A stretch of 37,210 nucleotides of DNA, taken from contig JAAXQI010000085.1 in NCBI GenBank assembly GCA_012974315.1, forward strand, positions 1-37,210. Direction: 5' to 3'. The translations under genes and the position numbers were made by a program. Of the stretch, positions 1 through 37,210 are shown one piece after another. How positions within the stretch are numbered: position 1 is the first letter of the stretch; each line of letters begins with the position of its first letter. Source of the stretch: Desulfobacterales bacterium. Its GTDB lineage: Bacteria > Desulfobacterota > Desulfobulbia > Desulfobulbales > BM004. The notes under the pieces are model-generated. The model made no database searches. It had not been told where the DNA came from and saw only the letters and a program-made list of their open reading frames with translations.

Positions 1-87
1 ATCTTTTCCTGTCCTGATTGCAAATCCAGTGCAATAAAAATTACCAGGGGAGATGAGATGCAGATTGTTGATATGGAGGTTAATTGA
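1..87 (+). CDS. 3' end of an ORF entering from the left edge (C-terminal fragment with a CPDC zinc-ribbon-like motif)
   Basis: Frame 1 is open from nt 1 to TGA at 85-87: IFSCPDCKSSAIKITRGDEMQIVDMEVN*. Too short to assign a family. Confidence 0.3.
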   Translation: MFSCPDCKSSAIKITRGDEMQIVDMEVN

Positions 88-167
88 GATTTTAAAATCC
101 GTCTTAAGAACCATGATAATAAAATGAATATCTTCATTTTTCTATAAAAAACCCCGAGGTAAACCCA

Positions 168-1022
168 ATGACAAGATTCTTAAGAGTTGCAATGACAATA
201 CTTTTATTGCTGCTTGTGAGTTTTATCCCATTTACAGCCCAGTCCGAGGTTGATTGGGACATTTCAAATGCGATTCAGCTTGATGAAACGCCAATAGATG
301 TTGCCCAGGCCCAGGGAGGTGAATTGACTTATCTCCTCACAGACCAGGCTAAAGTGTACATCTATTCTGTTGCAGGCAAACTGGTGGGAACAATCCCGGT
401 TGATCCTTCTGTGACCGATATTGCGATTTCTGCCAAAGGAGAACAACTCTATCTCATAAACAGTAAACGGAAAACATTAAAAACATATGATATCAGTTTC
501 ATTGTTGACTTCAATGTTGAGGGTTCGCCTTTTCTAGGTCCTGCAGATGCCAAAGTTGTGGTTGCCGTATTCAGCGACTTCCAATGACCTTACTGCGGCA
601 AAATTATGCCGCTGTTTGAGCAGGTGCTCGACAAGTATCCGGATAACGTAAAAATTGTTTTCAAGCATTACCCACTCGCTTTTCACAATCAGGCGCTTCC
701 CGCAGCTCTTGCTTCCATGGCGGCCGGCGAACAAGGAAAATTCTGGGAATATCATGATGAGCTTTTTCTTCATCAGAATAGTTTGTCCAGTGACAAGTAT
801 TTGGAAATTGCTCAGAATTTGGGCCTTGATTTGAAAATGTTTTCTTTAGACATGATGAGGCCTTCAATACGTAAAAAAGTTGAGCAGGATATTAGCGATG
901 CCAAAAAGGCAGGTGTAACAGGCACTCCAACCCTTTTTGTTAATGGCAGGAAAGTTAAAAAGCGTGATTTTGATGCCATGAGTAAATTGATTGATGCTGA
1001 ACTTGCCAAGTTGCAAAAATAG
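168..1022 (+). CDS. Secreted DsbA-like (thioredoxin-fold) thiol:disulfide oxidoreductase, probable selenoprotein with UPYC redox motif (in-frame TGA at 585-587 read as Sec)
   Basis: ORFs 168..587 and 606..1022 are in the same frame (606-168=438=3x146) and separated only by TGA 585-587. The joined sequence reads VVVAVFSDFQ-[TGA]-PYCGKIMPLFEQVLDKYPDNVKIVFKHYPLAFH...QGKFWEYHDELF...GVTGTPTLFVNG. That is the DsbA/Thioredoxin_4 pattern FSDFQCPYC...GTPT with the first Cys replaced by TGA. N-terminal signal peptide MTRFLRVAMTILLLLLVSFIPFTAQS. Confidence 0.7.
593..629 (+). promoter_or_regulatory. Candidate bacterial SECIS region (two small hairpins directly downstream of the in-frame UGA)
   Basis: Hairpin 1: GCGGC (595-599) / GCCGC (608-612) with loop AAAAUUAU, extendable by C593:G614. 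Hairpin 2: GAGC (618-621) / GCUC (626-629) with loop AGGU. Hairpin 1 starts 8 nt after the UGA. Folded by eye only. Confidence 0.4.
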
Positions 1023-1048
1023 AAGACAGAACAGGAAAGTCCAGCCAT

Positions 1049-2038
1049 ATGCCGGAAATGAAGCTCATATTTGAAGATAATAATCTGGCAAGGCTTTTAT
1101 ACGGAGACCTGAACAAGAATCTGACCACTATTGAAAAAAACATTGGCGTCTCAATAAAGGCGCGTGGCAATGAGTTGGCCCTAGAGGGCATGAAGCATGA
1201 AGTTGAAGTTGCTGCCATGGCCCTTAAGCAATTATATGAACTTCTTAAAGCGGGCTATCCGGTTTACCCTTCAGATGTGGCCTATGGGCTTCGCATCCTT
1301 GAACGTTCCTCCAAGGCAAACCTGAAGGAAATATTTCTTGACAGGGTCTATATAACAGCCAATCAGCGCGTGGTTTCTCCCAAGAGCGTCAATCAGAAGA
1401 ATTACATTGACTCAATCAGAAATAATGACATTGTTTTTGGAATCGGGCCGGCGGGAACCGGTAAGACTTATCTGGCAGTGGCAATGGCCATTTCTGCATT
1501 GACCAGCAATCAGGTTAAAAATATAATTTTGACTAGGCCAGCTGTTGAAGCAGGTGAAAATTTGGGTTTTCTTCCTGGTGATATGGCCCAAAAGGTTGAT
1601 CCATATTTGCGCCCGCTCTATGATGCCTTAAATGACATGTTGGGCAGGGAGAAGGTCATTGAATATATTGAAAAAGGGATTGTGGAAATTGCACCCCTGG
1701 CTTTTATGAGAGGCCGGACATTAAATAATGCCTTTGTTATTCTGGATGAAGCACAGAATACATCTCATGAACAGATGCAAATGTTTCTGACTCGTCTGGG
1801 ATTTGATTCTAAAACTGTCATAACCGGTGATATTACCCAGATAGATCTTCCTGGAGGGAAACAGTCAGGGCTTATTGAAGCTTCCCGTATATTGAAGAAA
1901 ATAAAGGGAATAGTTTTTTGTTCCTTTTCGGATGTCGATGTTGTCCGGCATCCACTCGTGCAGGATATCATCCGTGCCTATGCTAAAAAAGAAATGAAGC
2001 CTGGAAAAATAAAATCTATATCAAAACCCAAAAAATAA
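1049..2038 (+). CDS. phoH: PhoH-like ATPase (PhoH/YbeZ)
   Basis: Walker A GPAGTGKTYLAVAMA and Walker B VILDEAQN. Conserved PhoH blocks TRPAVEAGENLGFLPGD and ITGDITQIDLP. Conserved neighbourhood with ybeY. Confidence 0.9.
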   Translation: MPEMKLIFEDNNLARLLYGDLNKNLTTIEKNIGVSIKARGNELALEGMKHEVEVAAMALKQLYELLKAGYPVYPSDVAYGLRILERSSKANLKEIFLDRVYITANQRVVSPKSVNQKNYIDSIRNNDIVFGIGPAGTGKTYLAVAMAISALTSNQVKNIILTRPAVEAGENLGFLPGDMAQKVDPYLRPLYDALNDMLGREKVIEYIEKGIVEIAPLAFMRGRTLNNAFVILDEAQNTSHEQMQMFLTRLGFDSKTVITGDITQIDLPGGKQSGLIEASRILKKIKGIVFCSFSDVDVVRHPLVQDIIRAYAKKEMKPGKIKSISKPKK

Positions 2039-2094
2039 AATCAGTAAAAAAATAAATTATAAACCTCATTAATTTTATGCTGTAATAATCTACA

Positions 2095-3264
2095 ATGCCG
2101 ATTCTTTTTCAGAATAACTTTCAGCACGCATTCCCCCGTGTTAACGAATTGCAAGTTTCAAAAACCGCGGAGTTTCTCCTTGCATTGGCAGGAAGATCTG
2201 ATGCGGAATTGAGTATTCTGCTTGTTGATGACCAGCATATTGCCGAGTTAAATAAAACCTGGCGCCGCAAAAGTGGACCAACCAATGTGCTGTCCTTTTC
2301 ATTAACAGAAGGTGAAGATTTGACAAGGGCCGGGAATTTACTTGGCGATATTGTTATTTCTGTTGATACTGCTGCACGGGAAGCCAGAAAAGAGAGGATT
2401 TCAGTCCATCAGCGTTTAAACGTACTGCTTGTTCATGGCCTTCTGCACCTTCTTGGTTATGACCATGAGAAGTCAGACTCTGAAGCGGAAAGAATGTTTA
2501 GAAAGGAAAGGGAACTTTTACTTGAGTTAAAAAGAAAAAGGAGAGAAGAAATGATAAGACTCGCAGTGAATGTTGATCATGTGGCAACCTTACGTCAGGC
2601 CCGTGGCATCAGCGAGCCTGATCCTGTACTTGCCGCAGGTATCTGTGAACTTGCAGGAGCTGAAGGCATTGTGGTGCACCTGCGTGAGGATAGAAGGCAT
2701 ATCCAGGATAGAGATGTCTTGATACTGCGGCAGACGGTTAAGACCAAACTCAATCTGGAAATGGGGGCTACTCAGGAGATTATAAAATTTGCTCTGAAGC
2801 TTAAGCCGGATATGGTGACCCTTGTTCCTGAAAAAAGGCAGGAGTTGACGACTGAAGGAGGCTTAAATGTTGCCGGGCAAAAAAAGAAGCTAAAAAATGT
2901 TATTTCCCAGATGAATGATAGCGGTATTCCGGTAAGTTTGTTTATTGATCCTGATTCGCGGCAGATTGAGGCATCCCATAATATTGGAGCCACCTTTGTC
3001 GAAATCCATACTGGCAGGTACAGTGATGCAACAAGTGAAGAGGAAACTGAGCAGGAATTTGAACTGATTGTTGCTGCTGCAGAAGAGGCATATGAAGCAG
3101 GCCTGCGGGTGAATGCCGGGCATGGTCTTAACTATGTCAATACAACCCGGGTTGCATCACTTGATACAATTGAAGAGTTGAGCATAGGCCATGCTGTTAT
3201 GGCACGCGCAATTTTTGTTGGACTTGACCAGGCGGTTCGGGAAATGCTTGGCCTTATGATGTAA
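2095..3264 (+). CDS. Fusion of endoribonuclease YbeY (aa 1-~150) with pyridoxine 5'-phosphate synthase PdxJ (aa 153-389)
   Basis: YbeY zinc motif [11 protein letters not shown]. After ...KRKRREE comes a complete PdxJ: [63 protein letters not shown]. One uninterrupted frame. An internal AAGGAGAG SD lies 6 nt upstream of the in-frame ATG at 2551. Confidence 0.85.
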
Positions 3265-3414
3265 TTTTATGTCCCATTTTCGGTGTTTATACCCCTCAGG
3301 GGGATACTAAAAAGAGTGCTCTGAAAGGGTGCTTACCTGAACCTGGAATACAAAATGATTCACAGATTCAGGATAATTTTAAAGACTCTGTCCGGAAGTT
3401 TCAGTGAGTGGGAG

Positions 3415-4860
3415 TTATTGCTGGGGTAGAGTAATGATGAAAGTTGCTCCTTCTCCTGTTGTGCTTTCAACATCTATTGTTCCGTTGTGCTCTTCGATTA
3501 TGTTTTTGACGATCGCAAGTCCGAGGCCGGTACCTCTATTTTTGTTTGTATAAAATGGTGTAAAAATCATCCCCAGCTTATCTTTGGAGATGCCGACCCC
3601 TGTATCCTTAATCCTGATGACAACGTTTTTCTTGTTCCCTTCTGATGCCTCTAAACTGCTGTTAACAGAAAGAGTCCCGCCGTCCGGCATAGCCTGGACT
3701 GCATTGACAAAAAGGTTAAGAAACACCCTGTAGAGCAAGTTTTGGTCAATATCAATCGGTTTAATTGCCGGGTCAAGGTTTTGTTCAAGCCCTATTTGAT
3801 TTATAGCAAGTTCAGGCTGCAGGAACTCTATTACCTTCAATAAAGGGTCATTGACGTCAGCTGATGCAAAGTTTGGAACCTGAGGTCTGGCAAAATCCAG
3901 GAATTCCCGGACAATATCATTCAGACGGATGGTTTCTGCTACTATGATTTCAGCAAGATGTCTACTGGTGGGTGCCTGTTCTTTCAAGCGCTTGTTCAGG
4001 AGCTCGCCTGTGCTTCGGATAATTCCAAGGGGATTTTTGATCTCGTGTGAAACAGAGGCCACCATTTCTCCAAGAGTTGCCAGTCTTTCAGCATGATGGA
4101 GTTTGCCTTCCAGGCGTCGGCGTTCTTCATCCCTCGCTTTGGTTATCTGGTCTGCTTTGGTAACTATCTGCATGAGTATGAAGAAAAATGTTCCCATGAT
4201 CAGGATGGAAACTATAATAATGGTGAGCTGCAGCCGAAGTATTGCCTCCATGTCATCTGAAAGATCCTGAACCACTTTGGTTACTCCCATAACTTGATCA
4301 GTTCTTTCGCTGAGAGGATTCTCTCTTCGAAAAGGGATGTAGGTCATGAGCTTTGAAGAAATTGGTTCAGACCCGGGTAGGAGATTCAAAAGAGAGGAGT
4401 TTGATATAAGCCGGGAACTGTTGTTCCCCTTGAGAGCATTTTCATATTCAATGCCTCCCATGTCTCTCTTTCCCACCTCCTCTGGAATAGTGCTGTATGA
4501 TATTATGTTTTCATGGGAGTCAAAAATGGTTACTGAATCGACTTTCAAGCCTTCGGTAGTATTGCGTACAACTGTATCGAGCATTTTAAATTGGGATGGA
4601 TTTCTGAGGGCAATTTCTTTGTAACGCAATGCGGTTGGCAGAACAAATTGCAGAAATACCTGCCTGTTAACATGTTCTGCCAGAAGAAGCGAGTATGATT
4701 CGCTCCGATCAAGCATAACCTTTTTAGCATAATTGGATATAACCCAGGAGAGAACCATTGTGGTTATAAGAATTAACCCAAGTCCAGTGAATGAAAAGAA
4801 TTTTACCAACCTGAAAGGTCTGGGTGATTTGATTTTCGATTTTTGAGAACGGATTACCAT
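3415..4860 (-). CDS. Membrane sensor histidine kinase (two TM segments, extracytoplasmic sensor domain, HisKA + HATPase_c); no response regulator adjacent
   Basis: H-box SHEIKNPLGII, N-box LFVNAVQAM, G-boxes KDTGVGI and GTGLGLAIVKNI. TM segments FFSFTGLGLILITTMVLSWVI and IIIVSILIMGTFFFILMQIV. Its ATG abuts the stop of the upstream radical SAM gene. Confidence 0.85.
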   Translation of the reverse strand: MVIRSQKSKIKSPRPFRLVKFFSFTGLGLILITTMVLSWVISNYAKKVMLDRSESYSLLLAEHVNRQVFLQFVLPTALRYKEIALRNPSQFKMLDTVVRNTTEGLKVDSVTIFDSHENIISYSTIPEEVGKRDMGGIEYENALKGNNSSRLISNSSLLNLLPGSEPISSKLMTYIPFRRENPLSERTDQVMGVTKVVQDLSDDMEAILRLQLTIIIVSILIMGTFFFILMQIVTKADQITKARDEERRRLEGKLHHAERLATLGEMVASVSHEIKNPLGIIRSTGELLNKRLKEQAPTSRHLAEIIVAETIRLNDIVREFLDFARPQVPNFASADVNDPLLKVIEFLQPELAINQIGLEQNLDPAIKPIDIDQNLLYRVFLNLFVNAVQAMPDGGTLSVNSSLEASEGNKKNVVIRIKDTGVGISKDKLGMIFTPFYTNKNRGTGLGLAIVKNIIEEHNGTIDVESTTGEGATFIITLPQQ

Positions 4861-6624
4861 TTAGCAGACTCCACAACGTTTGCACAGAGATGTATCACAT
4901 GGGACTGTTGTTTTGGCCTGTAGAGCTTTTTGATATTCGGACCAGAGATATTTACGGTCAATTCCATGGTCAATTATCTCCCAGGGGAACAGCTCATTGA
5001 GGTCCCTTTGACGGGTGGTGTAATCTGCAGGGTTGATATTTTCTTCTTTAAAAGCTTGACGCCATGTGCAATTATGAAGGACCATCTGGAGCAAGGCTCG
5101 TCCGACCCTGCGGTCTCCACGGGAAAGAGTCGCCTGGGAAAACGCCTTTTCCGGGCTTTCCGCCTTGATGCGAATATTCCCCTGGGCACCGATCGTCTTA
5201 CGCAGAAATATTAATTTTTGCTTTAAGCTCGCAACCTCTTCCATGGGGTGAAATTGAAAAGGTGTCCATGGCTTGGGGATAAAACAGTTTATACTAAGAG
5301 TCAAGAGGCTGATTTTCCCTTTAGTACGCCCTATATCTAAAATTTTCCCTTTCACTTTCATGATCAGGGCCACCATTTCATCCAGGTCAGCCTGTGTTTC
5401 AGTTGGCAGGCCGATCATAAAGTAGAGTTTCAGGTTTTTGATCCCTTTCTGTGCAAGAATTTCAACTGCTGCCATCACATCATCTTCTGTTATCCCTTTG
5501 TTGATAACCTGCCGCAAGCGCTCAGAGCCTCCATCTGGAGCAATGGCCGCGCTTTTAAGATTACTTTGGCCCAGCAATTCTGTCAGTGAGGAGCTGATGA
5601 TATCAGCACGCAGGGAAGAAAAGGACAGCGAGCATGATTCGTTCGCCAGGTAGTCTGCTATCAGAGAGACATCTTCCGGTTTAGCCATTTCCATGCCGAG
5701 AAGTCCTATTCGTGAGCAACCATCAGGCCTGGAATCAATTGCATTGATAATGGATTGTGCTTTCCAGAGCCGAGGTGGGCGATAGATGAATCCGGCAGCG
5801 CAAAATCTGCAACCACGACTGCAGCCACGACCGAGTTCTGTCATAAACAGGTTGGAAAATTCAGCCGAGGGCGAGAGAATTTTTGAATGTGCGGCATAGT
5901 CTCCTGGAGAATCCAATATTACTTTTTTAATTCTATCTGGAAGTGAAGGGTAGTTCGAATCTGGGATGGTTGTTAAAAGTTTACCATCGGTATCGTGTTT
6001 AACTTCATAAAAGGCAGGCACATAGCACCCAGGAAGTGCAGAAGCAATTTTTACCAGTAATTCATTTTTGTTCTTGCCAATTCCATCCATTAATTGTTCC
6101 ATAACAGGAATCAATACCGGTTCAGCCTCACCAATAATAAAAAGATCAATAAACGGAGCCAAAGGCTCAGGGTTCATGAATGTGGCAACGCCTCCGGCAA
6201 CAATGAGTGGTTGTCCACCTGCTGCTTGTGCTGTGACGTCAATACTCTTGTTGCTTCTGTGGGAAGCCAGTGAATCGATACCTGCCAATTCAAGCATCAT
6301 AATCAGATTTTGATAGTCCTGTTCAAAACTGACTGAGAAAAGAAGAAAGGGGAAATCAGAGAGCGGCCTGCCGGATTCTACAGATAAAGGTTTGTCGTTT
6401 GATTCAGGGAAAAAGACTCTTTCGGCAACAATAGAATCATCCTGGTTCAGCAGGTCATAAACAAGCTGAAAGCCAAGGTTGGACATACCCAGTGAATAGA
6501 TATTAGGATAGATGAGGGCGACCGGAACTCTATTCTTCCATTTTTTTTTAATACTGCCTTTTTCAAGGGAAAAATATTCGCGAGTGCCCGGAACACCGGC
6601 GGTAAACTTTGAATTCCTGCCCAT
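4861..6624 (-). CDS. B12-binding-domain-like radical SAM protein of unknown function
   Basis: CxxxCxxC cluster GRGCSRGCRFCAAG. N-terminal Rossmann-like block VALIYPNIYSLGMSNLGFQ. C-terminal Cys cluster PCDTSLCKRCGVC. Confidence 0.8.
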   Translation of the reverse strand: MGRNSKFTAGVPGTREYFSLEKGSIKKKWKNRVPVALIYPNIYSLGMSNLGFQLVYDLLNQDDSIVAERVFFPESNDKPLSVESGRPLSDFPFLLFSVSFEQDYQNLIMMLELAGIDSLASHRSNKSIDVTAQAAGGQPLIVAGGVATFMNPEPLAPFIDLFIIGEAEPVLIPVMEQLMDGIGKNKNELLVKIASALPGCYVPAFYEVKHDTDGKLLTTIPDSNYPSLPDRIKKVILDSPGDYAAHSKILSPSAEFSNLFMTELGRGCSRGCRFCAAGFIYRPPRLWKAQSIINAIDSRPDGCSRIGLLGMEMAKPEDVSLIADYLANESCSLSFSSLRADIISSSLTELLGQSNLKSAAIAPDGGSERLRQVINKGITEDDVMAAVEILAQKGIKNLKLYFMIGLPTETQADLDEMVALIMKVKGKILDIGRTKGKISLLTLSINCFIPKPWTPFQFHPMEEVASLKQKLIFLRKTIGAQGNIRIKAESPEKAFSQATLSRGDRRVGRALLQMVLHNCTWRQAFKEENINPADYTTRQRDLNELFPWEIIDHGIDRKYLWSEYQKALQAKTTVPCDTSLCKRCGVC

Positions 6625-6848
6625 AAAAATAAAGGTTAAGCTAAGAGAATGGCCGCATTAATTGCAACACGATTCAGGAAGTTGATTTTCCTGGTTTTGT
6701 TTACGATTGCATAAGAATCAAGTTGTTAATAACCCGTAAAAAAATGAAGCAAAAGATGCAGAGCATATCACCATTAATTGTATGAAACTATAGTAACCAT
6801 ATCGGGGGAGAAGGCAACATAATCTCAAGTTTATATTTTCATTGAAAT

Positions 6849-8039
6849 TTAGTCTGCAGCCTGCCTCAAGTAAGTCGGTGTATCAAGTTCAGCCTCGTCA
6901 AGGGTGCTGGGGAACGGAAGAGATTGTTTTCTGACTATTCCTGGATTACGACGAGTAAAAGTTTTGTTCAGTCTGCTGTTGGAAGAACCCTGTGTTACTC
7001 CATCAGTGACTGAAATGGTTTCTTCTTTGGCTTTATTGTTGGCAACAACCTGAATCGGCCTTTTGATGGTTTGAGCATCTTCCATGCCCGATACCCCGGT
7101 AGCAATTACAGTAACTCGTATCTCATCCCCGAGGCTATCATCAAAAAGTGCACCGACAATAATATTTGCGTCAGGATGAGCTTTCTCCGAAATCAGGTTA
7201 GATGCTTCCATGAATTCATTCATGGTGAGGGAGTTTTCCGAGGCTGAAATATTGATCAGTACGCCTCTGGCGCCATCAATCCCCACATCCTGTAAGAGGG
7301 GATTGTCAATCGCTCGTTTAGCAGCCTCGATTGCACGATTTTCGCCTACACCTACGCCAGCTCCCATCAAAGCGGGGCCTACTTCCTTCATTACGGCACG
7401 CAGGTCTGCGAAGTCGACATTCATATGGCCCGGAAGATTTATCAGGTCGGTAATTCCTTTTACTGCCTGTAAAAGGACCTCGTCAGCCTTTTTCATCATA
7501 TCCATGAGCTTGCTGCCCTTTTGCATAATGGTCAACAGTCGGTCATTGGGTATCGTGATAATAGTATCAACATGTTTTTTTAACTCATTCCAACCCTCAT
7601 CAGCCTTTTTCATCCTTGCCTTTGCCTCAAAAAAGAAGGGTTTGGTAACAACTGCCACAGTGAGTGCTCCCATCTCCTTGCTGATTTTTGCAACGACAGG
7701 TGCCCCACCTGTTCCGGTTCCACCTCCAAGGCCCGCTGTAATAAAAACCATATCTGCTCCCTTGAGTACTCCGCGGATCTCCTCAAGGCTTTCAAGGGCA
7801 GCTTCTTTACCACGTTCCGGGTCAGCTCCGGCACCAAGTCCTTTGGTTATGCCGGGACCAAGCTGCAGGCAGACATCCGCCCTGGAGTTTTCCAGGGCCT
7901 GTATGTCCGTATTGGCAGCGATGAATTCAATACCCTGAAGTTTGTTGTCTACCATTGTGTTAACGGCGTTTCCACCACCACCACCAATACCAATAACTCT
8001 GATTCTGGCCAATGATTCTTCTGCCATCCTGAATTCCAT
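6849..8039 (-). CDS. ftsZ: Cell division protein FtsZ
   Basis: Tubulin signature GGGTGTGGAPV and GIGGGGGNAVN. C-terminal peptide DTPTYLRQ. GGGGGA SD upstream of the ATG at 8039. Confidence 0.97.
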   Translation of the reverse strand: MEFRMAEESLARIRVIGIGGGGGNAVNTMVDNKLQGIEFIAANTDIQALENSRADVCLQLGPGITKGLGAGADPERGKEAALESLEEIRGVLKGADMVFITAGLGGGTGTGGAPVVAKISKEMGALTVAVVTKPFFFEAKARMKKADEGWNELKKHVDTIITIPNDRLLTIMQKGSKLMDMMKKADEVLLQAVKGITDLINLPGHMNVDFADLRAVMKEVGPALMGAGVGVGENRAIEAAKRAIDNPLLQDVGIDGARGVLINISASENSLTMNEFMEASNLISEKAHPDANIIVGALFDDSLGDEIRVTVIATGVSGMEDAQTIKRPIQVVANNKAKEETISVTDGVTQGSSNSRLNKTFTRRNPGIVRKQSLPFPSTLDEAELDTPTYLRQAAD

Positions 8040-8138
8040 CTTCTTTCCCCCTTTTCAGTTACTTTTTGTCTATGAGATCCGTAAATTTTAAAACTGGTTT
8101 TATATTTTAAAATTGTCCATCCTATGTATTTATTCTCT

Positions 8139-9371
8139 TTACAGGTTGCTGCTGAACCAACCTTTCATCATACCAACTACGCCTCCTATTGCTTTTTTCC
8201 CGGGTACTCTCCATTTTTTGCCTGAGGCATTCCTGCTGGCATAAATTACCAACCCGACACCTGTTGCATTCTGTGGTGAGTTAATGCTTTCAGGTGCTTC
8301 ATGGATTTCGCGCGGGTATCCTATTCTGACCGGCAGATCAAAAATCTGTTCAGCAAGATCAACGATATTTTCAAGAAGGGCCGTTCCTCCGCAAATAACG
8401 ACACCGGCATTTAATCTGTCCTTGTATGTAGAATCTATCATCTCCTGGTTGAGGATGATTAACATCTCTTCAATGCGTGGCTCCAGGATTTCACCCATGA
8501 TTTTCTGTTTGACTTTTCGGGGTTTTCTGTCGCCTACAGTTGGTACTTCAATAACATTGTCACCATCTATCATTGAGGTGAGGGCGGAACCGTAACAATT
8601 CTTTAATCGTTCTGCCTCCTGGAAAGGTGTGCGCAATCCTACGGACAAATCGTTGGTCAGGTTATTGCCTCCTAAGCCAAGCTCATATGTGTGCTTGATT
8701 GTTCCCCCGGAAAAGATAGCAAGATCAGAAGTGCCTCCGCCGATATCAAGCAGACCAACCCCAAGGTCCATTTCTTCCCGGGATAAAACTGCATTTGCCG
8801 ACGCCAGTGACTCCAGAACAATATCAGCTACCTCAAGGCCGGCCCTGTTGCAGCACATAACCAGATTATGGACAGATGTTGAGTCACCGGCCACAATGTG
8901 AACATTGGTTACCAGTCTGACCCCGGTCATGCCGAGTGGGTCCTGGATGCCGGTGTGGTCATCCACCATGAATTCCTGAGGGAGAACATGGATGATTTGC
9001 TGGTTTTGTGAGAGATTAACAGCTCTTGCGGCATCTATAACCCGGTCGATGTCATCCTGGCGGATCTCACGGTTTTTTATGCCGACAATGCCAGGACTGT
9101 TAAAGCCCTTGATATGACTTCCGGCAATACCGACACAGACTGTATTGATTTCGCACCCTGCCATTTCTTCAGCTTGTTCTACTGCGTTACGGATGGAATG
9201 AACCGTGCTTTCAATATTAACGACCACGCCCTTTTTTAAACCTATGGAAGGATGGGTACCGATGCCGATAATATCAATTTTCTCCTCGAACACTTCACCA
9301 ATGACAGCACATATTTTTGTGGTGCCGACGTCAAGTCCTACTATCAGTTCTCCCCGCTGCTTCTTTTCCAT
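8139..9371 (-). CDS. ftsA: Cell division protein FtsA
   Basis: Actin-like ATPase motifs VGLDVGTTKICAVIGE and LDIGGGTSDLAIF. C-terminal amphipathic tail GMMKGWFSSNL. Sits between ftsQ and ftsZ. Confidence 0.95.
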   Translation of the reverse strand: MEKKQRGELIVGLDVGTTKICAVIGEVFEEKIDIIGIGTHPSIGLKKGVVVNIESTVHSIRNAVEQAEEMAGCEINTVCVGIAGSHIKGFNSPGIVGIKNREIRQDDIDRVIDAARAVNLSQNQQIIHVLPQEFMVDDHTGIQDPLGMTGVRLVTNVHIVAGDSTSVHNLVMCCNRAGLEVADIVLESLASANAVLSREEMDLGVGLLDIGGGTSDLAIFSGGTIKHTYELGLGGNNLTNDLSVGLRTPFQEAERLKNCYGSALTSMIDGDNVIEVPTVGDRKPRKVKQKIMGEILEPRIEEMLIILNQEMIDSTYKDRLNAGVVICGGTALLENIVDLAEQIFDLPVRIGYPREIHEAPESINSPQNATGVGLVIYASRNASGKKWRVPGKKAIGGVVGMMKGWFSSNL

Positions 9372-9376
9372 CTTTC

Positions 9377-10240
9377 TTATCCTCGATGCATGCTGTCAGA
9401 TCCTGCTTTGCCGACCAGAATAGTGTCCTTCTGATAGTCCAAGCGGATATATGAAACGTTGGCAAACTCCCTGGTTTTATAAAGATCCCTCAATACTTTT
9501 ACCAAACGATAGTACCCGGTTGAAATGTCTCCATTTGCTCCCATGTAAATAGGGAACGCCCTTTCCAGCAGATAGAGAAGCAATTCACCATTCTCGGTGA
9601 TATGGATTTCAGAAATATTCTGTTCAGGCAGAATTGAGTTATTTCTGGAAGCCAGCTTCAGTAAATCCATGACATCCTGCAGGATTTCAGGTGTTTTGGT
9701 TGTATTAGTTGAGTTAAAAGTAAATTTCTCAAGACCGGTGACAACTGCAAAGTCAAGCTCTTGAGATGAGCTGGCAGCTGCAATTATGTGACCTTTGCTA
9801 TCCAGGTAAAACAGGCCGGTATCCCTGTGCAGTAAAGCAACCGGTTTTTTTTCTTTCACGGTTATCAGCAACTGGTTAGGCCAGTTGCGAGTGATTTCTG
9901 CCCTGTCAATCCAGGGGTGGCTTTCCAGTAATGATTTAACCTGGGGCACATCTAAGGCCAGCAGGTTTGAGTGGATATCAACTTTGCTTAATACAGTAAT
10001 CTGCGCTTTGCTCGCCATCCGGTTACCATCAATTTTCATGTCAGTTATCTGAAAAAAATTATTGCTGCATAAATTCTGATATATTTCTCTTGTTATGAAA
10101 CCAGTTGACAGTAAAAAGAGAATTCCAATCAGGGTTATGATGAACAGTTTATTCTTCTGACTGCCCAAAAGTTGATCCCACTTTGCTTTTTTCAATGATT
10201 TTATTTTTACGCTTTCAGCATGTTGCATATTCATAATCAT
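9377..10240 (-). CDS. ftsQ: Cell division protein FtsQ (single TM + POTRA-like domain)
   Basis: TM segment LFIITLIGILFLLSTGFI followed by FFQITDMKIDGNRM...L..VDI..NLL..D......LESHPWIDRAEITRNWPNQLLITV.E. Conserved position murB-ftsQ-ftsA. 1-nt overlap with the murB stop (TAATG). Confidence 0.8.
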   Translation of the reverse strand: MIMNMQHAESVKIKSLKKAKWDQLLGSQKNKLFIITLIGILFLLSTGFITREIYQNLCSNNFFQITDMKIDGNRMASKAQITVLSKVDIHSNLLALDVPQVKSLLESHPWIDRAEITRNWPNQLLITVKEKKPVALLHRDTGLFYLDSKGHIIAAASSSQELDFAVVTGLEKFTFNSTNTTKTPEILQDVMDLLKLASRNNSILPEQNISEIHITENGELLLYLLERAFPIYMGANGDISTGYYRLVKVLRDLYKTREFANVSYIRLDYQKDTILVGKAGSDSMHRG

Positions 10241-11181
10241 TATCCCTCATTTCCAAGAATATGGACTTCAGGCTCAAGTCTTATGCCAGAGTGTTTGTAG
10301 ACCGTGTCCTGTACAAAATGCATAAGGTTCAGAATGTCAGTGGCAGTAGCATTACCGGTATTAATAATGAAGTTGGCATGCTTTTCGGAAACTTTCGCTC
10401 CTCCGATCAAATGTCCTTTCAGGCCAGCCTCATCAATCAAACGCCCTGCTGACAATTCCGGTGGGTTTTTGAAAAATGACCCTGCACTTGATTCCCTGAG
10501 TGGTTGGTTTTTTTTACGTAATTCCAGATATCTATTGCAGGCAGCTTTAATCTCGTCCTTGATGCCGATGGCTAAAACAAGGGTTGCGTCAAGCAAAATG
10601 GTATTCGGTTCAATTCCCCAGCCCCGGTAAGTGAAGCCAAGATTTTGTCCCAGCTCTGTAAATACTTTACCGTGGTTATTCATGAGGGTGGCAGAGGCGA
10701 GCAAATTACCAATTTCATTATTCCAGGCTCCGGCATTCATAATAACAGCACCGCCGATACTACCTGGTATACCAACAGCAAACTCTAAACCCGATAAAGA
10801 GTTTGCCGTGCAAAAGTGTACTGCTTTGGAAAGCAAACATCCCCCACCGGCACGAATTAAGGCGGTTTTATCTTTCTGGCCTGGTTGGTTTTCAATTTTC
10901 TCCAGGCCGACAAATTCACCTTCCAGTACAATTGTTACTCCAGAGAGCCCACGGTCAGGAACCAGGATATTGGAGCCTCGACCGATAATCCACCAGCTAA
11001 TATCATTTTCTTTCAGCCAGTGTACCAATCGTTTAAGATCTTCAACATTTGCAACCGAAATTATTGCCTCAGCTGGTCCTCCAACCTTGAGGGTCGAATA
11101 TTGGGACATGGGTATATCCCACAATATTTTACCGTTCCAGAAGCTGGAAAGATCCTTGCTATGTGAATTGAGCGATGCCAT
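10240..11181 (-). CDS. murB: UDP-N-acetylenolpyruvoylglucosamine reductase MurB
   Basis: FAD-binding block TLKVGGPAEAI...IGRGSNILV and catalytic region SAGSFFKNP. dcw context. Confidence 0.9.
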   Translation of the reverse strand: MASLNSHSKDLSSFWNGKILWDIPMSQYSTLKVGGPAEAIISVANVEDLKRLVHWLKENDISWWIIGRGSNILVPDRGLSGVTIVLEGEFVGLEKIENQPGQKDKTALIRAGGGCLLSKAVHFCTANSLSGLEFAVGIPGSIGGAVIMNAGAWNNEIGNLLASATLMNNHGKVFTELGQNLGFTYRGWGIEPNTILLDATLVLAIGIKDEIKAACNRYLELRKKNQPLRESSAGSFFKNPPELSAGRLIDEAGLKGHLIGGAKVSEKHANFIINTGNATATDILNLMHFVQDTVYKHSGIRLEPEVHILGNEG

Positions 11182-11186
11182 TTTTG

Positions 11187-12587
11187 TTAGCTGATAATTT
11201 CTGTAGTATTGTCATTAATCTTAGCCAGCAGTCGTTCACTGATCTGCCAGATGTTTCCAGCTCCCAATGACAGGACTACGTCGCCAGAGGCAAGAATGTC
11301 CATTGCCTTCTCTAGCAGTTTGTCAAATGTGGGTTCAAAGTGTGCATGCCGATGGCCATGTTTTTTTATGCCATCCAGCAAAGCTTCAGCGGTTACTCCA
11401 GGAATTGGGGTTTCACCTGCACTATAAATTTCAGTCAGCAGTAAAATGTCCGCCTCATGAAAGGCTGTATAGAAATCTTCAGCCAATGCATTTGTTCTGG
11501 AATAGCGATGTGGCTGAAACAGGACTACAATCCTGCGCTCAGGCCACGCGTCACGTAGGGCAGAGAGGGTTGCCCGAATCTCAGTCGGGTGATGTCCATA
11601 ATCATCAACAACCGTAATACCTCTCCTTTCTCCTTTAATTTGCAATCTCCGCTGCACCCCCGAAAAACTTTGTAAAGCAGCAGCAATAGCAACAAAAGGT
11701 ATACCCAACTCCAGCCCTACAGTGACGGTGGCTAAAGCATTGTAAACATTGTGAACACCCGCAAGGGATAGCGTGATTTCACCGAGTACTTCATTTTCTC
11801 TGCAGACCTCAAAACGGCAATTGAGACCTTTGGTGGTAATTCCCCTGGCGTAAACATTTGCCTGGCTGGTGAGGCCATATGTCAAAATTCTTTTTTTAAT
11901 CTCGGGCAGGATAGAGGCAACATGGGTATCATCCATGCAGAGTATGACTGCCCCGTAAAAGGGAATTTTGTCAATAAATTCAAGAAATACCGCTTTTATA
12001 TCTTCAATGGAATTGTAAAAATCGAGATGCTCAAGGTCTATGTTTGTCACCACTTCAAGGACCGGTGAAAGTTTTAAAAATGACCCGTCTGATTCATCAG
12101 CCTCTGCGACCAGAAAGTCTCCCTCACCCAGCTTGGCATTGCTTCCACCCAGAGAGTCTACTTTGCCACCTATTACGACTGTAGGGTCAAGTCCTGCTTC
12201 GGCAAGAACCCAGGCGACCATGGATGTTGTAGTAGTCTTGCCATGACTTCCGGCAATGGCAATGCCAAACTTGTTAAGGCGCATCAGCTCGGCCAGCATT
12301 TCTGCCCTGGGAATGACAGGGATATGAGAATTGACAGCAGCTTCTACTTCCGGATTGTCGGCTCTAATGGCAGAGGAGATTACAACGACATCAGCGCCTT
12401 TAATCCATGCTGCATCATGGCCAATGTTTATTGTGCCCCCGAACGATTCAAGACGACGGGTTATATCAGATTCCTGCAAGTCTGAACCGCTGATTTTATA
12501 GCCAAGGTTCAGCAGTAATTCAGCAATGCCACTCATGCCGATGCCGCCGATGCCTACAAAATGTATGTGTTTACTTTTTCTGTACAT
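11187..12587 (-). CDS. murC: UDP-N-acetylmuramate--L-alanine ligase MurC
   Basis: HFVGIGGIGMSGIAELL and GSHGKTTTTSM. Start placed at the internal ATG (12585-12587, MYRKSKHIHFVG...), which gives a canonical N-terminus and avoids the 61-nt overlap with murG that the longest ORF (to 12677) implies. Confidence 0.9.
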   Translation of the reverse strand: MYRKSKHIHFVGIGGIGMSGIAELLLNLGYKISGSDLQESDITRRLESFGGTINIGHDAAWIKGADVVVISSAIRADNPEVEAAVNSHIPVIPRAEMLAELMRLNKFGIAIAGSHGKTTTTSMVAWVLAEAGLDPTVVIGGKVDSLGGSNAKLGEGDFLVAEADESDGSFLKLSPVLEVVTNIDLEHLDFYNSIEDIKAVFLEFIDKIPFYGAVILCMDDTHVASILPEIKKRILTYGLTSQANVYARGITTKGLNCRFEVCRENEVLGEITLSLAGVHNVYNALATVTVGLELGIPFVAIAAALQSFSGVQRRLQIKGERRGITVVDDYGHHPTEIRATLSALRDAWPERRIVVLFQPHRYSRTNALAEDFYTAFHEADILLLTEIYSAGETPIPGVTAEALLDGIKKHGHRHAHFEPTFDKLLEKAMDILASGDVVLSLGAGNIWQISERLLAKINDNTTEIIS

Positions 12588-12616
12588 TGTCAGATTGTTT
12601 TGATTCCTTTGAGTTT

Positions 12617-13765
12617 TTAGAAAGCTAAAATCTTTCCAGTAGCAGTATCCAGCCTGTTTTTTAAGAGTTTCATGCACGCATTGATAATAGTGTCAGTGGC
12701 TTCCGGTCTTGCAACCTTGCCAGAGTTGTCAGCCATTTCAGCAAGTAGTTTTTTATCTTCCAGGACCCGTTTTATCTCCATGCCAAGTTTATCACCAGTC
12801 AGATCTGCCTGCCTGAACATGAGGCCGGCTCCGGCTTCAACCAGATACTGTCCGTTGATTTCCTGATGATTATCAGCAGCAAATGGAAAAGGGATCAGGA
12901 TTACAGGTTTATGAAAGACTGTAAGCTCTGCAAGGGTTGTGGCCCCAGCTCTTGAAATTATGAGATCAGCTTGTGAGTAAATCTCTGCCATATCACTGAA
13001 AAAATCCTGGACTCTGGCGTTGAGTCCAAGCTCTACATATTTTCTTTGGACATGGTCTTTATCGTGTCCACCTGTCTGGTGAATTATGAAAGGTGGAGGT
13101 GAAAGTTTGCTCAAAATGTTTTCAGCGGCCTCAAGCATGAGGCTGTTCAAACGTCTTGCTCCCTGGCTGCCACCTAAAATAAGCAGGGTTGAAGATTCCT
13201 GGCCGGATTCAGGCTTAGCTTCTCTGGAAACTTTGAGAATTGTGTTCCGTACCGGGTTTCCGCTTAAGATGGTTTTGCTGGCAGGGAAATATTTCTCACT
13301 GCCAGGCAGAGAAACAAAAATTTTATTGGCGATGTAGCCCAGCAGTTTATTCGCCAGTCCCGGTATGGAGTTCTGCTCATGAATACAGGTGGTGACGCCT
13401 AACAGGCGTGCTGCAAGAATCACTGGTCCTGTTACATAACCGCCCACTCCAAATACAAGGTCTGGTTTGAATCTTCGTATAATCCCGGCTGCTTCCCATA
13501 AGGCCAAAGGTTGTTGGAACAGAGCCTTGAGAACGGCAAAAAAACTTTTTCCTTTAATCCCCTGACTTTTAATCGATCTGGTTGCAAAACCAAGATTAGA
13601 CAGGGCAGTTTTGTCAATTTTCCTTTCGGTGCCGATAAACAGTACCTCACAGCCTGGATCGGCTAGCATCATTGCCTGGGCCAGAGATATTCCAGGGAAA
13701 AGATGTCCACCGGTTCCACCTCCAGTTACGATTAGTCGTATATGCCGTGTAGTCTCTTCTTTCAT
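12617..13765 (-). CDS. murG: Undecaprenyldiphospho-muramoylpentapeptide beta-N-acetylglucosaminyltransferase MurG
   Basis: G-loop TGGGTGGHLFPGISLA and C-terminal ISRAGATTLAEL. Its ATG (13763-13765) is 1 nt from the murD stop (13767-13769). Confidence 0.9.
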   Translation of the reverse strand: MKEETTRHIRLIVTGGGTGGHLFPGISLAQAMMLADPGCEVLFIGTERKIDKTALSNLGFATRSIKSQGIKGKSFFAVLKALFQQPLALWEAAGIIRRFKPDLVFGVGGYVTGPVILAARLLGVTTCIHEQNSIPGLANKLLGYIANKIFVSLPGSEKYFPASKTILSGNPVRNTILKVSREAKPESGQESSTLLILGGSQGARRLNSLMLEAAENILSKLSPPPFIIHQTGGHDKDHVQRKYVELGLNARVQDFFSDMAEIYSQADLIISRAGATTLAELTVFHKPVILIPFPFAADNHQEINGQYLVEAGAGLMFRQADLTGDKLGMEIKRVLEDKKLLAEMADNSGKVARPEATDTIINACMKLLKNRLDTATGKILAF

Positions 13766-13766
13766 A

Positions 13767-15227
13767 TTAATGGAATAATAATTCCTCTACATTGCAGGCA
13801 GTGTTATTCTTTATGGCTAGAACAGAATTCCTGAAAACCGCTCCTCGTTCGGCATAGCTTGAAAACATGTCAAAACTGGCACAGGCAGGAGATAATAAAA
13901 CAGCATCACCTGGGACTGCAAGATTTGCCGCTCTGCAAACTGCCTCCTGGAGAGTGTCCAATGTCTCAACATTGGTAAAAGCTAAAAAGGCACGGGTCAT
14001 CTTGTCCCTGGCTTCGCCAATGAGCAATATATGCTTAACCTTTTGGCGAACTGCTTCTGAAAGGATTGAATAATCTCCACCCTTGTCCCTTCCTCCGGCA
14101 ATGAGAATAATAGGCTGATTTATGGCTCCAATGGCAGAGTAGACTGCTCCGACATTGGTTGCCTTTGAGTCGTCTACATAGCTAACGCCGTTAATTTCAG
14201 CCACCAGAGACATTCGGTGTTCAAGGGGTTTGAAGGAAGCAAGGCCCTTGAGAATATTCTGCTGTTGACATCCCATTAACCGGGCCGCAAGAATTGCAGC
14301 AGCAGCGTTTTGCAGATTAGGAGAATTTCTTAAATCTGTATTGGCCAAATCATATTCCTCGCCATGCATGTTGTCTGGCAGGGAGGAATCGCTGCTGTTT
14401 TTCAGGGTAATTTTTTCACCATGTATTGTTGCGCCGGCAAGAGCAGCAAGATCTTTGCCAAAAAAGAATTTGCGGCTTTCAGGCCATAAGTGTTTACGGT
14501 TCATAATTTCAATGTCGTCAGCATTAAGAACTGCGAAATCATCGGGACTCTGGGCTGCAAAAATCTTGAATTTGGAATCTACATAAGCTGAAAACGAGGT
14601 ATATCGTTCCAGGTGGTCTGGGCTGATATTGAGCAGGATAGCTGTTTTGAAAGATAGACCGTTTTTGCCGCCACCGGTATCCAGTTGAAAACTGCTGATC
14701 TCTGCAGCAACAATATCAGCAGTCTGGGCTCCTGATACATATTCTAAAAGCGGGGTGCCAATATTGCCGCCGACAAAAACATTTTGAAAACTGGCCTGGA
14801 AAATATTACCCAGGATGGTTGTCACTGTGGTCTTGCCATTGGTGCCAGTTATCCCAACGACAGGGGTTTTCAGGTAATGTGCTATTATTGCAAGTTCTCC
14901 TGTTACTGGTATGGAACAGCGTCTGGCTTCAACAAGTGGTTCAATGGAAAGAGGGATTCCCGGGCTGACAAAAATACAATCAACTGATGTGAACATTTCG
15001 ATGGAGTGACCACCGGTTTCGCAGGTAATATTATTCTCTTCAAACCAGGCTATAATTTCTGGATCCAGAGTTCCTTTGGATGATGAATCAGATACGGAGA
15101 CAGTGGCACCATGCTTGAGGAAAAATTTGACGGCAGCCATACCTGTTTTACCCAGGCCGACGACAAGAATAGTCATGCCTGTTTTGATATAGTTGCCGGT
15201 GTCTGTATTTGTTATCGAAGTTGCCAT
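13767..15227 (-). CDS. murD: UDP-N-acetylmuramoylalanine--D-glutamate ligase MurD
   Basis: VGLGKTGMA Rossmann block, P-loop [13 protein letters not shown], and NISPDHLERY. The true start may be the internal MTILVVGLGKTG. Confidence 0.9.
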   Translation of the reverse strand: MATSITNTDTGNYIKTGMTILVVGLGKTGMAAVKFFLKHGATVSVSDSSSKGTLDPEIIAWFEENNITCETGGHSIEMFTSVDCIFVSPGIPLSIEPLVEARRCSIPVTGELAIIAHYLKTPVVGITGTNGKTTVTTILGNIFQASFQNVFVGGNIGTPLLEYVSGAQTADIVAAEISSFQLDTGGGKNGLSFKTAILLNISPDHLERYTSFSAYVDSKFKIFAAQSPDDFAVLNADDIEIMNRKHLWPESRKFFFGKDLAALAGATIHGEKITLKNSSDSSLPDNMHGEEYDLANTDLRNSPNLQNAAAAILAARLMGCQQQNILKGLASFKPLEHRMSLVAEINGVSYVDDSKATNVGAVYSAIGAINQPIILIAGGRDKGGDYSILSEAVRQKVKHILLIGEARDKMTRAFLAFTNVETLDTLQEAVCRAANLAVPGDAVLLSPACASFDMFSSYAERGAVFRNSVLAIKNNTACNVEELLFH

Positions 15228-15255
15228 AATCTTGAATCTGTGACGAATAATTACT

Positions 15256-16335
15256 CTACCTGAGTTTTAAGGTTGCCAGGGCCATGAGGCCGAGAATGAT
15301 GGAAATAATCCAGAAACGGACTACAACCTTTGGCTCGGCCCATCCCTTTTTTTCAAAATGATGGTGAAACGGTGCCATCAGAAAGACCCTTTTGCCGCCA
15401 GATAGTTTGAAAAAACCTACCTGAATTATGACGGACAGGGCTTCCATGACAAAGATGCCACCGACAATTGTCAGCAGTATCTCCTGTTTTGTTATAATTG
15501 CAATTGCCCCAAGTGCGCCCCCCATGGACAGTGATCCCACATCTCCCATGAACATGTGGGCCGGATAGGCATTGTACCAGAGAAAACCGAGAGTGGAGCC
15601 CACAAGGGCACCACAGTAAACAGCAAGTTCTCCAGCCCCGGGAACAAATGGCATCTGCAGATATTTTGCTAAAATAGCATGGCCGGCCAGGTATGAAAAA
15701 ACAAGGTAAACACCGCCGGTAATGATGATCGGCCCGGCTGCCAGGCCGTCTAATCCGTCTGTGAGATTGACTGCATTGGAAGCCCCTACAATAACGAGAA
15801 TTGCGAATATAATATAAAACCATCCAAGATCCGGTCTGATGGATTTAAAGAAAGGAATGCTTAAATGACCGTCAAAGTTAGGGTGAGTGTAGAGGATTAT
15901 CCCAAGAAGAAGGGCGCCGGTAATCTGTAACAGTAATTTGCCCTTTGCACTTAAGCCCTTAGTATTATGGTTTGTTATTTTCTTGAAATCATCAATGGCC
16001 CCAATGGCGCCAAACCATAACGTGACACCCAGAATTACCCATACCAGGTGATTTGTCAGGTTGGCCCAGAGCAGGGTGGTATTAATGATGGTGAATATGA
16101 TAAGCATGCCACCCATGGTGGGGACGCCTTCTTTTTTTAGATGGGTCTCCGGGCCATCATCTCTGATTACCTGGCCAATTTGCAGGTTCTTGATATAACG
16201 TATAAAGGCAGGGGCCACTAAAACAAAGAAAAGAAAAGCAGTGATTGCAGCGCCAATGGTCCGAAAAGTGATGTAACGGAAGACATTGAATCCTGCAAAC
16301 AGGTTGTTCAGTGGGTAAAGGAGGTGGTAAAGCAT
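15256..16335 (-). CDS. mraY: Phospho-N-acetylmuramoyl-pentapeptide transferase MraY
   Basis: Polytopic membrane protein with conserved [27 protein letters not shown] and APFHHHFE blocks. Confidence 0.95.
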
Positions 16336-16340
16336 ATGTC

Positions 16341-19300
16341 TTAGTTGCCCCTGCCTGAATATTGTTTTGAATCTTGCTTGAGTAACGCAAGAATTTCTTC
16401 CATGCGCATACCTCTGGATCCCTTAATGAGAAGCCAGTCATCCGCTTTTATTTTATTTTCCTGCATAAGTTGATTCAGCCAAAGAACCAGATCTTTTTTA
16501 CTGTCAAATCCTCTGGCCGCTTCCTGGTCCATGCCGGCATCCCATGCACTTGTAACCATGTTCTGTGCCTGGCTGCCGAATACAGCCAGAAAATCTATAC
16601 CCAGTTCAAAAACTGTTTTTCCTAAAGCCTGGTGGGCATCATCACTTTTAGTTCCCAACTCCAGCATGTCACCGAGAATTGCTACAGCGCGCTGGCCTTT
16701 TTTAAGATCCTGCAGTGTGGTGAGTGCGGCCATCATCGATGCAGGATTGGCATTGTAGCAGTCATTAAGTACCTGTATTCCTGATTCCAGTTTTTCTATA
16801 CAGGTTCGCTTCTCATAGGGCATGAAAGCTGAGAGTCCTGTCGAGATTTCATCGATATCAATGTTGACACCATGAGCCATAGCTGCTGCTGCAAGGCTGT
16901 TTGTTACATTATGTTTGCCAATGCCCTTGATAGCTATTTGCCTGCTCTCATTGCCTATATGTAAAGTATAGGACATTCCCTCCCGTCCGAGGCTTTTGAT
17001 GTTCGTCGCCCGAACAAATGCATCGGGACAGGATCCAAACGTGATTTTTTCCTGTGTGAGTTGGGCAGCAAGCGAGCGGACAATTTCGTCATCAAGGTTG
17101 ACAACAGCTTTGCCCGCAGGTTTCAGACCGGCGAAGAGTTCATTTTTAGCCTTTGCCACACCTTGAATATCACCGAGACCCTCAAGGTGCGCCTCTTGAA
17201 CATTGATGATACAGGCAATATCAGGATCAGCGATCTCTGTTAAACGTGCAATTTCTCCTGGGCGATTCATCCCCATTTCGAGAACAGTCATTGTATGATC
17301 TTCCCTAAGGTTCAACAGGGTGAGTGGCATGCCGATCAAATTGTTAAAATTACCCTCGGTTTTTAAAATAGAGTGTTTCTGGCTGAGTATTGAACCAATC
17401 ATCTCTTTTACCGTGGTTTTGCCGGAACTCCCTGTCATGGCAAGGACCTGCAGGTCATTATTCCATCTACGCCTGTTTGCAGCCAGTTCACCCAAGGCCA
17501 AGAGGGTATCAGGCACAAGCAGCACAGGTATTGTCGGTTGAAAATCTAATGGTTCATTTTCCTTGCCAGAGGCCTGGTTGATGAGAAGCCCAGCTGCTCC
17601 ATTTTGGGCTGCTTTTTTGGCAAACAACCTGCCGTCAAAGTTTTCACCTTGCAGAGCAATAAAGAGATCACCTGGATTTATTGAGCGCGAATCTGTTGAA
17701 ATGTTATTAAAGAGAGTTTCCCTGTCTGCAGGATAGAGTAATTGTCCACCGGTAATCTGCTGGAGCCAATCAAGTTTCCAAAAATGCGGTAGACCAGCTG
17801 CAGCCTGCAACTGCATATCTGCCTCAATGCGATCATCGAAGAAAATTTTACCTTCTCTGCTTAATTGGTAGTTTTCATGTCCTTTGCCGCTGATAAGAAT
17901 GACGTCTTCCGGATTGGCAAAACGGATGGCAGTGCTGATTGCCACTCGCCGGCTTGTGAAAATATCGTATCCTGCCCCATTTTCTTTGGAGAGCATTTTC
18001 CAGGCAGGAATCTTATTAAGAGGAGACTTTAAAATTCCCTCTTCAACCTGCTCAAGTATTTTTTGCGGTGACTCAGAACGGGGATTATCCGAGGTGGCCA
18101 GTACAACGTCACTTAATGTGCCTGCGATCTCTCCCATAAGAACTCTTTTCCCGGAATCCCGATCCCCGCCGCATCCGAAGATGCAAATAAGCCGCTTGGA
18201 ATTAAGCTTTCTGAGAGCGTCTAAAACATTTTCCAGGGCATCAGGAGTGTGGGCGTAATCGATAAAAACAGTGGGGGTGTTTTCTGTACAAACTGCCTTG
18301 CTGTTTTTCCCAACAGATATTTTTTCGAGCCGGCCGGGAATAGTTTTTACATTCTCAACACCTTTTTGAATGCAGCCTAATTCATCTTTATGAACGATGC
18401 CTATGCCAATTGCGCAAAGTATATTGCGCAGGTTGAACTCTCCGACGAGTGGGCTTGTAAGGTGCAGAGACCCTGATGGTGAAATGATTTCAGCTTTAAT
18501 GCCGTGAATATCTATGTTGAAGTCCTGTGGGCGCACATCACATTCGTTGTTTAATCCATAAGTAATAATTGAGGGGGAATCTTCTCTGGCCTGGTACAAA
18601 GTCTTAAGTTCGTCCTGAAGCTGTTTGCCCCAGTTAGTTTTTTCTGTTCGTGAATCGGTACTCTCTCCTGACAGTGAAGGACTTTCATCAAGCATAATAA
18701 CTACCTGCCCCCCGGGTTTCAGGTAATCGGTGAATAACCGTTTTTTGCTTGAAAAGTATTGATCCATATCACGGTGAAAATCTAAATGATCCCTGCTTAA
18801 ATTCGTAAAGACCGCTATATCAAAAACCATTCCCGTAAGTCTCGCCTGAGCCAACGCATGTGAGGAGACTTCCATAACGACATCTGTAATTCCTTCATCT
18901 GCCATTTGACGGAGCAAAGCAAAGAGGGTATGGGATTCAGGTGTTGTAAATGGGGCTTCCATTTCAATATATGTGTCACTCCTGTTACTATACCGATAAT
19001 TAATTGTTCCAATAACACCTGGTCTTTTTCCACATGCTTTTAAAAACGCCTCAACCAGAAAAGATGTGGTTGTTTTGCCGTTAGTCCCGGTAATGCCGAT
19101 CACAGTAAGTTGCCGGTCCGGGTGGTCATAGAATGCAGCTGCAATATCACCCAGGGCAATTTTTGTATCATTTACTTCAACAAGTGGGATCTGCCCTACA
19201 TTTTCCGTTTCTGCTGCCAGGCTTTGCCAACCGTGATTCACCAACAGGGCGGAACAGCCAGCGGCAACAGCCTGATTCAAATAGTTGTGACCATCAACAG

Positions 19301-19460
19301 ATAAACCCTGAATGGCTGCAAAAAGGTTTCCGGGTTGAACCTTTCTGGAATCTGAAGAAAGTCCGGTAATTTCAGTTCTGCCTATATCCCCAGAAATCCT
19401 GCAATCAACTCCTTCAAGCAAATTTCTTAATTGTTTTGTTGCTGTAGTTAAAGTTGACAT
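16341..19460 (-). CDS. Fused MurE (meso-DAP-adding ligase, aa 1-~545) and MurF (D-Ala-D-Ala-adding ligase, aa ~549-1039)
   Basis: MurE part: [37 protein letters not shown] (DNPR, mDAP type), GKGHENYQ. MurF part: [44 protein letters not shown]. One continuous 1039-codon frame. In-frame ATG at 17814-17816 preceded by GAGG 5 nt upstream. Confidence 0.9.
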
Positions 19461-19506
19461 TATTTGTTCTCAGAAAACTGGCTGTTTATTTTTTGTGAAA
19501 AGGCAT

Positions 19507-21471
19507 TCATATTTCATGCTGTAATTCAAGAGTACATTCGCTAACATTGATCAGTTCGGTCCCGGCAAGTGGTTGTTGAGATACAATTCGGCCACTCCCC
19601 ACAAGTTTTACATCCATATTAAAATGCTGAAGAACCTGTAGCCCGGCACGTAGACTTTTCCCGGTAATATCAGGCATGTTTTTCTTAAGATTGTCTGACA
19701 GTGCTGCAGGATCATCTTTTTCAAATGAATGGGAAGCCGAGTTATTTGCAGACCTTGTCCCTTCATTGTCCCAGAAATCCTGGGAAGGGGTTGGCGGGGA
19801 CATGGCAGCGACATGAAGCATTGTTCTAATCATGTCCTCATCCGGGCTAAGGATTGAGAATTTATTTCCAAAAGCTGCCAATGTATCAGGAGAGACTCTG
19901 TCACAGCTGTCTGGATAAGAAAGGACAGCTATCATGGTCAGTTCAGGCTTTTCTCCTGGTATGGCACCGATCATAATACTTTGGGAAAGATACGGGGTTT
20001 GATCAGTTAGATCCTCTTTTTCAGGTGTTGCATAGTTATGCGCCTCGAAAAACATTGGAGTGTCTGATTTTCTGCCCTTTCTGCCAAGCTTCAACCATTT
20101 TGTTGCAAGGAAATCATTTAAGTCTTTGGTCGTGTTGGGGTTAAGGACAACCTTTTGCTCAGTTGCATTTAAAGTTGTCTCAAATGGAGTGGTGATGCCC
20201 TTCTGGTAAGCCTTGTACAGCAAATGCGGAGTGACAAGTCTGCCTCCATTTACCAGGGTTGTAAAGCCATTTAAAAGTCTCATGGCAGAAGAACTGAAAG
20301 ATGGGTTAATAATAAGGGAGGATGAGACGGGTGTTTCGTCTTTAAGCGGCAAATCTGCCAGAGGCTTTTGGCCAAAGCCCAATAATTGCGTAAACTCGGC
20401 AAGGTAAACCGGATCGATATCATCGACCCGGGGAGCAACCGACAATTTTCTTCTTTTTTGTTTATCCGGAGCGAGAACAGTTACAGGGTTTGATTCATCT
20501 AAATTTACAAAAGATCCAGACTTTTTTTCATTTTTTAAATTGAAGGCTGCAGCCTGTTGAAAAATAAGGGCCAGTTCTCCAGGATAAACTGGTTCAGTCA
20601 GAGCATGATTACTGAGTGCAGAACTGGAGAACTCCCAATAGCTGTTCGGGTTGAACGAAGGAAAACTCGCCAGGGCAAGAACTGCGCCTGTATTTGCGTT
20701 CATCAGGATAATCGTACCACTGGAGGCTCCAGTAATTTTCATCCTTTTATCAAGGAAGCGCTCAATTTTCGACTGGATCATCAGGTCAAGATTTAACACC
20801 AGGTGCGTGCTGGAACCGCCAAACTCTGTTTCAGGGGCATAGTTCAGCGTTTTAAGTTCTGCGCTACTTATTTCATCTCCCCGCAGTAAGGAATTATATT
20901 GAAACTCAATACCATCAAGTCCCTGGCCATTCTCGACAAATCCCACCACATGTGCAGCTTTTTTAAAGTTTGGGTAAAAGCGTTTTGTCTCGACAACCTG
21001 ATAAACACCTTTCATATTGCGCTGCTTTATAGCGTCTGCTTTTTCATGATCAATTTTTTGGGCAACCCAGATAAACCCTCGTTCACTTTTCAAGTTTGGT
21101 AAAAGTTTGCTTTTTTCCAGTCCTAGAATTTCAGCAAGTATGGCTGCAGAAGAATCAGGATCTTCCATTTCCAGGGGACGTGCATAAATGGCATAGGTTT
21201 TATATGCGGATGTAAGGGGCCTGAAGTTCCGATCATATATATCTCCTCTGATAGAGGAGGGGGGGGGAGTGGAAGCTATTACTTCTCCGGGATGGTTTTG
21301 TTGAATCCAGCTAAAAACTTCGTTGAGGGTATATAACTTGTCTTTATGAAACAATAAGGCCCCGGATCCCAAAAACAGAACAAGGGCCAGGAGGAGAAGG
21401 CGCACTTTCCTTCTTTTCTCTGCCAGTAATTTCCGTCGTCTCCTGACGTGTGTTTTAGCGTGCTCAGTCAT
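19507..21471 (-). CDS. FtsI/PBP3-like class-B penicillin-binding-protein homologue with degenerate transpeptidase motifs and a C-terminal PASTA-like module
   Basis: N-terminal TM segment. PBP dimerisation-domain blocks (RGDIYDRNFRPL, RFYPNFKKAAHVVGF, GLDGIEFQYNSLL). Transpeptidase scaffold blocks retained (PSFNPN, LLGFGQKPLADLPLKDE, LVNGGRLVTPHLL, IGAIPGEKPELTMIAVL). The SxxK position reads PGELAL (nt 20566-20580), and no SxN or KTG is found in the expected context. C-terminal module MPDITGKSLRAGLQVLQHFNMDVKLVGSGRIVSQQP. Confidence 0.8.
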   Translation of the reverse strand: MTEHAKTHVRRRRKLLAEKRRKVRLLLLALVLFLGSGALLFHKDKLYTLNEVFSWIQQNHPGEVIASTPPPSSIRGDIYDRNFRPLTSAYKTYAIYARPLEMEDPDSSAAILAEILGLEKSKLLPNLKSERGFIWVAQKIDHEKADAIKQRNMKGVYQVVETKRFYPNFKKAAHVVGFVENGQGLDGIEFQYNSLLRGDEISSAELKTLNYAPETEFGGSSTHLVLNLDLMIQSKIERFLDKRMKITGASSGTIILMNANTGAVLALASFPSFNPNSYWEFSSSALSNHALTEPVYPGELALIFQQAAAFNLKNEKKSGSFVNLDESNPVTVLAPDKQKRRKLSVAPRVDDIDPVYLAEFTQLLGFGQKPLADLPLKDETPVSSSLIINPSFSSSAMRLLNGFTTLVNGGRLVTPHLLYKAYQKGITTPFETTLNATEQKVVLNPNTTKDLNDFLATKWLKLGRKGRKSDTPMFFEAHNYATPEKEDLTDQTPYLSQSIMIGAIPGEKPELTMIAVLSYPDSCDRVSPDTLAAFGNKFSILSPDEDMIRTMLHVAAMSPPTPSQDFWDNEGTRSANNSASHSFEKDDPAALSDNLKKNMPDITGKSLRAGLQVLQHFNMDVKLVGSGRIVSQQPLAGTELINVSECTLELQHEI

Positions 21472-21480
21472 TTAGCATTA

Positions 21481-21681
21481 CTATCTCCGCAATGTTGATG
21501 CATTAAGTTTTAGTTGATTAAATATGTCCTTCTGTCCTGTACTTGCAACCATAATGAGCTCGACAACCTTCAAAGAATCGGCATTCAGATCGTCAAAGAA
21601 AGATGTGCCGGGCATGACCTTGTCCTTATCACCACTTGACTGTTCAACAATGAAATCATTCAGTATCTCGTTTGTTGACAT
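21481..21681 (-). CDS. Small acyl-carrier-protein-like ORF (66 aa) with a DSL phosphopantetheine-attachment-type motif
   Basis: MSTNEILNDFIVEQSSGDKDKVMPGTSFFDDLNADSLKVVELIMVAS... lines up by eye with the ACP helix I-II pattern (..I...L......V....SF..[8 protein letters not shown].VELVM). GAGGAG SD lies 8 nt upstream of the ATG at 21679-21681. Tightly packed between ftsL and the ftsI-like gene. The C-terminal part is shorter than canonical ACP. Confidence 0.5.
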   Translation of the reverse strand: MSTNEILNDFIVEQSSGDKDKVMPGTSFFDDLNADSLKVVELIMVASTGQKDIFNQLKLNASTLRR

Positions 21682-21730
21682 ATTCAATTCTCCTCAAGTA
21701 TTTTGAATTCCGTTAGTGTTCTAAGTTTAA

Positions 21731-22099
21731 TTATGGATAGCGGAGTTGGCTTTTAGTGGGAAAGTACAGCCCGATTCCCTCGGCAGCTTTCTCTATATGT
21801 TCCTGGGTCAGCATCAAATCACGTTGAGCAATCAGTATCCTGTTTTCGCTCGCCAACTCAGTATTGGTTATTTTGTTGCTGCCTATTTGATCAAGAGCTA
21901 ATTGAACCTGCCAGCCGTACCAGATAGTTGAAGTAATACCAATAACGACGGTTATAAGAAGCATTGCCCCGAGTGCTTTCCACATGAGCATGGTTACAGA
22001 AAAGAAATCCCTGGACGTTGTGGCTGCCTTTTTTTTGGGAGATTTTTTTTTGTTCCTGCAATTTATTGCGACATAGGTGCCAGAATAATCATTAACCAT
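21731..22099 (-). CDS. ftsL: Cell division protein FtsL
   Basis: Bitopic protein: basic N-terminus, TM segment ALGAMLLITVVIGITSTIWYGW, then a heptad-rich region and C-terminal IEKAAEGIGLYFPTKSQL typical of FtsL. Conserved slot after rsmH. Start placed at ATG 22097-22099, which has GGAGGAGAG upstream (the longest ORF starts at TTG 22123). Confidence 0.7.
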   Translation of the reverse strand: MVNDYSGTYVAINCRNKKKSPKKKAATTSRDFFSVTMLMWKALGAMLLITVVIGITSTIWYGWQVQLALDQIGSNKITNTELASENRILIAQRDLMLTQEHIEKAAEGIGLYFPTKSQLRYP

Positions 22100-22119
22100 T
22101 TTGACTCTCCTCCCTTTGA

Positions 22120-23079
22120 TCAACCTTTCATGTAAGCTGCCCGAAGTTTTGCGCTTCTTGAACGAGGATTCATCTTGATCTCCTCGTCACTCGCGGTTAC
22201 GGGTTTTTTAGTTAAAATTTCCAGTAATGAATTGTCTCTGAATTTCCACTTGACCAATCGGTCTTCCAGGGAATGAAATGTAATAATGCAGACCCTGCCT
22301 CCCGGTGTAAGAATTTTCGTGATGAAATCGAGTATTGCTGTCAGATTGTCAAGCTCTTCATTGACGGCAATTCGTAGAGCCTGAAATACCTTTGTGGCTA
22401 CATGGATTTTTCGGGGGTGGAATTTTTTGGGAATAGAACTGGAAACAATATGAGCAAGATGCGAGGTCGTGCTAATATATTCTTTCTTTCTCTCTTCAAC
22501 TATATGTGATGCGATACGTCGGGCCTGTCTTTCTTCGCCAAAGTAATAAAAAATATCTGCTAAATCATCTTTGCTGAAGTTGTTAATTATTTTTTCTGCA
22601 GTAGAATGTCGTCGCCTGTCCATCCGCATATCAAGTGGGCCGTCTGCCTGAAAACTGAATCCTCTTGTTTCGTTGTCAAACTGAAGTGAGGAAACGCCGA
22701 GATCCAAAAGCACCCCGTCAACTTTTTGAATACCCATTTCAGTTAATCCGTCCATAATTTCTGAGTAACTCCTGTGCTGAGCTGAAAAACGCTGGCCAAA
22801 AGGTGAGAGTCTCTTTGTGGCCAGTTCCAAAGCATTGGCGTCCCATTCAAAGCCAATGACCTGGCCGGAGGGACTGCATAATTGCAGAATTTTTTCAGAA
22901 TGTCCCCCAAGACCGAGGGTGCCGTCAACATATATCCCGCCATCAACCGGGGCCAGAAGCTGAGTAGCTTCATCGAGAAGAACGGGAATGTGGATTGGTG
23001 GGGATGTTTTGGGGTCAGAGGATTTGGCCATGGGGGGGCAAGGATTTTTCTTAGGAATAATTTCCCCCTCATGAGTCAC
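22120..23079 (-). CDS. rsmH: 16S rRNA (cytosine1402-N4)-methyltransferase RsmH (MraW)
   Basis: HIPVLLDE, VDGTLGLGGHS, LLDLGVSSLQFD, SLEDRLVK, RSRSAKLRA. The longest ORF starts at GTG 23079. An alternative ATG at 23029-23031 (MAKSS...) is equally plausible. Confidence 0.9.
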   Translation of the reverse strand: MTHEGEIIPKKNPCPPMAKSSDPKTSPPIHIPVLLDEATQLLAPVDGGIYVDGTLGLGGHSEKILQLCSPSGQVIGFEWDANALELATKRLSPFGQRFSAQHRSYSEIMDGLTEMGIQKVDGVLLDLGVSSLQFDNETRGFSFQADGPLDMRMDRRRHSTAEKIINNFSKDDLADIFYYFGEERQARRIASHIVEERKKEYISTTSHLAHIVSSSIPKKFHPRKIHVATKVFQALRIAVNEELDNLTAILDFITKILTPGGRVCIITFHSLEDRLVKWKFRDNSLLEILTKKPVTASDEEIKMNPRSRSAKLRAAYMKG

Positions 23080-23093
23080 GGTATTCCCTTTTC

Positions 23094-23573
23094 TTAAAGT
23101 ATGCCCAGGGCGGATAGGCTCTGTTCAAAATCGCTGAATTTGTCTCTGGTCAGCTTTCTTTCCTTTTCCCATGCAGCTTTATCCCAAATTTCGAAGTGAT
23201 CAAGCATGCCATTCAGCACCACATCTTTTTTCAAATCAAAATCCGTCCGTAATGTTGGCGGCAGGAGGATTCTGCTTTGTTTGTCAAGGGAGCAGTCAGT
23301 AACACCGGAAATAACATAGCGCATGAAAGAATCCATTCCGGGTTGCTTCTTACCCTGAACAAGCAGGGTAGTTTCGATCTGTTCCCAGATTTTTGCAGGA
23401 AACGCCTTTAAGCATTTATGCCAGTTGGTGACCATTAAGTTTTCCTGGTAATGGTCCTGAAGCACATCCCGAAACCTGCTCGGAATATTAAGCCTCCCCT
23501 TACTGTCCAGCGTATGCTCTGAACGGCTGCGAAATCTGTTTGTCGATGCTTTGCTGTTGCTTGATTTGGGCAT
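23094..23573 (-). CDS. mraZ: Transcriptional regulator MraZ
   Basis: Duplicated SpoVT/AbrB-like halves, DSKGRLNIPSRFR and DKQSRILLPPTLR. First gene of the dcw cluster. Confidence 0.95.
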   Translation of the reverse strand: MPKSSNSKASTNRFRSRSEHTLDSKGRLNIPSRFRDVLQDHYQENLMVTNWHKCLKAFPAKIWEQIETTLLVQGKKQPGMDSFMRYVISGVTDCSLDKQSRILLPPTLRTDFDLKKDVVLNGMLDHFEIWDKAAWEKERKLTRDKFSDFEQSLSALGIL

Positions 23574-23577
23574 GAGC

Positions 23578-23617
23578 CCACCCCTTTGTTCCCTTTTGTC
23601 CCACTTTACACCACTAG
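23578..23617 (-). promoter_or_regulatory. Four tandem 10-bp MraZ-box-like direct repeats (putative MraZ operator) between promoter and mraZ ATG
   Basis: Read 5'->3' on the - strand: CTAGTGGTGT / AAAGTGGGAC / AAAAGGGAAC / AAAGGGGTGG, then GCTC ATG. Exact 10-bp phasing of a GTGG/GGGA core. The proximal unit overlaps the likely RBS. Confidence 0.55.
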
Positions 23618-23625
23618 GGGTATCT

Positions 23626-23653
23626 TTTATAAGAAAACTCCGCCCTGTGTCAA
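23626..23653 (-). promoter_or_regulatory. Putative sigma70-type dcw promoter (Pmra equivalent)
   Basis: On the - strand: TTGACA (23648-23653), 16-nt spacer, TATAAA (23626-23631), about 55 nt upstream of the mraZ ATG and immediately upstream of the repeat array. Confidence 0.55.
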
Positions 23654-23853
23654 GGAAAAACTAATAAAAAATGAACTGGTAGTAGGGAGGGTGACTCGAC
23701 GTTATCTCTTGAAACAGACAATCTATACATTATGTTGTGTGACGTCTTATTGCAGACCACAATATGATGTGGTTTGCCTGTTTTGGGACAAATGAGTTTT
23801 TTTGTACGGAATCTGTTAGTGGAAAAGATGCTTTTGGGCAGAACCGGGTAGGG

Positions 23854-23877
23854 ATGGAATGGAGTCTACCATTCCAT
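23854..23877 (-). other. 9-bp perfect stem-loop overlapping the stop codon of the RNase II/R-family gene (possible attenuator/insulator before the dcw promoter)
   Basis: ATGGAATGG (23854-23862) / CCATTCCAT (23869-23877) with a 6-nt loop. No U-tract follows it on the - strand, so it is not a canonical intrinsic terminator. Confidence 0.3.
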
Positions 23878-25860
23878 TTTTAAAATATTGCTTAAGGCGC
23901 TTACTTTGGACAGTTTAATCAGAACAGTATCCCCGGCAGAAACTTTGAAGGCCTGGTTAAACGGCAGGTCAACGTCAAGCAGGAATTCTTCCAGAAAGAG
24001 ATGTACGCGTTTTGGACCATGGTTGATAACAGTGGCAGGAAGTCTTTCACCTGCCTTTGCTTCCAGATATTTTAATATCCAATAGCGCTGGCGTTGATTT
24101 TTGACCTGGTTGGCTTTATCAAGGGTTGTGAGAATAATGGATCCAAAATGCTTCATGTCTTTTTTGCTGAAAAAAACTCCCTGACCTATGAGCAGGTTGC
24201 TGATCTGAAGCTGCATGATCAGGTCCAGAAGACGTCGGATGGGAGATGTGACGGTGGTGTATTGTGGTGCACCAACACCGCTATGGATTTTGGGGGTAGT
24301 TAACAGGCACATTGGAGATAAGCGTTTCCGCTGCTGAATAACCTTGGTTATATCTTTTTCGAAGCCGTCGATAATTCTTTGGCGGGGTTCCATCTGGCAG
24401 CGGAATAAGCCTGGCGCTTCCCTGTCAGCCACGAACTGGGCTCCAAGCGTATTTGCCAGAATCATGAACTCAGCGATAAGAATTTTGCTGGGTGTGTCAA
24501 CAGCAGATGTATTTATCTCAATGGTGCCATCAGGCTTTATCCTGATATTTAATTCCGGCACGGGCAAGAGTAAGGCCCCATTATTTACCCGTCTTTGCCG
24601 CAGTAACTTACTCAGTGCAGCCAGGAAAGCCAGCTCCTGGTCCTGATTAATTAACCCGTTCGCCTCGTCATAGGTCAACTGTCGTTTCACCGAAATAATA
24701 CTATGGACCATTTCGTATTTGAGAACCTCTGCAGTGGGGCTAAGCAACACTAATAAACTTACGGCTGGACGTACCTGGTCTTTGAGAAGGCTTAATTTGT
24801 CCTCTGACAGGGGAGCGGGGAGCATTGAGATAGGGTTTTCAGGAAAATATAGAGAAGTTCCCCTTTTAAGTGCTTCATCAAAGAGAGCGGTTCCCGGTTT
24901 TACAAAAAGGCCCACATCTGAAATATGAATGCCGACAAGATAGTTCACACCCTGTTTTTCAATGTGAAGTGCATCATCGAAATCCCTGGTTGTGGGACCG
25001 TCAATGGTCAAAACAGGCAAATCCCTGAAGTCTTTTCTTCCAGCATCAGATAAATCTTTTACAGAGGGCAATTCGATTTCTTTAACTTCAGCGAGGACAG
25101 CTTCGGAAAAAATTGTTGGGATATCTTTCTTAAGAAGGGGGATGTTTTCATTTTTATCCCAGACTCCGGCTTTGACCAATAGGTGAAAGATATCATGTGG
25201 CCCTGTCAGTTGAGCGCTTTTGGTAAGCTTACGTGCCAGTTCATGTTGAGGAGCCTCATTGTCAAAAAGATAGTAATCCTGGAGTATCTGCAAAGTTGTC
25301 GTTCCCTCCTCCCAATTGGCAGGAATCTTCCCCTCTTTCCAGATTTGACGCAGGGCTAAAGTGTTTTTGGTAATAAAAAACTCCTCCTGTTTTTCTTTCT
25401 CCTGCATAAATTTTATCTGCTCAACGGTTTCAGGTGAATGAACATGGATATTGCCTGTTTTGTATTTGAAATAAAGTCGGTCAGCGATTACAGATCGAAG
25501 GAAAGCGGCGGCTTGGTCGTCCGTGGGGTCGTCACCAAAAAATAAACTTGCCAGGAAATTAACCTCGTAGCTCTCTTCAGGTTTTTCAGAGACAAGTCCC
25601 CAAATCTCATCAAGATTAATTGTTTGTGCCAGTCCTTCTCTCTGTTTTGAGGTTTCCTGCAGGGATGAAATGATCTCCTCTCTGGAGTGTTTAGCAGAGA
25701 TTTTCTCTTTGGTGAAGTGGACAATTCTATTGAGCGGCAAATTGAGTTCTCTGCTGTTCTGATTAAGCAATCGAAGCCGGTTTCCATTATCATCGAATAC
25801 AAAAGCACAGATGAATTTGCCGTTTTCCAGATATTCAATTATCCTGCCGTCTAGTGTCAT
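23866..25860 (-). CDS. RNB-domain exoribonuclease (RNase II / RNase R family)
   Basis: RNB catalytic motifs TIDGPTTRDFDDALHIE, HISDV and TSPIRRLLDL. C-terminal S1-like beta region. Confidence 0.85.
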   Translation of the reverse strand: MTLDGRIIEYLENGKFICAFVFDDNGNRLRLLNQNSRELNLPLNRIVHFTKEKISAKHSREEIISSLQETSKQREGLAQTINLDEIWGLVSEKPEESYEVNFLASLFFGDDPTDDQAAAFLRSVIADRLYFKYKTGNIHVHSPETVEQIKFMQEKEKQEEFFITKNTLALRQIWKEGKIPANWEEGTTTLQILQDYYLFDNEAPQHELARKLTKSAQLTGPHDIFHLLVKAGVWDKNENIPLLKKDIPTIFSEAVLAEVKEIELPSVKDLSDAGRKDFRDLPVLTIDGPTTRDFDDALHIEKQGVNYLVGIHISDVGLFVKPGTALFDEALKRGTSLYFPENPISMLPAPLSEDKLSLLKDQVRPAVSLLVLLSPTAEVLKYEMVHSIISVKRQLTYDEANGLINQDQELAFLAALSKLLRQRRVNNGALLLPVPELNIRIKPDGTIEINTSAVDTPSKILIAEFMILANTLGAQFVADREAPGLFRCQMEPRQRIIDGFEKDITKVIQQRKRLSPMCLLTTPKIHSGVGAPQYTTVTSPIRRLLDLIMQLQISNLLIGQGVFFSKKDMKHFGSIILTTLDKANQVKNQRQRYWILKYLEAKAGERLPATVINHGPKRVHLFLEEFLLDVDLPFNQAFKVSAGDTVLIKLSKVSALSNILKMEW

Positions 25861-25981
25861 GTGCTGAGTTATATCCTGTTGACCGGTTAAGCCGGCATTG
25901 AGTATTTTATATTTTTTAAGAAGCCTGACGGCTTACCATGTATTCATGGTGTCGTAAAGCTATGAATTTTGATGATTTCGG

Positions 25982-26217
25982 AAATAGTTGATTTCTCCAA
26001 AGGATGGTTTAATGAAATCAACTGGTTATAACCACCATGCCGTCGGTTGCGCGGCTTTTCGCGAGACCGACAATTTTTATCTTACAGTTAAATAGTTGAT
26101 TTCTCCAAAGGATGGTTTAATGAAATCAACTGGTTATAACCACCATGCAATGATTGACAGGCAGACACCCGCGGTTTTTTGCGAGACCGACAATTCTGAC
26201 TTTAGAATAAATAGTTA
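25982..26217. repeat. Tandem direct repeat: two full units (25982-26089, 108 nt; 26090-26208, 119 nt) plus the first 9 nt of a third
   Basis: A 59-nt core is 100% identical at 25982-26040 and 26090-26148. A variable segment follows (10 vs 21 nt), then a conserved tail GCGG(C/T)TTT(-/T)(C/T)GCGAGACCGACAATT. The core holds a 10-bp inverted repeat AGTTGATTTC-N18-GAAATCAACT and a 12-bp perfect palindrome TGGTTATAACCA. Confidence 0.9.
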
Positions 26218-26224
26218 GTATACT
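26196..26224 (+). promoter_or_regulatory. Candidate era promoter
   Basis: CTGACT (26196-26201), 17-nt spacer, TATACT (26219-26224), about 100 nt upstream of the era ATG. By-eye match only. Confidence 0.35.
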
Positions 26225-26325
26225 ACTTATCGGTTTTTTTTAAAAAGGGGACAGATTTCAAATCTGCACCTCAGTTGCCAACAACATTAATAGATTCAAT
26301 TATCATAAGGATTTTTTTTAAAGAG

Positions 26326-27219
26326 ATGCAGGAAGACACTATTAAATCAGGCATTGTGGCAATCGTCGGCCCACCAAATGCGGGCAAGTCCACATTGATG
26401 AATGGTTTGTTGGGGCAGAAAATTTCAATTGTAACACCGAAGCCACAAACAACCAGAAACAGGATCATCGGTATTCTTAATGATCCATCGTATCAGATTG
26501 TTATGCTTGATACACCTGGTTTGCATAAGGCAGATAAACCTCTTAACCTGGAAATGGTAAAAATAGCAGTTTCCAGTCTTTCTGAGGTTGATGCAATCCT
26601 GTTCCTTGTCGATGTTTCCCGGTCCGTACCTGAAAAGCAGAAAAAGACGGTTGAATATCTCAAGGGAATAGCATGCCCCGCAATCCTGGTTTTAAACAAG
26701 ATTGATCTTCTGAAAAAGGATCAAATCCTGCCGCTTATAGAAATGTACCGTGATATTTATCCATTTGCCGCCATTATCCCGATTTCAGCCCTTATGAATA
26801 ATGGTACAGATATCTTGCTGCAGGAACTTCTTCGTCTCCTGCCTGAAGGTCCCAGGCTTTACCCTGAAGATATACCGACGGATGCAACCGAGCGTTTTAT
26901 AGTTGCTGAGATTATCAGGGAGAAGATATTTCTCCTGACCGGGCAGGAAATCCCGTATTCAACAGCAGTTGTTATAGAGAGTTTTAAGGAAGACGAAGAA
27001 AGGTCTCTGGTGACAATTCATGCGACAATAGTTGTGGAGAAGTCTTCACAAAAAGCTATAATCATAGGAAAAAAAGGTTCAAAGTTGCAGCAGATCGGCA
27101 AAAACTCACGCTACGACATTGAGAAACTTATGGCACAACGGGTTATGTTAAAGCTATGGGTCAAGGTGCACAAGAACTGGACCAGTGATATGCGTTTTAT
27201 TCGTGATCTGGGACTGTGA
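26326..27219 (+). CDS. era: GTPase Era
   Basis: G1 GPPNAGKSTL, G3 DTPGLH, G4 NKIDL, and C-terminal KH domain (IIGKKGSKLQQIG). Start placed at ATG 26326 (MQEDTIKSGIVAIVG), not the longest ORF start at 26275. Confidence 0.95.
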   Translation: MQEDTIKSGIVAIVGPPNAGKSTLMNGLLGQKISIVTPKPQTTRNRIIGILNDPSYQIVMLDTPGLHKADKPLNLEMVKIAVSSLSEVDAILFLVDVSRSVPEKQKKTVEYLKGIACPAILVLNKIDLLKKDQILPLIEMYRDIYPFAAIIPISALMNNGTDILLQELLRLLPEGPRLYPEDIPTDATERFIVAEIIREKIFLLTGQEIPYSTAVVIESFKEDEERSLVTIHATIVVEKSSQKAIIIGKKGSKLQQIGKNSRYDIEKLMAQRVMLKLWVKVHKNWTSDMRFIRDLGL

Positions 27220-27252
27220 GAAGGAGTACCAGAAGATATTTTCAATCCCGGC

Positions 27253-27278
27253 AACTGGTAAATTCCCGGCCAGTTTTT
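27253..27278 (+). terminator. Weak candidate intrinsic terminator after era
   Basis: AACTGG (27253-27258) / CCAGTT (27270-27275) with an 11-nt loop, running into TTTTT (27274-27278). Confidence 0.3.
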
Positions 27279-27289
27279 CAATATACAAG

Positions 27290-27334
27290 GCACAGAGGCG
27301 CAAAGGCGCAGGGCACAAGGCATAGGGCTTAAAG
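27290..27334. repeat. Array of six 7-8-nt tandem repeats, GCNCARG type
   Basis: GCACAGAG GCGCAAAG GCGCAGG GCACAAG GCATAGG GCTTAAAG, preceded by ATATACAAG. Confidence 0.85.
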
Positions 27335-27340
27335 GGTCAT

Positions 27341-27455
27341 CCCTGTCATTCGGAGTCTCGTTAACTCGCTTACCTCGAACGAATGTGAGAAATCTTAAAA
27401 TCTTGAAATCATAAAAACAGGATCTCTCCGGCGATGGCCGTTCGAGATGACAAGG
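27341..27455. repeat. Inverted-repeat / long imperfect hairpin element between the two heptamer arrays (sRNA or MITE-like candidate)
   Basis: Perfect 8-bp pairing CTCGAACG (27374-27381) / CGTTCGAG (27439-27446). Inner 7/8 pairing GAGAAATC (27387-27394) / GATCTCTC (27421-27428). Outer 8/9 pairing CCCTGTCAT (27341-27349) / ATGACAAGG (27447-27455). Confidence 0.5.
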
Positions 27456-27484
27456 TATAAGTAGCCTTCATGGTAAGTTGCAGG

Positions 27485-27571
27485 ATATACAGGCTAGAGG
27501 CGCAAGGCTTAAGGCGCAGGGAACAAGATTTAAAAAGCTGAGTGCTGATAACTGATAGCTGACTGCTTTCA
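27485..27571. repeat. Composite array of exact 7-nt tandem repeats: GCNCARG type followed by GCTGATA type
   Basis: ATATACAG | GCTAGAG GCGCAAG GCTTAAG GCGCAGG GAACAAG | ATTTAAAAA | GCTGAGT GCTGATA ACTGATA GCTGACT GCTTTCA. Confidence 0.85.
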
Positions 27572-27623
27572 ACTACAGTCTTTTCAAGTGGCCAACCAAA
27601 GCCGGATCCTTTGGGCCAGATGT

Positions 27624-28970
27624 TTACTTATCAGCATCCGGTTTGGAAAGCACATTCAAACTTTTGAGAACAAGAAGAGCGGTATTGAGCTGATTGTCAT
27701 TTTTCAGTTTTTCTTTTGTCTTTTCGTCAATCGTAACTTTATCTGAGATTAAGCCACTCTTTTCAATGGTCTGGGCTTTTGACTTTGGTTTAATATTGTC
27801 ACCATTTTCCAGGTGGTGTTTCAGATCCTTTTCCCGGAGAAACTTCATGGGACCTTTATCATTGCCGCCTTCTATTGCAGCAACTGCCGGGACGAGAACA
27901 TCCGGGGTAATGCCTGTTGCCTGGATGGAGGTGCCGCTTGGTGTGTAGTATCTGGCTGTGGTAAGCCGCAGTCCTGCACCATCTGCCATTGGAATAATTG
28001 TTTGTACAGAGCCTTTGCCAAAGGATTGGGTCCCCAGAATCAGTGCCCTTTTATGATCCTGCAGGGCGCCGGCTACGATCTCTGATGCAGATGCCGAACC
28101 ACTGTTTATCAAGATGACTATGGGGAAATCGTAATGCTGACTACCACCGTGGGCTGAAAATTCCAGGTTCTGGTCTTTGAGGCGTCCCTTGGTGGAGACA
28201 ATGATGCCCTCATCAAGGAAGATATCCACGACCTTTACCGAAGCATCAAGTAGACCACCCGGATTGTTACGGAGGTCGAGGACCAATCCCTTCAGCATGC
28301 CTTCTTCCAAGAGTTCATCAATGCTGTTCTTGAGATCCTTTGAGGTGTTTCTCTGGAAGTTTGTTATCCTGATATATCCGTAGCTCTGCTCCAGTATATT
28401 GGATCGTACGCTGTGAATCGGTATTACATCCCTGGCGATAGTAAATTCCTGGAGATCTGTCCAGCCCTCACGATGAATTGAAATGGTCACCTCCGAACCT
28501 TTTGGTCCCCGCAGTTTTTTTACTGCTTCGAATACGGACATATCCTTGGTGGAGTCGTCTTCTATCTTTATGATTCTGTCACCGGCTTGTATGCCTGCCT
28601 TAAAAGCAGGTGTATCCTCAATGGGAGAGACTACGGTGAGCGTGTTGTCCTTTATGGTAATTTCAATTCCAATGCCGCTGAAACTACCCTTGGTCTCGAC
28701 CTGAAGTTCTTTGAAGTCATCAGGTTTTAAGTAGGACGAGTGAGGATCAAGGCTTGTGAGCATCCCCTTGATTGCTCCTTCAAGGGTTTCTTTTGTGTCA
28801 ATGTCATCAACATAACTCTGTTGGACAATGCTGAGTACATTTGAGAAAATCTCCAGATTCTTATAGGTTTCCTGCAAGTCGTCAGTTTTGCTAAATGCAT
28901 ATTGCTGGCTGCCAAAGAGGACCGGGATGATGATGAGAGCAAAAGTAAGGATTTTTTTTGTTGGATTCAT
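27624..28970 (-). CDS. ctpA: Carboxy-terminal processing protease (S41 family, CtpA/Prc-like) with PDZ domain
   Basis: Signal peptide, PDZ block GIGIEI...V.SPIEDTPAFKAGIQAGDRIIKIE, and catalytic region LINSGSASASEIVAGALQD...GTQSFGKGSVQ. Start placed at ATG 28968-28970 (MNPTKKIL...), which has AGGAAC upstream. Confidence 0.9.
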   Translation of the reverse strand: MNPTKKILTFALIIIPVLFGSQQYAFSKTDDLQETYKNLEIFSNVLSIVQQSYVDDIDTKETLEGAIKGMLTSLDPHSSYLKPDDFKELQVETKGSFSGIGIEITIKDNTLTVVSPIEDTPAFKAGIQAGDRIIKIEDDSTKDMSVFEAVKKLRGPKGSEVTISIHREGWTDLQEFTIARDVIPIHSVRSNILEQSYGYIRITNFQRNTSKDLKNSIDELLEEGMLKGLVLDLRNNPGGLLDASVKVVDIFLDEGIIVSTKGRLKDQNLEFSAHGGSQHYDFPIVILINSGSASASEIVAGALQDHKRALILGTQSFGKGSVQTIIPMADGAGLRLTTARYYTPSGTSIQATGITPDVLVPAVAAIEGGNDKGPMKFLREKDLKHHLENGDNIKPKSKAQTIEKSGLISDKVTIDEKTKEKLKNDNQLNTALLVLKSLNVLSKPDADK

Positions 28971-29123
28971 AATGTTCCTATAGATGGGGCTGAGGAGATT
29001 GTCGGTCATAGAGAAATTTAATGGATTTTTCAAACTACACATTTTGTTGAGCATAATATAATAATTTAGCACGCTGAGTACAATCAGACAATATAATATT
29101 ATGGTGGAGTAAAGGGATTCTGG

Positions 29124-30500
29124 TTATTTGGAGGGAGTTGAGGCTGCTTCAGGAAGGGAATTCTTTTTCAACCACAACAAAGGGTCCTCTGGTTTCGATC
29201 CCTTACGAATCTCAAAGTGAAGGCCTTCTCCATAGAGTGGATCTCCGTCCCCGGTCATGCCGACAATCCCCCCTTTTTCTACCTTTGTTCCTTCTTTACT
29301 GTAGAAATCAGCAGCTCTGGATAGCAGTGAGAAGTACTGCTGTCCATGATCAATGATCATGAGATTCCCATAGCCGCGCAGATATCCGGAATGGATAATT
29401 TTGCCATCATAAACAGCTTTAATTTCCATGCCCTTATTTACTCTGATATCAATCCCGGTTGATATGGTAGATGATTCAAATTTCCCTTTAATCTTTTGGT
29501 CAAAGAGAGCTATGACAGTGCCGCTTACCGGAGGATCAAGTAATCCTTTCTGACCGATGAATCCTTCCTGGACAACAGTTTTTTTCGGCAGCTTCTTTTT
29601 CTCAGCTTCAATTACTCCATATGATTGTGTTGTAGCAGGTTTTGGTTGTGGTGCAACAGGTTTCGCTTGTGCTGCTGTTTGTAATCTTTGCAATGTGGCA
29701 GCGAGGTCAGCAGCAGCTTCTTCTATTTCCTGAACAGCCTGTTCATAAAGATGCTGCTCTGTGTTTACCTGCTTCAGCAATATATTTTTTTCCTGGTGGA
29801 TCTGGTTTAATTGCTTTTCTTTTTCGCTCAATTCATCTGTCATTTTCATGAGGCGTAATTTTTCTCTGGCATGCTCCTCCCGGGCAAGGTTCGATTCCTT
29901 TAACTGGGCAAGATACTCCTGGATAATTGTATGGTCATGCTGAACCATAATAGAAAAATATTCTTTGAAATCGAGAAGTTTTGGAAGTGATTCGGAAGAG
30001 AACAAGACATTCATAAGCCCAACCGACCCCATGCGATAATAGGCAGCCAGCCTGTTTTTTACATGTACCTGATGGGCCCTTTTTTCTGTCAGCACCTGGC
30101 GCAAGTATGCCTGCTTGTCAGCTAAAAGAAATTCCTGTTTTTCTGATTCAATCTCGAGGGTGACAAGTTGTTTTTTTTGAACCTGAAGTTCCGTTTCAAT
30201 TTTTTCCAGCTCACCGAGCAATGTTTTTTCTTCATTTTTGGAACCAAGAATTTTGATTTTTTGGTCTATAATACCTTCCTGCAATTTCCTGATTCTTACA
30301 TTGTTTTCTATTATTTCCTGCTGCTGCTTTGGGGTAAGTCGCGTCTGAATTGACTCCTGGGCAAAAGCCAAGGAAATACAGTTTCCTGGTTGGAGGAGAA
30401 GAACTGGTGCCACCAGTATACAGAAGGTGATTACCGACAATACAACTACCTGTAATGGCCCGGTTGGATATTTCCTGAATGTATTGCGAGAGATTCCCAT
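29124..30500 (-). CDS. envC: EnvC-like murein hydrolase activator (coiled coil + degenerate LytM/M23 domain)
   Basis: Long heptad/Q-rich coiled coil. In the C-terminal M23 fold, the HxxxD position reads STGID and the HxH position reads GLHFE, i.e. non-catalytic as in EnvC. Immediately downstream of ftsEX. Confidence 0.8.
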   Translation of the reverse strand: MGISRNTFRKYPTGPLQVVVLSVITFCILVAPVLLLQPGNCISLAFAQESIQTRLTPKQQQEIIENNVRIRKLQEGIIDQKIKILGSKNEEKTLLGELEKIETELQVQKKQLVTLEIESEKQEFLLADKQAYLRQVLTEKRAHQVHVKNRLAAYYRMGSVGLMNVLFSSESLPKLLDFKEYFSIMVQHDHTIIQEYLAQLKESNLAREEHAREKLRLMKMTDELSEKEKQLNQIHQEKNILLKQVNTEQHLYEQAVQEIEEAAADLAATLQRLQTAAQAKPVAPQPKPATTQSYGVIEAEKKKLPKKTVVQEGFIGQKGLLDPPVSGTVIALFDQKIKGKFESSTISTGIDIRVNKGMEIKAVYDGKIIHSGYLRGYGNLMIIDHGQQYFSLLSRAADFYSKEGTKVEKGGIVGMTGDGDPLYGEGLHFEIRKGSKPEDPLLWLKKNSLPEAASTPSK

Positions 30501-30501
30501 G

Positions 30502-31389
30502 TCAGATGCGCATGAATTTTCGCATAGACGAAAAACTGCCTCCCGTACAAAGGGTAATGCTTGCTGCTATTATTATTCCGATTATTGTTGGGGAGAAAAA
30601 AGTGAATTCAATAAGCTGTAAAATACCTGGTCCTGTAAAACGTAATTGAATCCAACGGAAAAGAAAGAAGAGAGCTAAAAGACCTAAAGTGGAGCCAAGC
30701 AGTCCCTGCAGAAAACCTTCAATAAGGAATGGGGTACGGATATAGCCGTTTGTTGCACCCAAAAGTCGTAATATCTCAAGTTCTGCCTGTCTGGCAACTA
30801 CTGCCAATCGAATGGTATAGGCAACCATAAATGCTGTTGTTAAAATGAGAAGTGAACCGCTTAAAATAACAATGATTTGCAAAAGTTTTGTAAAATAATT
30901 GAAGCGTTCAACCCATTCCTGACCGTATTGTACCTTAACGGCACCGGGCAAGGTGGCAAGATATTCTGAAAAACGTTTTATCTGGGCCAGGTTGCTGAGG
31001 TTTTTCTTGGGATACACTTCAATTGATGGTGGCAGGAATGAGGGATCAAGGTCATCAAGCACATCCACATTGTCACCAAGTTGTGTGGCAAGACGGTTGT
31101 AGGCGTCTTGCCGCGAGGTAAATCGTATCTCCTCCACCGGGCTGAAATTGGTTATTCTTCTCACCAGTTGCGATTGCATTTCCATAACAGGTTCTTCCTC
31201 AAGATATATGGTGAGACGCAGGTCGTCACCAAGTCTTTCTCCTGCTTTGATCATATTTGTATAAATCAAGAAGAAAAAGGAAAAGATCAGTACAGATAAA
31301 CTCACGGTCAACAGGGTCATAAACTGCGTGGGCCAAGTCTTTTGAAGGTTGCGGTTTGTCTGGACCAGTATGGTGCTGAAAAATTTCAT
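30502..31389 (-). CDS. ftsX: Cell division ABC transporter permease-like protein FtsX
   Basis: TM1, a large extracytoplasmic loop, then three C-terminal TM segments. Conserved LRLLGATNGYIRTPFLIEG. 4-nt overlap with ftsE. Confidence 0.9.
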   Translation of the reverse strand: MKFFSTILVQTNRNLQKTWPTQFMTLLTVSLSVLIFSFFFLIYTNMIKAGERLGDDLRLTIYLEEEPVMEMQSQLVRRITNFSPVEEIRFTSRQDAYNRLATQLGDNVDVLDDLDPSFLPPSIEVYPKKNLSNLAQIKRFSEYLATLPGAVKVQYGQEWVERFNYFTKLLQIIVILSGSLLILTTAFMVAYTIRLAVVARQAELEILRLLGATNGYIRTPFLIEGFLQGLLGSTLGLLALFFLFRWIQLRFTGPGILQLIEFTFFSPTIIGIIIAASITLCTGGSFSSMRKFMRI

Positions 31390-32105
31390 GGCATATTTTC
31401 GGGAGTTAAAATTGTTCTGTCAGTCGGTTGTACCATTTGTCCGCTGTGGAGTTCAAGGACACGATTTTCAGATTTTCTGTAAATACTTTCATCGTGGGTA
31501 GCAATAATTATAGTTGTGCCGGAAATGTTACACTGTTCAAACAGCTCCATGACAAGCTTCGTTGTTTTAGAATCCAGGTTGCCGGTTGGTTCGTCAGCCA
31601 AAATAAGTGTTGGAGAATTTGCCACGGCGCGGGCTATGGTGACCCTCTGCTGCTCTCCACGTGAAAGGTTTCCTGCAAAGGCATTATGTTTGTGCTCCAG
31701 CCTGAGTTTTTGCAGCAGTTCAATCACCCTTTTCTTTATGGTCCTGATATTCTGGTAGGAGACTTCCATGGCCATGGCAATATTTTGAGCCACAGTTCTA
31801 TCAGGAAGAAGTTTGAAATCCTGATATGCCATACCGATCTGTTGTCTCAATCTGGGTATTTCAGCGCCCTTGATTCGGTTCAGATCTTTCCCCGTCACCT
31901 CGACCATTCCCTTGTCAGGATGCTCAATGCCGCAGATCAGTTTTAACAGGGTGGTTTTTCCGGCACCGCTCATACCTGTCAGAAAAACCATTTCGCCGTA
32001 GGTAATGGAAAGTGAAATATCCTCAAGTGCCACAACATCCGGAGGGTAGATTTTAGTAGCCCTGACAATTTCGACTATCGACTTGTTGGCTGGCTGAGTA
32101 TCCAT
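31386..32105 (-). CDS. ftsE: Cell division ATP-binding protein FtsE
   Basis: Walker [13 protein letters not shown], signature LSRGEQQRV, Walker [12 protein letters not shown]. Confidence 0.95.
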
Positions 32106-32217
32106 AGAGGCAAATAAGGTGAAACCGGGATATTAAGAGTTTGAGTTGCAAATAAAAATACGTGTAAGGAAAATCCTTTTAGCTTCCAATAAGTTATATA
32201 TCACCTGAATCAACTTT

Positions 32218-32244
32218 TTTATAATGATTAAGAGGTTCTGTCAA
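32218..32244 (-). promoter_or_regulatory. Candidate ftsEX-envC-ctpA promoter
   Basis: On the - strand: TTGACA (32239-32244), 15-nt spacer, TATAAA (32218-32223). The spacer is short, so this is only tentative. Confidence 0.3.
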
Positions 32245-32259
32245 GCTCAATAAAATGGG

Positions 32260-33018
32260 CTATTTAATGATTTTTGAAAAAATTTCATATGCTTGCTGGA
32301 TGATAGCGGCATCTTCTGTCAGGTTGAGATATGATTTTCCACTAAGCTCCTGCTCGATAAGTTGATCACTGCTCGACAGGATTCCCGCCAATGGAAGGTC
32401 TGTGTTTTCAGTGGTTTCTTTTATTTTGTCAGACAGTGCTTCAGGCAATGGATCTGGAGCCCGGTTGACAATGAGAAACTTTTCTTTGATTTCAATTTTT
32501 AACGGCTTTGTGAGTTCTGATATCCTCTTAGCTGTGAGGATACCGCGGGCGGAAGGATCGGAGACAACCAGCAGTAGATCTATGGAACGCAGGTTCATCC
32601 TGCTCAAGTGCTCCATGCCTGCCTCATTATCCACAAGTATATATCGATAGTTATCCGCCAGTTTGTCCATGGTCATGGCAAGGTGCTGGTTGGCTGCACA
32701 ATAGCAGCCGGGTCCATCAGGCTGACCCATAACCAGTAGATCGTAACCTTTTGCTTCAATCAGTGCCTGGTGGACCTTCATCTCCATGAATTGATCCCTG
32801 GTTATATGGGCAGGTATATCCCCCTTTAAATCCCTCCGTATTTCACCCAGGGTGAGATTGACTTCCAACTCCAGGAGTTCATTCAAGTTGGCATTGGCAT
32901 CTGCGTCTACCGCCAGAACAGGTGTCAGGTTATTATGCAGCATATAATTAATAAGCAGGGCGGAAATTGTTGTTTTACCTGTTCCACCTTTTCCTGCCAT
33001 GGCAATAACTTTGGGCAT
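32260..33018 (-). CDS. CooC/AcsF-family P-loop ATPase (nickel-insertion accessory protein type)
   Basis: Deviant Walker A MAGKGGTGKTT and the family-typical CxC metal motif GPGCYCAAN. No CODH/ACS genes are adjacent in this window. Confidence 0.75.
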   Translation of the reverse strand: MPKVIAMAGKGGTGKTTISALLINYMLHNNLTPVLAVDADANANLNELLELEVNLTLGEIRRDLKGDIPAHITRDQFMEMKVHQALIEAKGYDLLVMGQPDGPGCYCAANQHLAMTMDKLADNYRYILVDNEAGMEHLSRMNLRSIDLLLVVSDPSARGILTAKRISELTKPLKIEIKEKFLIVNRAPDPLPEALSDKIKETTENTDLPLAGILSSSDQLIEQELSGKSYLNLTEDAAIIQQAYEIFSKIIK

Positions 33019-33446
33019 TTTTCCCTCTCAAAAGTATTTTTAATAAAATGAAAGACTTCTTATCGTATTACTGTAAAGCAACAAAGAAATTTATCAATCC
33101 GTATCATTACTATTTTAACCAGATTGATTATATTAACCTGCAGTTGGGTTGTCAAACTGTAAGCATGAATTGTTAATGAATATTAAACTGTATTAAGGAT
33201 TGTTTAATTGAGTGTGTAATTGAATTTGTGAATAATCCGGGTTAGGTTGAAAACAAAGGCCTAAGGCTCAGCCATTGAAAGGAACTTTACCCTTGCAACT
33301 TGCATATTACCTGTTATTTTAGCGGCTGCGCGTTATTAATTCCGTTTTATATCTATAATGAGGCGCAATTTTCTGCAGATTTATATTAATGATTTTAATA
33401 TATTATTGTATTTTTCCTGGTCCGGAATGGCCGGGCTAACTGAAAA

Positions 33447-33474
33447 TTGATGCATTCTATAGATTAAGTATAGA
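33447..33474 (+). promoter_or_regulatory. Candidate ileS promoter
   Basis: TTGATG (33447-33452), 16-nt spacer, TATAGA (33469-33474). It would give a roughly 110-nt leader containing a 16-nt perfect palindrome CTAATAAATTTATTAG (33506-33521). Confidence 0.3.
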
Positions 33475-33590
33475 CTTCGAATAATTTCGCAGTCTGTAAC
33501 AGGGCCTAATAAATTTATTAGTCCATAGATGAAAAACCTGTCCGTCGAGTGATTTGGGCGAGACCGATAATAGTAAAAGGAGCAAAGAAA

Positions 33591-36422
33591 ATGGACTACC
33601 GGGCAACTCTCAATCTGCCCCAGACAAGTTTTAAGATGAAGGCTAATCTTTCTCAGAAAGAACCGGAATTTCTTAAGCAATGGGAAAAAGAGGACCTTTA
33701 TGGACAGATACAGGCGGCAACGAAAAACAAGCCGCGCTATATTCTCCATGATGGCCCGCCATATGCCAACGGACATATTCATCTCGGGACAGCATTTAAT
33801 AAGGTATTAAAAGACATCATTCTTAAATCAAAACGGATGGCAGGGTTCCATTGCCCCTATGTTCCTGGCTGGGACTGCCATGGTTTGCCAATAGAACATA
33901 ATGTTGACAAAGAACTGGGAGCCAAAAAAAAGGATATCCCGGTGCTTTCTATACGTGCTGCCTGTCGTAAATATGCAGAAAAGTGGATAAAGATCCAGAG
34001 GGATGAGTTCAAGCGTCTCGGTGTCTTTGGAGACTGGGAAAACCCGTACCTGACAATCAATTATGGTTATGAGGCATCAATTGCCAGAGAATTTAACAGA
34101 TTCTTACTCTCGGGTGGGGTTATCAGGAGCAAGAAACCGGTTTACTGGTGTTCTTCATGCCGGACGGCACTGGCCGAGGCTGAGGTGGAGTATCACGACC
34201 ATGGCTCACCCTCAATCTATGTTAAGTTTCCCTTGTTGGATGATCTGGGAGGGGTCGTACCCGGACTTGCAGAAGAAAAACTCGGGAACCGGAAAGTCTA
34301 TGCCCTGATTTGGACCACCACTCCCTGGACACTGCCGGCCAACCAGGCGGTTGCCTTTCATCCTGACTACACCTACGGGGCAGTCGCGGTGGGTGATGAG
34401 ATTTGGATAATGGCTGTGGATCTCATTGAGCAGGCATTTTCCGATTTCGGTGAAGAGTTGGTAGGCACCGGGCATGAAATTATTGCTACATTTTCAGCCA
34501 GGGAAATTGAGGGCATGAAATGTAAGCATCCCTTCATGGAACGTGAATCACTTATAATTCTGGCTAATTATGTGACACTGGATACCGGTACCGGTATTGT
34601 TCACACAGCTCCTGGACATGGCCGGGAAGATTACATAAGCGGACTGCAATACAACCTGCCTGTATTTTCACCGGTTGATGGTTCTGGCACTTTTACAGAC
34701 GAAGCCGGACCATACGAAGGGATGAACATTTATGATGGAAACAAACAGATCAATGCTGATCTGAAAGAAAAGGGATTTCTGGTCAAAGAGACAGCAATTT
34801 CTCACAGCTATCCCCACTGTTGGCGCTGCAAGAAGCCGGTGATCTTCAGGGCCACGGAACAGTGGTTTATAGCCATGGATAATAATAACCTGCGGCAAAA
34901 CGCTCTGCAGGAGATCAGGAAAGTTACCTGGACGCCACGCTGGGGTATGGAGCGCATTTACGGGATGGTTGAAGTCCGCCCTGATTGGTGTTTGTCCCGT
35001 CAGCGTACCTGGGGGGTGCCGCTCACCGTATTTACCTGTGAAGGATGTGGTGAGGTGCTCAAGGATGAAGCAGTGGCTGAGAGAATTGTTTCTATTTTTG
35101 CTGAGGAAGGGGCAGATGCCTGGTTCAAGTATGATACTTCTCATTTTACAGGAGAGAACTGCAGTTGCAAGAACTGTGGGGGGACTTCCTTCATAAAAGA
35201 AAAAGATATTCTTGATGTCTGGTTCGATTCAGGAGTCAGCTATGCAGCTGTTCTTGAGGAGAGAGAGGAACTGCAGGTGCCTGCAGATCTTTATCTGGAA
35301 GGCAGTGATCAGCATCGCGGTTGGTTTCAAAGCTCTCTTCTTGCTTCAGTAGGAACAAGGGGTGTTCCGCCATATAAAGGTGTTTTAACCCATGGTTTTG
35401 TAGTCGACGGCAAGGGCAAGAAAATGTCCAAAAGTGTGGGCAACGTTATTGCTCCTGAAGAGATCATAAAAACATACGGTGCTGAAATTCTCAGGCTCTG
35501 GGTGTCCAGTGAGGACTACCGCGACGATATTAAGATCTCCGATGAGATATTAAAACAACTGTCAGATGCCTATCGCAAAATACGCAATACAATGCGGTTC
35601 TTCATGGGAAACCTCTATGACTTTGACCCGTCTAAAGACAGGGTTTCATACGAAAATATGGAAGAAATTGACCGCTGGGCATTGCACCAGTTCGAGCTTT
35701 TTAAGCGTAAGGTAATCAGGGCCTATGCTGATTTTGAATTTCACATTGTATTTCATGGGCTGCACCAGTTCTGCGGTGTTACCATGAGTGCTTTTTACCT
35801 CGATATTATCAAAGACCGGTTGTATACGGCTTCCCCGGATTCTGTTGAGAGAAAAGCTGCGCAGACAGTTCTGTATGATATTCTTGCCGGTTTATTGTGT
35901 ATCATGGCACCGGTGATGAACTTTACCGCTGCTGAAGCATGGGTCCATCTGCCCCAGGCAGGTGATGATGAACCGCGCAAAGCCCATGAAGTATTTCTGC
36001 AGGAGTTTCCAAAAGAAAATGAAGAGGCAATTGATCCTGAACTGGACAAGAAATGGAGTCGTCTTCTGGAAGTGAGGTCTGAAATAACAAAGGCCCTGGA
36101 GGGAGCAAGGAGGGACAAGGTTATCGGTCATCCCCTGGAGGCAAAAGTTATGGTTAAGGCAACCGGCTCTCTGGCTGAATTTCTTGCAGATAAGTGGGAC
36201 ACACTCAAGATGATCTCTATTGTTTCAGAACTGGCCCAGGCAGATGTTCTGGAAGGAGATATTTATGCCAGTGAGGAATTGCCTGAGTTGCAGGTTTCTG
36301 TACTTTCTGCCCCAGGGGAGAAATGCGAAAGATGTTGGTTGCGTTCTGAGACCGTTGGTGATGATGATGCTCACCCGGTGCTTTGTAGCCGATGCACGGC
36401 TGTAGTTGCTCAACTTGCATAA
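33591..36422 (+). CDS. ileS: Isoleucine--tRNA ligase
   Basis: HIGH motif PYANGHIHLGT, KMSKS, CP1 editing-domain blocks (WTTTPWTLPAN, GTGIVHTAPGHG), and a C-terminal zinc motif CERCW...CSRC. Start at ATG 33591 with AAAGGAG 7 nt upstream. Confidence 0.97.
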   Translation: MDYRATLNLPQTSFKMKANLSQKEPEFLKQWEKEDLYGQIQAATKNKPRYILHDGPPYANGHIHLGTAFNKVLKDIILKSKRMAGFHCPYVPGWDCHGLPIEHNVDKELGAKKKDIPVLSIRAACRKYAEKWIKIQRDEFKRLGVFGDWENPYLTINYGYEASIAREFNRFLLSGGVIRSKKPVYWCSSCRTALAEAEVEYHDHGSPSIYVKFPLLDDLGGVVPGLAEEKLGNRKVYALIWTTTPWTLPANQAVAFHPDYTYGAVAVGDEIWIMAVDLIEQAFSDFGEELVGTGHEIIATFSAREIEGMKCKHPFMERESLIILANYVTLDTGTGIVHTAPGHGREDYISGLQYNLPVFSPVDGSGTFTDEAGPYEGMNIYDGNKQINADLKEKGFLVKETAISHSYPHCWRCKKPVIFRATEQWFIAMDNNNLRQNALQEIRKVTWTPRWGMERIYGMVEVRPDWCLSRQRTWGVPLTVFTCEGCGEVLKDEAVAERIVSIFAEEGADAWFKYDTSHFTGENCSCKNCGGTSFIKEKDILDVWFDSGVSYAAVLEEREELQVPADLYLEGSDQHRGWFQSSLLASVGTRGVPPYKGVLTHGFVVDGKGKKMSKSVGNVIAPEEIIKTYGAEILRLWVSSEDYRDDIKISDEILKQLSDAYRKIRNTMRFFMGNLYDFDPSKDRVSYENMEEIDRWALHQFELFKRKVIRAYADFEFHIVFHGLHQFCGVTMSAFYLDIIKDRLYTASPDSVERKAAQTVLYDILAGLLCIMAPVMNFTAAEAWVHLPQAGDDEPRKAHEVFLQEFPKENEEAIDPELDKKWSRLLEVRSEITKALEGARRDKVIGHPLEAKVMVKATGSLAEFLADKWDTLKMISIVSELAQADVLEGDIYASEELPELQVSVLSAPGEKCERCWLRSETVGDDDAHPVLCSRCTAVVAQLA

Positions 36423-36452
36423 TAAAAATGTTTTATAGCGCCGGATTTTAAT

Positions 36453-36971
36453 GTGAATGCCAAGCTTGAATCAAGGGATCTTATACCTATAGGTATTGCT
36501 GCCTTTGTAGTCATTATTGATCAGTTTACCAAACTGTGGATAATGAATAATTTGGGGCTCTATGAGCAGCAGAATGTTATTCCCGGTCTTTTTGATCTGG
36601 TTTACGTGACCAATACTGGAGCAGCCTTTGGTTTTCTGGCAGGGAGCAAAAGCGGGCTGCGGCAACTGTTTTTTGTTGGAGTGGCCACAGTGGCACTGGT
36701 TATTATTGTTTATGCTTATGGACACCTGAAAAAGCAAGGCAAAATATTTGTATATTCCCTGGGGTTAATTGCAGGGGGAGCCATAGGCAATCTGATAGAT
36801 AGGGTACGTTTCGGTTCTGTAGTAGACTTTCTGGATTTCTATCTGGGAAGCCATCACTGGCCGGCATTTAATGCAGCAGATTCTGCAATAACAGTCGGTG
36901 TCGGATTGTTTATGCTTGGCACGTTGCTGCAGCATTTGGAAGAGAAGAAAAGATCAGATACTGGATGCTAG
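36453..36971 (+). CDS. lspA: Lipoprotein signal peptidase (signal peptidase II)
   Basis: Conserved NTGAAFGFL, GGAIGNLIDR, VVDFLDF and FNAADSAI. Conserved ileS-lspA linkage. GTG start at 36453. Confidence 0.9.
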   Translation: MNAKLESRDLIPIGIAAFVVIIDQFTKLWIMNNLGLYEQQNVIPGLFDLVYVTNTGAAFGFLAGSKSGLRQLFFVGVATVALVIIVYAYGHLKKQGKIFVYSLGLIAGGAIGNLIDRVRFGSVVDFLDFYLGSHHWPAFNAADSAITVGVGLFMLGTLLQHLEEKKRSDTGC

Positions 36972-37070
36972 TTGCTGGATACTGGATAAAAAACTAGGGG
37001 CACAGGACGCAAGGCTCAGGGCGCAGGGCAAAGACATGATACTAAATACTGGATATTTGATAAAAAAGTG
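36957..37070. repeat. Composite array of 7-nt tandem repeats that overlaps the lspA stop codon
   Basis: GATACTG GATGCTA GTTGCTG GATACTG GATAAAA, then (AACTAGG) GCACAGG ACGCAAG GCTCAGG GCGCAGG GCAAAGA, then ATGATAC TAAATAC TGGATAT TTGATAA. Same unit families as at 27290-27571. Confidence 0.8.
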
Positions 37071-37210
37071 TTGACTTAAATATCCTTCGATTTAAATCTT
37101 TTTCAGTAATTGGCTCAATTTCTTTTTGTGTCATATTATTAATAAACTCCTCAGCTTCATCACCATGTAAAACATTATTTTCATCTAGAGCTTTTTCATA
37201 ACCTTTCTTG
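37042..37210 (-). CDS. 3' end of a hypothetical ORF entering from the right edge (AT-rich, unassigned)
   Basis: The - strand frame is open from the window edge to TAG (37042-37044): KKGYEKALDENNVLHGDEAEEFINNMTQKEIEPITEKDLNRRIFKSTLFYQISSI*. The last ~10 codons lie in the heptamer-repeat region. No recognisable family. Confidence 0.25.
   Translation of the reverse strand, partial: KKGYEKALDENNVLHGDEAEEFINNMTQKEIEPITEKDLNRRIFKSTLFYQISSI

What the first reader, a model, noticed from the sequence alone, without database searches (positions are those of the whole stretch)
19507..21471. The dcw-encoded FtsI/PBP3 homologue appears to be a catalytically dead transpeptidase
- Seen in sequence: the ORF in the ftsI slot keeps the class-B PBP architecture, namely a TM anchor, dimerisation-domain blocks and a transpeptidase scaffold.
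- The conserved context FNPN...(N)xA(L)TExYxPG-S-x-x-K reads FNPNSYWEFSSSALSNHALTEPVYPGELALIF, so the nucleophile Ser is Glu299 and the Lys is Leu302 (nt 20566-20577).
- No SxN lies upstream of the retained LGFGQKPLADLPLKDE block.
- The KTGTA position upstream of the retained IGAIPGEKPELTMIAVL block reads LGRKGRKSD.
- A ~40-aa insertion (KNEKKSGSFVNLDESNPVTVLAPDKQKRRKLSVAPRVDD) follows the pseudo-SxxK.
- A PASTA-like module ends the protein.
- Established knowledge: SxxK, SxN and KTG are essential for penicillin-binding transpeptidases, and FtsI acts with the SEDS polymerase FtsW as the septal peptidoglycan synthase.
- Inference: the septal bPBP may be a pseudo-enzyme here, with a scaffold or regulatory role and possibly PASTA-mediated muropeptide sensing. 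It sits in a cluster that also lacks ftsW and has gained a carrier-protein-like ORF, so this could be a remodelled division or septal peptidoglycan module.
Basis: partly seen in the sequence, partly recalled or inferred. Interest (0 to 1): 0.75.

Follow-up and report, generated by a model that had tools for sequence, protein, structure and literature searches.

The report
Catalytically dead FtsI, no FtsW
The cell-division gene cluster of this sulfate-reducer relative (order Desulfobulbales) encodes an FtsI/PBP3 that keeps its fold but has lost all three catalytic motifs. It also has no ftsW, and the pattern is conserved and under selection across the order, so these bacteria probably build their division septum without the FtsW-FtsI enzyme pair considered near-universal.

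Summary
ORF 19507-21471 (-) encodes a 654-aa class-B PBP homologue in the ftsI slot of a dcw cluster. It has a TM helix, a pedestal, a transpeptidase-like fold and a C-terminal PASTA domain.

- **Motifs:** Canonical PGSTxK / SSN / KTG read PGELAL / (segment replaced) / NYA.
The KTG-equivalent lies at about 479-484, not at LGRKGRKSD. The "40-aa insertion" replaces the SxN-bearing segment and is not a net insertion. The PASTA domain is ancestral.
- **Not an artefact or pseudogene:** A 99%-identical copy comes from a separate metagenome. dN/dS is 0.20, similar to neighbouring enzymes.
- **Spread:** About 95 clusters at 45-78% identity keep YPGELxLIFQQ. 141 of 142 additional top representatives (50%-identity clusters) lack the motifs. 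Named members include Desulfogranum marinum, Desulfobulbus oralis and Desulfurivibrio.
- **ftsW:** Every Desulfobulbales locus examined has murD abutting murG, while canonical relatives keep ftsW there.
- **Conservation:** Pedestal and PASTA are far better conserved than the transpeptidase core.

Best reading: a non-catalytic FtsI kept as a divisome scaffold or regulator, with septal peptidoglycan made by another synthase. ftsW absence in Desulfobulbaceae was published in 2021. I found no paper describing the dead FtsI.

The parts
19507..21471 (-). ftsI* : 654-aa class-B PBP homologue lacking all three catalytic motifs (pseudo-transpeptidase)
   Evidence: ORF. Pfam PBP_dimer, partial Transpeptidase and PASTA. 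NCBIfam bPBP models match only the N-terminal part, residues 22-321 across models, far below cut-offs: 140.7 vs 688 and 91 vs 737. AF2 model has pLDDT 79.4, and Foldseek gives a full-length match to PBP3/SpoVD at E 4e-30.
21349..21471 (-). Basic cytoplasmic tail plus single TM helix (residues 1-41)
   Evidence: Sequence MTEHAKTHVRRRRKLLAEKRRKVRLLLLALVLFLGSGALLF. The model has one continuous helix 3-41.
20722..21255 (-). Pedestal / n-PB module (residues 73-250) with the conserved bPBP motifs RGxIxDRN, RxYP and GxxGxE intact
   Evidence: PF03717 54.8 bits. Invariant D80, R164, Y166, P167, G177, L185, G187, E189 across 71 sequences. 36% identity to distant family members, against 12-20% for the TP core. 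dN/dS 0.14.
19882..20721 (-). Degenerate transpeptidase-like domain (residues 251-530)
   Evidence: The fold is retained but no invariant polar residue is shared across the order. dN/dS 0.21.
20566..20577 (-). Pseudo-SxxK: E299-L-A-L302 at the N-terminus of the alpha-2-equivalent helix (298-318)
   Evidence: Alignments to E. coli PBP3 and canonical FtsI. Coordinates. YPGELxLIFQQ is conserved in about 95 clusters.
20419..20535 (-). Lys-rich, low-confidence linker (residues 313-351) that replaces the canonical SxN-bearing segment
   Evidence: Alignment. pLDDT below 50 at 325-340. 69 aa here vs 82 aa in a canonical relative.
20020..20037 (-). Pseudo-KTG region: N479-Y-A-T-P-E484 on or next to the beta-3-equivalent strand
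   Evidence: HMMER alignment to SpoVD KTGTA. MAFFT alignment. Strand 473-481 in the model.
19510..19677 (-). C-terminal PASTA domain (residues 599-654), the best-conserved module of the family
   Evidence: PF03793 24.6 bits vs cut-off 23.2. Invariant M599, P600, G604, S606, R608, L611, G625, G627, Q632, P634, G637. 46% identity to distant members. Also present in canonical relatives.
21731..22099 (-). FtsL-like bitopic protein (122 aa from ATG 22099; the ORF extends to 22123) in the canonical ftsL slot
   Evidence: Weak TIGR02209 ftsL match at 17.3 bits, below cut-off. Conserved at 55-57% in L083, L003 and L001, and a 93-123-aa ORF sits in the same slot in L081, L084 and L087.
16341..19460 (-). 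murE-murF fusion (1039 aa) immediately downstream of ftsI*
   Evidence: Pfam shows two Mur-ligase triplets. NCBIfam NF008896 bifunctional MurE/MurF at 965 bits.
13763..13769 (-). murD stop / murG start junction: the place where ftsW sits in canonical clusters, empty here
   Evidence: ORF coordinates. Canonical relatives have a 1.1-1.2 kb gap here, and in L004 the gap encodes FtsW (TIGR02614, 431.5 bits). tblastn finds no FtsW remnant.

Best explanation
**What it is**
- This is the orthologue by position and descent of the division transpeptidase FtsI (PBP3).
- It has become a pseudo-enzyme in the order Desulfobulbales.

**Shown here**
- The Ser-x-x-Lys nucleophile, the SxN motif and the KTG strand motif are all gone.
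- The protein still folds like a class-B PBP.
- It is under purifying selection in every domain.
- The loss co-occurs with deletion of ftsW from the dcw cluster in every Desulfobulbales locus examined.

**Inferred**
- The protein is retained for its non-catalytic parts: TM helix, pedestal and PASTA domain.
- In canonical FtsI the TM helix and pedestal mediate contacts with the SEDS partner and FtsQLB (general knowledge of that complex, not tested here), so the protein probably still acts as a structural or regulatory subunit of the divisome.
- Septal glycan polymerisation and cross-linking would then be supplied by another synthase. The candidates are the single RodA-PBP2 pair reported for this family and/or a class-A PBP.
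- This is analogous to B. subtilis tolerating a catalytically dead PBP2B, and to C. difficile dividing with an aPBP.
For: **Motif loss**
- Alignments to solved PBP3/SpoVD and to canonical FtsI from 9 fetched loci all show the loss.
- Pfam and NCBIfam bPBP models match only up to the residue before the nucleophile.

**Fold retained**
- The AF2 model has pLDDT 79.4. Foldseek best hits are P. aeruginosa PBP3 and C. difficile SpoVD at E about 4e-30 over about 540 columns.

**Selection**
- dN/dS against a 77%-identical orthologue is 0.20 overall: pedestal 0.14, TP-like 0.21, PASTA 0.18.
- This is comparable to murEF at 0.18, rsmH at 0.21 and rnb at 0.14.

**Breadth**
- About 95 clusters at 45-78% identity keep YPGELxLIFQQ.
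- More distant homologues from Desulfurivibrionaceae, Desulfogranum marinum, Desulfobulbus oralis and BMS3Abin13 also lack all motifs.
- 141 of 142 further top representatives of 50%-identity clusters lack them.

**Domain pattern**
- Identity to distant members is 36% for the pedestal and 46% for PASTA, against 12-20% for the TP core.
- No polar residue of the TP-like domain is invariant across the order.
- Overall divergence matches the non-enzymatic FtsQ and FtsL rather than MraY or MurC.

**ftsW**
- It is absent in the window and in L003, L081, L083, L084 and L087. It is present in the canonical relatives L004, L014, L015, L022, L052 and L064.
- Geerlings et al. 2021 (PMC7873302) report ftsW absent and an mre-pbpA-rodA cluster present in four Desulfobulbaceae genomes.
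Against: **Gaps in the test**
- The rest of this genome could not be inspected. A second, intact FtsI and/or an FtsW elsewhere in this particular organism is not excluded by my own tests, only by literature on four related genomes.
- No biochemical evidence exists (no bocillin labelling or activity assay).
- The proposed partners (FtsQLB, RodA, aPBP) are inference. No interaction or localisation was tested or modelled.

**A possible alternative signal**
- Within the core family, the helix carrying the pseudo-SxxK is the most conserved segment (84% identity).
- E299, E476 and H478 are invariant there, which leaves room for a lineage-specific new function of the pocket.
Confidence: 0.75

Rival explanations
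1. An accessory, dead paralogue occupies the dcw slot, while a canonical FtsW-FtsI pair that does the real septal synthesis is encoded elsewhere in the genome.
For: Only 37 kb of this genome is visible. In Bacilli the division FtsW is encoded outside the dcw cluster (PMC10693644), so relocation has precedent.
Against: - Geerlings et al. 2021 found no ftsW in four Desulfobulbaceae genomes and list only PBP2/RodA in the mre cluster.
- The dead protein sits in the exact ancestral position (mraZ-rsmH-ftsL-ftsI-murE) in all loci.
- The word-indexed search for relatives of the window protein returned no canonical bPBP that a source names as Desulfobulbales.
Confidence: 0.12
2. The transpeptidase-like domain has been neofunctionalised. 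It would be an enzyme or ligand-binding pocket using different residues (for example Glu299, Glu476, His478), not a mere scaffold.
For: E299, E476 and H478 are invariant in the 17-sequence core alignment. The pseudo-SxxK helix is the most conserved segment there at 84%. The TP-like domain has dN/dS 0.21, so it is constrained.
Against: - E299 and H478 are not conserved in the other Desulfobulbales families, which read GGF, LIR, LIE and so on at that position.
- The SxN segment is replaced by a disordered linker and the beta-3 motif is gone, removing the known substrate-binding elements.
- Alpha-2 is the buried core helix of the fold, so its conservation can be structural.
Confidence: 0.08
3. 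A decaying pseudogene, or a sequencing or assembly artefact.
For: Loss of all catalytic motifs and a low-complexity segment in the middle of the domain.
Against: - The full-length ORF is intact in more than 200 clusters.
- dN/dS is about 0.2 in all domains.
- A 99%-identical copy with 5 synonymous and 5 non-synonymous differences occurs in an independent JGI metagenome.
Confidence: 0.02

Closest known systems
FtsI / PBP3 (class-B PBP of the divisome; E. coli and P. aeruginosa PBP3, C. difficile SpoVD as solved relatives)
   Same: - Same gene position: mraZ-rsmH-ftsL-ftsI-murE.
- Same architecture: TM helix, pedestal, penicillin-binding-fold domain and C-terminal PASTA, as in canonical FtsI of neighbouring Desulfobacterota-type lineages.
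- Same predicted fold.
   Different: - SxxK, SxN and KTG are all absent.
- The SxN-bearing segment is replaced by a disordered Lys-rich linker.
- There is no cognate ftsW.
- The protein fails every NCBIfam bPBP cut-off, and RefSeq names relatives only 'PASTA domain-containing protein'.
Engineered or conditionally dispensable transpeptidase activity of division bPBPs: B. subtilis PBP2B(S309A) with PBP3; C. difficile SpoVD with PBP3
   Same: A division or sporulation bPBP whose protein body is needed while its catalytic activity can be supplied by another PBP. This is cited in PMC12516126, and PMC5656894 was listed.
   Different: Those are laboratory point mutants of otherwise intact enzymes that still pair with a SEDS protein. 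Here the inactivation is natural, ancient and order-wide, involves all three motifs, and is accompanied by loss of the SEDS partner.
Clostridioides difficile division without FtsW-FtsI (aPBP PBP1-driven septation)
   Same: A walled bacterium lacking a canonical FtsW-FtsI pair for vegetative division, so another synthase must build the septum (PMC10693644).
   Different: C. difficile is a monoderm endospore former whose dcw-encoded SpoVD/SpoVE remain catalytically competent and were re-purposed for sporulation. Here a diderm lineage has deleted ftsW and kept a dead FtsI.
Reported absence of ftsW in Desulfobulbaceae (Geerlings et al. 2021, PMC7873302)
   Same: The same lineage and the same dcw peculiarity: ftsW, zipA and ftsN were not found, murE and murF are marked as fused genes, and the mre-pbpA-rodA cluster is present.
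   Different: That paper treats FtsI as present and as the enzyme that synthesises septal peptidoglycan. It does not note the loss of catalytic motifs. It also scores FtsL as not encoded, whereas an FtsL-like ORF occupies the canonical slot in all loci seen here.

Membership tests
[quoted passage not shown] | N-terminal membrane anchor followed by the pedestal (PBP dimerisation, PF03717) domain | tested here: met
   PF03717 54.8 bits vs cut-off 24.4. Helix 3-41 in the model. Pedestal motifs are invariant.
[quoted passage not shown] | Penicilloyl-serine-transferase fold C-terminal to the pedestal | tested here: met
   PF00905 43 bits vs cut-off 22.1, but only model positions 1-43 align. The AF2 model matches PBP3/SpoVD over about 540 columns, E 4e-30, TM (target-normalised) 0.61-0.70.
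Functional DD-transpeptidase / penicillin-binding enzyme | Motif 1, S-x-x-K (nucleophile Ser and general-base Lys at the start of helix alpha-2) | tested here: not met
   E299-L-A-L302 aligns to STxK of E. coli PBP3 and 9 canonical FtsI proteins.
Functional DD-transpeptidase / penicillin-binding enzyme | Motif 2, S-x-N | tested here: not met
   The canonical 'KYSSNIG' segment aligns to a gap/'APRV'. The whole segment is replaced by linker 313-351.
Functional DD-transpeptidase / penicillin-binding enzyme | Motif 3, K-(T/S)-G on strand beta-3 | tested here: not met
   It aligns to N479-Y-A (HMMER) or P483-E (MAFFT). The only K[ST]G in the protein is KSG317, inside the linker.
Functional DD-transpeptidase / penicillin-binding enzyme | Covalent binding of beta-lactams (bocillin-FL labelling) | not testable with these tools
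   This needs purified protein or membranes of a cultured relative.
FtsI (divisome bPBP) orthologue | Position in the dcw cluster between ftsL and murE | tested here: met
   mraZ-rsmH-ftsL-like-ftsI*-murEF-mraY-murD-murG-murC-murB-ftsQ-ftsA-ftsZ. The order from mraZ to ftsQ is the same in the five relatives' loci, each of which ends at or just past ftsQ.
FtsI (divisome bPBP) orthologue | Cognate SEDS polymerase FtsW encoded in the cluster or genome | tested here: not met
   No SEDS is found in the 37-kb window or in the five relatives' 19-22 kb loci, and canonical relatives have it between murD and murG. Genome-wide absence rests on PMC7873302 for four related genomes and was not tested for this genome.
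FtsI (divisome bPBP) orthologue | Score above the curated cut-off of NCBIfam FtsI/SpoVD/PBP2 models | tested here: not met
   TIGR02214 scores 140.7 vs 688. NF011685 scores 91.1 vs 737. TIGR03423 scores 103.7 vs 455. The matches all end between residues 285 and 321.
Pseudoenzyme (catalytically inactive homologue retained by selection) | Loss of catalytic residues together with evidence of purifying selection and wide conservation | tested here: met
   dN/dS is 0.20 overall and 0.21 in the TP-like domain. More than 200 clusters carry the same loss.
PASTA domain | Match to PF03793 above the gathering score | tested here: met
   24.6 bits vs 23.2. The model shows an alpha + 3-beta unit at 607-651. 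It is alignable to the PASTA of canonical FtsI proteins.

The most novel reading that the evidence does not exclude
An entire order of diderm bacteria (Desulfobulbales, including cable bacteria and cultured Desulfobulbus) divides with no FtsW and no FtsI transpeptidase activity. The dead FtsI would act as an adaptor that recruits or activates the elongation pair RodA-PBP2 (or an aPBP) at the Z-ring. A single SEDS-bPBP machine would then serve both elongation and septation, switched by exchange between a live and a dead bPBP partner.
Probability: 0.3. Interest if true: 0.85.

Novelty: new variant of a known kind. Interest (0 to 1): 0.7.

Why it matters
- **Standing assumption:** FtsW-FtsI is treated as the near-universal septal peptidoglycan synthase. 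C. difficile was recently highlighted as an exception (PMC10693644).
- **What this adds:** A second, independent exception in a Gram-negative-type lineage, with a different solution. ftsW is deleted and FtsI is kept as a selected pseudo-enzyme.
- **Natural experiment:** It separates the scaffolding or regulatory role of a division bPBP from its catalytic role.
- **Who it concerns:** It bears on how cable bacteria and sulfate reducers build septa.
- **Annotation:** These genes are currently labelled 'FtsI/penicillin-binding protein 3' or 'peptidoglycan synthase FtsI' in several sources, which should not be read as a statement of function.
- **Prediction:** PBP3-specific beta-lactams should not block division in these organisms.

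Tried and rejected
**Searches that gave little**
- The single genome-contig scan with the family alignment was swamped by a generic PBP pattern ([ML]A[SN][YF]Px[FY][DN]PN). Only 3 of 80 loci were family members, though the canonical hits served as motif and synteny controls.
- The exact-sequence look-up of the window protein found nothing.
- A search with the FtsW of L004 was meant to reveal any Desulfobulbales FtsW. It returned only Geobacteraceae FtsW, showing that L004 is a Geobacteraceae MAG, and said nothing about Desulfobulbales.
- I could not retrieve whole genomes, so a direct census of SEDS, bPBP and aPBP genes in this organism was not possible.
- Seven literature searches found no description of a motif-less FtsI in Desulfobulbales.

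**Ideas rejected**
- 'PASTA gain' as part of the remodelling: canonical relatives have the same PASTA.
- Linkage of the MurE-MurF fusion to FtsI inactivation: Desulfurivibrionaceae have the dead FtsI with separate murE and murF, and a Geobacteraceae MAG appears to have a fused murEF (one contiguous tblastn match; ORF not checked) with intact FtsI and FtsW.
- Linkage of the ACP-like ORF to the phenomenon: it is restricted to a sub-clade.
Full report
**1. What is in the window**

The minus strand between about 6.8 and 23.6 kb carries a complete dcw cluster. The gene order is:

| Gene | Coordinates |
|---|---|
| mraZ | 23094-23573 |
| rsmH | 22120-23079 |
| FtsL-like ORF | 21731-22123 |
| 68-aa ACP-like ORF | 21481-21687 |
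| ftsI-slot ORF | 19507-21471 |
| murE-murF fusion | 16341-19460 |
| mraY | 15256-16335 |
| murD | 13767-15227 |
| murG | 12617-13765 |
| murC | 11187-12677 |
| murB | 10240-11181 |
| ftsQ | 9377-10240 |
| ftsA | 8139-9371 |
| ftsZ | 6849-8039 |

- The murD stop and the murG start are one base apart, so there is no room for ftsW.
- tblastn with a bona fide FtsW finds no remnant anywhere in the 37 kb.
- The other ORFs of at least 90 aa that were scanned encode no SEDS protein or PBP.

**2.

The 654-aa product has three Pfam domains:
- PBP_dimer, residues 73-199.
- The first 43 positions only of the 299-position Transpeptidase model, residues 252-298.
- One PASTA domain, residues 599-641.

NCBIfam bPBP models (SpoVD, PBP2, FtsI) match only the N-terminal part, all ending between residues 285 and 321. 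Their scores are five- to eight-fold below their cut-offs. A canonical FtsI from locus L004 matches the same models end to end.

The catalytic columns were checked two ways:
- phmmer against PDB aligns E. coli PBP3 '...TDVFEPGST' with '...TEPVYPGEL'. This puts Glu299 on the nucleophile Ser. It also aligns SpoVD 'GGKTGTAQK' with 'AHNYATPEK'.
- A MAFFT alignment with nine canonical FtsI proteins taken from fetched loci gives PGSTFK / KYSSNIG / AGKTGTAQ in the canonical proteins. The window protein reads PGELAL / gap-APRV / NYATPE.

No S..K, S.N or K[ST]G string lies anywhere near a catalytic position.

- The KTG-equivalent is at about 479-484, on or next to the predicted beta-3 strand. It is not at LGRKGRKSD (462-470).
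- The 'about 40-aa insertion' is a replacement of the SxN-bearing segment. Pseudo-Ser to LGFG spans 69 aa, against 82 aa in a canonical relative, so it is not a net insertion.

**3. The fold is kept**

- An AlphaFold2 model built on a 71-sequence alignment has mean pLDDT 79.4.
- It shows a helix at 298-318 starting exactly at the pseudo-SxxK, strands at 473-481, 495-504 and 511-519, and a PASTA unit.
- The only low-confidence stretches are linkers, including 325-340.
- Foldseek against PDB returns P. aeruginosa PBP3 and C. difficile SpoVD as best hits (E about 4e-30, about 540 aligned columns, 20% identity).

**4. Not an artefact, not a pseudogene**

- A 99%-identical gene from a separate JGI metagenome (L085) differs by 5 synonymous and 5 non-synonymous changes and keeps ELAL.
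- Against a 77%-identical orthologue (L086), dN/dS is 0.20 overall: pedestal 0.14, TP-like domain 0.21, PASTA 0.18.
- That is the same range as murEF (0.18), rsmH (0.21) and rnb (0.14) in the same pair of loci.

**5. It is a lineage-wide state**

- A search of 5.8 billion proteins returned about 95 clusters at 45-78% identity. All carry YPGELxLIFQQ in place of PGSTxK. Where a source names them, they are labelled Thermodesulfobacteriota, Desulfobulbales or Desulfobulbaceae.
- More distant homologues (24-32% identity) also lack all three motifs. They include proteins from Desulfurivibrionaceae, Desulfogranum marinum (WP_205220802.1), Desulfobulbus oralis (WP_181040350.1) and bacterium BMS3Abin13. 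Some have an even more reduced TP-like domain.
- A profile search of 1.84 billion cluster representatives put 142 further 50%-identity clusters in the top 150. Of these, 141 lack the motifs at the aligned columns.
- Named examples among them are Desulfurivibrio sp. D14AmB and Thermodesulfobacteriota bacterium B35.
- RefSeq calls these proteins merely 'PASTA domain-containing protein'. Other sources call them FtsI or peptidoglycan synthase.

**6. Co-occurrence with loss of ftsW**

| Loci | Group | State |
|---|---|---|
| L003, L083 | Core family | murD directly followed by murG |
| L081 | D. marinum | murD and murG separated only by a 70-aa ORF |
| L084 | Desulfurivibrionaceae | murD directly followed by murG |
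| L087 | D. oralis-like | murD directly followed by murG |
| L004, L014, L015, L022, L052, L064 | Canonical relatives | 1.1-1.2 kb gap between murD and murG |

- None of the five Desulfobulbales loci gives a tblastn signal for FtsW.
- In L004 the gap encodes an FtsW that passes TIGR02614 (431.5 bits against a cut-off of 337.5). All six canonical relatives have STxK/SSN/KTG.
- The MurE-MurF fusion is not coupled to this change. Desulfurivibrionaceae have separate murE and murF with a dead FtsI. The Geobacteraceae MAG L004 appears to have a fused murEF (one contiguous tblastn match; ORF not checked) together with a live FtsI and FtsW.

**7. Which parts are constrained**

- Identity of distant members to the window protein is 36% in the pedestal and 46% in PASTA.
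- It is 12-20% in the TP core and linkers.
- The columns invariant across all 71 aligned sequences lie mostly in the classical pedestal motifs (D80, R164-Y166-P167, G177, L185-G187-E189, D229, Q233) and in PASTA.
- Within the TP-like core beyond the pseudo-SxxK, only A307, P415 and P505 are invariant. No polar residue is invariant in the TP-like domain apart from N276 of the retained FNPN block.
- Overall the protein diverges like FtsQ and FtsL rather than like the enzymes. Against L083, identity is 55% for the protein, 61% for FtsQ, 57% for FtsL, 86% for MraY and 84% for MurC.
- This is the signature expected of a protein kept for interactions rather than catalysis.

**8. Mechanism (inference)**

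- In canonical divisomes the TM helix and pedestal of FtsI contact FtsW and FtsQLB. This is established knowledge and was not tested here.
- The retention and conservation of exactly these parts, plus PASTA, argues that FtsI* remains a divisome subunit. An FtsL-like protein and FtsQ are still encoded next to it.
- With ftsW gone and the active site dead, septal peptidoglycan must come from another synthase.
- Geerlings et al. 2021 report that Desulfobulbaceae have an mreBCD-pbpA-rodA cluster and no ftsW. RodA-PBP2 and/or a class-A PBP are therefore the candidates.
- Precedents for a division bPBP whose body matters but whose catalysis is dispensable, and for aPBP-driven division, exist in B. 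subtilis and C. difficile.
- I could not test which synthase is used. I also could not test whether this particular genome hides another FtsI/FtsW pair.

**9. Rivals**

- **Accessory paralogue with the real pair elsewhere.** This is not excluded for this genome. It is contradicted by the literature on four relatives and by the strictly ancestral gene position.
- **Neofunctionalised pocket.** E299, E476 and H478 are invariant in the core family, and the alpha-2 helix is its most conserved segment at 84%. However, these residues are not shared by the other Desulfobulbales families.
- **Pseudogene or artefact.** Refuted by sections 4 and 5.

**10. Novelty**

- The absence of ftsW in Desulfobulbaceae is published (PMC7873302). 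That paper assumes FtsI is the active septal synthase.
- A 2025 survey of bPBP/SEDS diversity (PMC12516126) does not mention Desulfobulbales or motif-less FtsI.
- Seven full-text searches found no description of this state.
- I therefore rate it a new variant of a known kind: a natural, order-wide pseudo-enzyme form of FtsI coupled to SEDS loss. It would surprise cell-division specialists and can be tested directly in cultured Desulfobulbus.

Noticed in passing
window 21481-21687 (-): A 66-68-aa ORF with a good RBS lies between the ftsL-like gene and ftsI*. It matches acyl-carrier-protein models only over positions 3-46 of about 78, including the DSL phosphopantetheine-attachment motif (FFDDLNADSLKVVELIM), and then diverges. 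It is conserved in L085, L086 and L001 (dN/dS 0.42 against L086). It is absent from L003 and L083, and no gene is called in that slot in L081, L084 or L087. It is either a truncated ACP-like mini-protein or a decaying fragment, and its function is unknown.
   Followed up: partly
window 21731-22123 (-): An FtsL-like bitopic protein (TM plus coiled coil; weak TIGR02209 hit) sits in the canonical ftsL slot here. A 93-123-aa unannotated ORF occupies the same slot in all Desulfobulbales loci examined. The literature scores FtsL as 'not encoded' in cable bacteria and Desulfobulbus.
   Followed up: partly
window 2095-3264 (+): A single 389-aa ORF combines a YbeY endoribonuclease domain (26-144) with a complete PdxJ pyridoxine-5'-phosphate synthase domain (155-388). 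This is an apparent YbeY-PdxJ fusion, located downstream of phoH.
   Followed up: no
window 16341-19460 (-); L004 5852-8740: MurE and MurF are fused into one 1039-aa protein here and in Desulfobulbaceae-type loci. A Geobacteraceae MAG (L004) gives one contiguous tblastn match spanning both halves, so it is probably fused there too. They are separate in Desulfurivibrionaceae (L084). The fusion is therefore independent of the FtsI/FtsW change.
   Followed up: partly
window 27624-32105 (-) and 23866-27219: ftsE-ftsX-M23 (EnvC-like)-S41 protease (CtpA-like), then era and an RNase II-family gene, lie immediately upstream of mraZ. The same arrangement is conserved in L083 at 55-88% identity. The septal hydrolase-activation module is thus syntenic with the dcw cluster in this clade.
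   Followed up: no
L081 17210-17422: In Desulfogranum marinum a 70-aa ORF with no Pfam hit sits between murD and murG, exactly where ftsW would be. I did not check whether it is a remnant of ftsW beyond a negative tblastn.
   Followed up: partly
window 4861-6624 (-) and 3415-4860 (-): A radical-SAM protein (Radical_SAM_N2 plus Radical_SAM) and a histidine kinase lie directly downstream of ftsZ on the same strand. I did not examine whether they are co-transcribed with the dcw cluster.
   Followed up: no

Follow-up and report, generated by a model that had tools for sequence, protein, structure and literature searches.

A conserved mini-gene at the ftsL-ftsI junction of uncultured Desulfobulbales-like bacteria is apparently derived from the N-terminal half of acyl carrier protein

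PPTases attach the phosphopantetheine cofactor of acyl carrier protein (ACP) to a serine, and the contacts of ACP with its client enzymes are made by helix II. ACPs also bind proteins in structural, non-carrier roles: mitochondrial ACP binds LYR proteins in complex I and in the Fe-S cluster machinery, and E. coli ACP binds MukB, SpoT and IscS. Short helical DSL peptides can reportedly be substrates of Sfp-type PPTases, the ybbR tag (DSLEFIASKLA) being described as a helical DSL-hydrophobic peptide without the full ACP fold. A different kind of precedent comes from bacterial cell division, for which several small regulators of the divisome are known (MciZ, SidA, DidA and Blr), as are small ORFs that are translationally coupled inside dcw operons. 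In the literature searched, we found no ACP-like gene reported from a dcw cluster.

Here we describe such a gene, referred to as the mini-gene, in a contig of 37,210 nt from a Desulfobacterales bacterium (JAAXQI010000085.1, assembly GCA_012974315.1), which was analyzed at its full length and is called the window. As in the structural uses of ACP, its product would offer an ACP-type helix II surface for protein contacts outside fatty-acid synthesis; however, the proteins used in those systems are complete and usually holo or acylated ACPs, whereas the mini-protein is a truncated and re-tailed fragment encoded by a separate gene, with an attachment residue that is not conserved. Similar to MciZ, SidA, DidA and Blr, it is small, is encoded in or beside division genes and presumably acts by binding, but it has no sequence or fold relation to them, and most of them either are membrane peptides or bind FtsZ, and have known targets, whereas the mini-protein appears to be soluble and ACP-derived. 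Finally, peptides of the ybbR type are laboratory tags, whereas Thr variants at the corresponding Ser predominate in the mini-gene family. The mini-gene, its signals and its nearest neighbors are:

21481..21681, minus strand: coding sequence of the mini-gene, 66 codons plus TAG, with the ATG at 21681 (from the ORF list and the sequence)
21481-21483, minus strand: TAG stop codon of the mini-gene (read from the sequence)
21690..21695, minus strand: Shine-Dalgarno (SD) sequence GAGGAG, 8 nt 5' of the mini-gene ATG (read directly)
21485..21488, minus strand: GGAG, presumed ribosome-binding site of the ftsI-like gene, within mini-gene codons 65-66 and 13 nt before the ftsI-like ATG (read directly)
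21731..22123, minus strand: ftsL-like gene, the upstream neighbor, with a probable start Met at 22099 (122 aa) and a weak match to the FtsL model TIGR02209 (E 0.0033)
19507..21471, minus strand: ftsI-like gene, the downstream neighbor, encoding a class B PBP homologue with Pfam PBP_dimer, partial Transpeptidase and PASTA matches
16341-19460, minus strand: murE-murF fusion, an ORF of 1039 aa with two full sets of Mur ligase domains

The 66-codon ORF reported in a first-pass annotation of these letters is present at 21481-21681 with the translation quoted there (MSTNEILNDFIVEQSSGDKDKVMPGTSFFDDLNADSLKVVELIMVASTGQKDIFNQLKLNASTLRR), and it lies on the minus strand, which that description had left unstated. 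The strong SD described at first pass can be read directly at 21690-21695, 8 nt from the ATG, and so can the 9-nt spacing between the mini-gene stop (21481-21483) and the ftsI-like ATG at 21471. The distance of 43 nt from ftsL has to be corrected, the true gap between the ftsL-like stop (21731) and the mini-gene ATG being 49 nt; the former value leads instead to an in-frame TTG at 21687, found in the ORF list. Since this TTG is only 2 nt from the SD, which is too near, and since all homologues begin with MS or MT, the ATG at 21681 is taken as the start. The SD is kept in relatives (their loci are numbered with the prefix L) as GAGGAG or AGGAG in L001, L004, L007 and L068 and as GGGAGG in L067. 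Around the mini-gene, the scanned region held no promoter-like or terminator-like site on the coding strand, every match lying on the non-coding strand, and there is thus no sign that the mini-gene is transcribed separately. An Rfam scan of positions 19000-24500 gave no RNA family match at E<=1. The mini-gene stop precedes the ftsI ATG by 9 nt in the window and by 17 nt in L067, and overlaps it as ATGA in the 70-aa variants of L007 and L068. Additionally, a four-codon ORF (21469-21482, minus strand; ATG CTA AAT GAC TGA) overlaps the ftsI start codon, and in L001, L032, L033 and L069 it reads ATG YTN CAT GAC TGA, being kept with or without the mini-gene; its conservation may just be that of the ftsI initiation region.

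The surrounding cluster runs entirely on the minus strand in the order mraZ, rsmH, ftsL-like, mini-gene, ftsI-like, murE-murF fusion, mraY, murD, murG, murC, murB, ftsQ, ftsA and ftsZ, and the ftsL-like gene follows rsmH in all relatives. ftsW is absent between murD and murG, the latter directly following the former (12617-15227, minus strand, with the junction at 13765-13767), and ddl is absent between murB and ftsQ in this cluster. The murE-murF fusion is shared by L001-L007, L033, L034 and L067-L071 and is split in the outgroup L035; in L032 the gene calls are one of 838 aa and, after it, a separate Mur_ligase_C gene of 213 aa. Beyond the cluster, the window encodes ftsEX, envC-like, ctpA-like, RNase II, era, ileS, lspA and other genes. 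The ftsI-like product carries 'YPGELAL' where class B PBPs have 'EPGSxxK' (Ser to Glu and Lys to Leu) and has no KTG at the expected position, and its alignment to solved PBP3 structures ends just before the active site. Among 98 FtsI homologues checked, about 80 have this PGEL-type substitution and none has SxxK at this position; the more distant homologues, one of the cultured Desulfogranum marinum among them, lack SxxK as well. Judged by these motifs, the FtsI homologue encoded in the dcw cluster looks catalytically dead. In a study of cable bacteria, ftsW was found to be missing from four Desulfobulbaceae genomes (PMC7873302).

Within the mini-gene, four segments can be told apart:

21544..21675, minus strand: ACP-homologous segment, codons 3-46, covering helix I, the loop and the first two-thirds of helix II (hhalign, PDB and NCBIfam)
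21574..21576, minus strand: codon 36 (TCT, Ser), aligned to the DSL serine of ACP, the phosphopantetheine-attachment position
21508..21603, minus strand: conserved core, codons 27-58, with the pattern SF[LF]DxL..[ST]LxxVELIMxx[SG]TGQKDIxxQLK (column entropy, dN/dS and AF2)
21484..21543, minus strand: new C-terminal tail, codons 47-66, without ACP similarity, the last codons entering the ftsI translation-initiation region

The ACP-like pattern noticed by eye in the N-terminal part at first pass is significant by profile comparison. When the alignment of the mini-gene family was compared with an ACP alignment by hhalign, residues 3-46 paired with ACP residues 3-46 (probability 98.7%, E 1.8e-16). 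A family profile run against the PDB found 87 ACP chains at E<=1 (best E 3e-10), covering query residues 1-45 and ending by about residue 45-47. Similarly, six NCBIfam ACP models aligned residues 4-46 with ACP positions of about 5-51 at E-values from 7.5e-11 to 3.4e-05, and five further NCBIfam ACP models matched more weakly. Even the best of these models gave 41.7 bits vs a cut-off of 71, the scores falling far under the cut-offs because only half of each ACP model is matched. The Pfam search proposed at first pass came out negative, PF00550 (PP-binding) giving the window mini-protein a sub-threshold 12.8 bits vs a gathering score of 20.8 (E 0.15); across the family, 33 of 74 members matched PF00550 at E<=1 (best 5.2e-05), and no member has a precomputed Pfam match. 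On this profile evidence, residues 3-46 represent a bona fide N-terminal half of ACP, the similarity being one of descent and not of mimicry or motif coincidence.

The homology stops in the middle of helix II, leaving the ACP fold truncated. The first-pass annotation had called the C-terminus unlike helices III-IV, and indeed neither hhalign nor an ACP profile run against three-frame translations extends past residue 46, the PDB matches ending at about the same place. In the three-frame search of six mini-gene loci, only the N-terminal half was found, in the known frame, and helices III-IV were absent; because no frame yields more than this half, a frameshifted full-length acpP is ruled out. 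Set beside AcpP (PF00550, TIGR00517), to whose helix I, loop and helix II, including the DSL position, residues 3-46 are homologous, the mini-protein differs in having only 66 aa, with an unrelated 20-residue tail in place of helices III-IV; in its location in the dcw operon and not beside fab or pls genes; in its Ser, which is not conserved and is replaced by Thr in most lineages; in its variable Asp35; and in scores below the family cut-offs. What it shares with ACPs is thus partial sequence homology, whereas cut-off scores, the full four-helix fold, an invariant Ser and partner genes are all missing. Accordingly, the mini-gene is not filed here as an ACP and, going by its sequence, is best described as representing a new small-protein family derived from ACP. 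Sources label some members 'acyl carrier protein' and others 'hypothetical', and the former label is wrong.

Searches of protein collections gave a family of about 75 clusters (at 90% identity) with lengths of 62-81 aa, including homologues of 66-70 aa in the same frame. The named source organisms are uncultured Desulfobulbaceae or Thermodesulfobacteriota MAGs, and the clade that has the mini-gene is uncultured and Desulfobulbales-like. In all 12 mini-gene-carrying loci inspected (the window, L001-L007, L038, L039, L067 and L068), the mini-gene sits at the junction between ftsL and ftsI, and this position holds in L067 despite an FtsI only 57-59% identical to that of the window and saturated synonymous sites. 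Thus, the first-pass question of whether the ORF and its frame are kept in relatives, with a dN/dS away from 1, receives a positive answer: length and frame are kept, and dN/dS is well below 1. For the whole mini-gene, dN/dS (Nei-Gojobori) is 0.21-0.46, compared with 0.20-0.31 for ftsL and 0.15-0.20 for ftsI; it is similar to that of ftsL except in the closest pairs, which have very few differences, and somewhat higher than that of ftsI. The constraint is distributed unevenly. In the core (codons 27-32 plus 36-58), dN/dS is 0.05-0.34, with pS up to 0.94 vs pN of about 0.2, and Fisher p-values run from 4e-9 to 0.02 in 14 of 15 pairs, the closest pair (window-L004) not being significant (p 0.17). 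Codons 2-26, the former helix I, are near neutral, with dN/dS of 0.28-1.3 in 13 of the 14 computable pairs. Mean column entropy follows a related course, being 2.0 bits for residues 1-26, 0.96 for 27-45, 1.38 for 46-58 and 2.19 for 59-66. These substitution patterns show purifying selection on the peptide, focused on helix II plus the new tail. Separately, the window mini-gene differs from those of L001 and L004 by about 10% of nucleotides (dS 0.19-0.25), whereas ftsI, ftsL and rsmH differ by about 3% (dS 0.02-0.07); this difference may reflect either a locally raised rate or recombination.

Structure prediction outlines the same unit. With 18 sequences, AF2 placed helices at residues 3-16, 28-31, 34-48 and 52-65 (mean pLDDT 70.9), whereas with 74 diverse sequences only 28-31, 34-48 and 53-64 were confident (pLDDT 82-90) and the N-terminus fell to a pLDDT of about 52. 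In the core, the prediction has a short helix followed by helix II, then a turn that contains Gly, and lastly a new helix; the confident unit is a helix-turn-helix hairpin and not an ACP bundle, the confidence of the models being moderate. The first-pass annotation had suggested looking for a three- or four-helix bundle; the four-helix ACP bundle is not predicted, helix I is not confident with 74 sequences, and neither AF2 model had a Foldseek match in the PDB at E<=10, ACPs included. The mini-protein reads as acidic in its first half and basic at its end, and has neither a hydrophobic segment of membrane-spanning length nor, by eye, a signal peptide, which suggests a soluble, cytoplasmic protein. 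The core and tail (LIMVASTGQKDIFNQLKLNAS) also match 16 ankyrin repeats (TPVMLAALYGQKDVFDLLVSNAADL) of P0139, a eukaryote-like ankyrin-repeat protein of 1563 aa in the representative library, at E 9e-21; this strong match was rejected as a homologue, being probably a helix-turn-helix look-alike multiplied by repeats.

The distribution of the mini-gene was followed on a neighbor-joining tree of 91 FtsI homologues, rooted on a group of 30% identity, whose tips were labeled for the mini-gene by locus inspection and by cross-matching the FtsI and mini-gene match lists. A basal clade (L034, L071) has no mini-gene, the next clade carries divergent Thr-type copies (L067 and relatives), and two sister clades follow, one with the mini-gene (window, L007, L068) and one without it (L032, L033, L069, L070). 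One gain and one loss would be the simplest history, which is provisional because the tree carries no support values. Since the sister clade without the mini-gene has the same dcw layout, the gene is dispensable in close relatives. In loci without it, the ftsL-ftsI spacer measures 51-102 nt (9 nt in the outgroup L035). Empty spacers of about 100 nt, globally aligned to the mini-gene, score z = 2-3.7 above shuffles, mostly owing to the ftsI leader; an ACP profile run against three-frame translations of six empty spacers found no ACP C-terminal half; and small ORFs occur in these spacers (of 27 aa in L032 and of 24 aa in L034) without being conserved. A block of the form GGAG/GGGG-TTTTAATG-CATGACTGA lies 5' of ftsI in loci with and without the mini-gene, and GGAG/GGGG-(T)TTTAATG-CATGACTGA is common to all loci except L035 and L071. 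This shared leader block takes in the last codons of the mini-gene, whose new tail thus ends in old ftsI leader sequence. Together, these comparisons are consistent with an origin in which a fragment covering about residues 1-46 of ACP came to rest between ftsL and ftsI in an ancestor of the Desulfobulbales-like clade, its reading frame continuing through some 20 new codons, the last of which fall within the ftsI ribosome-binding site or immediately before it.

Our preferred reading, whose chances we put at about even, is that the mini-gene is a domesticated ACP fragment that became a small cytoplasmic helix-turn-helix protein, probably coupled to ftsI, probably protein-binding and not a carrier. 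Selection would keep a unit of about 32 residues (27-58), consisting of the short helix, the former helix II, the Gly turn and the new amphipathic helix, and the product made from the dcw operon would be small, soluble and cytoplasmic. Its translation is probably coupled to that of the ftsI-like gene, and it would most likely act on a protein partner, which it would bind with the surface of the re-purposed helix II, probably without carrying an acyl or aminoacyl group. Because the junction position has been kept across deep divergence, the likeliest partner would be a product of the division and cell-wall cluster. A role in division or cell-wall synthesis is plausible from this conserved position; however, clades that have the mini-gene and clades that lack it do not differ obviously in the cytoplasmic tails of their FtsI homologues. 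A more specific version, which is possible but rather improbable, sees the captured fragment as a cytoplasmic subunit or regulator dedicated to an unusual divisome, one with a catalytically dead FtsI homologue at its center, in bacteria without FtsW in their dcw cluster.

The first-pass annotation had offered two options, a phosphopantetheinylated or aminoacyl carrier that supplies a cell-wall modification and a small divisome protein with no more than a look-alike motif; the relation to ACP stood and is one of descent, which disposes of motif mimicry, and the carrier function is poorly supported. Lineages that keep DSL, that of the window included, might still have a working carrier whose phosphopantetheinylated Ser bears an acyl or aminoacyl group for envelope modification: about half of the clusters, and the window copy with them, have D35-S36-L37 intact at the N-terminal end of the predicted helix II, the homology to ACP is clear and several sources name members 'acyl carrier protein', and, with ybbR-type peptides reported as PPTase substrates, the DSL-bearing copies may be modified. 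However, in a family set made non-redundant at 80%, position 36 is Thr in 13 of 21 members and Ser in 8, and position 35 is Asp in 11 of 21 and Ser, Ala, Gly, Asn or Glu in the other 10, so that neither the attachment Ser nor the neighboring Asp is conserved in the sequences of the family. Ser and Thr are both good helix N-caps, and the restriction of position 36 to these two residues can therefore be explained without a cofactor. Strong selection on the core is found also in the Thr lineages (L067 and L068), from which it follows that the conserved function cannot depend on phosphopantetheine. Moreover, helices III-IV, which complete the ACP bundle, are missing, the Pfam and NCBIfam cut-offs are missed, and the positions of ACP Asp38, Glu47 and Glu48 are Lys, Ser and Thr in the window copy (Lys or Glu, Ser or Gly, and Thr, respectively, in the family). 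The search for partners suggested at first pass was also negative within the 37-kb window, which encodes no PPTase, no adenylating enzyme (ligase) and no acyltransferase. A carrier role is thus unlikely as the conserved function of the family and was probably lost, and its survival in the DSL-keeping lineages seems quite unlikely. Only marginally less doubtful is a decoy function, in which helix II would occupy the ACP sites of lipid or lipid A enzymes or of AcpS and thereby tie membrane synthesis to division. The contact of this helix with ACP client enzymes and its rank as the best-conserved part of the mini-protein, along with co-expression with the division genes as judged by position, would fit such a role, but of the acidic helix II residues of ACP only Glu41 is kept, some members having Ala or Lys even there, and conservation of the new tail equals that of helix II, an indication that a new surface is involved.

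Two further readings take the peptide itself to be of no consequence, and both run against the selection analysis. Translation of the mini-gene could control that of ftsI, as for a regulatory upstream ORF, and the short ORF does end at the ftsI start (with its stop 9 nt or 17 nt before the ATG or overlapping it), the ftsI GGAG lying within its last codons at a long spacing of 13 nt. A peptide irrelevant in itself would be free to vary, whereas the core amino acids are kept while synonymous sites are nearly saturated, and the ftsI leader is the same in relatives that lack the ORF and manage without it; this account is very improbable, although translational coupling may exist on top of a peptide function. 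A decaying, functionless acpP pseudogene fragment would explain why only half of ACP is present, why the 26 N-terminal codons are nearly neutral and why the ORF was lost in one sister clade. It is hardly credible when about 75 clusters have preserved the frame and a length of 62-81 aa, when the strong SD is conserved, and when the core, at a dN/dS of 0.05-0.34 with p down to 4e-9, directly contradicts decay.

If the reading as a domesticated ACP fragment holds, the mini-gene would be a clean natural case of gene birth by partial gene capture, in which half of a highly conserved bacterial protein was re-tailed by read-through into a spacer and then long kept by selection for a function to which the active residue of ACP has become dispensable. 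Such domestication of a fragment at a highly conserved operon junction is apparently undescribed, and it is confined to an uncultured clade. The fixed place before a pseudo-transpeptidase FtsI, in a cluster without ftsW, makes the mini-gene a candidate part of a non-canonical division machinery; if the divisome-subunit reading were true, it would document how half of a housekeeping cofactor protein gave rise to a division factor.

Two minor observations concern other genes of the window. Within the ftsI-like gene, a run of nine G on the plus strand (21259-21267; C9 on the coding strand) encodes Pro-Pro-Pro, and L001 and L004 are one codon shorter there, making it a possible slippage site. At 2095-3264 on the plus strand, a 389-aa ORF joins a YbeY endoribonuclease (residues 26-144) to a PdxJ pyridoxine-phosphate synthase (residues 155-388), an unusual fusion.
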